A stretch of 61,064 nt of DNA, the filler included. It is 4 parts of 4 records of this genome, joined end to end, with 100 filler letters (N's around TTAATTAATTAA, not from the genome) between each part and the next. Parts side by side here need not be neighbours in the genome. Positions count along the whole stretch, not along the records: positions 35,106 to 52,125 come from SRR22947725_4560; 3 more parts are not named here. One strand, written 5' to 3'. A model generated the notes under the pieces. The model saw only the letters and a list, made by a program, of their open reading frames with translations, was not told where the DNA came from and did not search any database. The position numbers and the translations under genes are program-made. Below are positions 1 to 61,064 of this stretch, piece by piece (positions within the stretch are counted from its first letter, which is position 1; each line of letters starts with the position of its first letter).

Positions 1-1230
1 CCGTACTCGGAAATGGCTATTTTTTATCGCACCAATGCCCAGACCCGTGCGCTCGAAGACATTCTTATTCGCTCGGCCCTTCCCTACCGCGTCATTGGCG
101 GCACAAAGTTTTACGAGCGGGCAGAAATCAAAGATGTGATGGCGTACCTCATTGCCATCGCCAATCCTGCCGATGCACTCGCCCTCCGCCGCATCCTCAA
201 CACGCCTAGGCGTGGCATTGGCCCGGCCACCGAGACGGCCCTAGTGGGACTTGCGGATAGGCAGGGGATCACCCTTCGCGAGGCGTTGCGTTTAAGTGCA
301 GAACTGGGTCTTGGCCCGAAAGTGACGCAGGCGATGCTCTCCCTCGGCGAAGCCCTCGATGGGGCGTCGGCGACCATGGCGGAAGATCCACCCGTGAAAA
401 CGGTGGAAATGATTTTGCAACACACAGGCTATTTGACTCTTTTGCAGGCCAGCATTGACCCACAAGACCAGGCGCGGGCAGAAAACGTGCAGGAATTGGT
501 GTCGGTCGTTCGAGAATTTGGCCGCAACAACCCCGATGGAGGGCTGGTTGATTTCCTCACCGAAGTGTCCTTGGTGGCAGCGGCAGATGATCTGGATGAC
601 GAAAAGGGAACCGTTTCTCTCATGACACTGCACACCGCTAAGGGCCTCGAGTTCGACGTGGTGTTTCTTACCGGAGTGGAAGAGGACCTGCTGCCCCACC
701 GGATGAGTGCGAACGAGCCGGGTGGTTTGCAAGAAGAGCGTCGCCTTCTCTATGTCGGGCTCACGAGAGCGCGCAAGAAACTTCACCTTTCTTTAGCGAT
801 GTCGCGGAGCACCTTTGGTGACACCGCCATTGCCACCCCCAGCAGGTTCTTGTCTGAAATTCCCGCATCTTTGATTTCCTGGCGTGAATCGCAAGCCGCC
901 ACCGGAGGAAGTGGCCATGTTTTGGGATCCTCCGTGAGAAGTAGCTCGTGGCAGGGGTCAATGGGTGGCTCGAGCAGAAGCCCGCGAATATCGGATGAAT
1001 TGCCCCGTGCACCCAAGAAGACGGAATGGGCCAACCGTGTGACCGCCGCGGTTAGGGATAACGGGGATTTGACCCTGGCACCAGGCGACCACATTGAACA
1101 CGTTGATTTTGGCCCGGGTGTCGTGAAAATGGTCTCGGGTGAAGGTGCGAAGAAGGTGGCCGAGGTCGTTTTTGATCACAAGGGCACCAAGCGTCTTCTG
1201 ATCAAGATTGCCCCAATTACCAAGCTGTAG
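1..1230 (+). CDS. pcrA: ATP-dependent DNA helicase PcrA/UvrD, C-terminal part (5'-truncated)
   Basis: Frame is open from base 1. SF1A motifs [16 protein letters not shown] and [13 protein letters not shown] are present, plus a C-terminal Tudor-like domain (HVDFGPG...GTKRLL). Confidence 0.93.
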
Positions 1231-1358
1231 ACCGTGTCGATGCCTCTTGTTTGCGCGCTAGGCTTGTCATCGATTCCCCGCACTCGTCGAGGAGAGCGGC
1301 ATCGCGAGAATCATCTTCTCTCCCATTCCTAGCCGACAACCCGGAAGGACCCCCTGGC

Positions 1359-2522
1359 GTGGATCTTTACGAATATCAAGCCCGTGACATGTTTGAGCGC
1401 CATGGCGTTCCTGTTCTGGCAGGCATCATCGCTGACACCCCGGAAGAGGCCCAGGCGGCAGCAGAAAAAATCGGTGGCCTCACCGTAGTGAAAGCACAGG
1501 TCAAAGTGGGAGGCCGCGGCAAAGCGGGCGGGGTGAAGGTTGCCCCCAACCCAGCAGATGCGAAAACTGCCGCTGAAGCAATCCTGGGCCTCGACATCAA
1601 AGGTCATGTGGTTCGTCGTGTGATGGTTGCCCAGGGCGCCGCCATCGACACAGAGTTCTACTTTTCCGTATTGCTCGATCGCGCCAACCGCAATTACTTG
1701 GCGCTGTGTAGCTACGAGGGCGGAATGGAAATCGAACAACTCGCGGAAGAGCGCCCCGATGCCCTTGCCCGTGTTGCTATTGATCCCAGCCACGGCATTG
1801 ACCTGGCTAAGGCCAAGGACATCGCAAGGCTCGGCGGTTTCCCCGACGAGCTGATCGATTCCGTTGCCCCCGTGTTGGTGTCTCTGTATGAGGTTTTCAC
1901 CGCAGAAGATGCCACCCTGGTGGAGGTTAACCCGCTCGTGCTGACCGAGTCAGGTGAAATTCTGGCGCTTGATGGCAAGGTCACCTTGGATGAGAATGCG
2001 GGCTTCCGCCAGCCCCATCACGCGGACCTCGCTGATTCCGCATCGGCTGACCCGCTCGAAGAAAAAGCGAAAGCCCACGATCTCAATTACGTGAAGCTTG
2101 ATGGGGAAGTTGGAGTCATCGGAAACGGTGCTGGTCTGGTGATGTCCACACTCGACGTCGTCGCCTACGCCGGGGAAAACCACGGTGGAGTCAGGCCCGC
2201 AAACTTCCTAGACATCGGCGGGGGAGCATCTGCAGATGTGATGGCCGCCGGTCTCGATGTGATTCTTGGTGACCCACAGGTCAAGAGCGTTTTCGTCAAC
2301 GTCTTCGGTGGCATCACTGCCTGCGACGCTGTCGCAAACGGCATCGTGAAGGCCCTGGAAATGATTGGGGACGGCGCCACGAAGCCCCTGGTTGTTCGCC
2401 TGGATGGAAACAGCGTGGAAAAGGGTCGCGCGATCCTCGCCGCCGCGAACCACCCGCTTGTGACACTGGCGGAAACCATGGACGAAGGCGCAGACAAAGC
2501 TGCTGCTTTGGCAGCGAAATAA
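1359..2522 (+). CDS. sucC: Succinyl-CoA synthetase beta subunit
   Basis: GTG at 1359 after GGAAGGA gives the conserved N-terminus (M)[28 protein letters not shown] and NFLDIGGG motifs. Confidence 0.97.
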
Positions 2523-2533
2523 GGAAGAACACT

Positions 2534-3418
2534 ATGTCGATTTTTTTGGATTCAGACTCCGTTGTCATCGTTCAGGGCATTACCGGTGGTGAGGGCAGCA
2601 AGCACACCGCGTTGATGCTCGCTGCCGGGACCAACGTGGTGGGTGGAGTGAATGCTCGCAAGGCAGGAACCACCGTGACCCACGGCGACAAAGAGTTGCC
2701 TGTGTTTGCCACGGTTCAGGAAGCGATGGAAAAGACTGGCGCCAATGTCTCGGTGGCCTTTGTTCCACCCGCTTTTTCCAAAGATGCGGCCATCGAGGCA
2801 ATCGATGCTCACATTCCTCTGTTGGTCATCATCACCGAGGGCATTCCCGTCCAAGACACGGCGGAGCTTTGGGCACACGCCCAGACTGTCGGTGGGACGA
2901 GGATTATTGGGCCCAACTGTCCGGGAATCATTACCCCCGGTGTTGCGCTTGCGGGAATCACCCCCGCCACCATCACCCAGTCTGGCCCGATTGGCTTGGT
3001 GTCTAAATCGGGCACTTTGACTTACCAAATGATGTTTGAGCTGCGCGATATCGGTTTCTCCACCGCCATTGGTATTGGTGGTGACCCGATCGTGGGAACG
3101 ACACACATCGACGCTTTGGAGGCATTTCAGAACGACCCCGACACCAAAGCCATTGTCATGATTGGTGAAATTGGTGGCGACGCGGAAGAGCGCGCCGCTG
3201 AGTTCATCAAGGCTCACGTGACGAAACCGGTGGTGGGTTATGTCGCAGGCTTTACTGCCCCGGAGGGTAAGACCATGGGTCACGCGGGAGCAATTGTGTC
3301 AGGTTCGGCCGGAACGGCACAGGCGAAAAAAGAAGCCCTCGAGGCTGCTGGCGTGAAGGTCGGGAAAACACCGAGCGAAGCGGCAGCACTGATGCGCGAG
3401 GTCATGGCAGCACTGTAG
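2534..3418 (+). CDS. sucD: Succinyl-CoA synthetase alpha subunit
   Basis: [19 protein letters not shown] and MGHAGA (phospho-His) motifs. Lies directly after sucC. Confidence 0.97.
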
Positions 3419-3462
3419 GTCATCCCGGCCCTGGGGGTGGCTGGCGATAGGCTCAAACCGCC

Positions 3463-4707
3463 ATGAAAGCCCGCCTCGTTCTTCTCGCAACCATCCTCGA
3501 TGTCGTGGTGCTTGCAGGGCTTGGCGTGGGTATCTTTTTTGCGCCCCTAACTCTGGTGTGGGCTTTTAGCGATGGGTTTTCTACCCAGTTGGTGGATTCC
3601 TGGGCTGTCGCTGTGCAGGGCTGGTTCCTGGGCCACTCGGTGCCACTGGCCATCGAACTTCCGGAGGAATTGGCGCAATCTCTGGGTCTCGGGGCGCTGG
3701 GACAAAGCTTTCAGGTCACCGTCGCCCTGTTGGGGATTGCCCTGTTGACTCTGCTGTGGGGATATCGCATCGGAGCTCGCCAAGGGACCGGGCGTTTTCC
3801 CTTTCTTACCTGGTTTTTGGCCATCGGCACCATGGTGGGCCTCAGTTTTCTTCTCGTGTTTTTTCTGCCTGCTGGCATAGTGACGATTGACATCATGGAC
3901 GCCCTCGTTCGACCCGCGTTGTTTCTGGCGGCAGGGCTTGCCTTGGCCACCTGGGCTGGGCCCAACACTGCGGGGCGAGAAATTATCCGTGACAGGATTC
4001 CCCAGGTCGCCTCCTCCATCATTCGTGCTGGATTTGCAGCCGGTGTAGGCTCCCTCATCGCCATGGTTGGCGTAGCCGCCCTCGTGGTTTCGGTGTTGCT
4101 TGTACTGAATTTTTCCTCGGTCATTTCCCTCTATGAAGCACTCCAACCTGGCGCCTACGGAATCATTGCGTTGTCTATCGCTCAGCTGGCGTTCCTGCCC
4201 ACGGTGGTGGTGTGGGTATTTTCCTGGCTGATCGGCCCAGGGTTCGCCCTCGGCGCGGGGGCGATGGTGTCCCCACTAGGGACATCCCTTCAAGCCGTTC
4301 CCGCTCTTCCCCTCGCAGGGATTGTTCCGCAGGCGGTTCCCTCGTGGTCACTCGCCATCATTGCCCTCCCCGCGGTGGTTGCTTTCGGGGCGGGGATCGC
4401 TTCGCGAACACGTCTGCTCGGGGAGACCCGAGGGGGCCTGTGGGTGCGGGACTCCGGGACTCCATGGTTTGCCCAATCAGCCTTGATGTCACTGTTTTCA
4501 GCCCTACTTGCTTCTGTGGTTGCTGCCGGAGGTGGCGCACTATTGGCGGCACTGGCTAGTGGGGAGATGGGTCCGGGGCGTTTTGTTCAGGTGGGACCAG
4601 ACCCCGCAACAATTGCGTTGTGGTGGGGAACCGAAGTCTTTACCGGCGTGTTGTTGGGCTTCCTCTCGGGTGGGCTCGCCCGCTCCCTCTCCTCGACCCG
4701 CCGATAA
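3463..4707 (+). CDS. Multi-pass membrane protein, DUF6350/PerM-like
   Basis: About 10 hydrophobic segments. Conserved actinobacterial position between sucD and purN. GPGFALG, PALP and GPGRF..VGP motifs. Confidence 0.75.
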   Translation: MKARLVLLATILDVVVLAGLGVGIFFAPLTLVWAFSDGFSTQLVDSWAVAVQGWFLGHSVPLAIELPEELAQSLGLGALGQSFQVTVALLGIALLTLLWGYRIGARQGTGRFPFLTWFLAIGTMVGLSFLLVFFLPAGIVTIDIMDALVRPALFLAAGLALATWAGPNTAGREIIRDRIPQVASSIIRAGFAAGVGSLIAMVGVAALVVSVLLVLNFSSVISLYEALQPGAYGIIALSIAQLAFLPTVVVWVFSWLIGPGFALGAGAMVSPLGTSLQAVPALPLAGIVPQAVPSWSLAIIALPAVVAFGAGIASRTRLLGETRGGLWVRDSGTPWFAQSALMSLFSALLASVVAAGGGALLAALASGEMGPGRFVQVGPDPATIALWWGTEVFTGVLLGFLSGGLARSLSSTRR

Positions 4708-4719
4708 GGTTGAGGCGTG
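4705..4719 (+). promoter_or_regulatory. Putative leaderless promoter of purN (TAAGGT-N6-GTG)
   Basis: TANNNT hexamer 6 nt before the start codon, with no clear SD. Confidence 0.5.
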
Positions 4720-5286
4720 CGCTCACGGATTCTGGTACTCATCTCCGGTTCCGGCACGAACCTCGACGCCCTCCTGCATTCCTTGCCAAATTCCGGCATT
4801 GCGGCTGATGTCGTGGCTGTGGGGTCAGACCAGGAGGCCGCAGGCCTCCAGCATGCCCACCAGCGGGGGATCCCCACTTTTGTTCTCGGTTTCGAGAAGG
4901 GCATGAATCGCGAAGCCTGGGCGCGCGACCTCGGTGACGCGATGGATACTTTCACCCCCGATCTGATTGTTCTCAGTGGCTTTATGAGGCTTCTTCCCCC
5001 CTCTCTTCTCGCTCGATTTGAGTCCCGCATCATCAATACCCACCCCTCCTTCCTGCCGGAATTTCCTGGCGCGCATGCTGTCAGGGATGCACTTGATGCG
5101 AAGGTGGTGGAAACTGGCGCTTCGGTGATTGTTGTCGATGCCGGGGTCGATACCGGCGAAATCCTCGCCCAGAGCAGGGTTTCGGTTTTCCCCGGCGACA
5201 CGGAGGAAAGCCTGCACGATCGCATTAAAATTCTCGAACGAGAGCTGTTGCTCGACGTTCTCACCACCCTCATCCCCACCCCCTAA
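4717..5286 (+). CDS. purN: Phosphoribosylglycinamide formyltransferase
   Basis: [23 protein letters not shown] and DAGVDTG motifs. Confidence 0.96.
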
Positions 5287-5293
5287 GGACGCC

Positions 5294-6820
5294 ATGACTT
5301 CCACACATCGCATCATGCCCACCCGCGCGCTGGTGTCTGTGAGTGATAAGACCGGCCTCCTTGATCTTGGGAGGGCTCTGGTGGGGTATGGAATAGAGAT
5401 TGTCTCGACGGGTTCCACCGCGCAGCAATTGCGCGAAGCAGGGATTTCCGTCACCGATGTGAGCGAGGTCACCGGCTTTGCCGAAGCGCTTGATGGCCGG
5501 GTGAAAACCCTCCACCCCGCCATTCATGGCGGCATCCTGGCGGATTTGCGGAAACCCGACCACGTTGTCGCGCTAGAGAAACTGGGAATCGAAGCGTTTG
5601 GCCTCGTGATTGTGAACCTCTACCCCTTTGTTCACACTCTGGCCTCCGGTGCCGAGAGCGAAGAGATTATCGAGAATATCGATATTGGTGGGCCAGCAAT
5701 GGTGCGAGCGGCCGCGAAGAACTTCGCCAATGCCACCATCATTGTTGACCCCTCGAGTTACGAAACGCTTCTCACCCAGCTGGCTGAGGGTGGGACCACG
5801 GAGAGCTTTCGTCGAGAGCGAGCCGGACTAGCTTTCGCCCACACTGCCCGGTATGACTCTGCTGTCGCAGGGTGGTTTGGCGGGGGCGCCCGGGTCAGCT
5901 TTCACGCCGACAAGATCGGAGACCTGCGCTATGGCGAAAACTCCCACCAGACCGCCAGCGTGTTTGTCACTCACCCGGAGACTCCCGGGCTCGCTCTGGC
6001 ACAGGTGCTGCAGGGTAAGGAGATGTCCTATAACAACTATCTCGATGCGGAAGCGGCCATCAGGGCGGCCTATGACCATGAGGCTCCCACGATCGCGATT
6101 ATTAAACATCAAAATCCCTGTGGGGTGGCGAGTGACCCCGATGTGGCGAGCGCTCACCGTCTCGCCCACGAGTGCGACGCGGTGTCGGCGTTTGGTGGGG
6201 TGATTGCCAGTAATCGAGTGGTGGATAAAGACACCGCACGATCGATTGCGGAAATTTTTACCGAGGTTGTGGTGGCTCCAGGCTTTAGCCAGGAAGCACT
6301 CGAGGTGTTTGCCACTAAGAAAAACCTTCGTGTGGTGGCTTTGCCAGAAAACTTCGCGCCACCAACACAGGAATGGCGGCACATCTCCGGTGGCGTTTTG
6401 GTTCAAGAGGCCGATCAACATTTCACCCCCGCATCCCAGTGGACTCAGGTCGCGGGGGAACCTGTCGAGGACGCCATCCTCGCTTCTTTGGAGTTTGCGT
6501 GGCGAGCGGTTCGATCGGTGAAGTCCAACGCCATTTTGTTGGCGTCAGGCTCCGCGAGCGTGGGAATTGGGATGGGCCAAGTCAATCGAGTGGATTCCGC
6601 CAGGCTTGCCGTGGAGCGCGCCGGAGATCGCGCGCGTGGCAGCGTGGCAGCCTCTGATGCGTTCTTCCCTTTTGCCGATGGGCTTCAGATTCTTGTGGAG
6701 GCGGGGGTGTGCGCAGTGGTTCAACCAGGGGGTTCCCTCAGAGACGAAGAAGTGATTGAGGCGGCCCGGGAAGCGGGCATTGCCCTCTTCCACACCGGAG
6801 AGCGGCACTTCTTTCACTAA
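5294..6820 (+). CDS. purH: Bifunctional AICAR transformylase/IMP cyclohydrolase
   Basis: ATG at 5294 after [50 protein letters not shown] and C-terminal RHFFH motifs. Confidence 0.97.
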
Positions 6821-7269
6821 AGACTGAGGGTGCCAATCTGGTCACCGTATTCGGTGGTGCCGGTGTCGGCGAAGCCCAGTTTATGAAAGAACTGTCCGGG
6901 GCCTGCTTCGTCGCTGGACCAGACTGCGGTCAGCGTGCTGTGGCCCAGAGCAGCCGCTTCTTCTTGCGCGGCTTGAATGGCAAATCGACCTACCCCTTTG
7001 CCCTGCCAGGCGGCTGCGACACTGACCCGCCAAAGGCAACTGCGCAGTTCGGGCTGGGCGTGAGTCTGGTCAAAATGGGCCCGAACAAATCCCACAACCT
7101 CGTCACCGGAGAGAATCACGCGGCCCCATGTTTTGCTGTGATCGAGGGAGGAATCCGCTTGCTCATAGGTCGCGGGCGTGACGAATGCTTCTTGGCCTGG
7201 CACCAACTCAAGCGTGTTCGCCTGCAACGCCGTGGTGGCGGAGAGTTCTTCAAGCCGGAAGGTTTCCAT
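6817..7269 (-). CDS. GNAT family N-acetyltransferase
   Basis: Acetyl-CoA motif V...QGKGVG and FFHKLGF. Conserved Microbacteriaceae neighbour of icd. Confidence 0.85.
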
Positions 7270-7281
7270 CAATCCACGCTA
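7267..7281 (-). promoter_or_regulatory. Putative leaderless promoter of the GNAT gene (TAGCGT-N6-ATG)
   Basis: Minus strand reads TAGCGT GGATTG ATG. Confidence 0.5.
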
Positions 7282-7303
7282 GTGGGGGAGAGAGAAGAAG
7301 GGG

Positions 7304-7329
7304 AATGTATCTTTATGTAAAGATACATT
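7304..7329. promoter_or_regulatory. Perfect palindromic operator upstream of icd, TamR/MarR-like
   Basis: AATGTATCTTTA-TG-TAAAGATACATT has 12-bp perfect arms. It is AT-rich in a GC-rich genome and lies just upstream of a TAGACT -10 at 7342-7347. Confidence 0.75.
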
Positions 7330-7382
7330 GTATTTGTCGGTTAGACTTGTTCCACCGCCTGTAGCGGGACTTTCGAAGGGAT

Positions 7383-8606
7383 ATGCACGTGGAAAAAATC
7401 AAGGTTGACGGTGTTCTTGTGGAACTCGATGGCGACGAAATGACGCGCATCATCTGGCAGTTCATCAAAGACCGCCTCATTCACCCCTACCTCGACATCG
7501 ACCTTGAGTATTACGACTTAGGCATTGAGAAGCGTGATGAGACCGATGATCAGATCACCATTGACGCCGCCAACGCCATCAAGAAGCACGGCGTGGGTGT
7601 GAAGTGCGCCACAATCACCCCCGATGAAGAGCGGGTGAAGGAATTCGGCCTGAAAAAGATGTGGCGCAGCCCCAACGGGACTATTCGCAACATTTTGGGT
7701 GGCGTGATCTTCCGCGAGCCCATCATTATTTCGAATATCCCCAGGCTCGTTCCGGGCTGGAACAAGCCCATCATCGTCGGCCGCCACGCCTTTGGCGACC
7801 AGTACCGGGCTACTGATTTTGTCTTCGATGGCCCAGGAACGTTGACCCTGAGCTTCCAGCCCGATGGCGGGGGCGAGGCGCAGAGCTTCGAGGTCTTCCA
7901 AGCTCCCGGCGGCGGCGTTGCGATGGCCATGTATAACTTGGACTCGTCGATTCGCGACTTTGCGCGTGCTTCCCTGAACTACGGGCTCTCTCGCAACTAC
8001 CCGGTCTACCTCTCGACCAAGAACACCATCTTGAAGGCCTATGACGGCCGTTTCAAGGACCTCTTTGAGGAAATCTTTGAAGCAGAGTTCAAAGACAAGT
8101 TCGCCGAAGCCGGCATCACCTACGAGCACCGCCTCATTGATGACATGGTCGCTTCTGCCATGAAGTGGGAGGGTGGATACGTCTGGGCCACCAAGAACTA
8201 TGACGGTGACGTCCAGTCCGACACCGTCGCCCAAGGTTTTGGGTCGCTCGGTTTGATGACGAGCGTGTTGACCACGCCCGATGGCGCCATTGTGGAGGCA
8301 GAGGCTGCCCACGGCACCGTCACTCGCCACTACCGCGAGCACCAGAAGGGCAACCCCACCTCGACCAACCCAATCGCGTCCATCTTTGCCTGGACGAGGG
8401 GCCTTATGCACCGCGGAAAGCTCGATAGCAACCAGGCTCTGATTGATTTTGCCCACACCCTGGAAGACGTTGTGATCACAAGCGTCGAAGCGGGAGCGAT
8501 GACGAAGGACCTGGCCTTGCTGGTGGGTCCCGACCAAACCTGGCAGACAACAGAGGGGTTCCTCGCCACACTGGATCAGAACCTCAGCCAACGTCTCGGC
8601 GGATAG
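7383..8606 (+). CDS. icd: NADP-dependent isocitrate dehydrogenase (eukaryote-type, homodimeric)
   Basis: [32 protein letters not shown] and [10 protein letters not shown] motifs. Confidence 0.97.
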
Positions 8607-8611
8607 TCCTA

Positions 8612-8632
8612 ATACCCCCAGGGGTATATACT
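8612..8632 (+). promoter_or_regulatory. CsoR/RicR/CstR-family operator overlapping a -10 box
   Basis: Inverted repeat ATACCCC-CA-GGGGTAT (8612-8627) with C/G tracts. TATACT -10 at 8627-8632. Confidence 0.72.
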
Positions 8633-8672
8633 GAACGGGTCGTGAGAACCTCAACACCTAAGGAGAACCATC

Positions 8673-8789
8673 GTGTGTAGCCCAGCGCGTTGTAACCGTT
8701 GCAGCAAGGTCACCTGGACCGGCTGCGGAGAGCACATTGACGAGGCCTTGGCTGGTTACGCGCCAGACGAGCTCTGCAAGTGCGCATAA
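8673..8789 (+). CDS. 38-aa Cys-rich micropeptide (MCSPARCNRCSKVTWTGCGEHIDEALAGYAPDELCKCA), not in ORF track
   Basis: Strong SD TAAGGAG at 8659-8665, GTG start, TAA stop at 8787-8789. Has its own promoter and terminator. 6 Cys and 1 His. Confidence 0.85.
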   Translation: MCSPARCNRCSKVTWTGCGEHIDEALAGYAPDELCKCA

Positions 8790-8802
8790 CGAAAATCTAA
8801 GC

Positions 8803-8830
8803 TTGAGGCCCCGGGAAACCGGGGCCTCAA
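8803..8830. terminator. Intrinsic terminator-like hairpin between the convergent micropeptide gene and purU
   Basis: TTGAGGCCCCGG-GAAA-CCGGGGCCTCAA is a perfect 12-bp stem with a GNRA loop. Confidence 0.85.
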
Positions 8831-9688
8831 CTAGTTAAAGATGATGGTGCGGACGCCATCCACCATGATGCGGTGTTGGGAAAACCACCGCACCGCTTGG
8901 GTTAGCGTGCGAGATTCTTCATCCTGACCGGTCGCCTTCAGTTCCTCAGGTGATTGGGAATGATTCACTCGCATCACGTTTTGCTCGATGATGGGACCCT
9001 CGTCGAGATCGCTGGTGACAAAGTGAGCGGTGGCTCCAATGAGTTTGACGCCGCGTTCGTGGGCTTGACGATACGGGTCGGCCCCCTTGAATCCCGGCAA
9101 GAACGAGTGATGGATGTTGATGGCGCGGCCCTCGAGAGCATCACACACGCGTGGGCTCAACACCTGCATGTATCGGGCCAACACCACAAGCTCAATGTCC
9201 ATCTGCTCGACCATGTCGAGAAGATGATTCTCAAACGACGCCTTGTCTTTTTCGGAAGAAATGGGCTGAGACCAAAACGGGACGCCATAAAACGACGCGA
9301 GCGGTTCGAGGGCATCGTGGTTGGACATCACCAGGGGGATGGTGATGGACAGGTGGCCATCGCGCTGGCGTACTAAGAGGTCAGTGAGGGTGTGACTGGC
9401 CTTAGAGCTCAGCACCAATGTCCGAAGCGGCCGACCCAGCGTATTGACCTCAGCGGTCAGGCCATATTTTTTGATCACGGGGGCGAGTGCGGCTGAGACA
9501 TCCTCGAAGGAGGAGGCGGTTTCTACCTGAAGGCGCATGAAAAAGCGGCCAGTGTCGTCGCTCGAAAACTGCTGGGACTCCGTGATGTTGCCGTGAGCCT
9601 GAACCAGGGCGCCACTGACCGCGTGGACAATGCCTGGTTGGTCATCACACGCGAGGGTGATGATGAAGTGGGACAAGGTTTCCTGCAC
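8831..9688 (-). CDS. purU: Formyltetrahydrofolate deformylase
   Basis: ACT domain (CDDQPGIV), VLARYMQ, INIHHSFLP and DLDEGPIIEQ motifs. GTG start at 9688. Confidence 0.96.
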   Translation of the reverse strand: MQETLSHFIITLACDDQPGIVHAVSGALVQAHGNITESQQFSSDDTGRFFMRLQVETASSFEDVSAALAPVIKKYGLTAEVNTLGRPLRTLVLSSKASHTLTDLLVRQRDGHLSITIPLVMSNHDALEPLASFYGVPFWSQPISSEKDKASFENHLLDMVEQMDIELVVLARYMQVLSPRVCDALEGRAINIHHSFLPGFKGADPYRQAHERGVKLIGATAHFVTSDLDEGPIIEQNVMRVNHSQSPEELKATGQDEESRTLTQAVRWFSQHRIMVDGVRTIIFN

Positions 9689-9700
9689 GTGCCTAGTGTA
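9686..9700 (-). promoter_or_regulatory. Putative leaderless promoter of purU (TACACT-N6-GTG)
   Basis: Minus strand reads TACACT AGGCAC GTG. Confidence 0.55.
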
Positions 9701-9755
9701 GAGCCCCCTTCCCAGAGGGTCCACGGACTTCCCACCCGCGCTGTGGGTAAGCTGG

Positions 9756-9828
9756 TAGGACGCAACTGGCGCGAAGGTGGATCACCATCGGGGAGCGTAA
9801 AGAATGTGTGCTGGCCGTGCGCCTGGGC
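9756..9828 (+). ncRNA. ZMP/ZTP (pfl) riboswitch
   Basis: Hallmarks ACTGGCG...GGTGG-ATCA-CCATC-GGGGAGCG and 3' GCCGTGCGCCTGGGC (CGCC/GGCG pseudoknot). Lies upstream of glyA, with a TAAGCT -10 at 9748-9753. Confidence 0.92.
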
Positions 9829-9870
9829 TTAGTGGACAACCCCCCATTTCTATACGCAAGGGAGAAACCC

Positions 9871-11136
9871 ATGAACACTATGAGCCAGAAACTCGCTGAG
9901 CTTGACCCCGAGATCCAAGAAGTGTTGGACAAGGAGCTCGGGCGTCAGCGCTCCACGCTAGAGATGATTGCCAGCGAAAACTTTGTCCCGCACGCTGTCC
10001 TGGAAGCCCAAGGCAGCGTCTTGACCAACAAATACGCCGAAGGATATCCGGGAAAGCGTTACTACGGTGGGTGCGAATTCGTTGATATCGCCGAAAACCT
10101 CGCTATCGACCGCGCGAAGAAGCTTTTTGGCGCCGCCTACGCCAACGTCCAGCCTCACTCCGGTGCCAGCGCAAGCGCTGCCGTTCTGCACGCGTTAGCC
10201 CAACCCGGTGAAACCATTCTTGGTCTGGAGCTCGCCCACGGTGGCCACCTTACCCACGGGATGCGCCTGAACTTTTCGGGCAAGGTATACAACGCCACCT
10301 CGTATGGGGTTGACCCCGAAACGTTCTTAATCGACATGAATGTGGTGAGAGACAAAGCTCTCGAGCACAAGCCCAAAGTCATCATTGCGGGCTGGTCGGC
10401 GTATCCCCGCCAGTCGGATTTCGCAGCGTTTCGCGCCATTGCCGATGAAGTGGGTGCCTACCTGTGGGTCGATATGGCTCACTTCGCTGGCCTGGTTGCT
10501 GCGGGCCTCCACCCCAGCCCCGTGCCCCACGCCGATGTTGTGTCCACCACCGTCCACAAAACCCTCGGCGGACCGCGGTCGGGTCTTATCCTCAGCCGCG
10601 ACGAGACACTGGCCAAGAAGCTGAACTCTGCAGTGTTCCCCGGCCAGCAGGGTGGCCCACTGATGCACGTGATTGCCGCCAAAGCAATCGCGTTCAAGTT
10701 GGCGATGGAACCAGAGTTCACAGACCGTCAGGAACGCACTATCCGAGGAGCCCAGGCGATTGCTGCTCGCCTGGTATCTGAAGATTCCAAGAGTGCCGGA
10801 GTGGATGTGTTGACCGGGGGAACCGATGTGCACCTAGCCCTGGTGGATTTGAGGAACTCGCCACTGGATGGGCAGCAAGCAGAGGACCTTCTCCACACGG
10901 TCGGAATCACCGTGAACCGCAATGCGGTTCCTTTTGACCCCAGGCCCCCCATGGTCACCTCCGGTGTGAGAATTGGAACTCCAGCGCTTGCCACCAGAGG
11001 ATTTGGTGACACCGAATTCCACGAAGTCGCTGACATCATCGCTCACACTTTGATGCCCAGTCCCGATGTTCCAGCTCTTCAACAGAGGGTCAACGACCTG
11101 ACGAGTGCCTGGCCTCTCTATCCCGAACTGGGGTAG
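9871..11136 (+). CDS. glyA: Serine hydroxymethyltransferase
   Basis: [20 protein letters not shown] and TTVHKTL (PLP-Lys) motifs. GGAG SD before ATG 9871. Confidence 0.97.
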
Positions 11137-11139
11137 CGC

Positions 11140-12015
11140 GTGGTTGCACAGCGCTTGGATGGAGTGGCTGTCGCTGCGGAGATCAAGCACGAACTCCGGG
11201 CGAGAGTCGAGGCACTCAAGGCGCAGGGAATAATGCCTGGTCTTGGCACCCTGCTGGTGGGGGATGACCCGGGATCACAATGGTATGTGGCGGGAAAACA
11301 CCGCGATTGCGAAGAGGTGGGGATTGCCTCCTTCCGAAAAGACCTCCCCGCCACGGCTACCCGGGAAGAAGTACTGGCAGCTATTGCTCAGTTCAACTCT
11401 GACCCAGAGGTGACGGGATATATCGTTCAGTTGCCTCTGCCCGGGCACCTCGACACCGATGAAGTACTGGAAGCCATCGATCCGGATAAAGATGCTGATG
11501 GCCTTCATCCCATGAACCTGGGTCGATTGGTGAACAAGGTTTCAGGAGAACTCACCTCGCCTCTGCCGTGCACGCCGCAGGGAATTGTGGAGTTAGTGCA
11601 CCGCTCAGGTTTCTCCTTTGAGGGCAAGCACGTTGTGGTTCTCGGTCGTGGTGTGACCGTGGGTCGCCCGATTGGGCTCCTACTGACCCGTAAGGGCATC
11701 GATGCCACCGTCACACTCACCCACACCAAGACCCGGGATATTGGAGCACTTCTGCGGCAAGCAGACGTGGTGGTGGCCGCAGCGGGCGTGGGGGGCATGG
11801 TGACTGCCGATATGGTCAAGCCCGGTGCGATTGTGCTGGATGTCGGCGTGAGCCGAGAGGTGAGAGAAGGCCGTTCCGTGGCGGTGGGGGATGTTGACGA
11901 AAGCGTGTGGGAGATTGCCGCTGCGGTGTCTCCCAACCCTGGCGGCGTCGGCCCGATGACGAGGGCTTTGCTCTTGCGTAATGTGGTGGACATGGCTCAA
12001 GCAAAGGTGGCGTAG
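11140..12015 (+). CDS. folD: Methylene-THF dehydrogenase/methenyl-THF cyclohydrolase
   Basis: YVAGK, VQLPLP, KDADG, PCTP and PGGVGPMT motifs. Confidence 0.96.
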
Positions 12016-12681
12016 GTGGCAAAGCTTTATTTCCGATATGGCGCGATGAACTCTGGCAAATCGACGGCTCTGTTGCAGGCGGCCTATAACTACGAGGAAC
12101 GTGGGCAGCGGGTCCTGCTTGCAAAACCGGTGATTGACACCAAGGGCGACCGCATGATTGTCTCCCGGCTCGGGGTTTCCAGAGAAGTTGACCTGGTTAT
12201 CAGACCGACCACGGATGTGGTGAACCTGGTGGATGTAGAAGCCCAGCGTATTAAGCGTGAAGAAGGGGCGACCATCTCGTGCCTCTTGGTGGACGAATCC
12301 CAATTCCTTTCTCCCCGACAGGTCGATGACCTCCTGATTCTTGCCCTTCGACGGGGGATTCCTGTCTTGGCGTATGGGATTAGAACCGATTTTCAAACGG
12401 TCGCATTCCCCGGTTCGAGGAGATTGCTGGAGGTGGCGCATTCTCTGGAAGAGCTCAAAACAATTTGCCGTTGCGGGCGAAAAGCCATCTTCAATGGTCG
12501 AACACTGAATGGAACCTTTGTCTTTGATGGAGCCCAGGTGGCCATTGATGGCGACCAGGTGACGTATGAGTCACTGTGTGGCGAGTGTTATCTCGATGAG
12601 AGTGGCGGGCGCCTTGCCAGCGGTTATCCCAATGTCTCCCACGAGGGTGAATCCTTAGCTCCAGATTCAGACTTCAGCTAG
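12016..12681 (+). CDS. tdk: Thymidine kinase
   Basis: GAMNSGKS P-loop, DESQF, and zinc ligands CRCG and LCGECY. Confidence 0.95.
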   Translation: MAKLYFRYGAMNSGKSTALLQAAYNYEERGQRVLLAKPVIDTKGDRMIVSRLGVSREVDLVIRPTTDVVNLVDVEAQRIKREEGATISCLLVDESQFLSPRQVDDLLILALRRGIPVLAYGIRTDFQTVAFPGSRRLLEVAHSLEELKTICRCGRKAIFNGRTLNGTFVFDGAQVAIDGDQVTYESLCGECYLDESGGRLASGYPNVSHEGESLAPDSDFS

Positions 12682-12726
12682 CTCGGGGTGCGCCGAAACC
12701 TAGGTATGGGGCACAACCGGTGGGAG

Positions 12727-13680
12727 CTACGCGTACCCGCCGTCATCGCCGACCAAAGTAACAAGAACCGCCTCTGGCGGACAAAACAGGCGAACCGGTG
12801 CGTAGATGCTGGTTCCTAACCCCGCAGAGACCTCGAGATAGCTCGAGCGTTGCGCATGACGCCAGATGCTCAAGCCTGAGGCTTGGTCCAGTGGTAGGTC
12901 GCAGTTGGTCGTCAAGGCGTGACCACCGGGTAGACACACCTGACCACCATGGGTGTGACCGGCAAATATTGCCTCGGCTCCCTGGGTGACGAAAGCATCG
13001 AGCACCCTCCGATAAGGGGCGTGTGTGACGCCGATGGTGGTGATGGAATGGTGGGGTCGTGAGTGACCTTCTTCGCTCTCACGAAGAGCTTCTACCGTGC
13101 CCGGTAGATGGTCGAGGTCGTCCAATCCGTGGTGGGCATCACCCACACCGACAAAGTCGAGGGTTGAGCCATTAATACTGACCCGCACGGCGGAGTTGTC
13201 GATGTCCTTCCATCCCAAAACCTCCGTGTAGAGGTGTGTAAGCCCGGCAAAATCAAGCGGGATTCCCTCGCTGGCACCCGGCTTGGAGGGCGCCAACAGA
13301 TAAGCCAAGGGATTTTTCCATCGCGGGGCGACCCGGTCATTGGAGCCGTGGGTAACTACGCCAGGAATTCCTGCCAAGGGCAGAAGTGCTTCGGTGATGG
13401 CGGACAGGCTTTCGGGGTGTCCAAAGAAATCTCCCGTGCCAACCACAAGGTCTGGTTCACTTTCGGCAAGCGCCCGGATCCACGAGATGGCGCTTGTATT
13501 CCAGGGCGCCACATGCAGGTCACTGAGGTGCAAAATCTTGATCGGGTCACTTCCCGCATCCAAAATAGGCGCTGTTTCACGCCGAAGCTGAAATCGAGTG
13601 CGCTCCGCCGTGACCCCCCAGAGGGCCCCCACGAGGGCTGTGGCGCCGAGCCCTGCAAGCGCGAGCGAGGAGCGACGCAT
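12727..13680 (-). CDS. Calcineurin-like metallophosphoesterase (YkuE-like)
   Basis: HLSDLH, TGD, GSND and AGHTHGGQ motifs, plus an N-terminal hydrophobic segment. Confidence 0.9.
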   Translation of the reverse strand: MRRSSLALAGLGATALVGALWGVTAERTRFQLRRETAPILDAGSDPIKILHLSDLHVAPWNTSAISWIRALAESEPDLVVGTGDFFGHPESLSAITEALLPLAGIPGVVTHGSNDRVAPRWKNPLAYLLAPSKPGASEGIPLDFAGLTHLYTEVLGWKDIDNSAVRVSINGSTLDFVGVGDAHHGLDDLDHLPGTVEALRESEEGHSRPHHSITTIGVTHAPYRRVLDAFVTQGAEAIFAGHTHGGQVCLPGGHALTTNCDLPLDQASGLSIWRHAQRSSYLEVSAGLGTSIYAPVRLFCPPEAVLVTLVGDDGGYA

Positions 13681-13682
13681 GG

Positions 13683-14292
13683 CTAGTCTTCCGGGGGTGC
13701 TTCGGTGGAGGCAGGTGCCACCCCGCACGCGACCTGCATTTGGAGCCCGGTGTAATCCCACGCTTGGGTACCTGCTCCCAAGCTCTGAGAGATGACGGTG
13801 CCATCGCCTGGATCTGAGTTCACACTTCCCTCGCCACAGCTATAGGCTCGAGCCCCGGTCATGGTGAGCGCATCGAGCGCGGCATTCGCTTGAAGCACCG
13901 AGAGCCCCACAAGGTTGGGAATAATCCGGTTGCCCAGGCTTTCCCCCCCTGGTCCCGTGCCACCCGAGGTCACCCGGACAGTCATACCCCTTGCCAGGTA
14001 GGTGCCTGCTGCTGGTTCAAAGAGCGAGACCCGACCCACTTCAAGCCCGGAGGTCACCTCGAGCTTCAGGCCCAGGCTTTCCACCAGGATGACCGCTTCG
14101 TCGATCATCATTCCTGTGATGTCGGGCAATTCAATGCCGCTGCCGCGCAGTAAACGATCGGGGGCCGCAGGAAAAGAGTCCCCGCCATATTGTTCGTTGG
14201 CGTCTTGCATGATGATGCGCCAAATGTCATGGCGCAGGACGGTGCCGTTGCGGTAGTTGCTCATCCGGTAGTCGCCGAGGATATTCCCCACC
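13683..14292 (-). CDS. PASTA-containing penicillin-binding protein (PonA-like), C-terminal fragment
   Basis: End of the transpeptidase domain (IWRIIMQ..N..Y...FP) followed by two PASTA-like repeats (LPDITG, IPNLVG). Usual synteny with the metallophosphoesterase. Truncated by the spacer. Confidence 0.75.
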
Positions 14293-14392
14293 NNNNNNNN
14301 NNNNNNNNNNNNNNNNNNNNNNNNNNNNNNNNNNNNTTAATTAATTAANNNNNNNNNNNNNNNNNNNNNNNNNNNNNNNNNNNNNNNNNNNN
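14293..14392. other. Artificial contig spacer
   Basis: N-run/TTAATTAATTAA/N-run with stops in all six frames. Base composition changes sharply across it. Confidence 0.98.
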
Positions 14393-14405
14393 ATAATACT
14401 AAACA

Positions 14406-15674
14406 ATGATCGACCTAACTTATTTCCGGAATCACTTAGCAGAACTCACGCAGTCCATTGGGCGCAAGAAATTTAGTTGCGAACTGGATCTTGCAGTTGA
14501 TCTGGACTCCAAGAGAAGAGAGGCGATTTCATTAGCTGAAAAGGCAAGGGCAGGGCAAAAGAGTGCGAATGTAGAGATGTCACAATTACCGAAGGGTTCT
14601 CCTGAATTTATCGAAAAGATAAAGGAGATGAAGTCATTGGCCTCTCAGGTAAAAGTTTTAGAGGGACTGGCGAAAGAAGCAGATGCCAAATTCCAGGAAG
14701 TCTTCATGACAATCCCCAATATCCCGCATTCATCAGTTCCGGACGGGAAGGGAGAGGCGGAGAACAAGGTAGTTTCCACCTGGGGGGATACGGAAGGTGA
14801 GTACCCCAACGCACTGCCGCACTTTGATATTCCATGGTTTGATCAAATGATAGATTTTCCACGCGGGGTAAAGGTGGCAGGTGCGGGCTTTCCTTTTTAT
14901 TTAGGTGACATGTCGAAGTTGGTCCGTGCTCTCATTAATTTCTTTTTAGATGAAGCTTCAAATAATGGATACGAAGAAATTCATTCGCCAATTGTGGTAA
15001 ATTCTCAAAGTGCCACCGCGACTGGGCAATTACCCGACAAGGAAGGGCAGATGTACTTCGATCAAAATGAAGAACTTTACCTCATCCCAACGGCCGAGGT
15101 TCCGGTAACCAATTTTTTCCGTGACGAAATTATACCAAGTGAGAACTTGCCCATTAAGAGATGTGCTTACACTCCATGCTTTCGAAGGGAGGCGGGGAGT
15201 TGGGGAAAGGATGTTCGTGGATTAAACCGCTTGCATCAATTCGATAAGGTTGAATTGGTAAAATGGGTACATCCGGATGATAGCTTTGCCGAATTAGACT
15301 CGTTGCGATTGGACGCCGAGGGCCTGCTACAAAAGCTGGGTCTTCCATACCGCGTATTACTTATTTGTTCAGGTGATATTGGTTTCCCTCATGCCAAGCA
15401 ATTCGATCTTGATGTTTGGTCCGCTGGTCAAAAAAGGTGGTTAGAGGTATCAAGTTGTAGTAATTTTACTGATTTCCAGGCACGGCGGGCAAATATTCGC
15501 TATCGAGAGGAGGGAGTAAAGCCAAGCCCTGTGCATACATTGAATGGATCAGCCCTTGCAATCCCTCGAGTTCTTGCCGCAATTTTGGAGAATAACTTAC
15601 AGGCAAATGGTCAAGTAAAGGTACCCGAATGTCTTCAACGCTGGTTCCCCGCGCAATATATCGGTACTCCTTAA
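14406..15674 (+). CDS. serS: Serine--tRNA ligase
   Basis: LIPTAEVP, CFRREAG, GLNRLHQF, EVSSCSN and HTLNGSALA motifs. Confidence 0.97.
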   Translation: MIDLTYFRNHLAELTQSIGRKKFSCELDLAVDLDSKRREAISLAEKARAGQKSANVEMSQLPKGSPEFIEKIKEMKSLASQVKVLEGLAKEADAKFQEVFMTIPNIPHSSVPDGKGEAENKVVSTWGDTEGEYPNALPHFDIPWFDQMIDFPRGVKVAGAGFPFYLGDMSKLVRALINFFLDEASNNGYEEIHSPIVVNSQSATATGQLPDKEGQMYFDQNEELYLIPTAEVPVTNFFRDEIIPSENLPIKRCAYTPCFRREAGSWGKDVRGLNRLHQFDKVELVKWVHPDDSFAELDSLRLDAEGLLQKLGLPYRVLLICSGDIGFPHAKQFDLDVWSAGQKRWLEVSSCSNFTDFQARRANIRYREEGVKPSPVHTLNGSALAIPRVLAAILENNLQANGQVKVPECLQRWFPAQYIGTP

Positions 15675-15678
15675 TCAC

Positions 15679-17130
15679 ATGAGTGGTTTGCTTCAGGTGC
15701 CCGCCAACCTATCTCAAATAGCAAAGGAGGTACTTGAGATAATCCCAGATTCTGACTGGCATCCACAGGCAATAGATTTACTCTCTGCCAACACCGATAA
15801 AACCTGGGTGATTGCATGCTCTGGAGGAGCTGATTCCTTAATGGCACTTCTCTTGGTGCATGCATCCTTCCTCGGGAGACAAAATAAACTAGTGGTTGCT
15901 CATTTTAATCACAATTTACGGGGAAAAGAGTCTAAGGATGACGCTCTCTTTGTGAAGGAAGTAGCGAGAGTGTTAAATATTGAGGTCGTAATTGGACTGG
16001 CAGAAAAAACCGACAAGATTGACGAAGGTACACTACGCGAACAAAGGAGAGCGTTTTATCGGGATGCAATGAAAGAAAAATCTGCCACACTTTTAATTCA
16101 GGGGCATAACCTGGATGATATTGCAGAGACATTCTTATGGAGAATTGCCCGTGGAGTAGGGGTGGATGGAATTTCTGCACCCAAACCGGTCCAGGAATTA
16201 GGAGGATTTTATTTGGTAAGGCCTTTACTTTCAATTTCTCGTGACTTCATTCGTCAATCTCTTCAAAAGTCAAAAATTCATTGGAGGGAAGATTCAACTA
16301 ATGCGGATGATTATTACCTAAGAAATCGAATTCGTAAAAATACATTGGCTCAATGGAAAAATGACTCGGACCGAGATTTGCTTAAGGGAGTAGGGCGAAC
16401 GCGAGACCTACTGGAGGAGCAGGCAGATGCATTAGAAGAATTAGCACAGGATGCCCTCCATCAATCACTGGATTCTGATCATTTAATCTGCACAAAGTTG
16501 GAACAATATCCTCGCGGGTTACTCAGAAAGGTAATTACGCTTTGGTTCACAGAGAGTATGAAACTCCCCGCGGTTCATCAATATCATCTAGACGAAATCC
16601 TTGACTCCCTCAAGAGCAAGGAAGATTTCAAAATAACCATCTCCAGTTCCTTCACTCTTGTCAAAAAGGGCAATCTAATCATGAAGCAACCGGTTTTGAG
16701 TAAAAGCGTTGAATGGGGAACCATCAATATTCCTTTCAATTTGAAAATTTTCTTGCCGGGCCATTACTTTCTCTGTGCGGAAGTAATTAATTTAGATTCG
16801 GAGACTCGCAAATCGATTCTATCAGGAGAGGTGGATCAATTAAAAAATGCATATATTTGCAGTGAAGTCACTCCCACTGAATTGTTTCTAAGGAATCGAT
16901 GTATTGGTGATCGATTCACTCCGTTAGGAGCTCCAGGGAGCAAGAAGGTCAAGGATTGGATGATCGATCGCAATTGGCCTGAGGAGCAAAAGAACCGCAC
17001 TCCAATAGTGGTAGATCGGACGGATCAAATTGTTTGGATACCAGGCTCTCCGCCAGCAAAGAATTACGCTATTAATGGCACTGTGACTCAGGTAATCCGT
17101 TTGACTTACAGGGAATCTGCATCATTATGA
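15679..17130 (+). CDS. tilS: tRNA(Ile)-lysidine synthetase
   Basis: SGGADS PP-loop, HNLDD, EDSTN and RNRIR motifs. Upstream of ftsH. Confidence 0.94.
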   Translation: MSGLLQVPANLSQIAKEVLEIIPDSDWHPQAIDLLSANTDKTWVIACSGGADSLMALLLVHASFLGRQNKLVVAHFNHNLRGKESKDDALFVKEVARVLNIEVVIGLAEKTDKIDEGTLREQRRAFYRDAMKEKSATLLIQGHNLDDIAETFLWRIARGVGVDGISAPKPVQELGGFYLVRPLLSISRDFIRQSLQKSKIHWREDSTNADDYYLRNRIRKNTLAQWKNDSDRDLLKGVGRTRDLLEEQADALEELAQDALHQSLDSDHLICTKLEQYPRGLLRKVITLWFTESMKLPAVHQYHLDEILDSLKSKEDFKITISSSFTLVKKGNLIMKQPVLSKSVEWGTINIPFNLKIFLPGHYFLCAEVINLDSETRKSILSGEVDQLKNAYICSEVTPTELFLRNRCIGDRFTPLGAPGSKKVKDWMIDRNWPEEQKNRTPIVVDRTDQIVWIPGSPPAKNYAINGTVTQVIRLTYRESASL

Positions 17131-17136
17131 TTCCTT

Positions 17137-19176
17137 GTGGAAAACAAATCAAATAAGGACGGAGAGGATAAACCAAAGAACTTTCACCCCAAGGTATTAC
17201 TAATCTGGCTTGCCATTTTAGCTGCGGTAATTGGACTCGCTATGGCTCAGTCCCCGGGTGTCACCCCTTCTCATAGCAACATTACTTCAATCAATGACTT
17301 AATGCTCGAAGCACGGGATGGCAACATAGATAAGGCGGTAATTGAAAGTGACCCCAAAGGTGGCGAAGAATGGTATGCCATTCAGGGTAACTTCAAAAAC
17401 CCAGCTTATTTGGCAACTAGTAACGAAGATGAATACCAACTTCTCCCATTTTACGTTAAGGGCAGAGTCACGGAGTCCGAATACAAGGAATTGAGAAACC
17501 TTTTAGGTGGCAAACTTCGCGAAAACCCATCGACTACAATTTGGACTGATTTGCTTTTCAGCCTACTCCCATTTCTCCTCATCATTGGTTTATTGTATTT
17601 CCTATTTGTCAGGCAGTTAAGGATGGCAGGAAAGGGAGCACTGAACTTCGGGAAAAGCAAGGCCAAGCTACTCACTAAAGAGAACGAGAAGATCGTGTTT
17701 GATAACGTGGCCGGTTGTGATGAGGCCAAGGAGGAGGTGTCTGAAATTGTTGACTTTTTAAAGGACCCCAAGCGATTTCGTAAAATTGGGGGCAAGATTC
17801 CCAAGGGTGTACTCATGGTTGGTCCTCCCGGTACTGGTAAGACTTTACTCGCCAAGGCAGTTGCTGGCGAGGCGGATGTTCCCTTTTTTAGTATAAGTGG
17901 ATCTGATTTCGTGGAGATGTTTGTAGGGGTTGGTGCAGCACGAGTAAGGGATATGTTCGAGCAAGGCCGTAAAAGTGCACCTTGTCTAATTTTTATTGAC
18001 GAAATCGATGCGGTTGGCAGACAAAGGGGAGCAGGCTTAGGGGGAGGAAATGATGAACGTGAGCAAACTCTCAATTCACTCTTAGTGGAAATGGATGGTT
18101 TTGACGGACACGAAGGTGTTATTATAATTGCAGCAACCAATCGACCCGATGTGCTTGACAACGCATTACTCAGACCTGGAAGATTTGATAGGCAGGTAGT
18201 TATTGATCTACCTGACTTAGAGGGCCGGGAAGCCATTCTGAAAGTTCATGCCAAAAAAATCAAACTCTCGGATGATGTAGATTTGAACTCCCTCGCCCGT
18301 GCAACTGCAAGTTTTTCGGGTGCAGATTTGGCAAACTTACTCAATGAGGGTGCATTAATCGCAGCCCGCAGGCGCAAGAAAATGGTGGAACGAATTGATT
18401 TGGACGACGCTAGGGAGAAGATTTCTTTTGGTACTGAGAGAAGGCGGGCAATGGATGACGAGGATCGAAAAATTATTGCCTATCATGAAGCTGGACATGC
18501 AATAATTCAGGCCGTTGTAGATGATGGGTTACTTCCCATTCATAAAGTTACCATTATCCCAAGAGGACAATCTTTAGGAAGTACGATGTTTACTCCTAAA
18601 AAAGACATACTTAACCACAGTAAACGCAGAGTACTTAATCAAGTTTGCTGTGCGATGGGTGGTCGTGCCGCTGAGGAGATTGAGATTGGTGATGTAACGA
18701 GTGGTGCGGCAGGTGATATTAGAATGGCAACCAATATTGCCCGGAGTATGGTCTGTGATTGGGGAATGAGCGAACTTGGTATGATTTCTTATGGTGATAA
18801 GCAAGACCAAGTATTTTTAGGAAAAGAACTCTCCCGTGCCCAGAATTACAGTGAAGAAACGGCACAAAAGATCGATTATGCCATCAAAGAGATAATTGAT
18901 ATTCAATACACTCGTGCCATGAAGATTTTGAACGAGAACTTAGATGCCTTGCACAAATCTGCTGCAGCACTGCTCGAGCATGAAACAATTGAAGGCAAAC
19001 ATATTCACGAAATTTTGGACAAGGGTGAAATCATTTCTCCGATCATAAAATCAGCTCCCCTGAGTCAACAGGGAAAAGATGCGGAGAATAAGAACAAGGA
19101 AGACGAGAAGTCGGACGCCAAGTCAAAAGATGATGAGCTTGGTCATGGTCCAGAACCAGTCGGAATCCCTGCTTAA
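17137..19176 (+). CDS. ftsH: ATP-dependent zinc metalloprotease FtsH
   Basis: Two TM segments, [23 protein letters not shown] and HEAGH. Confidence 0.97.
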
Positions 19177-19239
19177 TACGCTATTTCCCCAAGCTTTTTT
19201 CTTGCTACATAACTATTAATTGTTACATTACCCAAACTT

Positions 19240-19395
19240 ATGAGCAGACATCCAAGTTTTAAGCCTCCTGGAGGATTAGCAGTTAAACGTAACGTTTTAA
19301 AGCGGTTCGAACGCGTTGAACTTTTGAGAAAGCGCGGCCAGTGGAAAGAGGGAGACCGTGTAGTCTCTTTAGTAAAGACTAAACCCGAGGAGTGA
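19240..19395 (+). CDS. PVC-superphylum small basic protein (TIGR04137-like), 51 aa, not in ORF track
   Basis: MSRHPSFKPPGGLAVKRNVLKRFERVELLRKRGQWKEGDRVVSLVKTKPEE matches the MS.H.S...RNVL.R.ER...L...G.W pattern of the family. Confidence 0.9.
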   Translation: MSRHPSFKPPGGLAVKRNVLKRFERVELLRKRGQWKEGDRVVSLVKTKPEE

Positions 19396-19716
19396 TCAAC
19401 ATGCCGATGGATCGTGGATCCATTGTGCATATTCTTTCGAGCTTGAAGATTCCCAGTACACCCATTGGGGGACATCGTACTCATGTAGTATTTTGATTTG
19501 TTTTAGTATGTCATGGTGATTTTCAATCTTGAATTTTAAGACAACTCTCCATTCTTCACTCTCTACTAGATCATTCTGCCAAGTGTAGAGTGATAAAATC
19601 GGTCCATCTACTTGTCCGCAACTCACTATTTTGCTTTCCAATAAACTTCTTACGATCATTTTTGCATTTCGCATACTCGGGCATGTCGTAAGTCCGATTC
19701 CTACATTAGTTTCCAT
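19396..19716 (-). CDS. cutA: Divalent-cation tolerance protein CutA
   Basis: SLYTWQ..EE, HEYDVP and Y..W motifs; 106 aa. Confidence 0.88.
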   Translation of the reverse strand: METNVGIGLTTCPSMRNAKMIVRSLLESKIVSCGQVDGPILSLYTWQNDLVESEEWRVVLKFKIENHHDILKQIKILHEYDVPQWVYWESSSSKEYAQWIHDPSAC

Positions 19717-19798
19717 AAATATAAAAATTCATTGCAATTATTGTTATTAATTTCATTATACCACTTTTCCAAAACCTTTGACCCAATAGACAAATACC

Positions 19799-20014
19799 GT
19801 GAGAGACGAATACTTAAAAGAAGCCCAAAAGATCATCACCGATCCTAACGCACTTATCAATGTGGTGTCTCGCAGATCCAAGCAACTTAAATTTGGTAAC
19901 AAACCATTAGTTGAATCATTAGAGAAATTGGAACCGGAAGATATTGCACTTCGGGAAATTATCGAAGGAAAGATTTCCTACCAGGAATGGGTAGAGGATA
20001 GCAGCGAGTCTTAA
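19799..20014 (+). CDS. rpoZ: RNA polymerase omega subunit
   Basis: LINVVSRRSKQL..G..PLV and IALREI..GKI motifs. Confidence 0.9.
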   Translation: MRDEYLKEAQKIITDPNALINVVSRRSKQLKFGNKPLVESLEKLEPEDIALREIIEGKISYQEWVEDSSES

Positions 20015-20074
20015 TCATTCGTTTGCTCTTTCAAATTCAGTCCCTTACTGAATAGGGGATCATCTAACTGTGCC

Positions 20075-20554
20075 GTGTCGAAAAAAAAGAAAAGCTCGAA
20101 TGAATTGCCTGTTTTATCAAACACAAAGGCACGTCATAAATTTATTTTAGAAGACAAGTACGAAGCTGGCATTGTTTTATGCGGAACAGAGGTTAAATCA
20201 ATAAGGGCAGGAGCGGCACAAATCACAGAATCATATGCCAGGTTTGTTAAAGATGAATTATTTCTTTTTAATGCACACATTGCAGAATATGAATTTGGTG
20301 GCGAAGATAACCATCCAACCCAGCAGGCAAGAAAGCTCTTACTGAAAAGGAAAGAACTAGAAAGATTGCGCGTCGAGGTAGAAGCAGCGGGAAAGACAAT
20401 TGTTCCGTTAAAACTTTATTTCAAGGATGCCCTCATTAAATGCCAAATTGCAGTGGGTTCCGGAAAAAACCTACGGGATAAAAGGCAAGACCTCAAAAAA
20501 CAGGTTGCACAACGAGAGGCAGATCAAGCACTCAAGAATGCAATTAAACGGTGA
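20075..20554 (+). CDS. smpB: SsrA-binding protein
   Basis: N.KA.H, EAGIVL.G.EVKSIR, RKLLL and DKR motifs. Confidence 0.96.
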   Translation: MSKKKKSSNELPVLSNTKARHKFILEDKYEAGIVLCGTEVKSIRAGAAQITESYARFVKDELFLFNAHIAEYEFGGEDNHPTQQARKLLLKRKELERLRVEVEAAGKTIVPLKLYFKDALIKCQIAVGSGKNLRDKRQDLKKQVAQREADQALKNAIKR

Positions 20555-21006
20555 TTGATATAATTTTACATTGCCCGGAGATCCCACAAAACACAGGCAG
20601 TATTGGTCGAATTTGTGCTTTTGCAGGTTGCCGGCTCCACCTCATTCACCCTTTGGGGTTTCAGATCAATGATAAAAACTTAAAGCGCGCTGGTATGGAC
20701 TACTGGGAAACGCTTCAAGTATTTGAGTACGAAAACTGGGAACATTTCCTTAAATCAAAGCAAAGACCTTCCAGGCTGCACTTGTTTAGTACCCACGCAA
20801 CTAAAACGCTGTGGGAAACCAAGTTTCAGGAAAATGATGGACTCTTATTTGGGAATGAAGGGAAGGGTGCACCCGAGGAAATCCACCAGTGGGCAGGAAA
20901 TAATCGAGTAACAATTCCAAAATACCAGGACGGATTACGCTCACTTAACTTGGCAGTTTCAGTGGGAATCGCAACCTATGAGGCAATTAGGCAAATATCC
21001 TCTTAG
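20551..21006 (+). CDS. trmL: tRNA (cytidine/uridine-34 2'-O)-methyltransferase
   Basis: PEIPQNTG, LKRAGMDYW, FG.E..G and RSLNLA motifs. Confidence 0.93.
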   Translation: MIDIILHCPEIPQNTGSIGRICAFAGCRLHLIHPLGFQINDKNLKRAGMDYWETLQVFEYENWEHFLKSKQRPSRLHLFSTHATKTLWETKFQENDGLLFGNEGKGAPEEIHQWAGNNRVTIPKYQDGLRSLNLAVSVGIATYEAIRQISS

Positions 21007-21059
21007 CTTTCTTTCACCATCCATAATAAAAACGAGTCCTTAAGCTTCAAGTTATCCTT

Positions 21060-21450
21060 CCCTTCAAAAAGTGCAAAACAGACTGGTGCATATCAATAAA
21101 AGGTACGATCGATCGGTATTTCAGAGTGTTAAAACTCCCTCACCCTGGATTATGCAAAACCTCGATCCTGAAATGGAACTATATGATGGGGGTTTGGAAA
21201 AGTTGCGAAGCTCCAGGTTCATTACTTACAACTTAATCTCGCTTCAATTAAATACTTCGATGAGCTCGACCCAAACAAAAGAGAACGGTCGGAATCAAAT
21301 GACGAAGTTCTCAGTATTGAACAAATTCCACCTTACCGAGAAGCATTTATGCTAGTTTTAGTTGGTGTAATGGGAATACGCCAAGAAATTGGTAAATACC
21401 TGACTGCGAGAGTTTCTAAAAATCGAAAAGACCTTCTATACCTTGCATAA
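21060..21450 (+). pseudogene. Probable decayed family-2 glycosyltransferase, C-terminal remnant
   Basis: Start-less 87-codon frame 21187-21450 (WGFGKVAK...YFDELDPNK...FMLVLVGVMGIRQEI..YL) is preceded by in-frame TGA stops. An upstream out-of-frame piece (RYDRSVFQSVK) also fits. Both resemble the WGAG-containing tail of a GT2 subfamily (recalled similarity). Confidence 0.5.
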
Positions 21451-21529
21451 AGTTTTGATTACCCTCGTTTTAAACTTGAGTAATTTCAACAGATTCATCT
21501 GTGTATTAAATTATTAGATTTCAATTATT

Positions 21530-22819
21530 ATGAAGAAAATCACCCTATTACTATTTATTTTTAACACCGTTGCATTTGCGACAACTCCACCAGAGGGTTT
21601 CACTTCTCTTTTTAATGGTAAAGATTTAACAGGATGGTGGGGGCTCAAGACAGAAGATCCAAGCAAATGGCTATCTCTCCCGCAGGAAAAGTTCAAAGCT
21701 AAATGGGAAGCGAGTCAAAAAGACATTCATAAGCATTGGCGAGTGAAGAATGGCATTTTAATTAATGACGGTCATGGCTTATTCTTATCTACCGAGAAAA
21801 ATTACGGTGATTTCGAATTAATGCTTGAATACAAGACAGTTGCAGGTGCAGACAGTGGGATTTATCTTCGTGGAGTTCCCCAAGTTCAAATTTGGGATAC
21901 AAGCAAAGAAGGTGGGAAATGGAAACTTGGTGCAGATAAGGGTTCGGGGGGGCTGTGGAATAACGGTCCTTCTGGGACAAGGGGACGAGACCCTCTGCTT
22001 TATGCAGATAAACCTTTTGGGGAATGGAATCATTTCCACATATCAATGACGGGCAATCTTGTTTCGGTTCGATTAAATGAAAAATTGGTAGTGCATCGTG
22101 CACCGCTCACTAATTATTGGGATCGTAAGACCAACATCAAAAATAGAAAACCACTTACCAGTAAGGGCCCCATCCAGCTTCAAACTCATGGCGGGGAAAT
22201 AATGTGGAGAAATATTTTCATAAAAGAATTAAATTCGAGTTGTTGTGACGAGGAAGACTTCAAAACGGTATTCAATGGCAAGAACTTAGATGAATGGATG
22301 GGGGAAACCAGTCATTACCAGGTGCTCGATGGTTCAATTCAATGTAAACAGGGAAAAGGCGGGACTATTTTCACGAAAGAAAAGTACCAGGATTTTATTG
22401 TTAGCCTAGAATTTAAACTTCCCCCAGGCGGAAACAATGGTTTGGCAATCCGTTATCCGGGAAAAGGAAATGCATCATCCAGTGGAATGTGCGAACTGCA
22501 AGTACTCGATAACAATCACAAGAAGTACACAAAGCTCGACCCCAGGCAATACCACGGATCTGCTTATGGTATATCACCAGCACGTCGTGGTTTCCTTAAT
22601 AAAACGGGGGAATGGAACAAGCAGGAAGTCACCGTGGTTGGTTCTCAGATAGTCGTATTATTGAACGGTAGCTTGATCTTGGATGCAGATTTATCAAAAG
22701 TGGAGAGCTTTATGGGAAAATCCAAGCATCCGGGGCTTTTATTAAAAGAAGGTCATTTCGGATTTGCAGGACACAATGACCCGGTCTCGTTTAGAAATAT
22801 AAGAATTAAACGATTGTAG
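21530..22819 (+). CDS. Secreted protein with two tandem DUF1080 (3-keto-disaccharide hydrolase-like) domains
   Basis: Signal peptide and two LFNGK.L..W starts. DSGIYLRG/NNGLAIR, Q(I/V).D, GEWN and G.I.LQ.H/G.F..AGH..V.FRNI motifs. Confidence 0.9.
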   Translation: MKKITLLLFIFNTVAFATTPPEGFTSLFNGKDLTGWWGLKTEDPSKWLSLPQEKFKAKWEASQKDIHKHWRVKNGILINDGHGLFLSTEKNYGDFELMLEYKTVAGADSGIYLRGVPQVQIWDTSKEGGKWKLGADKGSGGLWNNGPSGTRGRDPLLYADKPFGEWNHFHISMTGNLVSVRLNEKLVVHRAPLTNYWDRKTNIKNRKPLTSKGPIQLQTHGGEIMWRNIFIKELNSSCCDEEDFKTVFNGKNLDEWMGETSHYQVLDGSIQCKQGKGGTIFTKEKYQDFIVSLEFKLPPGGNNGLAIRYPGKGNASSSGMCELQVLDNNHKKYTKLDPRQYHGSAYGISPARRGFLNKTGEWNKQEVTVVGSQIVVLLNGSLILDADLSKVESFMGKSKHPGLLLKEGHFGFAGHNDPVSFRNIRIKRL

Positions 22820-22825
22820 GAAGGC

Positions 22826-23035
22826 TTATTCTAGCCCGAGAGATAATAGTATCCTAAAGAGCATTATCTCGCTCCCTGTGAAGACTAGAAATACAAATAA
22901 CGAGACCCAAAATATTTTGTTATAAAGAGCATAGTTTTTAGCAAAAAATATAACTGGTAATATCCCCAATCGAATTAGGCAAAGCGTATTAATCAATAAA
23001 AGAATCCAGCCAGTAATGTACATCCATAAGGGCAT
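22826..23035 (-). CDS. Small two-TM hypothetical protein
   Basis: Two hydrophobic stretches; fills the gap between neighbours. Start uncertain (ATG 23035 or upstream). Confidence 0.45.
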   Translation of the reverse strand: MPLWMYITGWILLLINTLCLIRLGILPVIFFAKNYALYNKIFWVSLFVFLVFTGSEIMLFRILLSLGLE

Positions 23036-23131
23036 TACTATGGTGGTAATGGTTTTATTACATCTTACAACTGTAAAGCCATTGATCAGCAAAGATTGAT
23101 TGATTTTGATAAATACGATACTGAATGATCC

Positions 23132-24118
23132 ATGTTCGGCGGATCAAAATTAAATGGGGGTAATAAAAGACGGGATAATCATCCTGCCTTTCAGGATATA
23201 TGTAAGTCCTGCAGTCTAGAACTGAGGGAAAAGGGATACGAAAACGAAGTTTACCTATTAACTGGAGGGGTAGGAATTAAACTATTGAGCAATACTCATC
23301 CGTCTCTTGCTCACATCGCCCACCTTCCTATTATTGAATTCGACTTTGATTACCCTGGAGAACCGTTACTGGAACATCTTTCCTTTTTTCAACTACAGGG
23401 ACTCAGGTTCTCGCAGTCCAAACTAAAGACATTTTCACAACTGGAACAGTTTAGCCTGATGAAGTTACACCTGGATGGAGTATCGGCCACCGACTTCAAT
23501 TCATTATCTAACCACCCATTAAAAGAACTTTCCCTGCGCAAAACTGTAGTTCAATCTCTCGATTTCCTCCATTCGTGTGAAATCGAGGTTATTTATCTCT
23601 CTAATACCCGCGTAGATGAAAAATCCCTGGAATCATTAAAAGGTAAGCCATTAGAGAAGGTCGATCTGTTTAAATGTGAAATATCAGATTTATCAAGCCT
23701 CGCAGATTCCCCCTTAGAAGAGTTGGTGATTAGCGGAACCTCTGTGCAGTCATTGGAAGTACTCTCGTCATGCCCGTTAAGGAAACTAGAAATGCGAGCG
23801 ACTCAAGTTGTAGACTTAAGCCCCCTTGCAAGCTGCCCGCTCGAGATTTTACATCTACCTGGATCGCCAGTTACATCACTCAGTCCAATTTCTCATTGCC
23901 CGATCGTGGAGTTAAATATTGCAGGATTGAAACCGAACGAACTTGCACCACTTCTTTCTCTACCATTGAAAAAGCTAGTAATTTCAAAAAGTAATCTAAC
24001 GGAGGAGGACGTTATGATTTTAAAACAATTACCACTAAAAACATTAGTCGCACCCGGTGACCCGGAAAATCAAACGCCAGAGGAATTCTTCACTAGTTGG
24101 ACAGAATTACGAGACTAA
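23132..24118 (+). CDS. Leucine-rich-repeat protein with about 10 repeats of roughly 21 aa
   Basis: Repeats of type PLxxLxLxxTxVxDLSPLxxx, for example PLRKLEMRATQVVDLSPLASC and PLEILHLPGSPVTSLSPISHC. Confidence 0.85.
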   Translation: MFGGSKLNGGNKRRDNHPAFQDICKSCSLELREKGYENEVYLLTGGVGIKLLSNTHPSLAHIAHLPIIEFDFDYPGEPLLEHLSFFQLQGLRFSQSKLKTFSQLEQFSLMKLHLDGVSATDFNSLSNHPLKELSLRKTVVQSLDFLHSCEIEVIYLSNTRVDEKSLESLKGKPLEKVDLFKCEISDLSSLADSPLEELVISGTSVQSLEVLSSCPLRKLEMRATQVVDLSPLASCPLEILHLPGSPVTSLSPISHCPIVELNIAGLKPNELAPLLSLPLKKLVISKSNLTEEDVMILKQLPLKTLVAPGDPENQTPEEFFTSWTELRD

Positions 24119-24166
24119 TAATATTCAGAACTTGTCCCCCGCAATCATATTGAATAGGTTATCTTG

Positions 24167-25618
24167 ATGCCCAACCGTTCATTACGAGATATTAAAGATT
24201 ACTACGACGTTATCGTAGTGGGGAGTGGCTTGGGCGGATTGACCGGAGCCAACATTCTTGCCAAGCAAGGGCATTCCGTGCTTTTGCTTGAACACCACTA
24301 CCAATTCGGAGGTTTAGCAACGTGGTTCAAGAGAGCAGGGGGACATATTTTTGATATTTCACTTCATGGATTTCCCGTCGGAATGATCAAGTCATGCCGA
24401 AGGTATTGGACTAAAGAAATCGCGGATTCAATTGTTCAATTAAAAAACATCCGATTTGTAAATCCACAGTATGATCTAAAGACAACATTTGACCGGATAG
24501 ATTTCACACAAATCCTGCAAGATTCATTTCAAGTGGCACGCAGTAAGATTGAGGATTTCTTTGAGCACTTACGCACAATGGATTATTTTGCAAAGGATGG
24601 TCGAACTATTGGCGACTTGTTTGAACAATTCTTTCCTGGCAGAGATGATATCAAAAGGCTACTGCTTGAACCAATTGCCTATGCCAATGGTTCCTCGCTC
24701 AAGGACCCGGCGATTGCGTACGGGATAGTGTTTACCAACTTCATGAGAAAGGGAATTTACACCTTTAAAGATGGGACTGACTCACTCATTAAGAAAATGG
24801 TCAGTGAATTAAGGGGAAATGGAGCAGACTTAAGGAGACAATGTAACGTGGAGTCGCTGTTAACTGAAGAACATGACGGTCAGCACCATGTCTCGGGAGT
24901 TGTAGTAAATGGGCAGAAGGTTAACTGTGGAGCAGTTTTATCAAATGCAAATTTAAAAAATACCATTGAGAAACTTCTTGGCCTTTCCAAACTGCCCGCC
25001 TCCTTTGCAAAAGAAGCATCTTCTGTACGGCTTAACTCTACTTCTTGCCAAGTCTACATTGGTCTCAAGAAGGGTCAGTCGATTCCTGAGGTGGGTGATT
25101 TGATCTTCACTTCAGAAGCAAATTCATTCTCCACTGAGGAATTAACTGATTTTTATACAACTAGCAGAACATTCTCCGTTTATTATCCTGACACTCGCCC
25201 AAACAGAAAAGACCCAATGTATAGCATTGTGGCCTCGATTAATGCCAAGTGGCAGGATTGGAATAATCTCTCCGAAGAGGATTACAAGAAAGAAAAAGAG
25301 CGTTTATGCGAGGAATCACTAGTCGCTCTCGAGAAAATCATCCCTGATATCCGTGGCAAAGTGGACCACATCGAGGCCGCTACTCCGCGAACCATTCAAT
25401 ACTACACGCAACATGCATCGGGAGCGTCTTTTGGTACGAAGTTCGAGGGTCTGGATGTATCTTCTTCGTTACCGGATCATGCCCCGGGGTTATTTCACGC
25501 CGGTTCTGTCGGAATTATTATGTCAGGCTGGCTAGGGACAATGAATTATGGGGTTATTACTGCGAACAAAGTGGATAGTTTTCTGCGTAGTAAATTGAGC
25601 AGTAAGCACCAAGACTAA
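24167..25618 (+). CDS. FAD-dependent oxidoreductase, phytoene-desaturase (CrtI)-like family
   Basis: GSGLGG dinucleotide fold, LLE.H...GG, EAATPRT and GLFHAGS..G..G motifs. No carotenoid genes adjacent. Confidence 0.85.
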
Positions 25619-25657
25619 AAGAACATCTCTCACTTTTGTAAAAAACAATTAGATTTC

Positions 25658-26095
25658 ATGGAAGAAATACACAGAAGAATACCGCACAGACCACCCTTTT
25701 TATTTATTGATAAAATTCTAGACATCACAGAAACTGGTGCCACAGCTTCCCTTTCGGTCCGTGCTGATCTCCCTTTCTTTGAAGGTCATTATCCCGGCAA
25801 CCCGATTATGCCCGGCGTATTACTTTGTGAATCTGTATTTCAGACTGGCGCAATATTCCTTGCGGACTACTTGAAGAACCAATCGCTCAAGGATGAGCAT
25901 GTAACTCCAGTTCTATCCAGAATTCGAGATGCCCGGTTTAAGCGAATGGTTTTACCGGGAGATGAAATTGAGATTTCGGTTTCATTAAAAGATCAAATCG
26001 GACAGTTTTATAATTTAACTGGTGAAATTAAAAATAAAGGAAAAACTGCATTAACGATCTCATTCGCACTCGCACTTGTGAAAAATCAAGAGTGA
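25658..26095 (+). CDS. fabZ: 3-hydroxyacyl-ACP dehydratase, FabZ family
   Basis: PHRPPFLFID and FFEGHYPGNPIMPGVLLCE (catalytic His/Glu). Confidence 0.88.
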   Translation: MEEIHRRIPHRPPFLFIDKILDITETGATASLSVRADLPFFEGHYPGNPIMPGVLLCESVFQTGAIFLADYLKNQSLKDEHVTPVLSRIRDARFKRMVLPGDEIEISVSLKDQIGQFYNLTGEIKNKGKTALTISFALALVKNQE

Positions 26096-26099
26096 ATCT

Positions 26100-26912
26100 A
26101 TGAGCTTCCTTGATATTAATGGCAAAACATTTTTGGTTGCTGGCGTTGCGAACCGCAAAAGCATTGCCTTTGTAGTCAGTCAACTTCTTGAATCTGAAGG
26201 CGCAAGGGTTATTTATTCCGTTCGAAGTCAAAAGCGGAAGGATGAACTGCAAAAATACCTTAAAGAAAGTACGATTTTAATCTGTGACTTTGAAGAGGAG
26301 GACCAAATCACTGATCTCGGTTCTGCATTAAAAGAGGTCTTACAAGAAGAAAAATTGAGTGGTGTACTTCATTCAATTGCCTTTGCTAATTTCTCAGAAG
26401 GCTTACAACCTTTTCACAAAACCAAACGAAAAGATTACTTACAAGCGACTCAAATATCTTCCTTCTCACTTATTGAACTGGCAAATGTTTGTAAACCACT
26501 TCTCTGCCCAGATGCATCAATCGTTACTATCGGAATCTCCTCTACAACGGTAACGGCTGAAAACTATGGTTACATGGCCCCCATTAAGGCTGCCCTTGAG
26601 ACTTCGGTCCGATACCTCGCGAAATCATTCTCCCGAGACAGTCAAGTCAGGTTTAACTCGGTGAATGCAGGGCCTCTCAAGACAAGTGCATCTGCTGGAA
26701 TACCAGGATATTTAGTTAATTATTTATACGCTGAAAAATTAACCTTTCGAAAAAAAGCATTATCCACAAAAGAGGTTTCGAACCTGGCCGCTTTTCTGTT
26801 AAGCCCATGTTCTTCGGGAATCAATGGACAGGGAATAGTAATAGACGCCGGTATGGGTTTTAATTACTTTGATAAGGATGTGGTTGAATCTACAATGAAA
26901 ATCGATGAGTAA
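26100..26912 (+). CDS. fabI: Enoyl-ACP reductase, FabI-like
   Basis: GVANRKSIA, HSIAF, YGYMAPIKAAL (Y-x6-K) and AGPLKT motifs. Confidence 0.85.
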   Translation: MSFLDINGKTFLVAGVANRKSIAFVVSQLLESEGARVIYSVRSQKRKDELQKYLKESTILICDFEEEDQITDLGSALKEVLQEEKLSGVLHSIAFANFSEGLQPFHKTKRKDYLQATQISSFSLIELANVCKPLLCPDASIVTIGISSTTVTAENYGYMAPIKAALETSVRYLAKSFSRDSQVRFNSVNAGPLKTSASAGIPGYLVNYLYAEKLTFRKKALSTKEVSNLAAFLLSPCSSGINGQGIVIDAGMGFNYFDKDVVESTMKIDE

Positions 26913-27939
26913 AGTTTTCACACAAGTTGCGATTGAAGCAATGGCGACCGCTTTACCACAGGAAGTCTTCTCCTCGAAGGAGATTGAAAATGAACTTTCC
27001 CCGCTTTATGAACGCCTAAAACTACCGAAGGGTCGGCTTGAATTAATGACTGGAATCAAAGAAAGAAGGTTCTGGCCATCCAATCATCGCCCCTCGACAG
27101 CCTCGGCAGAAGCGGGGAAGAAAATACTGGATCAGGGCGTGTCACCCAATGAGATCGATCTTCTTATCCATTCATCCGTTTGCCGGGATCGACTTGAGCC
27201 TGCCACTGCATCCTATGTGCACAACCTACTAGACTTAAGTGGAGACACACAAATTCTCGATATTTCAAACGCCTGCCTTGGATTTATCAATGCGGTAGTA
27301 CTGGCTGCCAGTATGATTGAGTCAGGGCAAATAAATAGAGCGATGATTGTAGCCGGAGAAAACGGGAAGCCATTAGTCGACCGAACCATTAAAATACTCA
27401 ACCAGGGAGAATTAAACCGTAAGGAGATAAAGCCTTTTTTTGCAAACTTAACCATAGGTGCGGGTGCGGTGGCGTGGACATTAGTTAATAAAAAATTAAC
27501 CTCCTCAGATCGTCCCACACTCGGGACATTTTCATGTGAGACTGATACGTCCTACAACCACCTTTGTGAAGGCGACTCCTCAGGGGACGAACTTGTCATG
27601 CAAACCGACTCAGAAGAACTTCTACATGCTGGAATTTCGGTAGCCAAAAGGGCTTGGGCGAAATTTATGGCACTGAGCAAATGGACTCCATCGAGCCCTG
27701 AGTTAATCACCACTCACCAGGTTGGAAAAGTACATACACAAACCCTCTTTAATGCACTTGAACTTGATTCGTCCAAAAATTACTCCACTTTTGAAACGCT
27801 GGGGAATTGTGGTTCTGTATCTTTGCCACTTACCTATACGCAGGCATGTGAGGACTCTCCGCAGAGAGTAAATGAGAAGGCGGTCCTGCTTGGCATCGGA
27901 AGTGGGTTGTCCAGCCTCATGCTATCAATCAACTCTTGA
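26905..27939 (+). CDS. oleA: OleA-like acyl-CoA condensing enzyme (3-oxoacyl-ACP synthase III family)
   Basis: EPATAS (OleA Glu), ISNACLGF (Cys), THQV (His), GNCGS and LGIGSGL motifs. Followed by an OleB-like gene. Confidence 0.85.
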   Translation: MSKVFTQVAIEAMATALPQEVFSSKEIENELSPLYERLKLPKGRLELMTGIKERRFWPSNHRPSTASAEAGKKILDQGVSPNEIDLLIHSSVCRDRLEPATASYVHNLLDLSGDTQILDISNACLGFINAVVLAASMIESGQINRAMIVAGENGKPLVDRTIKILNQGELNRKEIKPFFANLTIGAGAVAWTLVNKKLTSSDRPTLGTFSCETDTSYNHLCEGDSSGDELVMQTDSEELLHAGISVAKRAWAKFMALSKWTPSSPELITTHQVGKVHTQTLFNALELDSSKNYSTFETLGNCGSVSLPLTYTQACEDSPQRVNEKAVLLGIGSGLSSLMLSINS

Positions 27940-28820
27940 AAATTCACCCCTCACTTGCCGAGCAATACCCTTTCGAGGGGAATTCGTTTAAAACAAAAAG
28001 CAGTTATAATCTCCATTACTTAGATGAAGGGGAGGGCAAAGGCGTTCCCACTCTATTTCTGCATGGCAACCCGACGTGGTCCTTTTTTTACCGCCGTTTA
28101 ATACTGGCACTGAGGGAGCATGGAAGGTGCATAGTGCCGGATCATATTGGTTGCGGTTTATCTGATAAGCCGGCTTATCCTGATTTTCAATATAACCTCG
28201 AGAGTCATGGTCAGAATATCATTGATTTACTGGACCACTTAAAGATCGATCGCATTCGCTTAGTTGTGCATGACTGGGGTGGAGCGATTGGATTGTCGGC
28301 TTTTCGAAATCAGCCCGAAAGGATTGAGAAGATTGTATTGATGAACACCGCGGCATTTCCATCAAGGGATGTACCCTTACGAATTCTATTATGTCGATTG
28401 CCGATTTTAGGTGCTTTACTTGTTCGAGGACTCAATGGATTTGCAGCACCTGCAACTGTAATGGCAGTAAAAGAAACCCTTCCACGCCCGGTCAAGATAG
28501 GCTTTTTGTACCCGTACCATAATTGGGAAAATCGCGTAGCAGTTTGGCGGTTTGTTAAAGATATTCCTTATGAAAAGAATCACCCCACATTGCCATTATT
28601 AAAAGAAACTTCAGATTCTCTTGCTTCCTACAACAAGACACCGGTACTGGCCTGCTGGGGAATGAAAGATTTCTGCTTTCATCCTGGATTCCTGAAAGAA
28701 TGGGAGAAAAGATTACCCCATATTAAATCCCACGAATTCCCCAACTCTGGGCATTATTTACTCGAAGATGATTTCGAGGGGTGTAGATCTAAAATTGAGC
28801 CTTTTCTTTTTGGAAAATAA
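27936..28820 (+). CDS. oleB: OleB-like beta-lactone decarboxylase (haloalkane dehalogenase fold)
   Basis: HGNPTWSF, PDHIGCGLSDKP, VHDWGG, WGMKDFCF and GHYLLED motifs. 4-nt overlap with oleA. Confidence 0.82.
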   Translation: MKIHPSLAEQYPFEGNSFKTKSSYNLHYLDEGEGKGVPTLFLHGNPTWSFFYRRLILALREHGRCIVPDHIGCGLSDKPAYPDFQYNLESHGQNIIDLLDHLKIDRIRLVVHDWGGAIGLSAFRNQPERIEKIVLMNTAAFPSRDVPLRILLCRLPILGALLVRGLNGFAAPATVMAVKETLPRPVKIGFLYPYHNWENRVAVWRFVKDIPYEKNHPTLPLLKETSDSLASYNKTPVLACWGMKDFCFHPGFLKEWEKRLPHIKSHEFPNSGHYLLEDDFEGCRSKIEPFLFGK

Positions 28821-28871
28821 TATCCTTCGTTGAAACTTGCATTTCTTTGATTGGAAGATCAAATTATTACT

Positions 28872-29093
28872 ATGAGTCAAAGGAAACCATTAAGGAGTAG
28901 AGAGGAAAGAACTCATAATGTAGTTTCCATAGAACCCTATGATAATACATCTGACGCATACCGACCCGAGCAACCCAGAAAGCCAGAAACAAGCTTCGGA
29001 TTCTATCTTACAATCGCGGTGATTACCTTTATTACCATTTTCTTTTTTGCAATTTACGAACTCGCGATTGAGACATGGCAAAGGTTGAAGTAA
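28872..29093 (+). CDS. Small single-TM hypothetical protein
   Basis: Hydrophilic N-terminus and one C-terminal hydrophobic helix. Overlaps the xerC start. Confidence 0.55.
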   Translation: MSQRKPLRSREERTHNVVSIEPYDNTSDAYRPEQPRKPETSFGFYLTIAVITFITIFFFAIYELAIETWQRLK

Positions 29094-30016
29094 GCAAAAC
29101 GGATAAGATTGCAGTCTCTCAAGAATGTAAAGAATTCATCGCTCACTTAAAGTTAGAGAGAAGACTGTCTGATTACACTACGCGTAATTACCAGCATGCC
29201 ATTCAAAGTTTCTTCCTCTGGTTGCTACAATGTGAGGGCAGAGTAATCCGACCTGATGAGGTAACTAAAATTCAGTGTCGTTCCTATGTTATTGAAATCC
29301 AAAATAAATATTCTCGTAGAACAATAAGAAATCATGCATCGGGAATTAAAACTTTTTTTAAATTTTGCCTAATTAGGAAATGGATCACAATCAATCCTTT
29401 CCATAATTTAACCTTACCGAAACCAGAAAAACAATTACCTAAATTTCTTTCCGAAAAGCAGGTTTTTAAATTACTGGAACAACCTGCTTCCGCAAAAACA
29501 AGCGATACGAAAATAAGCTTTCATGGACTCCGCGACCTTCTGATCTTAGAGTTACTTTATGCGGGAGGACTTCGAGTCAGTGAATTGATCGGAATAAATT
29601 ATGGGGATATAAACCCAATCGATGGCTCGGTCAAAGTAGTGGGAAAAGGAAACAAGCAACGGATCTGCCCAATTGGGCAAAAGCCACTGAAGACATTGGA
29701 GCAATTCCGTATTCAATACACGAAGGATTCGTCTCCTAGCTCACCAGTCATTATCAATAAGAATGGAAGTAGATTATCGATTCGCTCCGTTCAATTACTG
29801 CTTAAAAAATACTTAAAATCTGCCGAATTACCTATCGATCTGACACCACATAAGATGAGGCACTCGTTCGCTACTCACTTACTTAATAATGGTGCGGACC
29901 TACGTGCCGTTCAAGAGTTACTGGGACACTCCAGTCTCTCGACCACTCAGGTTTATACTCATGTCTCAGTCTCACGATTAAAGCAAGTCCATGGACTGTC
30001 TCACCCACGGGCCTGA
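29075..30016 (+). CDS. xerC: Tyrosine recombinase XerC
   Basis: GLRVSEL, GKGNK, HKMRHSFATH, GADLRAVQELLGH, TTQVYTH and terminal HPRA. Confidence 0.9.
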   Translation: MAKVEVSKTDKIAVSQECKEFIAHLKLERRLSDYTTRNYQHAIQSFFLWLLQCEGRVIRPDEVTKIQCRSYVIEIQNKYSRRTIRNHASGIKTFFKFCLIRKWITINPFHNLTLPKPEKQLPKFLSEKQVFKLLEQPASAKTSDTKISFHGLRDLLILELLYAGGLRVSELIGINYGDINPIDGSVKVVGKGNKQRICPIGQKPLKTLEQFRIQYTKDSSPSSPVIINKNGSRLSIRSVQLLLKKYLKSAELPIDLTPHKMRHSFATHLLNNGADLRAVQELLGHSSLSTTQVYTHVSVSRLKQVHGLSHPRA

Positions 30017-30126
30017 TCAAGCATGACTAAATAGGGCACTGCCCCAGTCTTTTGCCAACCCCTCTTTCTTTCCCAATTAATCAAAAGAAAGTTGATCTAT
30101 TAATATTAAAGTATTGGATAGTTTTA

Positions 30127-30732
30127 ATGAAAAAATTTCTTATTCCAATCCTCGTTATTTCTTCTGCATTAGTTACAGCAAAGCCAATCGATTTTGATTT
30201 TAAAGACCCAAAGGGGGTAAACAACATCATCTTTCAAATGGATGCTCCACTGGAGTCCATTAATGGCTCGGGAGATAGCATAACAGGAAAGGTAACCTTT
30301 GATCCCAAAAAACCCGAGAAAACAAAAGGAACCATTTATCTCGAGTCAAGTAGCCTTCATGTAGGCAATCCAGTCCTAAAAGAACACATGCATGGAGATG
30401 ACTGGCTTGAAGTGAACAAATTTAAACAAATCAAATTTCAACTTTCCAAACTCCATAATATTAGAAAAGTTAAGAATGACATACTCGCAGACGCCAAGGG
30501 GAAAATGTCAATTCGCCACATTACTATTGAGATGGATATACCGGTCAAAATTACTTACCTAAAAGATTTACTGATCAAGAGAAACCGAACCCCGGGTGAC
30601 CTCCTTATACTTCGCTCTAAATTTGTAGTTCAACGAGATGATTTTGATATTCAAAAAGGACAAAGCCTCGACAAGGTTGCAAATGAAATTGAGATCTCTC
30701 TCAACTTGGCTGGTGCGGCTCCCAAAAAGTAA
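30127..30732 (+). CDS. YceI-family periplasmic lipid/polyisoprenoid-binding protein
   Basis: Signal peptide from ATG 30127. H...DWL...F..I.F and F.V.R.DF.I motifs. Confidence 0.8.
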   Translation: MKKFLIPILVISSALVTAKPIDFDFKDPKGVNNIIFQMDAPLESINGSGDSITGKVTFDPKKPEKTKGTIYLESSSLHVGNPVLKEHMHGDDWLEVNKFKQIKFQLSKLHNIRKVKNDILADAKGKMSIRHITIEMDIPVKITYLKDLLIKRNRTPGDLLILRSKFVVQRDDFDIQKGQSLDKVANEIEISLNLAGAAPKK

Positions 30733-30854
30733 ATATTATTTACCCATGAGCATCAAATCGTTGCTCATCAATTCGAAATAGAATGTGTATGACATGTTCT
30801 CGCATTTACTTGTTTGTTTCATTAGTGTATTCCACTTCTATTTAAATATTCAAC

Positions 30855-31454
30855 ATGAACCCGGACAATATTCATCCCATTAACGATCGCATGCTCCAGC
30901 GTAGTGATAAAGAGGGGATGCTTGGTCAGAAAGGGTGCGTATTTTGGTTTTGTGGCCTTTCAGGATCGGGCAAGAGTACACTTGCACTCAACCTTGAGCG
31001 GGATCTTCATAATGCGGGGATTCATTCGGCTGTGCTCGATGGCGACAACTTGAGAAGTTCCTTAAATAAGGACTTGGCTTTCAGTGAGAAGGATCGAGCA
31101 GAGAACCTAAGGCGTGCAAGTGAAGTCGCTAAGATCCTATTGTCGAATGGCCTTGTAGTGCTTGGATCTTTTATTTCGCCCAAAAAAGAATTTAGGGAAT
31201 TTGCTCGTAGTATTATCGGGAAAGAATCATTTCGGGAGATTTATATCAAAGCCCCTTTTGAAATATGCCAGAACAGAGACGTGAAGGGATTGTACGCAAA
31301 AGTTCAATCGGGGGAGATTAAGGACTTTACTGGTTCATCATCTGCTTTTGAAGAGCCCATTAATCCATGGCTTACTATTGAGACAGATTTAGAATCACCA
31401 GAGGAGTCATCCCAAAAACTCTTTGATCGAATCATTAAAGAGGTTCGAAACTAA
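30855..31454 (+). CDS. cysC: Adenylyl-sulfate kinase
   Basis: GLSGSGKST, LDGDNLR, RDVKGLY and FTG..S.FE.P motifs. Confidence 0.96.
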   Translation: MNPDNIHPINDRMLQRSDKEGMLGQKGCVFWFCGLSGSGKSTLALNLERDLHNAGIHSAVLDGDNLRSSLNKDLAFSEKDRAENLRRASEVAKILLSNGLVVLGSFISPKKEFREFARSIIGKESFREIYIKAPFEICQNRDVKGLYAKVQSGEIKDFTGSSSAFEEPINPWLTIETDLESPEESSQKLFDRIIKEVRN

Positions 31455-31458
31455 TTTT

Positions 31459-32364
31459 ATGCAAAACTACAACTTAACTCACTTAGAGCAGTTAGAATCG
31501 GAGGCAATTTTCATTCTACGCGAAACCGCTGCTCAATTTGAACGCCCAGGGCTTCTTTTCTCAGGTGGAAAAGACTCAATCGTAATGGCTCATCTTGCTG
31601 CGAAAGCATTTAGCCCAGCAAAAATACCTTTTCCTTTCGTCCATGTGGATACTGGACATAATTTTCCTGAGACCATCGCATTTCGCGATTCATTTGTGAA
31701 GAAAACTGGCGTTCAGTTAATTGTCGGGCATGTGCAGAGTTCTATAGATAATGGCACTGCTGTCGAAGAGACTGGCCCCAATGCAAGTCGGAATGCACTC
31801 CAATCAGTAACACTTCTTGAAACCATTGAAAAGGAGTCCCTGGATGCATGCCTGGGGGGAGGACGACGAGATGAGGAGAAAGCACGAGCCAAGGAAAGAT
31901 TCTTCTCCCATAGAGACGCATTTGGTCAGTGGGATCCAAAGAATCAAAGACCTGAATTGTGGAACTTATTCAATGGAAGAAAATCTCAGGGTGAAAACTT
32001 CCGCATCTTTCCCTTGAGTAATTGGACGGAAATGGATGTTTGGCAGTATGCAAAAATTGAAAATATCGAACTGCCTAACTTATACTTTACCCACGAAAGA
32101 GAAGTCGTGGACAGGAATGGTAGTTTGTTAGCAGTATCGGATTTTGTCACCCCCCGCGAAAATGAATCACCGAGACAAGAAATCGTTCGCTTCAGGACGA
32201 TTGGGGACGCAACTTGTACAGGAGCGGTTTTATCAAAAGCATCAAATCTTGATGAAGTTATTGCGGAAGTAGCTGCATCAAGAGTCACTGAACGAGGATC
32301 GCGTGCCGATGACAGAAGATCCGAAGCGGCAATGGAAGACCGGAAAAAACAAGGATACTTCTAA
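31459..32364 (+). CDS. cysD: Sulfate adenylyltransferase subunit 2
   Basis: FSGGKDS, RRDEEKARAKER, QRPELW and terminal KKQGYF. Confidence 0.97.
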   Translation: MQNYNLTHLEQLESEAIFILRETAAQFERPGLLFSGGKDSIVMAHLAAKAFSPAKIPFPFVHVDTGHNFPETIAFRDSFVKKTGVQLIVGHVQSSIDNGTAVEETGPNASRNALQSVTLLETIEKESLDACLGGGRRDEEKARAKERFFSHRDAFGQWDPKNQRPELWNLFNGRKSQGENFRIFPLSNWTEMDVWQYAKIENIELPNLYFTHEREVVDRNGSLLAVSDFVTPRENESPRQEIVRFRTIGDATCTGAVLSKASNLDEVIAEVAASRVTERGSRADDRRSEAAMEDRKKQGYF

Positions 32365-32382
32365 TTCTAAAATTTATTTAAA

Positions 32383-33657
32383 ATGACAGATCAAAACAAC
32401 TATCTTGATATGGATCTCCTCCGCTTCACCACAGCTGGAAGTGTAGATGATGGAAAAAGTACCTTAATCGGAAGACTTTTTCATGACACCAAGGCCATTT
32501 TCGAAGATCAACTCGAAGCAATTGAAAGAAGTAGCAAGCAAAGAGGGGACGAACATGTCAACTTAGCCCTATTGACTGACGGACTTCGTGCCGAAAGAGA
32601 GCAGGGCATTACCATAGATGTCGCGTACCGTTACTTTGCCACGCCGAAAAGAAAATTCATCATTGCTGATACTCCGGGGCATATCCAGTACACGAGGAAT
32701 ATGGTTACCGGTGCGTCCACTGCGAATCTCGCTTTAATTTTAGTAGATGCTCGAAATGGAGTAGTAGAACAAACTCGCAGGCACACCTTCATCGCCGACC
32801 TGCTGGGCATCAAGCATGTTGCCGTCTGTATCAACAAGATGGACCTTGTCGACTACGACGAGAAAGAATACGAGAAAGTCCTTCGACAATATACCGACTT
32901 TGCATCACGCCTTGAAAATGTGACTGATTTAACCTTTATACCAATTAGTGCCCTCAAAGGTGATAATGTAGTGGATCGGTCCGAAAATATGCAATGGTAC
33001 AAGGGACCACCACTTTTATACCACCTTGAAAATGTTTATGTAGGATCCGACAGCAACCATGTGGACGCAAGGTTTCCAGTACAATGGGTAATTCGCCCGC
33101 ATTCGGACGAGCACCATGACTTTCGTGGTTTTTCTGGCAGAGTAGCAGGAGGCGTTTTTAAATTAGGCGATGAGGTCACCATTCTCCCCTCAGGATTTTC
33201 TACCAAGATTTCAAAAATCTTAAAAGGAGAGACCGAGATCGAAGAAGCATACCATCCCCAATCTGTCACTATTCTACTCGAAGATGAAATTGATGTCAGT
33301 CGCGGAGATATGATCGTAAAGCCGAATAACCAGCCAAAAGTGGAGCAAGATCTCGATGCCTTTATCTGCTGGTTTTCCGGAAATAAGAAATTATCAAAAG
33401 GTTCTAAGTTTATATTCCGACACACTACCAAAGAAGCACAGGCCATCGTATCCGAAATTCGCTATAAGGTAGATGTTAATTCTCTCAGGAAAATGGAAGG
33501 TGTGGATACATTCGATATGAATGACATCGGCCGAGTGTCACTTCGAATTTCTCAACCTATTTTTCATGACACCTACCGAAGAAATCGAAATACGGGAAGC
33601 TTTATCTTGGTGGACCCCTTTACCAATGAAACTTTGGCGGCAGGAATGCTAAGGTAA
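32383..33657 (+). CDS. cysN: Sulfate adenylyltransferase subunit 1 (GTPase)
   Basis: GSVDDGKST, REQGITIDVAY, DTPGH and NKMD motifs. No fused CysC domain. Confidence 0.97.
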   Translation: MTDQNNYLDMDLLRFTTAGSVDDGKSTLIGRLFHDTKAIFEDQLEAIERSSKQRGDEHVNLALLTDGLRAEREQGITIDVAYRYFATPKRKFIIADTPGHIQYTRNMVTGASTANLALILVDARNGVVEQTRRHTFIADLLGIKHVAVCINKMDLVDYDEKEYEKVLRQYTDFASRLENVTDLTFIPISALKGDNVVDRSENMQWYKGPPLLYHLENVYVGSDSNHVDARFPVQWVIRPHSDEHHDFRGFSGRVAGGVFKLGDEVTILPSGFSTKISKILKGETEIEEAYHPQSVTILLEDEIDVSRGDMIVKPNNQPKVEQDLDAFICWFSGNKKLSKGSKFIFRHTTKEAQAIVSEIRYKVDVNSLRKMEGVDTFDMNDIGRVSLRISQPIFHDTYRRNRNTGSFILVDPFTNETLAAGMLR

Positions 33658-34769
33658 TGTTAGAGAAAGGCAAAATCGATCAGTTGCGGGAACTCGGACT
33701 AAGACTCATTGATCAGCACAAAGCACGAATTATTATCCCAGCCCTCGAACAAAACCCAGGTTACTGGTTTGGGGGCGGTAATATTATCCAAGAGAAAAGT
33801 GGTCGTATTTTAATTTGTGGGAGGTACCGCAATGCGGGAGATTCAACTACCGGTACAGGTGCAGGAGAAAGAGGACTGGAATTTGCTGTTTTTGAAAGCG
33901 AGGCGATCACTGAAGAGTTCTCCAAGATACTTTCTTTTTCAAAGAAAGACCTAGGTCATGATTCTGAGATTGTTTCAATCGAGGGAGGGTGCTTGCTTCA
34001 AGGTGCCCAAGCAGATGGTATCGAACTTTTCATTTCGACAGAAAAAAGGATCGCTTACCCCAAACACTTGATTAATTTTCAAAAACCGGGCACTGGTGTT
34101 TGGACGGTTGATTTATTGCGCGGCACCGATGCGGAGTCGATCGACTTAGGTACTATCGAGACTGTTGCATCATCTAGAGAAGCAAACACCCTCCACATTA
34201 AAGACCCGGTCGCCTTTCACTCTGCAGATGGGAGTACCGAACTACTTTATTGCAACCATCCCTTTTCATGGTCCAGTTCAAATACTGGACTTACTCGCAG
34301 AAAGAAAGATGAAGATTCGTTTAACCAATTCAGTGACTCTGTTTTAACACGTGGCAACAGTTGGGATGTTGCCTGTTCCCGAATAACTGAACGACTCCAG
34401 ATTCCTAAAATTGGCTCCTTTTCCGATATCCCTGATTTGTCACTCTACTTTTACGATGGAGCGGAATGCCTTCGCTCTTTAGACCAAAACCCACAAGCAG
34501 CAAAACGCCCAAGAGGTTATTCCTGTGAAGAATTAGGTGGCTTAGCTTGGGGCTGGGACGATGACTTCCCAAGGATCAACCCCATATCTACTGACTTCCC
34601 TCTATTTATATCACCTCATGCCACAGGATGTAGCCGGTATGTCTCCACAATTTTCCTCCAAAATGAAGATTTGATAGCCACATGGCAACAAGCTCAACCT
34701 GACGGTTCTCAGCCACTGGTAGCGAATCAACTCAATAAAAGTGAAATTCATAGAATTCTTTCTAACTAA
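33657..34769 (+). CDS. Conserved hypothetical protein, possibly a beta-propeller glycosidase-like fold
   Basis: 370-aa ORF coupled to cysN (TAATG). Conserved-looking blocks GYWFGGG, GRYRNAGDS, SIEG, KDP and RGYSCEE. The fold is inferred. Confidence 0.7.
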   Translation: MLEKGKIDQLRELGLRLIDQHKARIIIPALEQNPGYWFGGGNIIQEKSGRILICGRYRNAGDSTTGTGAGERGLEFAVFESEAITEEFSKILSFSKKDLGHDSEIVSIEGGCLLQGAQADGIELFISTEKRIAYPKHLINFQKPGTGVWTVDLLRGTDAESIDLGTIETVASSREANTLHIKDPVAFHSADGSTELLYCNHPFSWSSSNTGLTRRKKDEDSFNQFSDSVLTRGNSWDVACSRITERLQIPKIGSFSDIPDLSLYFYDGAECLRSLDQNPQAAKRPRGYSCEELGGLAWGWDDDFPRINPISTDFPLFISPHATGCSRYVSTIFLQNEDLIATWQQAQPDGSQPLVANQLNKSEIHRILSN

Positions 34770-34793
34770 GATTTTACATTCCACCTGAAGCTT

Positions 34794-34820
34794 TGGTAGA
34801 GGTGGCGGGAATCGAACCCG
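34794..34820 (-). mobile_element. tmRNA/tRNA 3'-end fragment, probable att site of an integrative element
   Basis: Minus strand CGGGTTCGATTCCCGCCACCTCTACCA gives a T-loop, acceptor 3' strand and CCA. The upstream part of the RNA is absent. Confidence 0.65.
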
Positions 34821-35005
34821 ATACACCATGTGCCGAAACCTCAGTATCCATAAAGGATTCAGACTTTTCACCAGAAGCGTTGATCAAGATATTGACTGAG
34901 ATTTCTGGGACAGACCGTCAAATACTGACCCGAATTGTCCAAAGATGGAGTAGTCTCAGCGAGGAGTTGAAGAAAGCGGTTTTGAGGGTGGTGGGGTAGG
35001 GTAAT

Positions 35006-35105
35006 NNNNNNNNNNNNNNNNNNNNNNNNNNNNNNNNNNNNNNNNNNNNTTAATTAATTAANNNNNNNNNNNNNNNNNNNNNNNNNNNNNNNNNNNNNNN
35101 NNNNN
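35006..35105. other. Artificial contig spacer
   Basis: N-run/TTAATTAATTAA/N-run. Confidence 0.98.
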
Positions 35106-35356
35106 AAACCACAACTCATACCAGTTATTTCTTCGAGCTCTTTATAAAGACGGATAGTATAACTTTGGAGGGCTGCCATATTTGTATCACCGTTTATTGT
35201 GTGAAACCCACCCGCGGCATGCCAGGTTGAGCCAGATGTAAGTTCGCTCCGCTCAAGTAACATAACGTCTGACCAACCTAATTTAGTTAGATGGTATAGG
35301 ACTGAGCAACCAACCACTCCACCACCTATTACAACAACACGAGTGTTTAACTTCAT
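35106..35356 (-). CDS. GcvT-family FAD oxidoreductase (dimethylglycine/sarcosine dehydrogenase-like), N-terminal fragment
   Basis: VIGGGVVG and LTSGSTWHAAG motifs. Truncated by the spacer. Confidence 0.88.
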
Positions 35357-35508
35357 AGACTACCCCTTACTCTTATTTTATAATATTTAAATATTTCACA
35401 ATTTGAATTATTTTATTACCTAGTTCACGACATCTTTAGTCGCCTAATGACAAGTTTAATAGAAATCGATACTAGAATAAGATAGAATGAATCATTAGAG
35501 GTTTGAAC

Positions 35509-37920
35509 ATGAAAAGTCACGCACAGGCTGTTGTAATTGGGGGCGGATTAATTGGTTGCTCTATTTTATATCATCTAACTAAATTAGGTTGGAAAGATGT
35601 AGTGTTACTGGAAAGAGATGAACTTACTTCGGGATCTACCTGGCACGCTGCGGCTGGAATTCATGGTTTACATGACAATAATAATATTACTCGAATTCAA
35701 AACTACACTATGAACCTGTATAAAGAGTTAGAAACTCTAACCGGTCAGGGATGTGGTATTTTTCAACCTGGATCTTTATATTTAGCTCAAACTGAAAATC
35801 GAGAACATCAGCTTAGATTACAAGAAGCGAAGGCTAAATATTACGGTTTAAACTTTCATGAAATTAGTCGAAATGAGGCTGAAAGGCTTCATCCTTTAGT
35901 CGACTTTGATGGTGTGAGAACTATCATGTACGAACCAGATGGAGGGAATGTTGATCCCTCGGGGGTTACAAATGCTTATGCAAACGGTGCTCGTCAAAAT
36001 GGAGCTGAAATATATAGATTCACTCCTGTAACTGGGACTGAGCAGCTGTCGGACAAAAGTTGGTTAATAAAAACTGACAAAGGAAATATTAAAACAGAAG
36101 TAGTAATCAATGCGGCAGGGCTCTGGGGTAGGGAGGTTGGTAAAATGGCAGGTTTAGATCTTCCATTGCTACCAGCAGAACATCAATATTTTGTTACTGA
36201 AACAATACCAGAAATAGAATCTATTGGACGACGGTTGCCATCTATTGCGGATAGAGATGGGGAGTATTATCTGCGTCAAGAAGGTAATGGTTTATTAGTT
36301 GGTGCGTATGAAAAAGATGTTAAGTTATGGGCCGAGCTTGAAACACCATCGGGATTTGGGCACGAATTGTTTCCTGATGACCTGGACCGTATTGAAGAGA
36401 ACGTCTTAAGAGCAATCTCTAGGGTTCCGGTTCTAGGTGGGGCAGGCATTAAACGTGTTATAAACGGTCCTATGATTTGGTCACCTGATAGCAATGCTCT
36501 ATTTGGTCCTGTGCCAGAGTTAGATGGTTATTATTTATGTAATGGTATTATCCCTGGTTTTTCTCAGTCCGGGGGATTAGGAGAGCTACTAGCAGAGTGG
36601 ATTATAACCGGTGAACCACATCTAGATATTTTTTCTTGGGACCTTGCAAGGTTTGGAACCTGGGCAGATAAAAAATTTACAAAATCTAGAGTAAAAGACC
36701 AATACTCAAATAGATTTGCAATTCACTTTCCTAATGAAGAGCGGTCTGCTGGGAGGCCAGTTCGAACACGGCCTGCTTACTCCACACAAAAAGAGTTAGG
36801 TGCAGTCTTTGGGTTGAATTATGGCTGGGAACACCCTTTATGGTTCTCAAAGGAACCCAACACAGTCGACAGCAATGGTTTTACCAGGCAGAATTGGCAT
36901 GAACCAGTTGGAATTGAGTGTAATATGTTGCGTAATTCGGTTGGCGTTATCGATATATCTAATTTTGCTAAATACTTAGTTAGTGGCGATGGTTCTGAAA
37001 GTTGGTTAAATTCAATCTTTGCCAATCGTATGCCAAAGAATATTGGTAGATCTTGTTTGACTCCATTGATAGGGAAGCGAGGCGGGATAGCAGGAGACTT
37101 TACTGTGACCCACTTAGAGAAAGATAAATTTTTGATAATTGGATCTGGGATGGCGGAACGCTATCATTCAAGATATTTTAAATCTGTTCCATTACCCGGT
37201 AACGTTTCATTTGAAAGTATTACTGAAAAGATGTGTGGGTTTAACGTTGCTGGACCTAAGTCAAGGGAAATGCTGTCTAGGTTATCGAATGCTGATTTCA
37301 GTACAGAGTTATTTCCATTCATGACGGCCAAGAGAATTAACCTTTTAGGTTTAAGTGTGATTGCTGTGAGAGTCTCTTTTACAGGCGACCTTGGTTGGGA
37401 GTTATATTGTGACACTGTGGATCAAGTTGAGTTATATAACAGTCTAGTGACAATTGCAAAGGAGCTAAATGGTGGACCTATTGGGAGTCGCGCCCTAATG
37501 AGCCTTAGAATAGAGAAAGGTTATGGCAGCTGGTCAAGAGAGTACTCACCAGAATACTGGCCTCAGGAAGTTGGTCTTTCCAAGTTGATTAAGTTAGATA
37601 AGGATTTCTTAAATAAAGAAGCATATATAAAAATTAAGGATAAAAAGCCGCGAGAGATGCTTCGCATTATTGAAGTTGTAGATGCAAAAATTGCTGATGC
37701 AACTGGTGGAGAACCTATTTTCTCAATAGATGGAGCTCCAATCGGGCGAGTGACATCTGGAGCTTACTGCGCAGGCGTAGGTAAGTCCTTAGCACTAGTT
37801 TTTATTAAATCCTCAATCATAGATGTAGAAATGCACGTTATGATTTTAGGAAAGCCTCATCTTGCAAAACTCCTAGACGAGCCTCCTTTTGATCCTAAAG
37901 GTCTTAAATTGAGGTCTTAA
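35509..37920 (+). CDS. Dimethylglycine/sarcosine dehydrogenase-like FAD oxidoreductase fused to a GcvT domain
   Basis: GGGLIG, TSGSTWHAA (flavinylated His), SFTGDLGWE, LRIEKGY and G.VTSG motifs. Confidence 0.92.
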   Translation: MKSHAQAVVIGGGLIGCSILYHLTKLGWKDVVLLERDELTSGSTWHAAAGIHGLHDNNNITRIQNYTMNLYKELETLTGQGCGIFQPGSLYLAQTENREHQLRLQEAKAKYYGLNFHEISRNEAERLHPLVDFDGVRTIMYEPDGGNVDPSGVTNAYANGARQNGAEIYRFTPVTGTEQLSDKSWLIKTDKGNIKTEVVINAAGLWGREVGKMAGLDLPLLPAEHQYFVTETIPEIESIGRRLPSIADRDGEYYLRQEGNGLLVGAYEKDVKLWAELETPSGFGHELFPDDLDRIEENVLRAISRVPVLGGAGIKRVINGPMIWSPDSNALFGPVPELDGYYLCNGIIPGFSQSGGLGELLAEWIITGEPHLDIFSWDLARFGTWADKKFTKSRVKDQYSNRFAIHFPNEERSAGRPVRTRPAYSTQKELGAVFGLNYGWEHPLWFSKEPNTVDSNGFTRQNWHEPVGIECNMLRNSVGVIDISNFAKYLVSGDGSESWLNSIFANRMPKNIGRSCLTPLIGKRGGIAGDFTVTHLEKDKFLIIGSGMAERYHSRYFKSVPLPGNVSFESITEKMCGFNVAGPKSREMLSRLSNADFSTELFPFMTAKRINLLGLSVIAVRVSFTGDLGWELYCDTVDQVELYNSLVTIAKELNGGPIGSRALMSLRIEKGYGSWSREYSPEYWPQEVGLSKLIKLDKDFLNKEAYIKIKDKKPREMLRIIEVVDAKIADATGGEPIFSIDGAPIGRVTSGAYCAGVGKSLALVFIKSSIIDVEMHVMILGKPHLAKLLDEPPFDPKGLKLRS

Positions 37921-38083
37921 ATTAGATTTTTGATATAATTAACGAATTTTAATTAAGTTAAACCAGTAATTTACTGCGGTAGCCTTAATATTTCTCTAGA
38001 TTATTTTATTTTAATTAGATAGATAGCGATATTTAGAAGCTGTTCTGGTTTTAAGTATGTAGAGTGTGGGGGAAGATAAACAG

Positions 38084-38860
38084 ATGAGTTCTAAACCTAT
38101 GTTACGCATTGAAGGTTTGGCAAAAAACTATGGGGGTTTAAAGGCGGTCCGTGGTGTAAGCTTTGAAGTGCCTGAAGGTGAAATTGTTGGTTTAATTGGC
38201 CCAAATGGTGCAGGAAAAACTACGACTTTTAATATGATTGCTGGAGCCGAAAAGCCCTCTTCTGGAAAAATTTTTTTATTAGACCAAGAAATAACTGGGC
38301 TCCAAACTGAAAAACTTTACTACCGAGGTTTGATGAGAACTTTTCAACTTAGTCATGAATATGCAAAAATGACTAGTTTAGAAAATCTTATGGTTGCTGG
38401 TCCGTCTCAGGTAGGTGAGAATATGTTTATGAACTGGATTTCCCCCGTAAAAGTAATAAAAAGAGAAACTGAAATATTAGAACGTGCCAATTATACTTTA
38501 GATTTTCTTGGGCTTAACCATGTTAGAGACGAATTGGCAGGAAATTTGTCTGGTGGACAAAAGAAATTACTTGAACTTGGAAGAACAATGATGGGGGACT
38601 CTAAGTGTGTTCTTCTGGATGAGCCAGGAGCAGGTGTTAACCCGACTTTAATGGTAAAAGTAACTGAAATGATTAGAACTTTGAATGAAGAGCAAGGTTA
38701 TACTTTTTGTATAATTGAACATGATATGGATCTTATAGCAAACCTTTGTAAAAATGTAATCGTTCTAAATGATGGACAAATCTTAATGCAAGGCACTATG
38801 GAGCAGGTTAGAAATGATGAACGTGTAATCGATGCATACTTCGGGGGAGGAGTAATTTGA
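38084..38860 (+). CDS. Liv-type ABC transporter ATPase (LivG-like)
   Basis: GPNGAGKT, LSGGQ, LLDEP and EHDM motifs. Confidence 0.92.
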   Translation: MSSKPMLRIEGLAKNYGGLKAVRGVSFEVPEGEIVGLIGPNGAGKTTTFNMIAGAEKPSSGKIFLLDQEITGLQTEKLYYRGLMRTFQLSHEYAKMTSLENLMVAGPSQVGENMFMNWISPVKVIKRETEILERANYTLDFLGLNHVRDELAGNLSGGQKKLLELGRTMMGDSKCVLLDEPGAGVNPTLMVKVTEMIRTLNEEQGYTFCIIEHDMDLIANLCKNVIVLNDGQILMQGTMEQVRNDERVIDAYFGGGVI

Positions 38861-39579
38861 ATAATGTTACTCCAGCTTTAGAGCTAAAAGATATTTTTGC
38901 GGGATATGGCGAAACAGAGATTTTACATGGTGTAAATCTTTCTGTAAATATGGGTGAGATAGTCGCAATTATTGGTCCAAACGGTGCTGGGAAATCTACT
39001 GCAATAAAAGCAATTTTAGGTTTGCTGAATATAACCAAGGGCTCAGTACTTTTAAATGGAAATGATATAACAGATACTGCGCCTGATCGTGTTGTTACAA
39101 AAGGGATTAGCTATGTCCCTCAAACACATAATGTTTTTGTAAATTTGAGTGTTCAAGAGAATTTAGAAATGGGTGCATGGACGCGTTCAGAGGGAATAAA
39201 TGAACGTTTAGAAGAAATGTTTACATTGTTCCCTGATTTGCGAGAAAAACGTCGACAGGCAGCGGGATCTTTATCTGGTGGACAAAGACAGATGGTGGCG
39301 ATGGCAAAAGCTTTAATGGTAGATGCCAAAGTTCTTTTATTAGACGAACCGACAGCAGGGTTATCTCCAAAATATCGTGGAGAAATTTTTTCTACAATTA
39401 AGGAAATTAATAGTACGGGTGTACCTATTTTAATTGTCGAACAAAATGCAAAACAAGCTTTAGGGTGTGCAAATAGGGGATATGTGCTCGTTGATGGTAC
39501 AAATAGGTTTCAAGGGACAGGAACTGATTTGCTTGAAGATAGAGATGTCGCACGCATGTTTCTTGGGGGCGGAGAATAG
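38857..39579 (+). CDS. Liv-type ABC transporter ATPase (LivF-like)
   Basis: GPNGAGKS, LSGGQRQM, LDEP and VEQN motifs. Confidence 0.92.
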   Translation: MNNVTPALELKDIFAGYGETEILHGVNLSVNMGEIVAIIGPNGAGKSTAIKAILGLLNITKGSVLLNGNDITDTAPDRVVTKGISYVPQTHNVFVNLSVQENLEMGAWTRSEGINERLEEMFTLFPDLREKRRQAAGSLSGGQRQMVAMAKALMVDAKVLLLDEPTAGLSPKYRGEIFSTIKEINSTGVPILIVEQNAKQALGCANRGYVLVDGTNRFQGTGTDLLEDRDVARMFLGGGE

Positions 39580-39582
39580 ATC

Positions 39583-40533
39583 ATGTGGGATTCCTTTGGA
39601 TTTGAGTTTGTTAATTTTTATTTTATCCCAGGTATTGTTCTTGGTTGCATATATGCTTTAGGAGCAATTGGGATTACTCTCACTTTTGGTATTCTTAGAT
39701 TTGCTAATTTTGCACATGGCGAAGTCATGATGACTGGTGCTTATGTGACCTGGACTTTAATGGCAGTAACCGGAGCTTTATTCGGATGGGTTTTGCACCC
39801 CTTGATTGCTGCAATACCAGCTATCTTTGTTATGATCGTACTTTTTACGATTATAGACCGGTGGTTTTATAAGCCTTTTAGGAATGCTCCAACCATAAAA
39901 CTTGTTATTGCCAGTTTTGGTATGATGCTTGTCATCAGGAGTTTAGTGCAAGTACTTTGGGGTCCCAATCAAATAACCTTTGTAAAAGGTATCGCTAAAC
40001 CTAATAGTTTTATACGAGATTTGACGGGCTCGTTTGATATGATGATTCTTGTTCCAAATAAACATTTTTGGATTATGGCTGGTACTTTGATCATTGTTTT
40101 AATTTTAGGCTATCTTTTAACTAGGACCCGAATTGGTAAAGCTATGAGAGCGGTTTCTGATAGTCCTGACTTAGCCCTAGTTACGGGAATTGATGTCGAG
40201 GTAGTTATAAGAGCGACATGGATCGTAGGCGGTGCATGTGCTGTAGCAGCTGGTGTGTTCTTAGCAATGGATATTCAGATGTTAGAGACAACAATGGGCT
40301 TTAGAATGTTATTACCAATGTTTGCTGCTGCAATATTGGGAGGGATAGGAAAACCTTATGGGGCTGTTATGGGAGGTTTGGTCATAGGTCTAGCTGAAGA
40401 ACTTGTGTCATATCCTTGGATTGGAGAGTCAGCATTAATAAGCCCGGGATATAAATCAGGTGTTGCATTTGCAATTATGATTATAATGCTGATAGTTCGG
40501 CCAAGTGGGCTATTTAAAGGACGGACCTTCTAA
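39583..40533 (+). CDS. Liv-type ABC permease (LivH-like)
   Basis: NFAHGE, GKAMRA, ILGGIG and RPSGL motifs; multi-TM. Confidence 0.92.
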   Translation: MWDSFGFEFVNFYFIPGIVLGCIYALGAIGITLTFGILRFANFAHGEVMMTGAYVTWTLMAVTGALFGWVLHPLIAAIPAIFVMIVLFTIIDRWFYKPFRNAPTIKLVIASFGMMLVIRSLVQVLWGPNQITFVKGIAKPNSFIRDLTGSFDMMILVPNKHFWIMAGTLIIVLILGYLLTRTRIGKAMRAVSDSPDLALVTGIDVEVVIRATWIVGGACAVAAGVFLAMDIQMLETTMGFRMLLPMFAAAILGGIGKPYGAVMGGLVIGLAEELVSYPWIGESALISPGYKSGVAFAIMIIMLIVRPSGLFKGRTF

Positions 40534-41597
40534 TGGATCAATTAATTGGCTACTTTCTTTATTTTTGTTCTTTGTTGGCGGTTGGCGGCATTTATTCTTT
40601 GATTGCTCTTGGTCTTAACGTACAATGGGGTTTTGCTGGTCTATTTAACGCTGGTATAGCAGGGTTTGTTTCAATCGGAGCATATACCTATGCTCTCCTC
40701 ACAACAGCCACAAGTCCTCTACATTACGGTGGTTTGGAGTTACCGTTAGCAGTTGGTATTTTAGCAGCAATGCTCGCCTCAGGGTTTATAGCAGCCTTAA
40801 TAGGTGTTATTTGTATAAGGCTTAGAGCTGATTATCTTGCAATCGCTACCATTGGAATAGCAGAAATTATTAAGTTAATTTTAAAAAACACTACAGAGAT
40901 AACAAACGGCCCTAGAGGGATTAATAAGATTCCTAGGCTTTGGGAGAATTTTACTGAAGAGAGATTTTATGCTGACTGGCCAATGTCATGGTTCGCTTCA
41001 CCGGACACTTGGCAAATGTTTTTCTCATCTTTGCCAAGATGGTGGTGGCAGCCTTGCTTTGCATTTTCTATTATTATTGCAGTTTACGTTGTTTATCGGC
41101 TTCTAGAGAGATTACGATTGTCGCCATGGGGTCGCATGATGACTGCAATACGCGAAAATGAACCAGCAGCTCATGCGGCGGGAAAAAATGTTGAAGGTCG
41201 AAGAGTTGAAGCATTTATACTAGGTTCGGTGCTTATGGGTTTGGCTGGAGCAGTATTAGCTATGCACTTGCGGCTTATAGAGCCAACAAATACGTTTGAT
41301 CCCTCAAAGATGACTTTCTTAGTTTGGGTGATGTTAATTGCTGGTGGCTCAGGAAATAACCGTGGTGCAATACTTGGAGCGTTTTTGATTTGGGTTATTT
41401 GGTCGGCAAGCGAAATAGTGATCAATGTTGGTATAGATTTGATTGCAGATATAACAAATGTACATGTCGGTATTCTTAGTACAAGAGCTGGATATTTACG
41501 TATGTTGCTAATCGGGTTATTGCTACAATACATACTACAGAAGTACCCTTTAGGAATATTACCGGAATCGCGGCCCACCGCTTCTGGTAAAACATAA
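40533..41597 (+). CDS. Liv-type ABC permease (LivM-like)
   Basis: RLRADYLAIAT, SPWGR...AIRENE and GGSGN motifs; multi-TM. Confidence 0.92.
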   Translation: MDQLIGYFLYFCSLLAVGGIYSLIALGLNVQWGFAGLFNAGIAGFVSIGAYTYALLTTATSPLHYGGLELPLAVGILAAMLASGFIAALIGVICIRLRADYLAIATIGIAEIIKLILKNTTEITNGPRGINKIPRLWENFTEERFYADWPMSWFASPDTWQMFFSSLPRWWWQPCFAFSIIIAVYVVYRLLERLRLSPWGRMMTAIRENEPAAHAAGKNVEGRRVEAFILGSVLMGLAGAVLAMHLRLIEPTNTFDPSKMTFLVWVMLIAGGSGNNRGAILGAFLIWVIWSASEIVINVGIDLIADITNVHVGILSTRAGYLRMLLIGLLLQYILQKYPLGILPESRPTASGKT

Positions 41598-41630
41598 TAA
41601 TAACTGTGGGCTTTATGAAGGAGTAATATT

Positions 41631-42824
41631 ATGAAAAAAACAATATATAGCTGCATTGCTGCCTTGGCAGTTGTTGGTGCGGCAAATGCTGATGTCAAAG
41701 TTGGAAATCCAATGGCGATGACAGGACCAATTCCAGACCTAGTCGCTCCAATGGCGATAGCGGTCGATCTTGCGGAAAAACATATCAATGATCAAGGTGG
41801 TATGTTTGCAAGTGGGGAGAAGTACGTTATCGTACGTGCGGACTCCATGTGTGATCCAGTTGCCGGCGTGGATGCGGTAACTAAATTAGTAAATGTTAGT
41901 GGTGTTGTAGGAATTGTTGGGCCAGTATGCTCAGGCGCGACAATAGCTCAAGCGGAATCTGTTTCAATTCCTGCTGGCGTTGTGACCCTATCTGTTTCTG
42001 CGTCAGCTCCAGCTATTTCAAACATGGAAACTGGGACTGATTTAGTTTTTAGAACTGCGGCGTCGGATGCTTACCAAGGGGTTGCTCTTGCTGAGTTAGC
42101 ACTTGCAAAAGGTATTAAGGATATATCAGTTTCCTATGCTAATGATGATTATAACGCCGGATTAGCTGAAGTTTTTGCGGCACATTATGCTTCTAAAGGT
42201 GGTAAAATCCATGCAAATGAAGCGCACGAACCAAATAAAGCTTCCTACAGATCTGAAGTTGCAACATTGGGTGCCAATACTGATAATCTCGCCTTGTTCG
42301 CATATTATGGCTCAGGTGGAATTACACTAATGAGAAATGCAATGGAAACTGGAGCGTTTTCAACATTCTTGGGTGCAGATGGTATGCTTGCTCAAGAAGT
42401 TATTGACCAATTGGGAGCAGAGAATCTTGGAAATGCGACTTTTACCACATCTACTTCAGATGAAACTACTGACGGTTACGCTGCATGGAAAGCTCTTGCG
42501 GTTACTGCTGATCTAAACCCATTGGGACCATTTATACCAAACTCATATGATGCTGCATTTATGATGGCTCTTGCTATCGAAAAAGCTGGTTCAGCTGACA
42601 GAAGTAAAATTGCTGGGGCCCTTAGAGCCATTGGTAACGCTCCTGGTGAGATAATTCTTCCAGGTGAATGGTCAAAGGCTAAAAAGATATTAGCCGCAGG
42701 CGGTGATATTCATTATAATGGTGGATCTGGACCTCAAGATTTCGATGCAAATGGTGATGTTGCAGGGAGTTTCTCGGCAAGTGTTGTTGAAAACGGCGTT
42801 TGGGTTGGAAAAATCCTTAAGTAA
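41631..42824 (+). CDS. Liv-type ABC substrate-binding protein
   Basis: Signal peptide; class I periplasmic binding protein features (DS.CD, SASAP, FRTA.SD.YQG, YDAA). Confidence 0.92.
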   Translation: MKKTIYSCIAALAVVGAANADVKVGNPMAMTGPIPDLVAPMAIAVDLAEKHINDQGGMFASGEKYVIVRADSMCDPVAGVDAVTKLVNVSGVVGIVGPVCSGATIAQAESVSIPAGVVTLSVSASAPAISNMETGTDLVFRTAASDAYQGVALAELALAKGIKDISVSYANDDYNAGLAEVFAAHYASKGGKIHANEAHEPNKASYRSEVATLGANTDNLALFAYYGSGGITLMRNAMETGAFSTFLGADGMLAQEVIDQLGAENLGNATFTTSTSDETTDGYAAWKALAVTADLNPLGPFIPNSYDAAFMMALAIEKAGSADRSKIAGALRAIGNAPGEIILPGEWSKAKKILAAGGDIHYNGGSGPQDFDANGDVAGSFSASVVENGVWVGKILK

Positions 42825-42844
42825 AGATTAGTAAAAAAAAGATA

Positions 42845-42880
42845 AGTGTCCGTGGGTTCTATTGCGGGCACTATTTTTTT
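42845..42880 (+). terminator. Intrinsic terminator of the ABC operon
   Basis: AGTGTCCGTGG...TTGCGGGCACT stem with G-U pairs, followed by A and a T7 run. Confidence 0.7.
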
Positions 42881-43905
42881 GTCTTGGGCCAGGTGTCAGA
42901 TATACGGTAACCGGTTGGCCATGGATCTGTAGGGTCTAATGTGTACTGGTGCGTCCCAGTTATCCATGCTCGTCCAGTAATTTCTGGGGTTATACTTACT
43001 ATACCACCTATTAAAGAGTCGTTTAAAATTTTGCCAGTGAAGCTAGAGCCAATAATGGACTCGCATTCTAATGTGTCATTTTTTTTCATTACTCCATTGT
43101 TATAGAGTAAAGCCATTCTGGCTGACACTGCCGTGCCTGTGGGCGACCTGTCTATTTTCCCGGGGTCAACAGCAACAGCCGATTTTGCAAATAATTTATT
43201 TCCTTTTCTTTTTATTTTACCTGCGAATAGACAGAAAGAAATATGGTTCCAATTTTTATTTACAGGGTGATTGAAACCAATTTGTTCATTAGCACATTTT
43301 GTTATTTTCACACCTAGTTCGGCAAGCTCTTTTGCCTCTGAGCTAACTAACTTGTAACCTAGTTTTTCAGCATCAACTATAACAAAACTATCCCCACCAT
43401 AAGCTGTATCAACAAATATTGAACCTAACTCTGGCACAATTAACTCAACATTTAATTGATCTACGAATGAATCTAAGTTTTCAACAGAAATTGATACAGC
43501 TTTGCCATTTTTGCAATTTGCTCGAACCCTTACAAGTCCACCAGGGGCCTCAAGCGTAAGTGTGGTTACTGGTTCGACCATTTCTATTATACCAGTCTCT
43601 AAAAGTACAGTTGCTACGCAAATACTATTGGATCCAGACATTGGAGGGGTGTGCTCAGGTTCCATGATTATCCAGCCGATGTCTGCTTTCGGATTTTTTG
43701 GGGGTACCAGTAAGTTAACATGCCGGAAAACCCCTCCACGAGGCTCATTTAAGACGTAGTTACGAAGAGTTTGGTCGTTATCAATCCAGGTCCTTTGATC
43801 CCAAATTGTGTCTCCAGGTGGTGGTGTTACACCACCAACTATTACATCGCCAACTTCGCCTCCTGCATGACAGGAGACCACATGGATTGTATTTGTATTT
43901 TTCAT
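42871..43905 (-). CDS. Proline-racemase-family enzyme, Ser/Thr active-site type (putative trans-3-hydroxyproline dehydratase)
   Basis: H..GE and EPRG motifs. PMSGSN and DRSPTGT occupy the positions of MCGH and DRSPCGT. Confidence 0.85.
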
Positions 43906-43939
43906 GTTTAAATAACAACCTTTTTAAAACTTTGTGTTT

Positions 43940-44890
43940 TTATGAAAATTTTCTTTTTAAAAAATTTGTAACATCATTTAAAGCACAGTTTGCTAGCTCA
44001 CTATCGAAAATATCAAAACCATGTACTCCACCTGGATACCAGATAGTGTTTGCGTCATTTCCTGCTGATTTCCACCTAGCGGCCATAAAACTTGTATCAT
44101 CTACTAGAGGATCAAGCGTACCACATTGAAATAATGCCTCTGGTAAGTGACGTAAGTCAGCATGAAGTGGAGACAAATAAGGATCATTTTTAGAAAGATT
44201 TTTTAAGTTTAAGTTCTCAACAAAGAAATTCAATAATGGTGTAGATAGAACTAACGGCTCATCACCCCAATTTGCAGCAGATGGAGTTAAGTTCGCATCA
44301 AACCAGCCGTATGTTAATAAAGCCCCAACAAATTGATCTATTTTATTTCTTTTCTTAAGCCTGAGCAGTGTAGCGGCACTTAAATGAGCTCCTGCACTTT
44401 CACCTCCAATAATAAGTTTATCTGTTCCAAACTTAGTATTACAAGATTCTATGATCCAATCAGCAGCCACTTCACAGTCATCTAAGCATGCTGGCCAGGA
44501 ATTTTCTGGGGTTAGACGATATTGTATTGAGGCGGTAATACAACCTACTTTGTCGGCGATCTTTTTCATTCGCCAATCTTGGTGCCAAGGTCTTCCAAAC
44601 GTAAAGCCTCCTCCATGAATATGGATATAAATCCCAATTGGATCTGATTTTGGATAAGTTAATCTAACAATACCTGGGCCACCATTTGTTGAACCTATAT
44701 CAAGATCTACTGCTTCAGGGTTGGCTGGATAAGAAGGAAATGTTCCTTCACCAGTATCTCTTGCTTTTCTAGCAAGTGGGATTGGTACATCTTGCAATCT
44801 AGGTTTTTCGAGCTGGTCTTTTTTGATAGCTTCAAGAAACTCAAGATCCTTCTTTAAAATTGATGATTTTTTAAATGGATTTTTTTGCAT
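43940..44890 (-). CDS. Alpha/beta hydrolase, HSL family
   Basis: HGGG oxyanion hole, GESAG nucleophile, DPL and HGF motifs. Confidence 0.9.
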   Translation of the reverse strand: MQKNPFKKSSILKKDLEFLEAIKKDQLEKPRLQDVPIPLARKARDTGEGTFPSYPANPEAVDLDIGSTNGGPGIVRLTYPKSDPIGIYIHIHGGGFTFGRPWHQDWRMKKIADKVGCITASIQYRLTPENSWPACLDDCEVAADWIIESCNTKFGTDKLIIGGESAGAHLSAATLLRLKKRNKIDQFVGALLTYGWFDANLTPSAANWGDEPLVLSTPLLNFFVENLNLKNLSKNDPYLSPLHADLRHLPEALFQCGTLDPLVDDTSFMAARWKSAGNDANTIWYPGGVHGFDIFDSELANCALNDVTNFLKRKFS

Positions 44891-44929
44891 TTTTGATCTC
44901 TTATTATTTTTAAGTCATTGAGTGTTCAG

Positions 44930-45886
44930 TTACTTACTTCCTACATTTGGAAGAATACATAACATTTCATATAAAATATTCGCTGCTGTAAGAGCTGTGT
45001 TTCCTGATGGGTCATAGGGGGGTGACACTTCTACTAAATCACAACCAACAATATTAAGTCCAGAAAGACTTCTTATCAACTCAATAGCCTGAGGAGTGGT
45101 AAGACCTCCAATTTCGGGTGTGCCGGTTCCAGGCGCATATGCTGGATCAAGGCTGTCAATATCAAACGATATATAAACTGGTGATTGTTTCAAATCATTT
45201 TTTATTCTTTCACCTAGAGGTGATAAAGATTTATGCCAAATTTCCTCTGCTTGAATTACATTAAATCCCCAATCTCGGGCTTCATCAAAGTCGCGTGCTG
45301 AATATCCGGTACCACGTACGCCAATTTGATATACAAGGTTGGGGTCAATTAATCCTTCTTCGTATGCGCGTCGAAAGGGCGTTCCATGCGCAATTTTCTC
45401 ACCAAACATTTCATCATTAATATCTGCGTGTGCATCTATATGAATTAACGCAACTGGCCCATATTTTCTCTTAATTGATCTTAATATTGGTAGTGTTAAA
45501 GTATGGTCACCACCCATTGCCATTGGAACTAATGGGTACTTTAGCAAATCCTCATAAAAAGACGCAATACGTACGACTGAATCCTTTAAGTCGAAAGTGT
45601 TTATCGCAATATCCCCAATATCTGCACAATTCAAATAATCAAAAGGAGCAGCTTTTGTCCACATATTGTAAGGTCTTAACATATTACTTTCGGCTCGAAT
45701 TTGTTTTGGACCAAATCTAGTGCCCGACCTCCAACTAGTCCCAATGTCCATAGGAATTCCAAGGAACGCGACGTCCAAGCCTTTCAAGACGTCTGTTGAT
45801 GGCAGCCTCATAAAGGTTCCTGGTCCAGAAAATCGAGGGTGTACGTTTCCTCCTAAGGGTTGATTTTTTAACTGATGATTTTTCAT
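44930..45886 (-). CDS. Ureohydrolase (agmatinase/guanidinobutyrase-like)
   Basis: GGDH, DAHAD, HGTPF and SFDIDSLDP motifs. The QPLGGN..PRF N-terminus is typical of GbuA-like enzymes. Confidence 0.9.
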   Translation of the reverse strand: MKNHQLKNQPLGGNVHPRFSGPGTFMRLPSTDVLKGLDVAFLGIPMDIGTSWRSGTRFGPKQIRAESNMLRPYNMWTKAAPFDYLNCADIGDIAINTFDLKDSVVRIASFYEDLLKYPLVPMAMGGDHTLTLPILRSIKRKYGPVALIHIDAHADINDEMFGEKIAHGTPFRRAYEEGLIDPNLVYQIGVRGTGYSARDFDEARDWGFNVIQAEEIWHKSLSPLGERIKNDLKQSPVYISFDIDSLDPAYAPGTGTPEIGGLTTPQAIELIRSLSGLNIVGCDLVEVSPPYDPSGNTALTAANILYEMLCILPNVGSK

Positions 45887-46028
45887 TTTTTTACAAATCT
45901 CTAAAATTTTTCTTATATAGGTTATAACTATTAACATTCATTATTTTGTTGGAAATATCAAATATTATGTTTATATACCGACCTTTACGTTACTTACCGA
46001 TTTAATTTAATGTATTTTGGAACTACGA

Positions 46029-47183
46029 ATGTTTAATCAGTTATATTCTTTGCTCTCAAATCCAACGACCCCAAGGAAAATATTAAACTCTGATGACGCT
46101 AGAAATCGTGCACGGAGAAGAATTCCACGAATAATATTTGATTTTATTGATGGTTCTACTGGGTCAGAGCTAACGCCGAATAGAAATATTGAAGCTTTCA
46201 AGTCTATTAATCTTCAACCTAGGGCATTAAAAAACGTATCGAAACGAAAGTTGAATACAACAATTTTAAATGAAAAATTTAGTCTTCCTTTTGGATTTGC
46301 ACCAATGGGCATGAGTGGTCTCTCAGTGCCAAATGCAGATAACTTTATGGCTAAGATTTCAATTGAAAAAAATATTCCAATAGGCGTTTCAACTGCTGCG
46401 TCAAGTTCTTTAGAAGACATGCGGAACAAAGCGGGTGAGCATGCTTGGTTCCAATTATATAGCGCGTCCTCTCTTGAGGAAACCTTACCTTTTGTTGATA
46501 GAGCGAAGGTTGCAGGATATAAAAAACTGATATTAACAGTTGATGTCCCACAAGTCTCTAAACGTATCAGAGATATCCGGAACGGTTTCGCAATGCCATT
46601 TAAGATTGGTCCTGCTCAATTTATTGACTTTGCTTGCCACCCATTCTGGTCAATACCCATGTTATTAAATGGAATACCTTTTCCTGAAAATTTTCGTATT
46701 AATGGTGAAAAAAAATTTCAACGTGACGCAGATAGGTCTGCTGCTGATTGGAGCTTTTTGAAAAAACTTCGAGATGTTTGGAAAGACGACTTGATCATTA
46801 AGGGAGTTACTCATCCTGAAGATGCCATAAAGATAAAAGAAATTGGCTGTGACGCAATATGGGTTTCAAACCACGGAGGTCGTCAATTAGATAGTTGTCC
46901 TTCAGCCATTTCAAGGCTTCCAATTATCCGTGAAGCATTAGGTAAAAATTACCCTCTTTTATTCGATAGCGGGATAAGAACGGGAGATGATGTTATAAAG
47001 GCCTTAGCACTGGGAGCCAATTTTGTTATGATTGGGCGGCCAATTCTTTTTGCTCTCGGTGCTGGTGGTCAAAATGGCTTAGACAGTTACGTCACCGCGC
47101 TATCAGAAGAAGTTAGTACGGTTATGGCTCAACTTGGATTAAATAGTATCCGTGAAATCAGTAGCGGTTGCATAGCCCTATAA
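46029..47183 (+). CDS. FMN-dependent alpha-hydroxy-acid oxidase/dehydrogenase (LldD-like)
   Basis: WFQLY, TVD, IIKG, SNHGGRQLD and DSGIR.G motifs. Confidence 0.92.
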   Translation: MFNQLYSLLSNPTTPRKILNSDDARNRARRRIPRIIFDFIDGSTGSELTPNRNIEAFKSINLQPRALKNVSKRKLNTTILNEKFSLPFGFAPMGMSGLSVPNADNFMAKISIEKNIPIGVSTAASSSLEDMRNKAGEHAWFQLYSASSLEETLPFVDRAKVAGYKKLILTVDVPQVSKRIRDIRNGFAMPFKIGPAQFIDFACHPFWSIPMLLNGIPFPENFRINGEKKFQRDADRSAADWSFLKKLRDVWKDDLIIKGVTHPEDAIKIKEIGCDAIWVSNHGGRQLDSCPSAISRLPIIREALGKNYPLLFDSGIRTGDDVIKALALGANFVMIGRPILFALGAGGQNGLDSYVTALSEEVSTVMAQLGLNSIREISSGCIAL

Positions 47184-47383
47184 CGAGCAACCTTCAATAA
47201 TCTTATAAAATCAGTAAAAACTTTATCTAGTTATACATGATGTTTTGTTTACTCATATTTATGTTATTTTAGAGTTGTAAATTTTTTTTTTGACGTCAAA
47301 GTTACGGTCTAACATAAACAATAATTTTTTGCCAAAAAATATAAATACTACAAGTTAAAGTTTATCTCAGTGGGGTAAAAGTA

Positions 47384-49102
47384 TTGAAAAATAGTACAAC
47401 ATTTAGAGGTGGTGCCATTTTGGCAAGAGCCTTTAAGGAAAAAGGAGTGGATCATGTGTTTACCCTTGCAGGAGGGTTTTGCAATCCGGCTCTTGAAGGT
47501 TTTATGGAATGCCATATGCCTGTTATCAACACTCCGCATGAGCAAATTGCCGGGCATCTTGCAGATGGTCATACAAGGATAACAAGGAAGCCGACTGTGT
47601 GTCTCGTGGGCCCTGAGGGATTTGCTAATGCCGTACCTGCCATGCTTGAAGCTGGTGGTGAGAGGAGTCCAGTTATCTTTGTAACTGGGTCTTCCACTTT
47701 AAAGAGGCAAGGTGCTGGAGGTTTTAAAGAAATTGACGATGTCGCAATAGCTGCTCCATTAGTTAAGTATTCGGTTCAAATTACTGATGGTGACCGAATT
47801 AGTGAGTTTGTTGATAGGGCATGGATTGCAGCTACCACTGGTTATCCAGGACCAGTCCATATCAGTTTACCTGTAGATATTATGTTTTCATCATTTGACG
47901 AAATGGTAGGTTTAAAGGAAAGGCCCTTTAATAGAAAAGAATCTGATCAACCGCGAGCATGGCCAAATCCAGAGAGCTTAGCTAAGGTTCATTCTCTATT
48001 GAAATCTGCAGAGAAGCCCATAATTATTGGCGGTCACGGTGTCTGGTGGTCAAAAAGTGAAAGTATTCTTAAAGATGTAGCTTTACGTCTTCGTATTCCG
48101 GTCTTTAATGTCCCTTATCACCAAAAGCTTTTAGGTGAGGAATGTGAGGCCTACATGGGTTTAGCTGATTTTCATCAGTATCACCCATCTAAGCAGGCGA
48201 TTCAGGAAGCTGATCTTGTTTTAATGATTGGTGGCCGGTTAGATAACCAAATGAATTTTGGAAACCCACCTTTCTTTCCTGAACAACAAAAATTAGTTTG
48301 TATTAATGGAAGTCACGAGGAGTTGGAGTATAACAGAGCATCAGATTATTCTTTACTGTCTGACCCTGGTGCTTTTTTGGAGAGCCTATCAAGTATTGAT
48401 TTAAGCTGGGAAAGTTGGTTCTCTCTTCAAAAAACAAGAAGAGAGTCATGGGTGTCTGATTGGGAAGAGCACATATCGTCAGAGACATTAAATAACTCAA
48501 GGATTCACCCCTTACAGTTATCTCTCGATGTACAATCAGTATTAGGTAATGAAGACTGGTTGATTTTTGACGGAGGCAATACGCATTTTTGGTCTGAAAT
48601 TGCAGTTAATATGGCGGGTTGGCGTGGGAAAAAGCTCGGTGGAATAATGCATCCTGGAAACTATAGCTTACTTGGGGTTGGTGTCTCATTTGCAATTTCA
48701 GCAAAAGCTCTGAATCCAAATAAAAATGTTGTTTTGATCAGTGGTGATGGGGCTTTCTTATCTGGAGGGTTGTCTGTCGAAGCGGCTTTTCAAGAAAACC
48801 TACCAATCACCGTTGTTATTGATAACAACGGTGGCTTAGATTGTATAAGTCAGCAGCAAGAAAGACTATTCGCCAACGGCAAACACTTTGCGACAGATTT
48901 TAGGGATATTCCGTTTCACTCAATGTTTGAAGGTCTAGGAGGTTACGGTGAACTTGTAACTACTCGTGAAGAGATTTTACCTGCCCTAAAAAGAGCTATG
49001 GAAAGTGGGAAAACTGCTTGTGTAAATGTAAAATGCCGTGGTGTGATTAGTCCAATCGTAGCTGCAACGTCCGATAAGCGTGATAAAGCTTCAATCGAAT
49101 GA
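47384..49102 (+). CDS. Thiamine-diphosphate-dependent enzyme (acetolactate synthase/2-hydroxyacyl-CoA lyase-like)
   Basis: HEQ catalytic Glu and GDGAF...NN ThDP motif. TTG start after GGGG. Confidence 0.9.
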   Translation: MKNSTTFRGGAILARAFKEKGVDHVFTLAGGFCNPALEGFMECHMPVINTPHEQIAGHLADGHTRITRKPTVCLVGPEGFANAVPAMLEAGGERSPVIFVTGSSTLKRQGAGGFKEIDDVAIAAPLVKYSVQITDGDRISEFVDRAWIAATTGYPGPVHISLPVDIMFSSFDEMVGLKERPFNRKESDQPRAWPNPESLAKVHSLLKSAEKPIIIGGHGVWWSKSESILKDVALRLRIPVFNVPYHQKLLGEECEAYMGLADFHQYHPSKQAIQEADLVLMIGGRLDNQMNFGNPPFFPEQQKLVCINGSHEELEYNRASDYSLLSDPGAFLESLSSIDLSWESWFSLQKTRRESWVSDWEEHISSETLNNSRIHPLQLSLDVQSVLGNEDWLIFDGGNTHFWSEIAVNMAGWRGKKLGGIMHPGNYSLLGVGVSFAISAKALNPNKNVVLISGDGAFLSGGLSVEAAFQENLPITVVIDNNGGLDCISQQQERLFANGKHFATDFRDIPFHSMFEGLGGYGELVTTREEILPALKRAMESGKTACVNVKCRGVISPIVAATSDKRDKASIE

Positions 49103-49446
49103 CCATATATTTAACTTCACACACTCTTGACGGATCTAATGGCAAGCATGCGGCTGGTATCCCTGTACGGCTTGAACACGTCAAGTCAAATTTGATTATT
49201 ATTAAGGGTATGATGGATGAGGGAGGTCGTTTTTCAGCTGAGATCCCGTCCAAAAAAATAATTAAAGGTGATCTTTATGATATAATATTTTCAGTAACTG
49301 AGTATTGGAATAAAGACCTAAAAAACACAGATAATGAAAATGTAATTGATGAAATAGTAGTTAGGTTTCGTATTACCAGTTCAACTAAGTACCACCTACC
49401 AGTCATAATATCTCCAAACTCTTATTCAATATGGAAATCTAGTTAA
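49099..49446 (+). CDS. Transthyretin-like protein (5-hydroxyisourate hydrolase family) with an atypical C-terminus
   Basis: SHTLD...G..AAG, GGRF and YHLP motifs. Ends YSIWKSS rather than YRGS. Confidence 0.85.
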   Translation: MTIYLTSHTLDGSNGKHAAGIPVRLEHVKSNLIIIKGMMDEGGRFSAEIPSKKIIKGDLYDIIFSVTEYWNKDLKNTDNENVIDEIVVRFRITSSTKYHLPVIISPNSYSIWKSS

Positions 49447-50558
49447 TGGCTGCAGATTTAACAATGTCGCGCAGGATAAGAAGAACGGCTTATACTGATA
49501 AAGTTGAAGGCGTAGGTGTTACAGGGTTTTCAGTTGTCAATCATATGATCCTTCCGAAATCTTTTCAATCAAGTATCGAGGAGGACTATTGGCACTTAAA
49601 AGAGCATGTGCAACTTTGGGATGTATCATGTCAAAGACAAATCCAGATCGTTGGTTTAGATGCAACAAGATTGGTGCAATTAATGACGCCTAGAGATATT
49701 GGAGCAATGAAAATTGGTGAATGCCTTTATGTTCCTATTATTGATCAGAATGCTGGCTTAATAAATGACCCAGTATTATTAAAAATTTCTTCCGAAAAGT
49801 ATTGGCTCTCTATAGCTGACAGTGATTTACTTTTATATGCTCTTGGGTTGACTATTGGCTTAAAGTTAAACGCAGTAGTTTCGGAGGCTGATGTTTGGGT
49901 TCTGTCTATACAGGGACCAAAAGCTGAAGATCTTGTAGCAGATTTATTTGGAAGTAAAATTCGGAAGATTGGATTTTTTAAATTTGACTGGGTTAATTTC
50001 AAGGGAACAAATCAGCTACTTGCTCGATCTGGTTATTCGCGTCAAGGTGGATTTGAAATTTACTTAGAAGGAAAGTATTTGGGTTCAGACTTGTGGGATC
50101 TAATTTGGGAGGCAGGTCAAATTTACAATATCAGACCTGGCGCACCTAATATTATAGAGAGAGTTGAAGGTGGGTTGTTTTCTTACGGGAATGAAATGAC
50201 GAGAGACAATAATCCATTGGAAATAGGATTGAGAAAATTTTGTTCATTAGATGGATCAATCGATTATATAGGTAGGGAGGCTTTAGAGAAAATTGCCTCA
50301 GAGGGCGAAACACAGCAGCTTCGTGGATTGATTTTTGATGGCCCTAGATGTCCTACCTGCGCAGAGCCTTGGCCGGTTCTACTTAATGGAGAAAAAATTG
50401 GGCAACTAACTTCTGGTATGTACTCACCAAGCTTAAAGGCAAATGTTGCTGTTGGAATGATTGCGAGGGATTTTTGGGGCTATAAAGGGGCGGTTGAAAT
50501 TAACTGCTTAGATTCTTTAAAACGTAATGGAATTATTTCGGCTTTCCCTCTAAAATAA
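49446..50558 (+). CDS. DmdA-like THF-dependent demethylase (GcvT family)
   Basis: SRRIRRT, HLKEHVQLWDV, NDPV, SIADSD, RSGYS.QGGFEIY and SYGN motifs. Close to DMSP demethylase but with substitutions. Confidence 0.85.
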   Translation: MAADLTMSRRIRRTAYTDKVEGVGVTGFSVVNHMILPKSFQSSIEEDYWHLKEHVQLWDVSCQRQIQIVGLDATRLVQLMTPRDIGAMKIGECLYVPIIDQNAGLINDPVLLKISSEKYWLSIADSDLLLYALGLTIGLKLNAVVSEADVWVLSIQGPKAEDLVADLFGSKIRKIGFFKFDWVNFKGTNQLLARSGYSRQGGFEIYLEGKYLGSDLWDLIWEAGQIYNIRPGAPNIIERVEGGLFSYGNEMTRDNNPLEIGLRKFCSLDGSIDYIGREALEKIASEGETQQLRGLIFDGPRCPTCAEPWPVLLNGEKIGQLTSGMYSPSLKANVAVGMIARDFWGYKGAVEINCLDSLKRNGIISAFPLK

Positions 50559-50583
50559 TAGCTTAATGGAAATGAGGTAACAC

Positions 50584-51750
50584 ATGAATGTATCTGTCCT
50601 ACCTAGGTCCCCGTGGATGGACTCAGAGTTAACAATGGTAGAGGACTCTTGTCGGCAGTTCTATCAAAGAGATTGTTTGCCTTACTACGAAGAGTGGGAA
50701 GAACGTGGTGATGTGGGAAGAGAAACTTGGGAAAAAGCGGGTTCAATGGGACTTTTAGGGGCTATGGTTCCAGAAGAGTACGGTGGTCCTGGAGGAAGCT
50801 TTGCTTATGACGCTGTAATCGCGTATCAGGGTAATTTACTTGGTGTCGATGGTTGGGGAGGAGGATTGCACAATGCAATAGTGATACCTTATATATTAAA
50901 TTATGGGTCTGAAGATCAAAAAAAACGCTTATTACCTAAACTGGTTTCAGGAGAACTTATCGGTGCAATAGCAATGTCAGAGCCTTCCACAGGGTCTGAT
51001 CTCCAAGGTATTAAGACTACAGCCACTAAAGAAGGTAACCATTACTCAATTTCTGGTCAAAAAACCTTCATTACAAATGGAAAGTTAGCAAACTTAGTTA
51101 TAACAGTTGCTAAGACTGATCCAAGTGAAGGTGCTAGAGGTACTTCACTTTTTTTAGTTGAAACAGATGAAGTCACTGGTTTTCGACATGGAAGAAACTT
51201 GGATAAAATTGGCATGAAGTCCAACGATACTTCTGAATTATTCTATGATAGCGTAAAAGTTCCTGCTTCCAGTTTACTCGGACCGGAAGAAGGGCAAGGC
51301 TTTTATCAGCTTATGGGTGAACTACCTCAAGAGAGGCTTTTAATTGCGATTTATGCAATTGCTAGAATTGATCGAGCCTTAGGAGTTACATTAGATTATG
51401 TTAAGGAGCGAAAGGCTTTTGGTAAATCAATTTCAGAGTATCAAAATACACAATTTGAACTCGCAGAATGTAAGACAGAAGCCACGATAGGAAAGGTTTT
51501 TGTTGACCACTGTATTAGTGAACATTTGTTAGGAAAGTTAACAACTGAAATGGCCTCAATGGCGAAGTACTGGTTAACAGATTTGCAATCAAAGATAATT
51601 GACAGATGCCTTCAGCTACACGGTGGTTATGGATACATGAATGAGTATCCGATTGCACGAATGTACAGAGATAACCGTGTCGAAAGAATTTATGGTGGAA
51701 CTAACGAAATAATGAAGGTTCTAATAGCTCGAGGACTTTGGTCAAAATAA
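50584..51750 (+). CDS. Acyl-CoA dehydrogenase (LCAD-like)
   Basis: AMSEP..GSD, GQKTFITNG, QERL, QLHGGYGY and IYGGTNEI motifs. Confidence 0.93.
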   Translation: MNVSVLPRSPWMDSELTMVEDSCRQFYQRDCLPYYEEWEERGDVGRETWEKAGSMGLLGAMVPEEYGGPGGSFAYDAVIAYQGNLLGVDGWGGGLHNAIVIPYILNYGSEDQKKRLLPKLVSGELIGAIAMSEPSTGSDLQGIKTTATKEGNHYSISGQKTFITNGKLANLVITVAKTDPSEGARGTSLFLVETDEVTGFRHGRNLDKIGMKSNDTSELFYDSVKVPASSLLGPEEGQGFYQLMGELPQERLLIAIYAIARIDRALGVTLDYVKERKAFGKSISEYQNTQFELAECKTEATIGKVFVDHCISEHLLGKLTTEMASMAKYWLTDLQSKIIDRCLQLHGGYGYMNEYPIARMYRDNRVERIYGGTNEIMKVLIARGLWSK

Positions 51751-51762
51751 GCTCACATGGGC

Positions 51763-52125
51763 TTAGTTAACCAGATGGGACGAAGGTACTTGCTCTTTCA
51801 ACCAAGAAACAAACAGTAATATGTCTGGGTTAGGATTTGTATGTTGTTTTATCAAGATGTGGTAAGCTCGCGTAGGCTGTAAATCTATGTCAAATAATTT
51901 GACTAATGTACCTGCCATTACTTCTGGATCAACAAACGGAAACGAACCTAATGCAATACCTCCAGAGTCAATGGCGGCTTGTAAGGCAACGTTTGAGTCC
52001 ATTATAGTAATCCCAGTTTCCACATTTAATTCATGAAAACCGCTTAAGCCCACCCATGCTTTCCATTCTGAAAAATCATATTGATGTATAATATTAAAAT
52101 TTAACAATTCAGTAGGAGAAATATC
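51763..52125 (-). CDS. LysR-family regulator (GcvA-like), C-terminal fragment
   Basis: W..W, ALQAAI...GIAL, G.LV..F and F..WL motifs. Truncated by the spacer. Confidence 0.8.
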   Translation of the reverse strand, partial: DISPTELLNFNIIHQYDFSEWKAWVGLSGFHELNVETGITIMDSNVALQAAIDSGGIALGSFPFVDPEVMAGTLVKLFDIDLQPTRAYHILIKQHTNPNPDILLFVSWLKEQVPSSHLVN

Positions 52126-52225
52126 NNNNNNNNNNNNNNNNNNNNNNNNNNNNNNNNNNNNNNNNNNNNTTAATTAATTAANNNNNNNNNNNNNNNNNNN
52201 NNNNNNNNNNNNNNNNNNNNNNNNN
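52126..52225. other. Artificial contig spacer
   Basis: N-run/TTAATTAATTAA/N-run. Confidence 0.98.
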
Positions 52226-52226
52226 A

Positions 52227-52301
52227 ACTGGTGTTGATTTTATTTCAGTAGGTGGACTAACACATAGTGTTACTAATTTCGATTTAGGCTTGGACTTTTA
52301 A
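52227..52301 (+). CDS. nadC: Quinolinate phosphoribosyltransferase, last 24 codons
   Basis: TGVDFISVGGLTHSVTNFDLGLDF* is the typical NadC C-terminus. Confidence 0.85.
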   Translation, partial: TGVDFISVGGLTHSVTNFDLGLDF

Positions 52302-52333
52302 GTTTCACTTTTATAAATTTAGCCAATATTTTA

Positions 52334-52654
52334 TTAAATACTTGATGTAATCCAGTCAGCCAAAGCAGCTTTTGGAGCTGCACCAGTTTTATTTGCAATA
52401 GCCTGTCCATCTTTAAACAAAAATAATGCTGGAATTCCCCTTACACCCATTTGCGCAGGTGAATTTGGGTTTTCATCAACATTTATTTTCACTATTTTTA
52501 CCTTACCTTCATATTCATCGGATAGCTCTTCTAATGCAGGGCCAATTTGTTTACATGGCCCACACCACTCTGCCCAAAAATCAACTACAACAGGTATGTT
52601 TGAATTAGTTACTTCAGCTGTGAATGTATCGTCAGTTACTTTTACGGTTGCCAT
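52334..52654 (-). CDS. trxA: Thioredoxin
   Basis: [11 protein letters not shown]. Downstream of addA, as is usual in alphaproteobacteria. Confidence 0.97.
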
Positions 52655-52687
52655 TGGGCTTCTCCAGAAATTTTCGTTAAATTGAAT

Positions 52688-55600
52688 CTAAGAACGATCT
52701 ATTGAATCGTCAAGATGTAGTGATGCTTCTAATGTATTAATCGCGATGTTGTGAGGTATTTTCATAATCTCACCAGTTTTCGTCCATAAAATAGCTATTT
52801 CAATGCTAAGTTTTGGATAGATTTTTTGTAATGCAAGTAAATAAACAGCCTGTTGAGCTAGAATTCCCTTAGGTATTTCTTCAGCTGAATTGGGAATGCC
52901 TTCATTACTTTTAAAATCTATAGCTGTAATTGTATTTTCACCTATTATTAATCTATCAATATATCCAAGAATATCATTATTAAGTTGTGATATATGACTA
53001 GTTATACCAACTTCAGATAAGCTGTTTGAACCAAAAAATATATAAGACAATTTTGGATCTTCTAACAAAACAATAGCTTCTGAAATGAGAATATTTTTTT
53101 CTTTATTACTCAAGTTGTTGTTATCATTTTTTATGAAATTACCTAAAAATATATCCCATTCAGATTTAGGTATTTTAGGAAGATCTTCTAAGATTTTATG
53201 TAATATTCTCCCCATTTCTTTTGCTTCAGCTTCATACTTACTGGATGTATTTTGGAGTACTTTTTCTCCTACTAAATTTGATGGAGCTAATGCTTGATTT
53301 GGTCTATTAAGTTTTTTTGCCTTTGTCTTTAACCACTTGGGATTTGTATTTATCTCAATATCTAATTTTGGCTTATTGTCTATTGTTTGGAGATCATCCC
53401 AGTTTTCGTCTTTTAATACCAAGCCTGTGTCTTTTTGGTTAAACATATATTCTGATGCATTGAGTTCAATCATAGATTCTTTAATTATATTATACCAAGA
53501 GCTTTCCTTTTTATAATTGCCAGCACCACATACAATGAGCCAACTTTCAGCTCGTGTTAATGCAACATATAGTAGACGCATTTTCTCTTCTGATTGTTTT
53601 TCTTTTATCGTATTTTCAGTTAAATTTTGTATTTCGCTACCTTCATTACCAGTACTTCTCCAAACGGCTGTATTTTTTGAGAGTGTTATTTGTGAAGTTT
53701 GAGGTAAATTTTTATCTCCTGTATCTGGTAGAATAACTATTGGTGATTCAAGTCCTTTTGAACCATGAACAGTCATTACACGAATTTGATTTACCTTGCC
53801 CATATCGCGTTTTATTTCAACTTCGCCAGAAACAAACCATTGTAAAAAACCTGATAGAGTTGGGGCTTCTAATGTTTCATATTGTAATGATTGGGAAAGT
53901 AACTCATCGATACCATCTTCTACTTCTAAACCTAGTCTTGCTAATAATTTTTTTCGACCATTATGTTTTGTTAATATACGCTCTATTAATTCATAGGGTC
54001 GTAGATAACCAACTTGATTTCTAATATCTGTTAAAATTTCAAGGGCTTTAACATGATGATTTTGCTCCCTTAAAGACTGCCATAATGTTCCTTTCCTTTC
54101 ATAAGCAACCTTAAATAAGTCATTTTCTGATAGCCCTAGTAATGGTGAACGCATTGCTTCAGCTAATGACAAATCATCATTTGCCATATTTGCAAATTTT
54201 AAAATTGATAAAATATCTCTTACAGCTAATTCATCTCCAACATTAAGTCTGTCTGCACCTGCAACAGGAATATCCAAAGATTTTAATTCTCTTAAAATCT
54301 CTTTGAACAACGAGGATGAACTGTGTGTCTCACGACCTTGAACTAAGATTAATATATCACCTGGAGTAATTTTTCTAAAACTATTATCTACATTTATTGT
54401 TTGATTACTTTGAAGTAATTCTTTGATATTTTGTGAAATGAGGCGCGCAAGCTCTTTTTTAGGATCATTTGGTGCGGGCATATCAATAGGCCTATACCAT
54501 ACTTCTTTTTCTGGGTGACTTTGCTTCTCAATAAATGGCCAAAGATCTACTCTTCCTGGTTTAGAATTATGGAAAGCTTTATGCCTGGACTTTGGACGCT
54601 TTTCATTAGCAAAAATTTGATCAACTAATTTTAATATTTGTGGTGCTGAGCGAAAGGAATGTAGTAATTCACAATTTTCCATATTTTGATTTATATGCTG
54701 TAATAAGTTTGTAAATTCAGATTTTTTTTCGCTAAATATATCTGGATCGGCGCCCTGAAAAGAATAAATAGATTGCTTCTCATCACCAACTATAAATAGG
54801 CTTCTTGGTCTATCATTAGCCGAGATACCATATGTAAACTCACGAGCTAGACAATCTATTACAGCCCATTGAGCGGGGCTGGTGTCTTGAGCTTCATCTA
54901 CTAAAATGTGATCTAAACCACCATCTAGTCTGTATAATACCCATTGAGCCATTGAGCTAGAAGTCAGCAATTTTGAAGAAAGATTAATTAAATCATCATA
55001 ATCAAGAAACGCATTAAAAGCCTTTCTCTTATCATATGCTTTTAGAAAAGAACGTGCAAAACTATGTAATACTAGTGATCGATTGTATGCATTAATAGCC
55101 AAGCGACTTCTGCGTGCAGTTTCAATATCTTTAGATATTATCAATTGTGCTTTGTACAAGGGGTTAGATTTAGGAATTAATTTTAACGTAGCAATATTTT
55201 CTTTAGCTGAATATGAACCTGCTTTTGCTACTTTTCCATTTAAGAAAACTTTTTCTAATGTTTTGAGTTTTATATTATTTGAAGTAGTTAAAAAATATTC
55301 TTTTAGTTTATCTGCTGCTTTTATGTCATTTTTTGAGCCAGTTTCTAAAGTTGTCATTAATACTTTTATTATATCTTCATGTTTGCTGATTGTTTGATCA
55401 AACATTTTCTCAAGCGAAATATCTTCAGAAATACCAAAGTTTTTGCGTGTTGGTTTAACGTTAAAGCCTGTTCTTTTTTTTACAATTTCATTTGTTAAAT
55501 CATCCGTATCAAGACGTGTAAAATGTTTGGCTAACATGTCAATTTCTGAAGTGTCAGATTGTTGAGCCATTTTTTCAACGACTTCTATTCGTAATTGTTT

Positions 55601-56062
55601 TGCCTGACGCTCCTCCAGCATATTAAATTGAGGTGATACACCAGCTTCTAATGGGAAGCGTCGTAATAATGCATCACAAAATGAGTGAATTGTTTGAACT
55701 TTTAACCCACCTGGTGTTTCAAGAGCAGCTGCAAATAAAGTTCGAGCTTGTTTAATTTTACTTGGGCTTAAAATACTATCGTTTTCACCTAAATTTTTTA
55801 ATTCTGCTCTTAGCTCTTTGTCAGGCAACATTGCCCATTGACCTAGACGTTTAAATAAACGGTTTTGCATTTCAGCTGCGGCTGCCTTTGTATAAGTGAG
55901 GCATAAAATCTTTTGTGGATCTGTGCTGTTTAGTAATAATCTAGCAACTCTATCAGTTAAAACTCTTGTTTTACCTGAGCCAGCATTTGCTGATACCCAT
56001 GTATTTTTGGTTGGGTCAGCAGCAAATATTTGTGCTAATGTTGCTTCATTAAAACTTGTCAT
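52688..56062 (-). CDS. addA: Double-strand break repair helicase-nuclease AddA
   Basis: ANAGSGKT, TIHSFC, DEAQD, TVHGSKGLE, YVALTRA and nuclease IDRL...IDFKS motifs. Confidence 0.96.
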   Translation of the reverse strand: MTSFNEATLAQIFAADPTKNTWVSANAGSGKTRVLTDRVARLLLNSTDPQKILCLTYTKAAAAEMQNRLFKRLGQWAMLPDKELRAELKNLGENDSILSPSKIKQARTLFAAALETPGGLKVQTIHSFCDALLRRFPLEAGVSPQFNMLEERQAKQLRIEVVEKMAQQSDTSEIDMLAKHFTRLDTDDLTNEIVKKRTGFNVKPTRKNFGISEDISLEKMFDQTISKHEDIIKVLMTTLETGSKNDIKAADKLKEYFLTTSNNIKLKTLEKVFLNGKVAKAGSYSAKENIATLKLIPKSNPLYKAQLIISKDIETARRSRLAINAYNRSLVLHSFARSFLKAYDKRKAFNAFLDYDDLINLSSKLLTSSSMAQWVLYRLDGGLDHILVDEAQDTSPAQWAVIDCLAREFTYGISANDRPRSLFIVGDEKQSIYSFQGADPDIFSEKKSEFTNLLQHINQNMENCELLHSFRSAPQILKLVDQIFANEKRPKSRHKAFHNSKPGRVDLWPFIEKQSHPEKEVWYRPIDMPAPNDPKKELARLISQNIKELLQSNQTINVDNSFRKITPGDILILVQGRETHSSSSLFKEILRELKSLDIPVAGADRLNVGDELAVRDILSILKFANMANDDLSLAEAMRSPLLGLSENDLFKVAYERKGTLWQSLREQNHHVKALEILTDIRNQVGYLRPYELIERILTKHNGRKKLLARLGLEVEDGIDELLSQSLQYETLEAPTLSGFLQWFVSGEVEIKRDMGKVNQIRVMTVHGSKGLESPIVILPDTGDKNLPQTSQITLSKNTAVWRSTGNEGSEIQNLTENTIKEKQSEEKMRLLYVALTRAESWLIVCGAGNYKKESSWYNIIKESMIELNASEYMFNQKDTGLVLKDENWDDLQTIDNKPKLDIEINTNPKWLKTKAKKLNRPNQALAPSNLVGEKVLQNTSSKYEAEAKEMGRILHKILEDLPKIPKSEWDIFLGNFIKNDNNNLSNKEKNILISEAIVLLEDPKLSYIFFGSNSLSEVGITSHISQLNNDILGYIDRLIIGENTITAIDFKSNEGIPNSAEEIPKGILAQQAVYLLALQKIYPKLSIEIAILWTKTGEIMKIPHNIAINTLEASLHLDDSIDRS

Positions 56063-59013
56063 TTAACAACTTTCGGAATTGGCTTATCACTATCTTGCCA
56101 TTCGCCTTTACGTGATAATTGATCATAATCTGATATGTGATTTAGAAATTGAATTTTATCTCTAGCAGTAAACCCTTTCTGAGGATTATTATAAGCTAAA
56201 ATTAAACTTCTAAAATCTTTTAATATTTCATTCAGTTCTTGAGCATCAATATGAACAGATTGTTTTTTTAACTCTGGCCCTAAGCTTATATATTCTAAAT
56301 GTTCAATTGATTGTTTCTGAATTTTATTAAATCCATTATGAAATGCAATCATTGCTTCTAATTGTAATTGTTTATCAAAATATTCAATATCACCTAAAGA
56401 TGGGGGCTTACTAGCTTTGTAATCATATAGGCGAAGTCCATTCTTACCTTGGTCAATACGATCTGCTTTTGCCGTTAATTTAAAGTATAAATCTTGAAAA
56501 TCCATTTCTCCCTTACGTTCAAGTGCTACGTTTACACCCTTGATACGACGCTCAATTTCTTGATTTATAAAGGAAGATGAAATAGCTTGCATTCTAGCAA
56601 GCCATAAACGTTGAGCAGCTGGCCATGGAACTTCTTTTTTTAAAACTTCATCAGCGATTTTGATAAATAAATCTGATGCATCATCAGGTAATTCATTTTT
56701 AGTTTGTTTTATAAACTCTTCTAAAATTGTGTGAATAATATTCCCACGTTCAATTGCATCAGCTTGTTTTCCCAGCGGCTCTAATTTTTTTAATTTTAAA
56801 ATAACTGATGCGTAAATTTTATATGGATCACGAATTAAGTCTTTAATTTGGGTTACTGATAATTTTTTCAACCGTGCGTTTATTGGGGGAATTGGTGAAG
56901 GGCGTTTTTCCAGAGGAATTTTTTTATCTATTTCAACTTTATCTAAATTTCGAGCTAAAGCTAACCAATAGTCACCTCTATTGCGCATATTACTTAATGC
57001 AGCAGGTCCCTCACTTTTAAGCCCTTCCATTAAATTAGTAATTCTTATTATCCAACGCGATGGTGTTGAAGGTGTATCTCCGTCTCTTAATGAACGTGAT
57101 AAAACAACATTACTTGCAGATATAGCTTGTTGAAAATCATGTGCTGACAGACCTATACGCCTTTCTGGCAAAAGTAGTGATAATTGCTTGCGCATGTCAC
57201 GATTAAGCCACATATCGTGACTAGACTTTGTTGGCCATGTGTCTTCATTTAGTCCACCGAGAATAACTAAATCTTTTGATTGCACCCTTGCTTCTAGTGT
57301 GCCCCAAATTGAAATTAATGGACTTGCAGATTGTTTTTCTGATCGCAACTCTTGAGACAATATGGATCTCAAAAATGCATTAAATTCTATATTTGACATT
57401 AATCCGCTAGAGGCTGATTGGTTTGCTAACTGATCTAAAGTATTTAAAGCAGCAATCCCTGAATCTTTTTCCCAAACTGTACCGTTATTATTATTCTCAG
57501 GATTATCAGATAGTATTTCAGCTGTTTTTTTTAATAAATTAAGCCAGTCAGATAGCTCCATTTCTTTTACGTATTGTAATGGCTGGAAAATAGTTGAAAG
57601 CCATTTAATCCAAACTATTTTGTCAGTATCTTTTGTGGCCCAATTTGATAAAAGCTCAAAGTCAATGAATGGTGGCCCTCCACGTAACATTTTTGTACCA
57701 TTAAATTGGCCTACTTCTATTTCCATAACCATCAAATTATGAAGGTTTCTACCATTAGCAGAATGGGTTAATGGATGCTTTAATAAGGCTAAAAAATCAT
57801 GTGTTAATATAGAATTACCAAAACATTGAGCTATGGATCTAAGGAATATGCCTGTAGTCGACAACTGAAGAGGAGTGCCAGCTGAGTCATCTGCTTCAAT
57901 ATCCCATCTTGAAAGATTTGCGTTAACTCGCCTGGTTAAATTACGACTTGGGGATATAAGAACGGCTTCTTGCCCTTGTTCAGTAGCGTAACGTAATCGA
58001 GTTGCAATTGTGAGAGCTTCCTCCTTAATTGTGTCTGCTTCAATTAATTCAAGGTTCTGTGTAGCTTTGTTTAAATATGGTTTTAATGATGGGCCATATT
58101 CCAGCCACTGATTGGTTATTGGTGCGGGCCTCAGTGCTAATGATATTAATTTATTCCGATCAACATTTCTTATATTTGTTTTATGCCATTCATCAACATC
58201 ATTAAAATCTATATTTAAAAAATTAAATAATTTTGCAAACCCAGCCTGTGGATGATCTAAAGTAAACTTCTTTTTTTTAAATGATACCCATATATCTTTT
58301 GGTAATTCATCATCTATTCCTGGCAAAATAACTGCACCGTTTGGAAGCTTAGCAACTGCCTTCATAAATAATGCAGTTGCTCCCCTAGAGCCTGTTGATC
58401 CTGCTATTAAAATTGTTTGATTTGTTGGGATCCTATCCCAATGATTAGCATATGTTTCTACCACGTGCCGCATACGATCTTGAGGGTCTGTTAGTGAATT
58501 TTGCTCCCAATGATTTGCTAAAATTGAAAGAAATTTTTTGCTTCTATCCCAGTGAGCTGAATGTTCACCAACGTCCAAATTCATGACGTTTGCCATATCA
58601 ACCCCTTCACCTTGTGCTTCATCCATTAAAGCTTCTAAACTTTGGGCTAAATCATATGTTGCTGAAACAGGTGCTAAATCTGGTTCAGCCAGTAAGAGTT
58701 TTCGAATTAATTGACCCAGACTGATCATGCGCTGATGTGTGGGTGCTGGTGTAGGTAAATTGCAAAGCTTTAGTGGGTCTTCAGAAAGGTCAGCAATTAA
58801 ATGAAATTCAGGAAGTAAACTAGGACCTGACTTTACAAACAACTCTTTAAGTTTTCGTTCTGCTCTTCTTGTATTAACAAATATAATTATACGGGCTAAT
58901 TCATGAGGTTGCTTACCAATTAAACGCTGTTTTAAACCGTCTAAAAATACTTGAGAAAAATCTATACCAATAGGTAATTTAAAAACTCTTGATTTTTTTG
59001 TTGGGTCAAACAT
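56059..59013 (-). CDS. addB: Double-strand break repair protein AddB
   Basis: AGSTGS, GGLNE, RDPY, nuclease ADRID...DYK and terminal YD.L.R..EW motifs. Overlaps addA. Confidence 0.95.
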   Translation of the reverse strand: MFDPTKKSRVFKLPIGIDFSQVFLDGLKQRLIGKQPHELARIIIFVNTRRAERKLKELFVKSGPSLLPEFHLIADLSEDPLKLCNLPTPAPTHQRMISLGQLIRKLLLAEPDLAPVSATYDLAQSLEALMDEAQGEGVDMANVMNLDVGEHSAHWDRSKKFLSILANHWEQNSLTDPQDRMRHVVETYANHWDRIPTNQTILIAGSTGSRGATALFMKAVAKLPNGAVILPGIDDELPKDIWVSFKKKKFTLDHPQAGFAKLFNFLNIDFNDVDEWHKTNIRNVDRNKLISLALRPAPITNQWLEYGPSLKPYLNKATQNLELIEADTIKEEALTIATRLRYATEQGQEAVLISPSRNLTRRVNANLSRWDIEADDSAGTPLQLSTTGIFLRSIAQCFGNSILTHDFLALLKHPLTHSANGRNLHNLMVMEIEVGQFNGTKMLRGGPPFIDFELLSNWATKDTDKIVWIKWLSTIFQPLQYVKEMELSDWLNLLKKTAEILSDNPENNNNGTVWEKDSGIAALNTLDQLANQSASSGLMSNIEFNAFLRSILSQELRSEKQSASPLISIWGTLEARVQSKDLVILGGLNEDTWPTKSSHDMWLNRDMRKQLSLLLPERRIGLSAHDFQQAISASNVVLSRSLRDGDTPSTPSRWIIRITNLMEGLKSEGPAALSNMRNRGDYWLALARNLDKVEIDKKIPLEKRPSPIPPINARLKKLSVTQIKDLIRDPYKIYASVILKLKKLEPLGKQADAIERGNIIHTILEEFIKQTKNELPDDASDLFIKIADEVLKKEVPWPAAQRLWLARMQAISSSFINQEIERRIKGVNVALERKGEMDFQDLYFKLTAKADRIDQGKNGLRLYDYKASKPPSLGDIEYFDKQLQLEAMIAFHNGFNKIQKQSIEHLEYISLGPELKKQSVHIDAQELNEILKDFRSLILAYNNPQKGFTARDKIQFLNHISDYDQLSRKGEWQDSDKPIPKVVK

Positions 59014-59713
59014 TTTTTATATTTAACAACTTATTTGTAGCTACATTTATGCCTTCAGGATGACCAACATCTACCCAAGTGCCATCATAAACAATACCAA
59101 ATGCTTTTTTATTATCTAAAATTTTATCCCAGAGTAAATTTATAGAAAAACTTTTTTTATTAATATTTTTTAGTAAATCAGTTTTTATGATTTGAACTCC
59201 TGAGTAAACGTAAGGTGCATTTGTATGTTTTTTGCGACGTGTCAAACGTTTTGTATTATCTAAATAAAAATCACCAGTTTTTTGATAAGCCTGAGCATTT
59301 TCAGTTTGGATAAGCATTAAAAGAGCGTCCATTTCTTGGGGATCCCAAGCTTTAAGTAGTGACTTTATTGGATTATTTCCAATCCAAACTGTATCAGAAT
59401 TTAGTGTAATAACGGGCTCTTCACCAAGTACTGGTAAGGCATTTTTTAATCCACCGCCTGTTTCAAGTATAGTAGGTATTTCTCGAATTATTTTAATTTT
59501 TTTAAACTTAGCTAAATGATCTTCGATTTGCTCTGGAAGATAATGTAAATTTACAACAATATTTTGAATATTGGCATTTAAAGAAATATCAATAGCATAA
59601 TCTATCAATGGTTTATTCAATATCGGAACCATAGGCTTGGGTGTTACTTTTGTAATTTCTCCCATCCTTGTGCCAAAGCCTGCACAAAATATTAACACAC
59701 TATTAATACTCAT
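59006..59713 (-). CDS. murU: Nucleotidyltransferase (MurU-like)
   Basis: AGFGTRM...PKP, ETGGG and W.DVG.P motifs. Lies between amgK and addB. Confidence 0.85.
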   Translation of the reverse strand: MSINSVLIFCAGFGTRMGEITKVTPKPMVPILNKPLIDYAIDISLNANIQNIVVNLHYLPEQIEDHLAKFKKIKIIREIPTILETGGGLKNALPVLGEEPVITLNSDTVWIGNNPIKSLLKAWDPQEMDALLMLIQTENAQAYQKTGDFYLDNTKRLTRRKKHTNAPYVYSGVQIIKTDLLKNINKKSFSINLLWDKILDNKKAFGIVYDGTWVDVGHPEGINVATNKLLNIKNV

Positions 59714-60717
59714 GTAATGTTCTTTAATTTATGGCGTATTGTGATATTCGGCGGTGGTACATTTATATTTATCCATTTCTTTAATTCTAAACATTCAGAA
59801 TGATTTAAATTATTCATTAAATGTTTCCAGACACGTGGTATTAAATTTATATACTCTGATTTTTTATCACGAACTGATAATCGTGCAAAAATTCCCATAA
59901 TTTTTATATTTCTTTGAGCCCCTAGTAAATTATAAGCTGATATAAATTCTTCAGAGTTAATATTTGATTTTGATAAATATCTTTTAAACATTTTGTCTTG
60001 TAGTTCTCGTGTTGTATCACGCCTAGCATCCTCTAAAAGTGAAACTAAATCATAAGCTGGGTGACCTACTAAAGCATCTTGATAGTCTAAAAGACCTACC
60101 TTGTTTACATTTAAACGTTTAGGCAACCATATAAGATTTTCTGCGTGATAATCACGCATAACTAAAACAGGATTTTTAGATGGTATTTTTGAAAAAGTTG
60201 TATTCAAAATAATGTCAAATTCTTTAATTATTTCTTTAGAAATAGGTCTACCTAATGCAAAAGGTAAGTACCATTCTATTAGAAGTTTAGCCTCTCTAAC
60301 ATAAACCTTTAGATCATATTTTGATAAGCTAGGGGGCGTTGGCTTTTCATGTAAATATAATAATAAATCAACTGCAGCACTGTAGATTAAATTTTCCATT
60401 TCTGGAGATTTTTTGCATATACTTGCAAAAAGATCATTTCCTAAATCCTCAAGTAATAAAAATCCATTTTGTATATCTTGATGATAAATTACGGGTGCAG
60501 ATAAATTTAAGTCATTTAATATATTTGTGACGGTGATAAACGGTCTCACGTCTTCACCTGTAGCGTAAGGCGCATTCATTAAAATGGCACAGTTTGAATC
60601 TAAAGATAATCGTTCATACGTTCTTCCCGAAGCATCAGATGCTAAAGGTATTCTCGTTGCTTTTTTCCAATTCGTTTTAGATAAAAAAGATTGCAATAAA
60701 TGCTCACGGCTTTCCAT
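59710..60717 (-). CDS. amgK: Aminoglycoside-phosphotransferase-family sugar kinase (AmgK-like)
   Basis: DAS.R.Y.R, LEDLG, RDYHAENL and LDYQDA motifs. Confidence 0.85.
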   Translation of the reverse strand: MESREHLLQSFLSKTNWKKATRIPLASDASGRTYERLSLDSNCAILMNAPYATGEDVRPFITVTNILNDLNLSAPVIYHQDIQNGFLLLEDLGNDLFASICKKSPEMENLIYSAAVDLLLYLHEKPTPPSLSKYDLKVYVREAKLLIEWYLPFALGRPISKEIIKEFDIILNTTFSKIPSKNPVLVMRDYHAENLIWLPKRLNVNKVGLLDYQDALVGHPAYDLVSLLEDARRDTTRELQDKMFKRYLSKSNINSEEFISAYNLLGAQRNIKIMGIFARLSVRDKKSEYINLIPRVWKHLMNNLNHSECLELKKWININVPPPNITIRHKLKNIT

Positions 60718-61063
60718 TATTAAATACCTCAAGAGCAGCTGTAATAATAGGGTTCCACATTGCATCATCCCAGGATAAAGTTATTTCTCTGTAATCTTCT
60801 TCTGTAATATTAAAATTCAATGATAATGCATTTTTTGGAAGGAGTTCACCCAACCTTTCAGGCCATTCCAATAAACAAATAGCTGTATCAAATGCCGTGT
60901 CTAAACCTAACTCGTAAATTTCAGATAAATTTGATAACCTATATAGATCGGCATGCCATATATCTACATCGCTTAATTCATATGTTTGAACTAGAGTGAA
61001 GGTTGGACTTGGGATATCTTCGAGAGCATCTATATTATTTAAACAAGTTGAAATTAATTCACG
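60704..61063 (-). CDS. tsaE: tRNA threonylcarbamoyladenosine biosynthesis ATPase TsaE, 5'-truncated, not in ORF track
   Basis: Translation gives IPSPTFTLVQTY, HADLYRL and EWPE. TGA stop at 60706-60704. Confidence 0.93.
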   Translation of the reverse strand, partial: RELISTCLNNIDALEDIPSPTFTLVQTYELSDVDIWHADLYRLSNLSEIYELGLDTAFDTAICLLEWPERLGELLPKNALSLNFNITEEDYREITLSWDDAMWNPIITAALEVFNNGKP

Positions 61064-61064
61064 T

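Follow-up and report, generated by a model that had tools for sequence, protein, structure and literature searches.

A conserved operon with an orphan ThDP enzyme, a transthyretin-like protein and a DmdA-family methyltransferase as a candidate catabolic route for a DMSP-related 2-hydroxy acid

Results

Genes at the locus

The DNA analyzed, called the window here, is a stretch of 61,064 nucleotides and a composite of unrelated segments. Positions 35106-52125 match genome G001 at 100%, and the DNA beyond them is unrelated. The operon described below lies wholly within this 17-kb segment, which matches a 1.9-Mb contig of G001 at 100% identity. An earlier note had placed the start of the operon at 47384, and a gene upstream on the same strand was missed. 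This is an FMN-dependent L-2-hydroxyacid dehydrogenase of the LldD / glycolate-oxidase / mandelate-dehydrogenase family (46017-47183, plus strand), the gene with which the conserved cassette begins. It matched PF01070 with 385.7 bits, and its best NCBIfam model was the LldD subfamily at 263.9 bits, below the cut-off of 376. An AT-rich spacer of 200 nt, read from the sequence, separates it from the ThDP gene (47184-47383). No Rfam match at E<=1 was found in this spacer, and promoter and terminator scans of it gave nothing better than shuffles.

The ThDP enzyme (47384-49102, plus strand) has a TTG start and three TPP_enzyme domains. Its stop is overlapped by the start of a W-type transthyretin-like (TTR-like) protein (49099-49446, plus strand), the ATG and TGA sharing 4 nt (gaATGAcc at 49099-49102). 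The TTR-like gene in turn shares one base, between TAA and ATG, with a DmdA-family THF-dependent methyltransferase gene of the cassette clade (49446-50558, plus strand; agTTAATGgc at 49443-49448). After a gap of 25 nt, an LCAD-like acyl-CoA dehydrogenase (ACAD) with Pfam Acyl-CoA_dh N, M and C-terminal domains runs from 50584 to 51750 on the plus strand. These junctions, read back from the window, agree with those given before, and Pfam and NCBIfam bore out the four gene families that had been named. The statement that urate, dmdB and dmdD genes do not adjoin was also correct, as none was found among the ORFs annotated from 35.5 to 52.1 kb.

A GcvA-like LysR gene had been described as converging on the operon. 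A convergent GcvA-like ORF is present (51763-52125, minus strand), but it is a cut fragment and not a complete gene. The ORF at 51763-52107 encodes 114 aa, the C-terminal third only, and matches PRK11139 with 71.6 bits over profile positions 188-294. Identity between the window and G001 stops at 52125, where the source changes. The gene is whole in G001 (306 aa), where it faces an MttB-like operon, from which it diverges, and the fragment is unlikely to be the regulator of the cassette. Another LysR cluster (c4) recurs beside the cassette in 34/80 of the loci compared below.

Conservation of gene order

Synteny was counted in 80 loci from distinct species-level genomes, anchored on the TTR-like gene, and the counts are thus conditional on the presence of that gene. 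The ThDP gene lay directly upstream of the TTR-like gene in 79/80 loci and a DmdA-family gene directly downstream of it in 71/80. An FMN dehydrogenase gene was found directly upstream of the ThDP gene in 63/80 (absent in 11, no room in 5, not applicable in 1), and 59/80 loci carried all four genes. Since the same order recurs at this frequency, the arrangement is not due to chance. Complete chromosomes and genomes of isolates (L037, L066, L071, L078, L097) had it as well. An independent search of 201 genomes, anchored on the ThDP enzyme, gave 5 Rhodobacterales carriers, and the TTR gene adjoined in 5/5.

The earlier note had proposed that the ThDP, TTR-like and DmdA-like genes form a core, and these three were syntenic across several orders. 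Carriers include Rhodobacteraceae, SAR116/Puniceispirillales, Hyphomicrobiales/Rhizobiaceae, Kiloniella, Granulosicoccaceae and a small-genome alphaproteobacterial family. The cassette is common in one family of small-genome heterotrophs (68/116). The ACAD does not belong to this core, as it adjoined directly only in the 3 closest loci (L034-L036). The conserved unit is the FMN 2-hydroxyacid dehydrogenase, ThDP, TTR-like and DmdA-family genes and not the set originally flagged. Full-text literature searches found no description of the ThDP-TTR-DmdA arrangement. Contigs from RNA-seq libraries of 3 studies span the operon at >=95% identity. DNA carry-over in these libraries is possible, because long contigs extend over opposite-strand genes too.

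The ThDP enzyme and the TTR-like protein

The ThDP enzyme is an orphan of the oxalyl-CoA decarboxylase (OXC) / 2-hydroxyacyl-CoA lyase (HACL) / benzaldehyde lyase (BAL) branch. It reached none of the NCBIfam cut-offs, the best score being 261.8 against 587, and the HACL (214.9) and OXC (about 200) models were missed as well; every curated cut-off was missed by at least 300 bits. The best PDB relatives were HACL/OXC at 201.9 bits, followed by BAL at 162 and AHAS at about 130; oxalyl-CoA decarboxylase itself scored 177 bits in this search, and glyoxylate carboligase was distant at about 100. No pyruvate or benzoylformate decarboxylase was among the 60 best PDB matches. HACL/HACS and OXC are therefore the closest solved relatives. 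With these and with Xsc (sulfoacetaldehyde acetyltransferase), the enzyme shares the three-domain ThDP architecture, the catalytic Glu and the GDG...NN motif, and like Xsc it is found in organosulfur contexts. In contrast to all three, it forms an orthologue group of its own and invariably has a TTR-like gene as its partner, while the known enzymes lack one.

In an alignment of 41 sequences, mean column identity was 79%, and E53, G454-D455-G456, D480-N481-N482 and the C-terminal tail were invariant. Lid-bearing OXC/HACL enzymes share this feature of the tail. Identity across orders was 66-81% for the ThDP enzyme compared to 32-46% for the TTR-like protein, and by these sequence measures the ThDP enzyme is unusually conserved.

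The TTR-like protein belongs to the PF00576 transthyretin fold family (71.3 bits) and resembles HIU hydrolase (PucM / TLP) in its length of about 115 aa and in keeping that enzyme's His/Arg/His residues (His8, Arg44, His99) and YH-P motif. As had been noticed earlier, it deviates from its characterized relatives. It scored 66.2 with TIGR02962, below the HIUase cut-off of 87.45, ends in PNSYSxWxS in place of YRGS, has GxHA in place of GxPA and has no urate genes near it. The true HIUase of G001 scores 129.5 bits, ends in YRGS and lies among purine genes (OHCU decarboxylase, ureidoglycine aminohydrolase and ureidoglycolate lyase). The best 150 representative clusters included 133 full-length proteins, of which 92 had the W-type end and 21 had YRGS.

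The DmdA-family gene

The cassette DmdA scored 521.4 bits with NF009133, NCBI's DmdA model (cut-off 410), and 345.8 bits with P. ubique DmdA (3TFH). Although it is over the cut-off, it does deviate from its characterized relatives, as had been claimed, since it falls in a clade of its own (support 99/98), apart from the two verified DMSP demethylases. This clade is nested between the SAR11-type and canonical roseobacter enzymes inside a 100/100 DmdA clade. The cassette shares with the DMSP demethylation pathway of Ruegeria pomeroyi and 'Ca. Pelagibacter ubique' (DmdA, DmdB, DmdC, DmdD/AcuH) a GcvT-fold, THF-dependent methyltransferase of the DmdA family. An ACAD in the window, or a crotonase in G409, follows it as DmdC or DmdD would; this ACAD is LCAD-like by its best PDB matches and at most a putative DmdC. 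Compared to the canonical locus (L120), the cassette gene lacks an acuI or GntR neighbor, and it is always preceded by the ThDP and TTR-like genes. The published demethylation pathway, as laid out in a portion of its description, has no role for either (PMC5395565).

Five genomes (G036, G029, G409, Planktotalea frisia SH6-1 and Aliisedimentitalea sp. MJ-SS2) carry the cassette DmdA together with a second copy, either canonical (684-691 bits, adjoining acuI) or SAR11-type (556.9 bits to 3TFH). The retention of both copies argues for distinct roles. In G001 and in Kiloniella spongiae, the cassette copy is the only DmdA over the cut-off.

Neighboring genes and variants

The ACAD had its best PDB matches in 2pg0 (391 bits) and human LCAD (385 bits). 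Its orthologues (72-85% identical) recur beside ThDP-TTR in at least 6 lineages, with copies 72-76% identical within about 7 kb in L071, L081, L091 and L104 and one of 85% in G190. It is thus a lineage-specific addition, a recurrent but non-core partner. In L081 and G190 the ACAD has an enoyl-CoA hydratase (ECH) beside it, a thiolase directly follows the TTR gene in G190, and the G409 operon contains a crotonase, a BHMT/MmuM-like gene and another GcvT-family gene. Aldehyde dehydrogenase genes lie near the cassette in 6/80 loci and in G409, and an AMP-ligase is limited to L099 and L113. Neither an aldehyde dehydrogenase nor a CoA ligase/transferase was a constant partner across the cassette loci. 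These recurrent neighbors fit an aldehyde to acid to acyl-CoA fate. The adjoining transporters (TRAP, TctABC and Opp-type) suit an organic acid substrate. A cupin DMSP-lyase-family gene adjoins in 5 loci.

Variants without DmdA were also found, in which ThDP and TTR genes occur with TauD, FAD-oxidase, sulfatase, luciferase-like monooxygenase or beta-oxidation genes. In variants, the FMN L-type enzyme is swapped for a GlcD-like FAD oxidase, a type that is usually D-specific or glycolate-active. Two ThDP-TTR pairs, neither of them linked to a DmdA, are present in Roseibium album CECT 5095, and the ThDP orthologue was present in only 2/61 sampled genomes of its genus.

Discussion

We propose, with a probability of roughly 0.45, that 46017-51750 is one operon built around an undescribed four-gene catabolic cassette that degrades a DMSP-related dimethylsulfonium 2-hydroxy acid. 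The substrate class, the step order and the role of the TTR-like protein are what we infer from the evidence above. The leading candidate substrate would be 4-dimethylsulfonio-2-hydroxybutyrate (DMSHB), an algal and bacterial DMSP precursor. The DmdA-clade enzyme would transfer one S-methyl group to tetrahydrofolate, and the flavoenzyme would oxidize the 2-hydroxy group to a 2-oxo group, after which the ThDP enzyme would break the C1-C2 bond by decarboxylation. The predicted product is a three-carbon thioether or sulfonium aldehyde or acid (methional/MMPA or DMSP-aldehyde/DMSP), which could enter CoA-dependent, beta-oxidation-like steps through the ACAD here and through crotonase, ACAD and ECH, or thiolase in other lineages. 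The ThDP enzyme has the TTR-like protein as its obligate partner, which is probably a helper of the hydrolase type or one that handles the substrate.

Similar logic is seen in the mandelate pathway of Pseudomonas putida, where a 2-hydroxy acid is oxidized to a 2-oxo acid, which then loses one carbon. MdlB is an FMN (S)-mandelate dehydrogenase and MdlC a ThDP benzoylformate decarboxylase, and in the cassette, likewise, an FMN L-2-hydroxyacid dehydrogenase gene lies directly upstream of the ThDP gene. The cassette enzyme is not of the benzoylformate/pyruvate decarboxylase type of MdlC, however, judging by its 60 best PDB matches, and the cassette has no racemase and no constant aldehyde dehydrogenase, while nothing in the mandelate pathway corresponds to its TTR-like and DmdA genes. 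The earlier suggestion of an undescribed route combining demethylation with ThDP-dependent C-C cleavage is partly supported by the synteny, the deviant TTR-like and DmdA proteins and the lack of a literature description. Its extension to an N-osmolyte or a methylated heterocycle (methylurate, xanthine) found no support, as the DmdA lies within the DMSP-demethylase clade and the variants occur in organosulfur contexts.

The cassette DmdA may simply be a DMSP demethylase, because it is over the curated cut-off and is the sole such gene in G001. Its three partners would then handle a co-product or co-requirement, perhaps glycolate, lactate or another small 2-hydroxy acid that passes into glyoxylate or pyruvate chemistry, and would not amount to a novel pathway for a novel substrate. 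The position of the clade between two DMSP-demethylating groups, the status of the gene in Kiloniella spongiae and the adjoining cupin gene agree with this. The swap to a GlcD-like oxidase favors an achiral 2-hydroxy acid, for example glycolate, over DMSHB, and the absence of acuI has a precedent, since one passage on the reduced-genome roseobacter HTCC2255 still counts its gene as dmdA without this usual neighbor (PMC3338564). We consider this explanation unlikely, though worth keeping in view, as the two DmdA types are kept together in five genomes, genes of unrelated function are seldom coupled in translation as tightly as these are in about 70 loci, and the ThDP enzyme is far from glyoxylate carboligase. 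The ThDP-TTR pair is also not a DmdA accessory as such, since it occurs without DmdA. A point against the proposed route, on the other hand, is that the nearest solved relatives of the ThDP enzyme act on acyl-CoA or benzoin and not on free 2-oxo acids. The enzyme could then be a 2-hydroxyacyl-CoA lyase or 2-oxoacyl-CoA decarboxylase in a CoA-dependent, alpha-oxidation-like route, shortening a CoA-activated organosulfur acid by one carbon with release of formyl-CoA or CO2; ACAD, crotonase and thiolase would act before or after this step, and DmdA or TauD would strip the sulfur-bound group. The PDB and NCBIfam scores, the invariant tail, a putative lid, and the ACAD, ECH, crotonase and thiolase neighbors all point this way, and the combination of TauD-type dioxygenase and ThDP lyase mirrors that of phytanoyl-CoA hydroxylase and HACL1. 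The wide margin by which the HACL and OXC cut-offs were missed and the lack of a constant CoA ligase or transferase make it rather improbable, as does the dehydrogenase, since FMN 2-hydroxyacid dehydrogenases use free acids and not CoA esters.

A biosynthetic role is also conceivable, in which the FMN dehydrogenase, ThDP and TTR-like genes encode the missing general DMSHB oxidative decarboxylase of DsyB-type DMSP producers. According to a section of PMC11306096, the DMSHB decarboxylases of L. aggregata, algae and Rhizobium have yet to be identified and probably occur widely, and the sole one known, DsyD, has its origin in ureidoglycolate lyase, a family of purine catabolism; the TTR-like protein would be a similar recruit. 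The unlinked pairs in Roseibium album and the several carriers among Rhizobiaceae or Hoeflea would suit such a role. It is very improbable given the rarity of the ThDP orthologue in that genus, the linked demethylase in most loci and the frequency in the small-genome heterotrophs, which points to catabolism. That the adjacency has no functional meaning, being a product of chance or of assembly and binning, could be argued from the composite window and from some plainly wrong MAG labels (near-identical contigs appear under Sulfurimonas, Neomarinimicrobiota and 'proteobacterium'; L064, L072, L068). This is effectively refuted by the intact G001 match, the order in complete chromosomes and isolates and its recurrence in 59-79 of 80 loci.

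The cassette is found in many ocean bacteria, and three of its enzymes lie outside the known pathway for the algal sulfur compound DMSP, a combination that points to a marine sulfur cycling step not yet described.

Gene order and surroundings of the operon

The window joins at least four unrelated segments, with steps near 14 kb, at 35105/35106 and at 52125/52126. Its G+C content is about 58% over 1-14 kb, 42% over 14-35 kb, 40% over 35-52 kb, and 32% over 52-61 kb. Identity of 100% to the nearest genome, G001, was confined to 35106-52125, and the remainder gave weak or no matches. G001, an uncultured Rhodobacteraceae MAG (2.5 Mb, 3 contigs, 98% complete), served as the reference for this block, which contains the whole operon. 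The joins cut genes, such as the LysR gene at 51763-52125, and findings that cross them are to be distrusted. The low-G+C segment carries, on the minus strand at 52334-59013, a thioredoxin and two very large AddA/AddB-like helicase-nuclease ORFs (1124 and 984 aa) as read from the translation only; this region matched G001 only in short patches of 68-78% identity.

The gene order and junctions described in the earlier note were borne out by the ORFs and the sequence. On the plus strand, a ThDP enzyme gene with a TTG start (47384-49102) is followed by genes for a transthyretin-like (TTR) protein (49099-49446), a DmdA-like protein (49446-50558), and an acyl-CoA dehydrogenase (ACAD; 50584-51750), all four with their families confirmed by Pfam/NCBIfam. 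The first two genes overlap by ATGA (49099-49102), the second and third by TAATG (49444-49448), and a 25-nt gap separates the DmdA-like stop from the ACAD start. An FMN-dependent 2-hydroxyacid dehydrogenase gene (PF01070, 385.7 bits) lies on the same strand at 46017-47183, 200 nt upstream of the ThDP gene. A search of 35106-52125 against Rfam at E≤1 gave no matches and, therefore, no riboswitch in this 200-nt spacer, and consensus scans for promoters and terminators did no better than with shuffled sequence.

Further upstream of the FMN dehydrogenase are a Liv-type ABC transporter and a dimethylglycine-dehydrogenase-like gene. Two divergent genes of this latter kind, whose products of 805 and 802 aa combine an FAD domain with a GcvT fold, lie on either side of the point where the G001-identical block begins, at 35503-37920 of the window and at 14188-16596 of locus L003, and together with the transporter they mark the region as an island of methyl-group harvesting genes. 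Three minus-strand genes at 42871-45937 diverge from the cassette. They encode a trans-3-hydroxy-L-proline dehydratase, which scores above its cut-off with 588.5 bits, together with an esterase of the HSL type and a ureohydrolase of the agmatinase family. Loci L043-L045 and L058 likewise have a gene of this last family (33-34% identity) divergent and upstream of the cassette.

The GcvA-like LysR gene that converges on the operon (51763-52107) is a fragment cut at the 52125 junction. It is whole in G001 (306 aa; L002:15862-16782), where it diverges from an MttB-like operon and is, therefore, more likely the regulator of that operon. The latter (L002, which is G001:C1:575000-594000, coordinates 8900-16782 with the regulator) encodes a non-Pyl MttB-like methyltransferase, a PanE-like reductase, a FAH-family protein, an EamA/DUF6 membrane protein, and a CocE/NonD hydrolase. 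The operon, a candidate unit for the demethylation of quaternary amines, recurs beside the cassette in L035, L036, and L079.

Part of the stretch was present in 10 runs recorded as RNA, and contigs from four RNA runs in three studies fell on the operon at ≥95% identity. Pieces from run X7 covered the junction of the DmdA-like and ACAD genes (50054-50622) and the end of the ACAD gene (50908-51865); the uncovered parts in X7 and X13 carry no meaning. In X1 and X2, the long contigs run across opposite-strand genes as well, so they cannot show a single transcript, and DNA carry-over is possible.

Conservation and distribution of the cassette

A scan anchored on the TTR gene, using one genome per species from the GTDB collection, gave 127 loci, and the 80 best of these were retained. 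Gene presence in these 80 was scored by tblastn with the window's proteins, and all counts are conditional on the TTR anchor. The ThDP gene was directly upstream of TTR on the same strand in 79 loci, including copies cut by contig ends; in the exception, L096, it is on the opposite strand. A DmdA-family gene followed TTR directly in 71 (eight lacked it despite having room, and one had no room), and the FMN dehydrogenase preceded the ThDP gene in 63 (11 lacked it, five had no room, and one was not applicable). All four genes were found in 59 of the 80 loci. The proposal that the three-gene core would be syntenic elsewhere was, thus, upheld (79/80 upstream and 71/80 downstream). Leaving aside the three closest kin, the other loci were 66-81% identical to the window in the ThDP enzyme, 32-46% in TTR, 52-69% in DmdA, and 46-58% in the dehydrogenase. 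Extrapolated stop-to-start medians, which are rough, were about -3 nt from ThDP to TTR and +3 nt from TTR to DmdA. In a check independent of the TTR anchor, all five carriers of a ThDP orthologue among 201 Rhodobacterales had a TTR match immediately adjacent. The ThDP enzyme and the W-type TTR protein (with its PNSYSxWxS ending) are the constant heart of a translationally coupled, widely conserved unit.

A 2-hydroxyacid oxidoreductase accompanies this pair almost without exception. The pair is also joined to either a DmdA-clade methyltransferase or dioxygenases of the TauD type, and its contexts are those of organosulfur and acyl-CoA metabolism. Eight of the 80 loci have the ThDP-TTR pair without DmdA. 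In L081 and L104, a LysR gene faces away from a series of TctC, TctB, TctA, ThDP, TTR, and FAD-linked (GlcD-like) oxidase genes, followed in L081 by TauD; an ACAD gene lies behind the LysR in both, with ECH in L081. In genome G190, a ThDP-TTR-thiolase series diverges from LysR-ACAD-ECH. In L107, two TauD genes stand ahead of the pair and a luciferase-like monooxygenase after it. In L083, a TauD gene, an MBL-fold gene, and a second TauD gene precede the pair, and a sulfatase follows. Roseibium album CECT 5095 (L097, 1-8342) has tandem ThDP-TTR pairs, one followed by an FAD-linked oxidase and TauD and the other preceded by LysR and an FMN dehydrogenase; its sole DmdA over the cut-off (631 bits) is on another contig.

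Neighbors of the DmdA-containing form include a distinct LysR cluster (c4; 34 of 80 loci) and an Opp/Dpp-type ABC transporter (about 21 of 80). The transporter is in the same operon in G036 and Kiloniella, and its binding protein heads the operon of G409, a small-genome alphaproteobacterium; within that operon there are also BHMT/MmuM-like, GcvT-family, OsmC, and crotonase genes. Less frequent neighbors are TRAP transporter genes (six loci), an aldehyde dehydrogenase (six loci plus G409), a gene of the cupin DMSP-lyase family (five), an Ldh_2 gene (eight), an AMP-ligase (L099 and L113), and N-methylglutamate-pathway genes (L048 and L063). The ACAD gene, which the earlier note placed in the operon, directly follows DmdA only in L034-L036, of which L034 is the G001 contig and the others are from two relatives. 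At a distance of a few kb, ACAD orthologues with 72-85% identity occur in L071, L081, L091, L104, and G190.

Orthologues of the ThDP enzyme (E≤1e-150) are carried by 3 of 401 alphaproteobacterial genomes drawn evenly, by 5 of 201 Rhodobacterales, by 2 of 61 genomes from the genus of Roseibium album, and by 68 of 116 in the small-genome family of G409, where many genomes are 55-90% complete. The distribution is, therefore, patchy overall and common in some pelagic lineages. The near-identical cassette contigs L064, L068, and L072 are filed under Sulfurimonas, uncultured proteobacterium, and Candidatus Neomarinimicrobiota MAGs, and L101 and L109 under Flavobacteriaceae and Urechidicola. Misbinning is likely, so these labels should not be used to argue for a wide host range.

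The cassette DmdA is a separate clade

The DmdA-like protein passes the curated equivalog cut-off of NF009133 (410 bits) with 521.4 bits (524.6 for the G001 copy), compared to 650-705 bits for canonical roseobacter DmdA, and it scores 345.8 bits to the P. ubique DmdA structure 3TFH. A careful maximum-likelihood tree of 67 sequences was rooted on the GcvT of G001, with support given as ultrafast bootstrap/SH-aLRT, the bootstrap being not fully settled; a quick tree of 111 sequences agreed with it. Canonical sequences were recognized by acuI and GntR neighbors and the SAR11-type sequence by its 556.9 bits to 3TFH. At the canonical locus L120, acuI is downstream and a GntR regulator upstream, the arrangement described for R. 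pomeroyi and most roseobacters (PMC3338564, PMC5395565). The 41 cassette-linked proteins form one clade (99/98) and the 15 canonical ones another (100/100). These two and the SAR11-type sequence make up a clade (100/100) from which the paralogues of about 375 bits are excluded; support for the first two as sisters is weak (87/72). By this phylogeny, the cassette protein falls within the clade of verified DMSP demethylases (R. pomeroyi type and P. ubique type). Orthology to a verified enzyme, in the sense of a shared subclade and a single copy, was not found, the cassette proteins being a separate clade that coexists with other copies.

Matches over the DmdA cut-off occurred in 113 of the 201 Rhodobacterales genomes, and about 97 of these 113 were of the 650-705-bit canonical type. 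The cassette DmdA coexists with a canonical or SAR11-type copy in five genomes, namely G036, G029, G409, and those of Planktotalea frisia SH6-1 and Aliisedimentitalea sp. MJ-SS2 (G715 and G718). G036 and G029 have a canonical copy (691 bits) and a 566-567-bit copy adjoining ThDP-TTR. The two copies score 684.8 and 569 bits in Planktotalea frisia SH6-1 and 687 and 563 bits in Aliisedimentitalea sp. MJ-SS2. In G409 (1.6 Mb), the cassette copy has 405.3 bits to 3TFH and the second copy 556.9 bits, which is far nearer the verified P. ubique enzyme. Loci L064 and L072 hold another member of the DmdA family on the strand opposite to the cassette, 2-3 kb downstream (L064:5628-6734 and L072:6555-7661, both minus). 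It has 45% identity to the window's protein and branches near the SAR11-type sequence, outside the cassette clade.

No canonical copy is present in G001. Its DmdA-like set consists of the cassette copy, a 376-bit paralogue (39% identical to the cassette copy; 288.5 bits to 3TFH), and the frameshifted remains of a further paralogue. The remnant, in three or four frame pieces (L116, G001:C1:174493-178029; 1468-2601), was considered as a decayed canonical dmdA and rejected, since its first 188 residues are 81% identical to an intact G036 paralogue of the 375-bit group. In HTCC1062, the verified dmdA (SAR11_0246) sits with mhpC, fadD, and mmgC, and a close DmdA-like paralogue, SAR11_1265, has no function assigned (PMC3160333); this paralogue adjoins metF (PMC3160333, PMC5069961). 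As a point bearing on a link to SAR11_1265, metF is not beside the cassette in the small-genome carrier G409.

The TTR-like protein differs from HIU hydrolases

The HIU hydrolase (HIUase) family is defined by a C-terminal Tyr-Arg-Gly-Ser signature. The TTR-like protein scored under the HIUase cut-off (TIGR02962; 66.2 vs 87.45 bits) and lacks YRGS, ending instead in ...SPNSYSIWKSS; YRGS was present in the HIUase-type protein P0151 and in PDB chains. Residues H8, R44, and H99 are invariant, so the His/Arg/His active-site residues of HIUases are kept. The two groups differ in having GxPA (HIUases) or GxHA (here) and in their ends, YRGS as opposed to PN(S/G)YSxWxS. No urate or allantoin genes were found in 35106-52125. 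The true HIUase of G001 is elsewhere in the genome (129.5 bits, ending ...GYSTYRGS), adjoining OHCU decarboxylase, ureidoglycine aminohydrolase/allantoicase, and ureidoglycolate lyase in a purine cluster.

The homologues form a subfamily with an invariant PNSYSxW C-terminus and a mean column identity of 57%, and W112 was invariant in all 41 cassette proteins. A profile search of 1.84 billion representative proteins gave 524 clusters at a threshold of E≤1e-10, 25 of which also passed E≤1e-30. Among the best 150 clusters, 133 were full length, of which 92 had the W-type end, 21 had YRGS, and 20 had neither; GxHA occurred in 56 of the 92 W-type proteins vs none of the 21 YRGS proteins. These features define a new transthyretin-like subfamily of at least 92 clusters at 50% identity.

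The ThDP enzyme and the acyl-CoA dehydrogenase

All three TPP_enzyme domains (PF02776, PF00205, and PF02775) match the ThDP protein. In an alignment of 41 sequences, with a mean column identity of 79%, E53, G454-D455-G456, and D480-N481-N482 were invariant, corresponding to the catalytic Glu and the GDG-X-NN motif for ThDP and Mg. Three domains, catalytic Glu, and motif together place the protein in the ThDP enzyme superfamily. It scored below every curated NCBIfam cut-off, the best being 261.8 vs 587 bits (PRK05858); acolac_lg (219.4/538) and Xsc (172.2/676) were also not reached. Neither pyruvate decarboxylase nor benzoylformate decarboxylase was among its best 60 PDB matches. The FMN dehydrogenase and ThDP enzyme may work like the mandelate pair MdlB/MdlC but are not members of that system, the ThDP partner here being outside the benzoylformate/pyruvate decarboxylase group. 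The ACAD, a possible counterpart of DmdC (the MMPA-CoA dehydrogenase), is LCAD-like, its nearest solved structures being of the LCAD type (391 bits to 2pg0 and 385 bits to human LCAD), and reached no NCBIfam ACAD cut-off.

A possible role and its rivals

The cassette is a variant within DMSP-type organosulfur catabolism and is of interest for marine sulfur cycling. In the mechanism we propose, a 2-hydroxy acid with a sulfur substituent would be oxidized and then cleaved, 4-dimethylsulfonio-2-hydroxybutyrate (DMSHB) would be the best substrate candidate for the DmdA form, and the cleavage product would feed MMPA-like, CoA-dependent steps. In a bolder reading, the FMN dehydrogenase, the ThDP enzyme, and the W-type TTR would together perform the widespread, enzyme-orphan step that turns DMSHB (or a related sulfonium hydroxy acid) into a DMSP-level C3 compound, and the cassette 'DmdA' would be specialized for that route. 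We consider this bolder reading unlikely, with a probability of about 15%.

One main rival is that the cassette DmdA is an ordinary DMSP demethylase with an add-on of other purpose. It is the sole copy over the DmdA cut-off in G001, a roseobacter with a reduced genome, and in Kiloniella spongiae. Five residues (V31, K38, L207, E250, and F297 in window numbering) separate its clade from both verified types. The family assignment suggests that the clade's protein is a THF-dependent methyltransferase acting on a sulfonium-type substrate. The other main rival is that the ThDP enzyme is a CoA-dependent lyase. The nearest solved relatives are a 2-hydroxyacyl-CoA lyase/synthase (201.9 bits) and oxalyl-CoA decarboxylase (177 bits), followed by benzaldehyde lyase (162 bits) and acetohydroxyacid synthases (about 130 bits), and the scores against the corresponding curated families are far below their cut-offs (HACL 214.9/600 and OXC 200.1/557). 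A general biosynthetic role as DMSHB decarboxylase was also considered and is weakened, since only 2 of the 61 sampled genomes of the Roseibium album genus carry the ThDP orthologue.

A literature search over the main texts of papers gave no relevant match linking dmdA with transthyretin, DMSP with hydroxyisourate hydrolase, or dmdA with thiamine pyrophosphate and FMN-dependent enzymes. The earlier note's broader idea of an undescribed, conserved pathway linked to demethylation holds in spirit, while its boundaries, its regulator, and the suggestion of a methylated heterocycle do not.

DMSP demethylation, for which dmdA counts serve as the molecular proxy, is the principal sink of one of the largest fluxes of organic sulfur in the ocean and sets how much climate-active DMS is released. 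In the TTR-anchored loci, a single monophyletic group of 'dmdA' genes is tied to three enzymes for which the textbook pathway has no need. If the cassette acts on another sulfonium, interpretations of sulfur flux from dmdA abundance would need revising, and a new algal-bacterial currency would become testable; if its substrate is DMSP, then DMSP carbon metabolism has a branch not yet known. In either case, a W-type TTR subfamily and an orphan, extremely conserved ThDP enzyme are defined, and both can be tested in the cultured carriers Planktotalea frisia SH6-1, Aliisedimentitalea sp. MJ-SS2, Kiloniella spongiae MEBiC09566, and Roseibium album CECT 5095. If the bolder reading above held, abundant ocean heterotrophs (pelagic roseobacters, SAR116, and SAR11-like lineages) would draw on another pool of algal sulfonium compounds that has been overlooked, and some of the dmdA counted in ocean surveys would report that pool rather than DMSP. 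More broadly, the ThDP enzyme and the W-type TTR would be a new two-protein C-C cleavage unit for organosulfur acids, reused with TauD and sulfatase partners.
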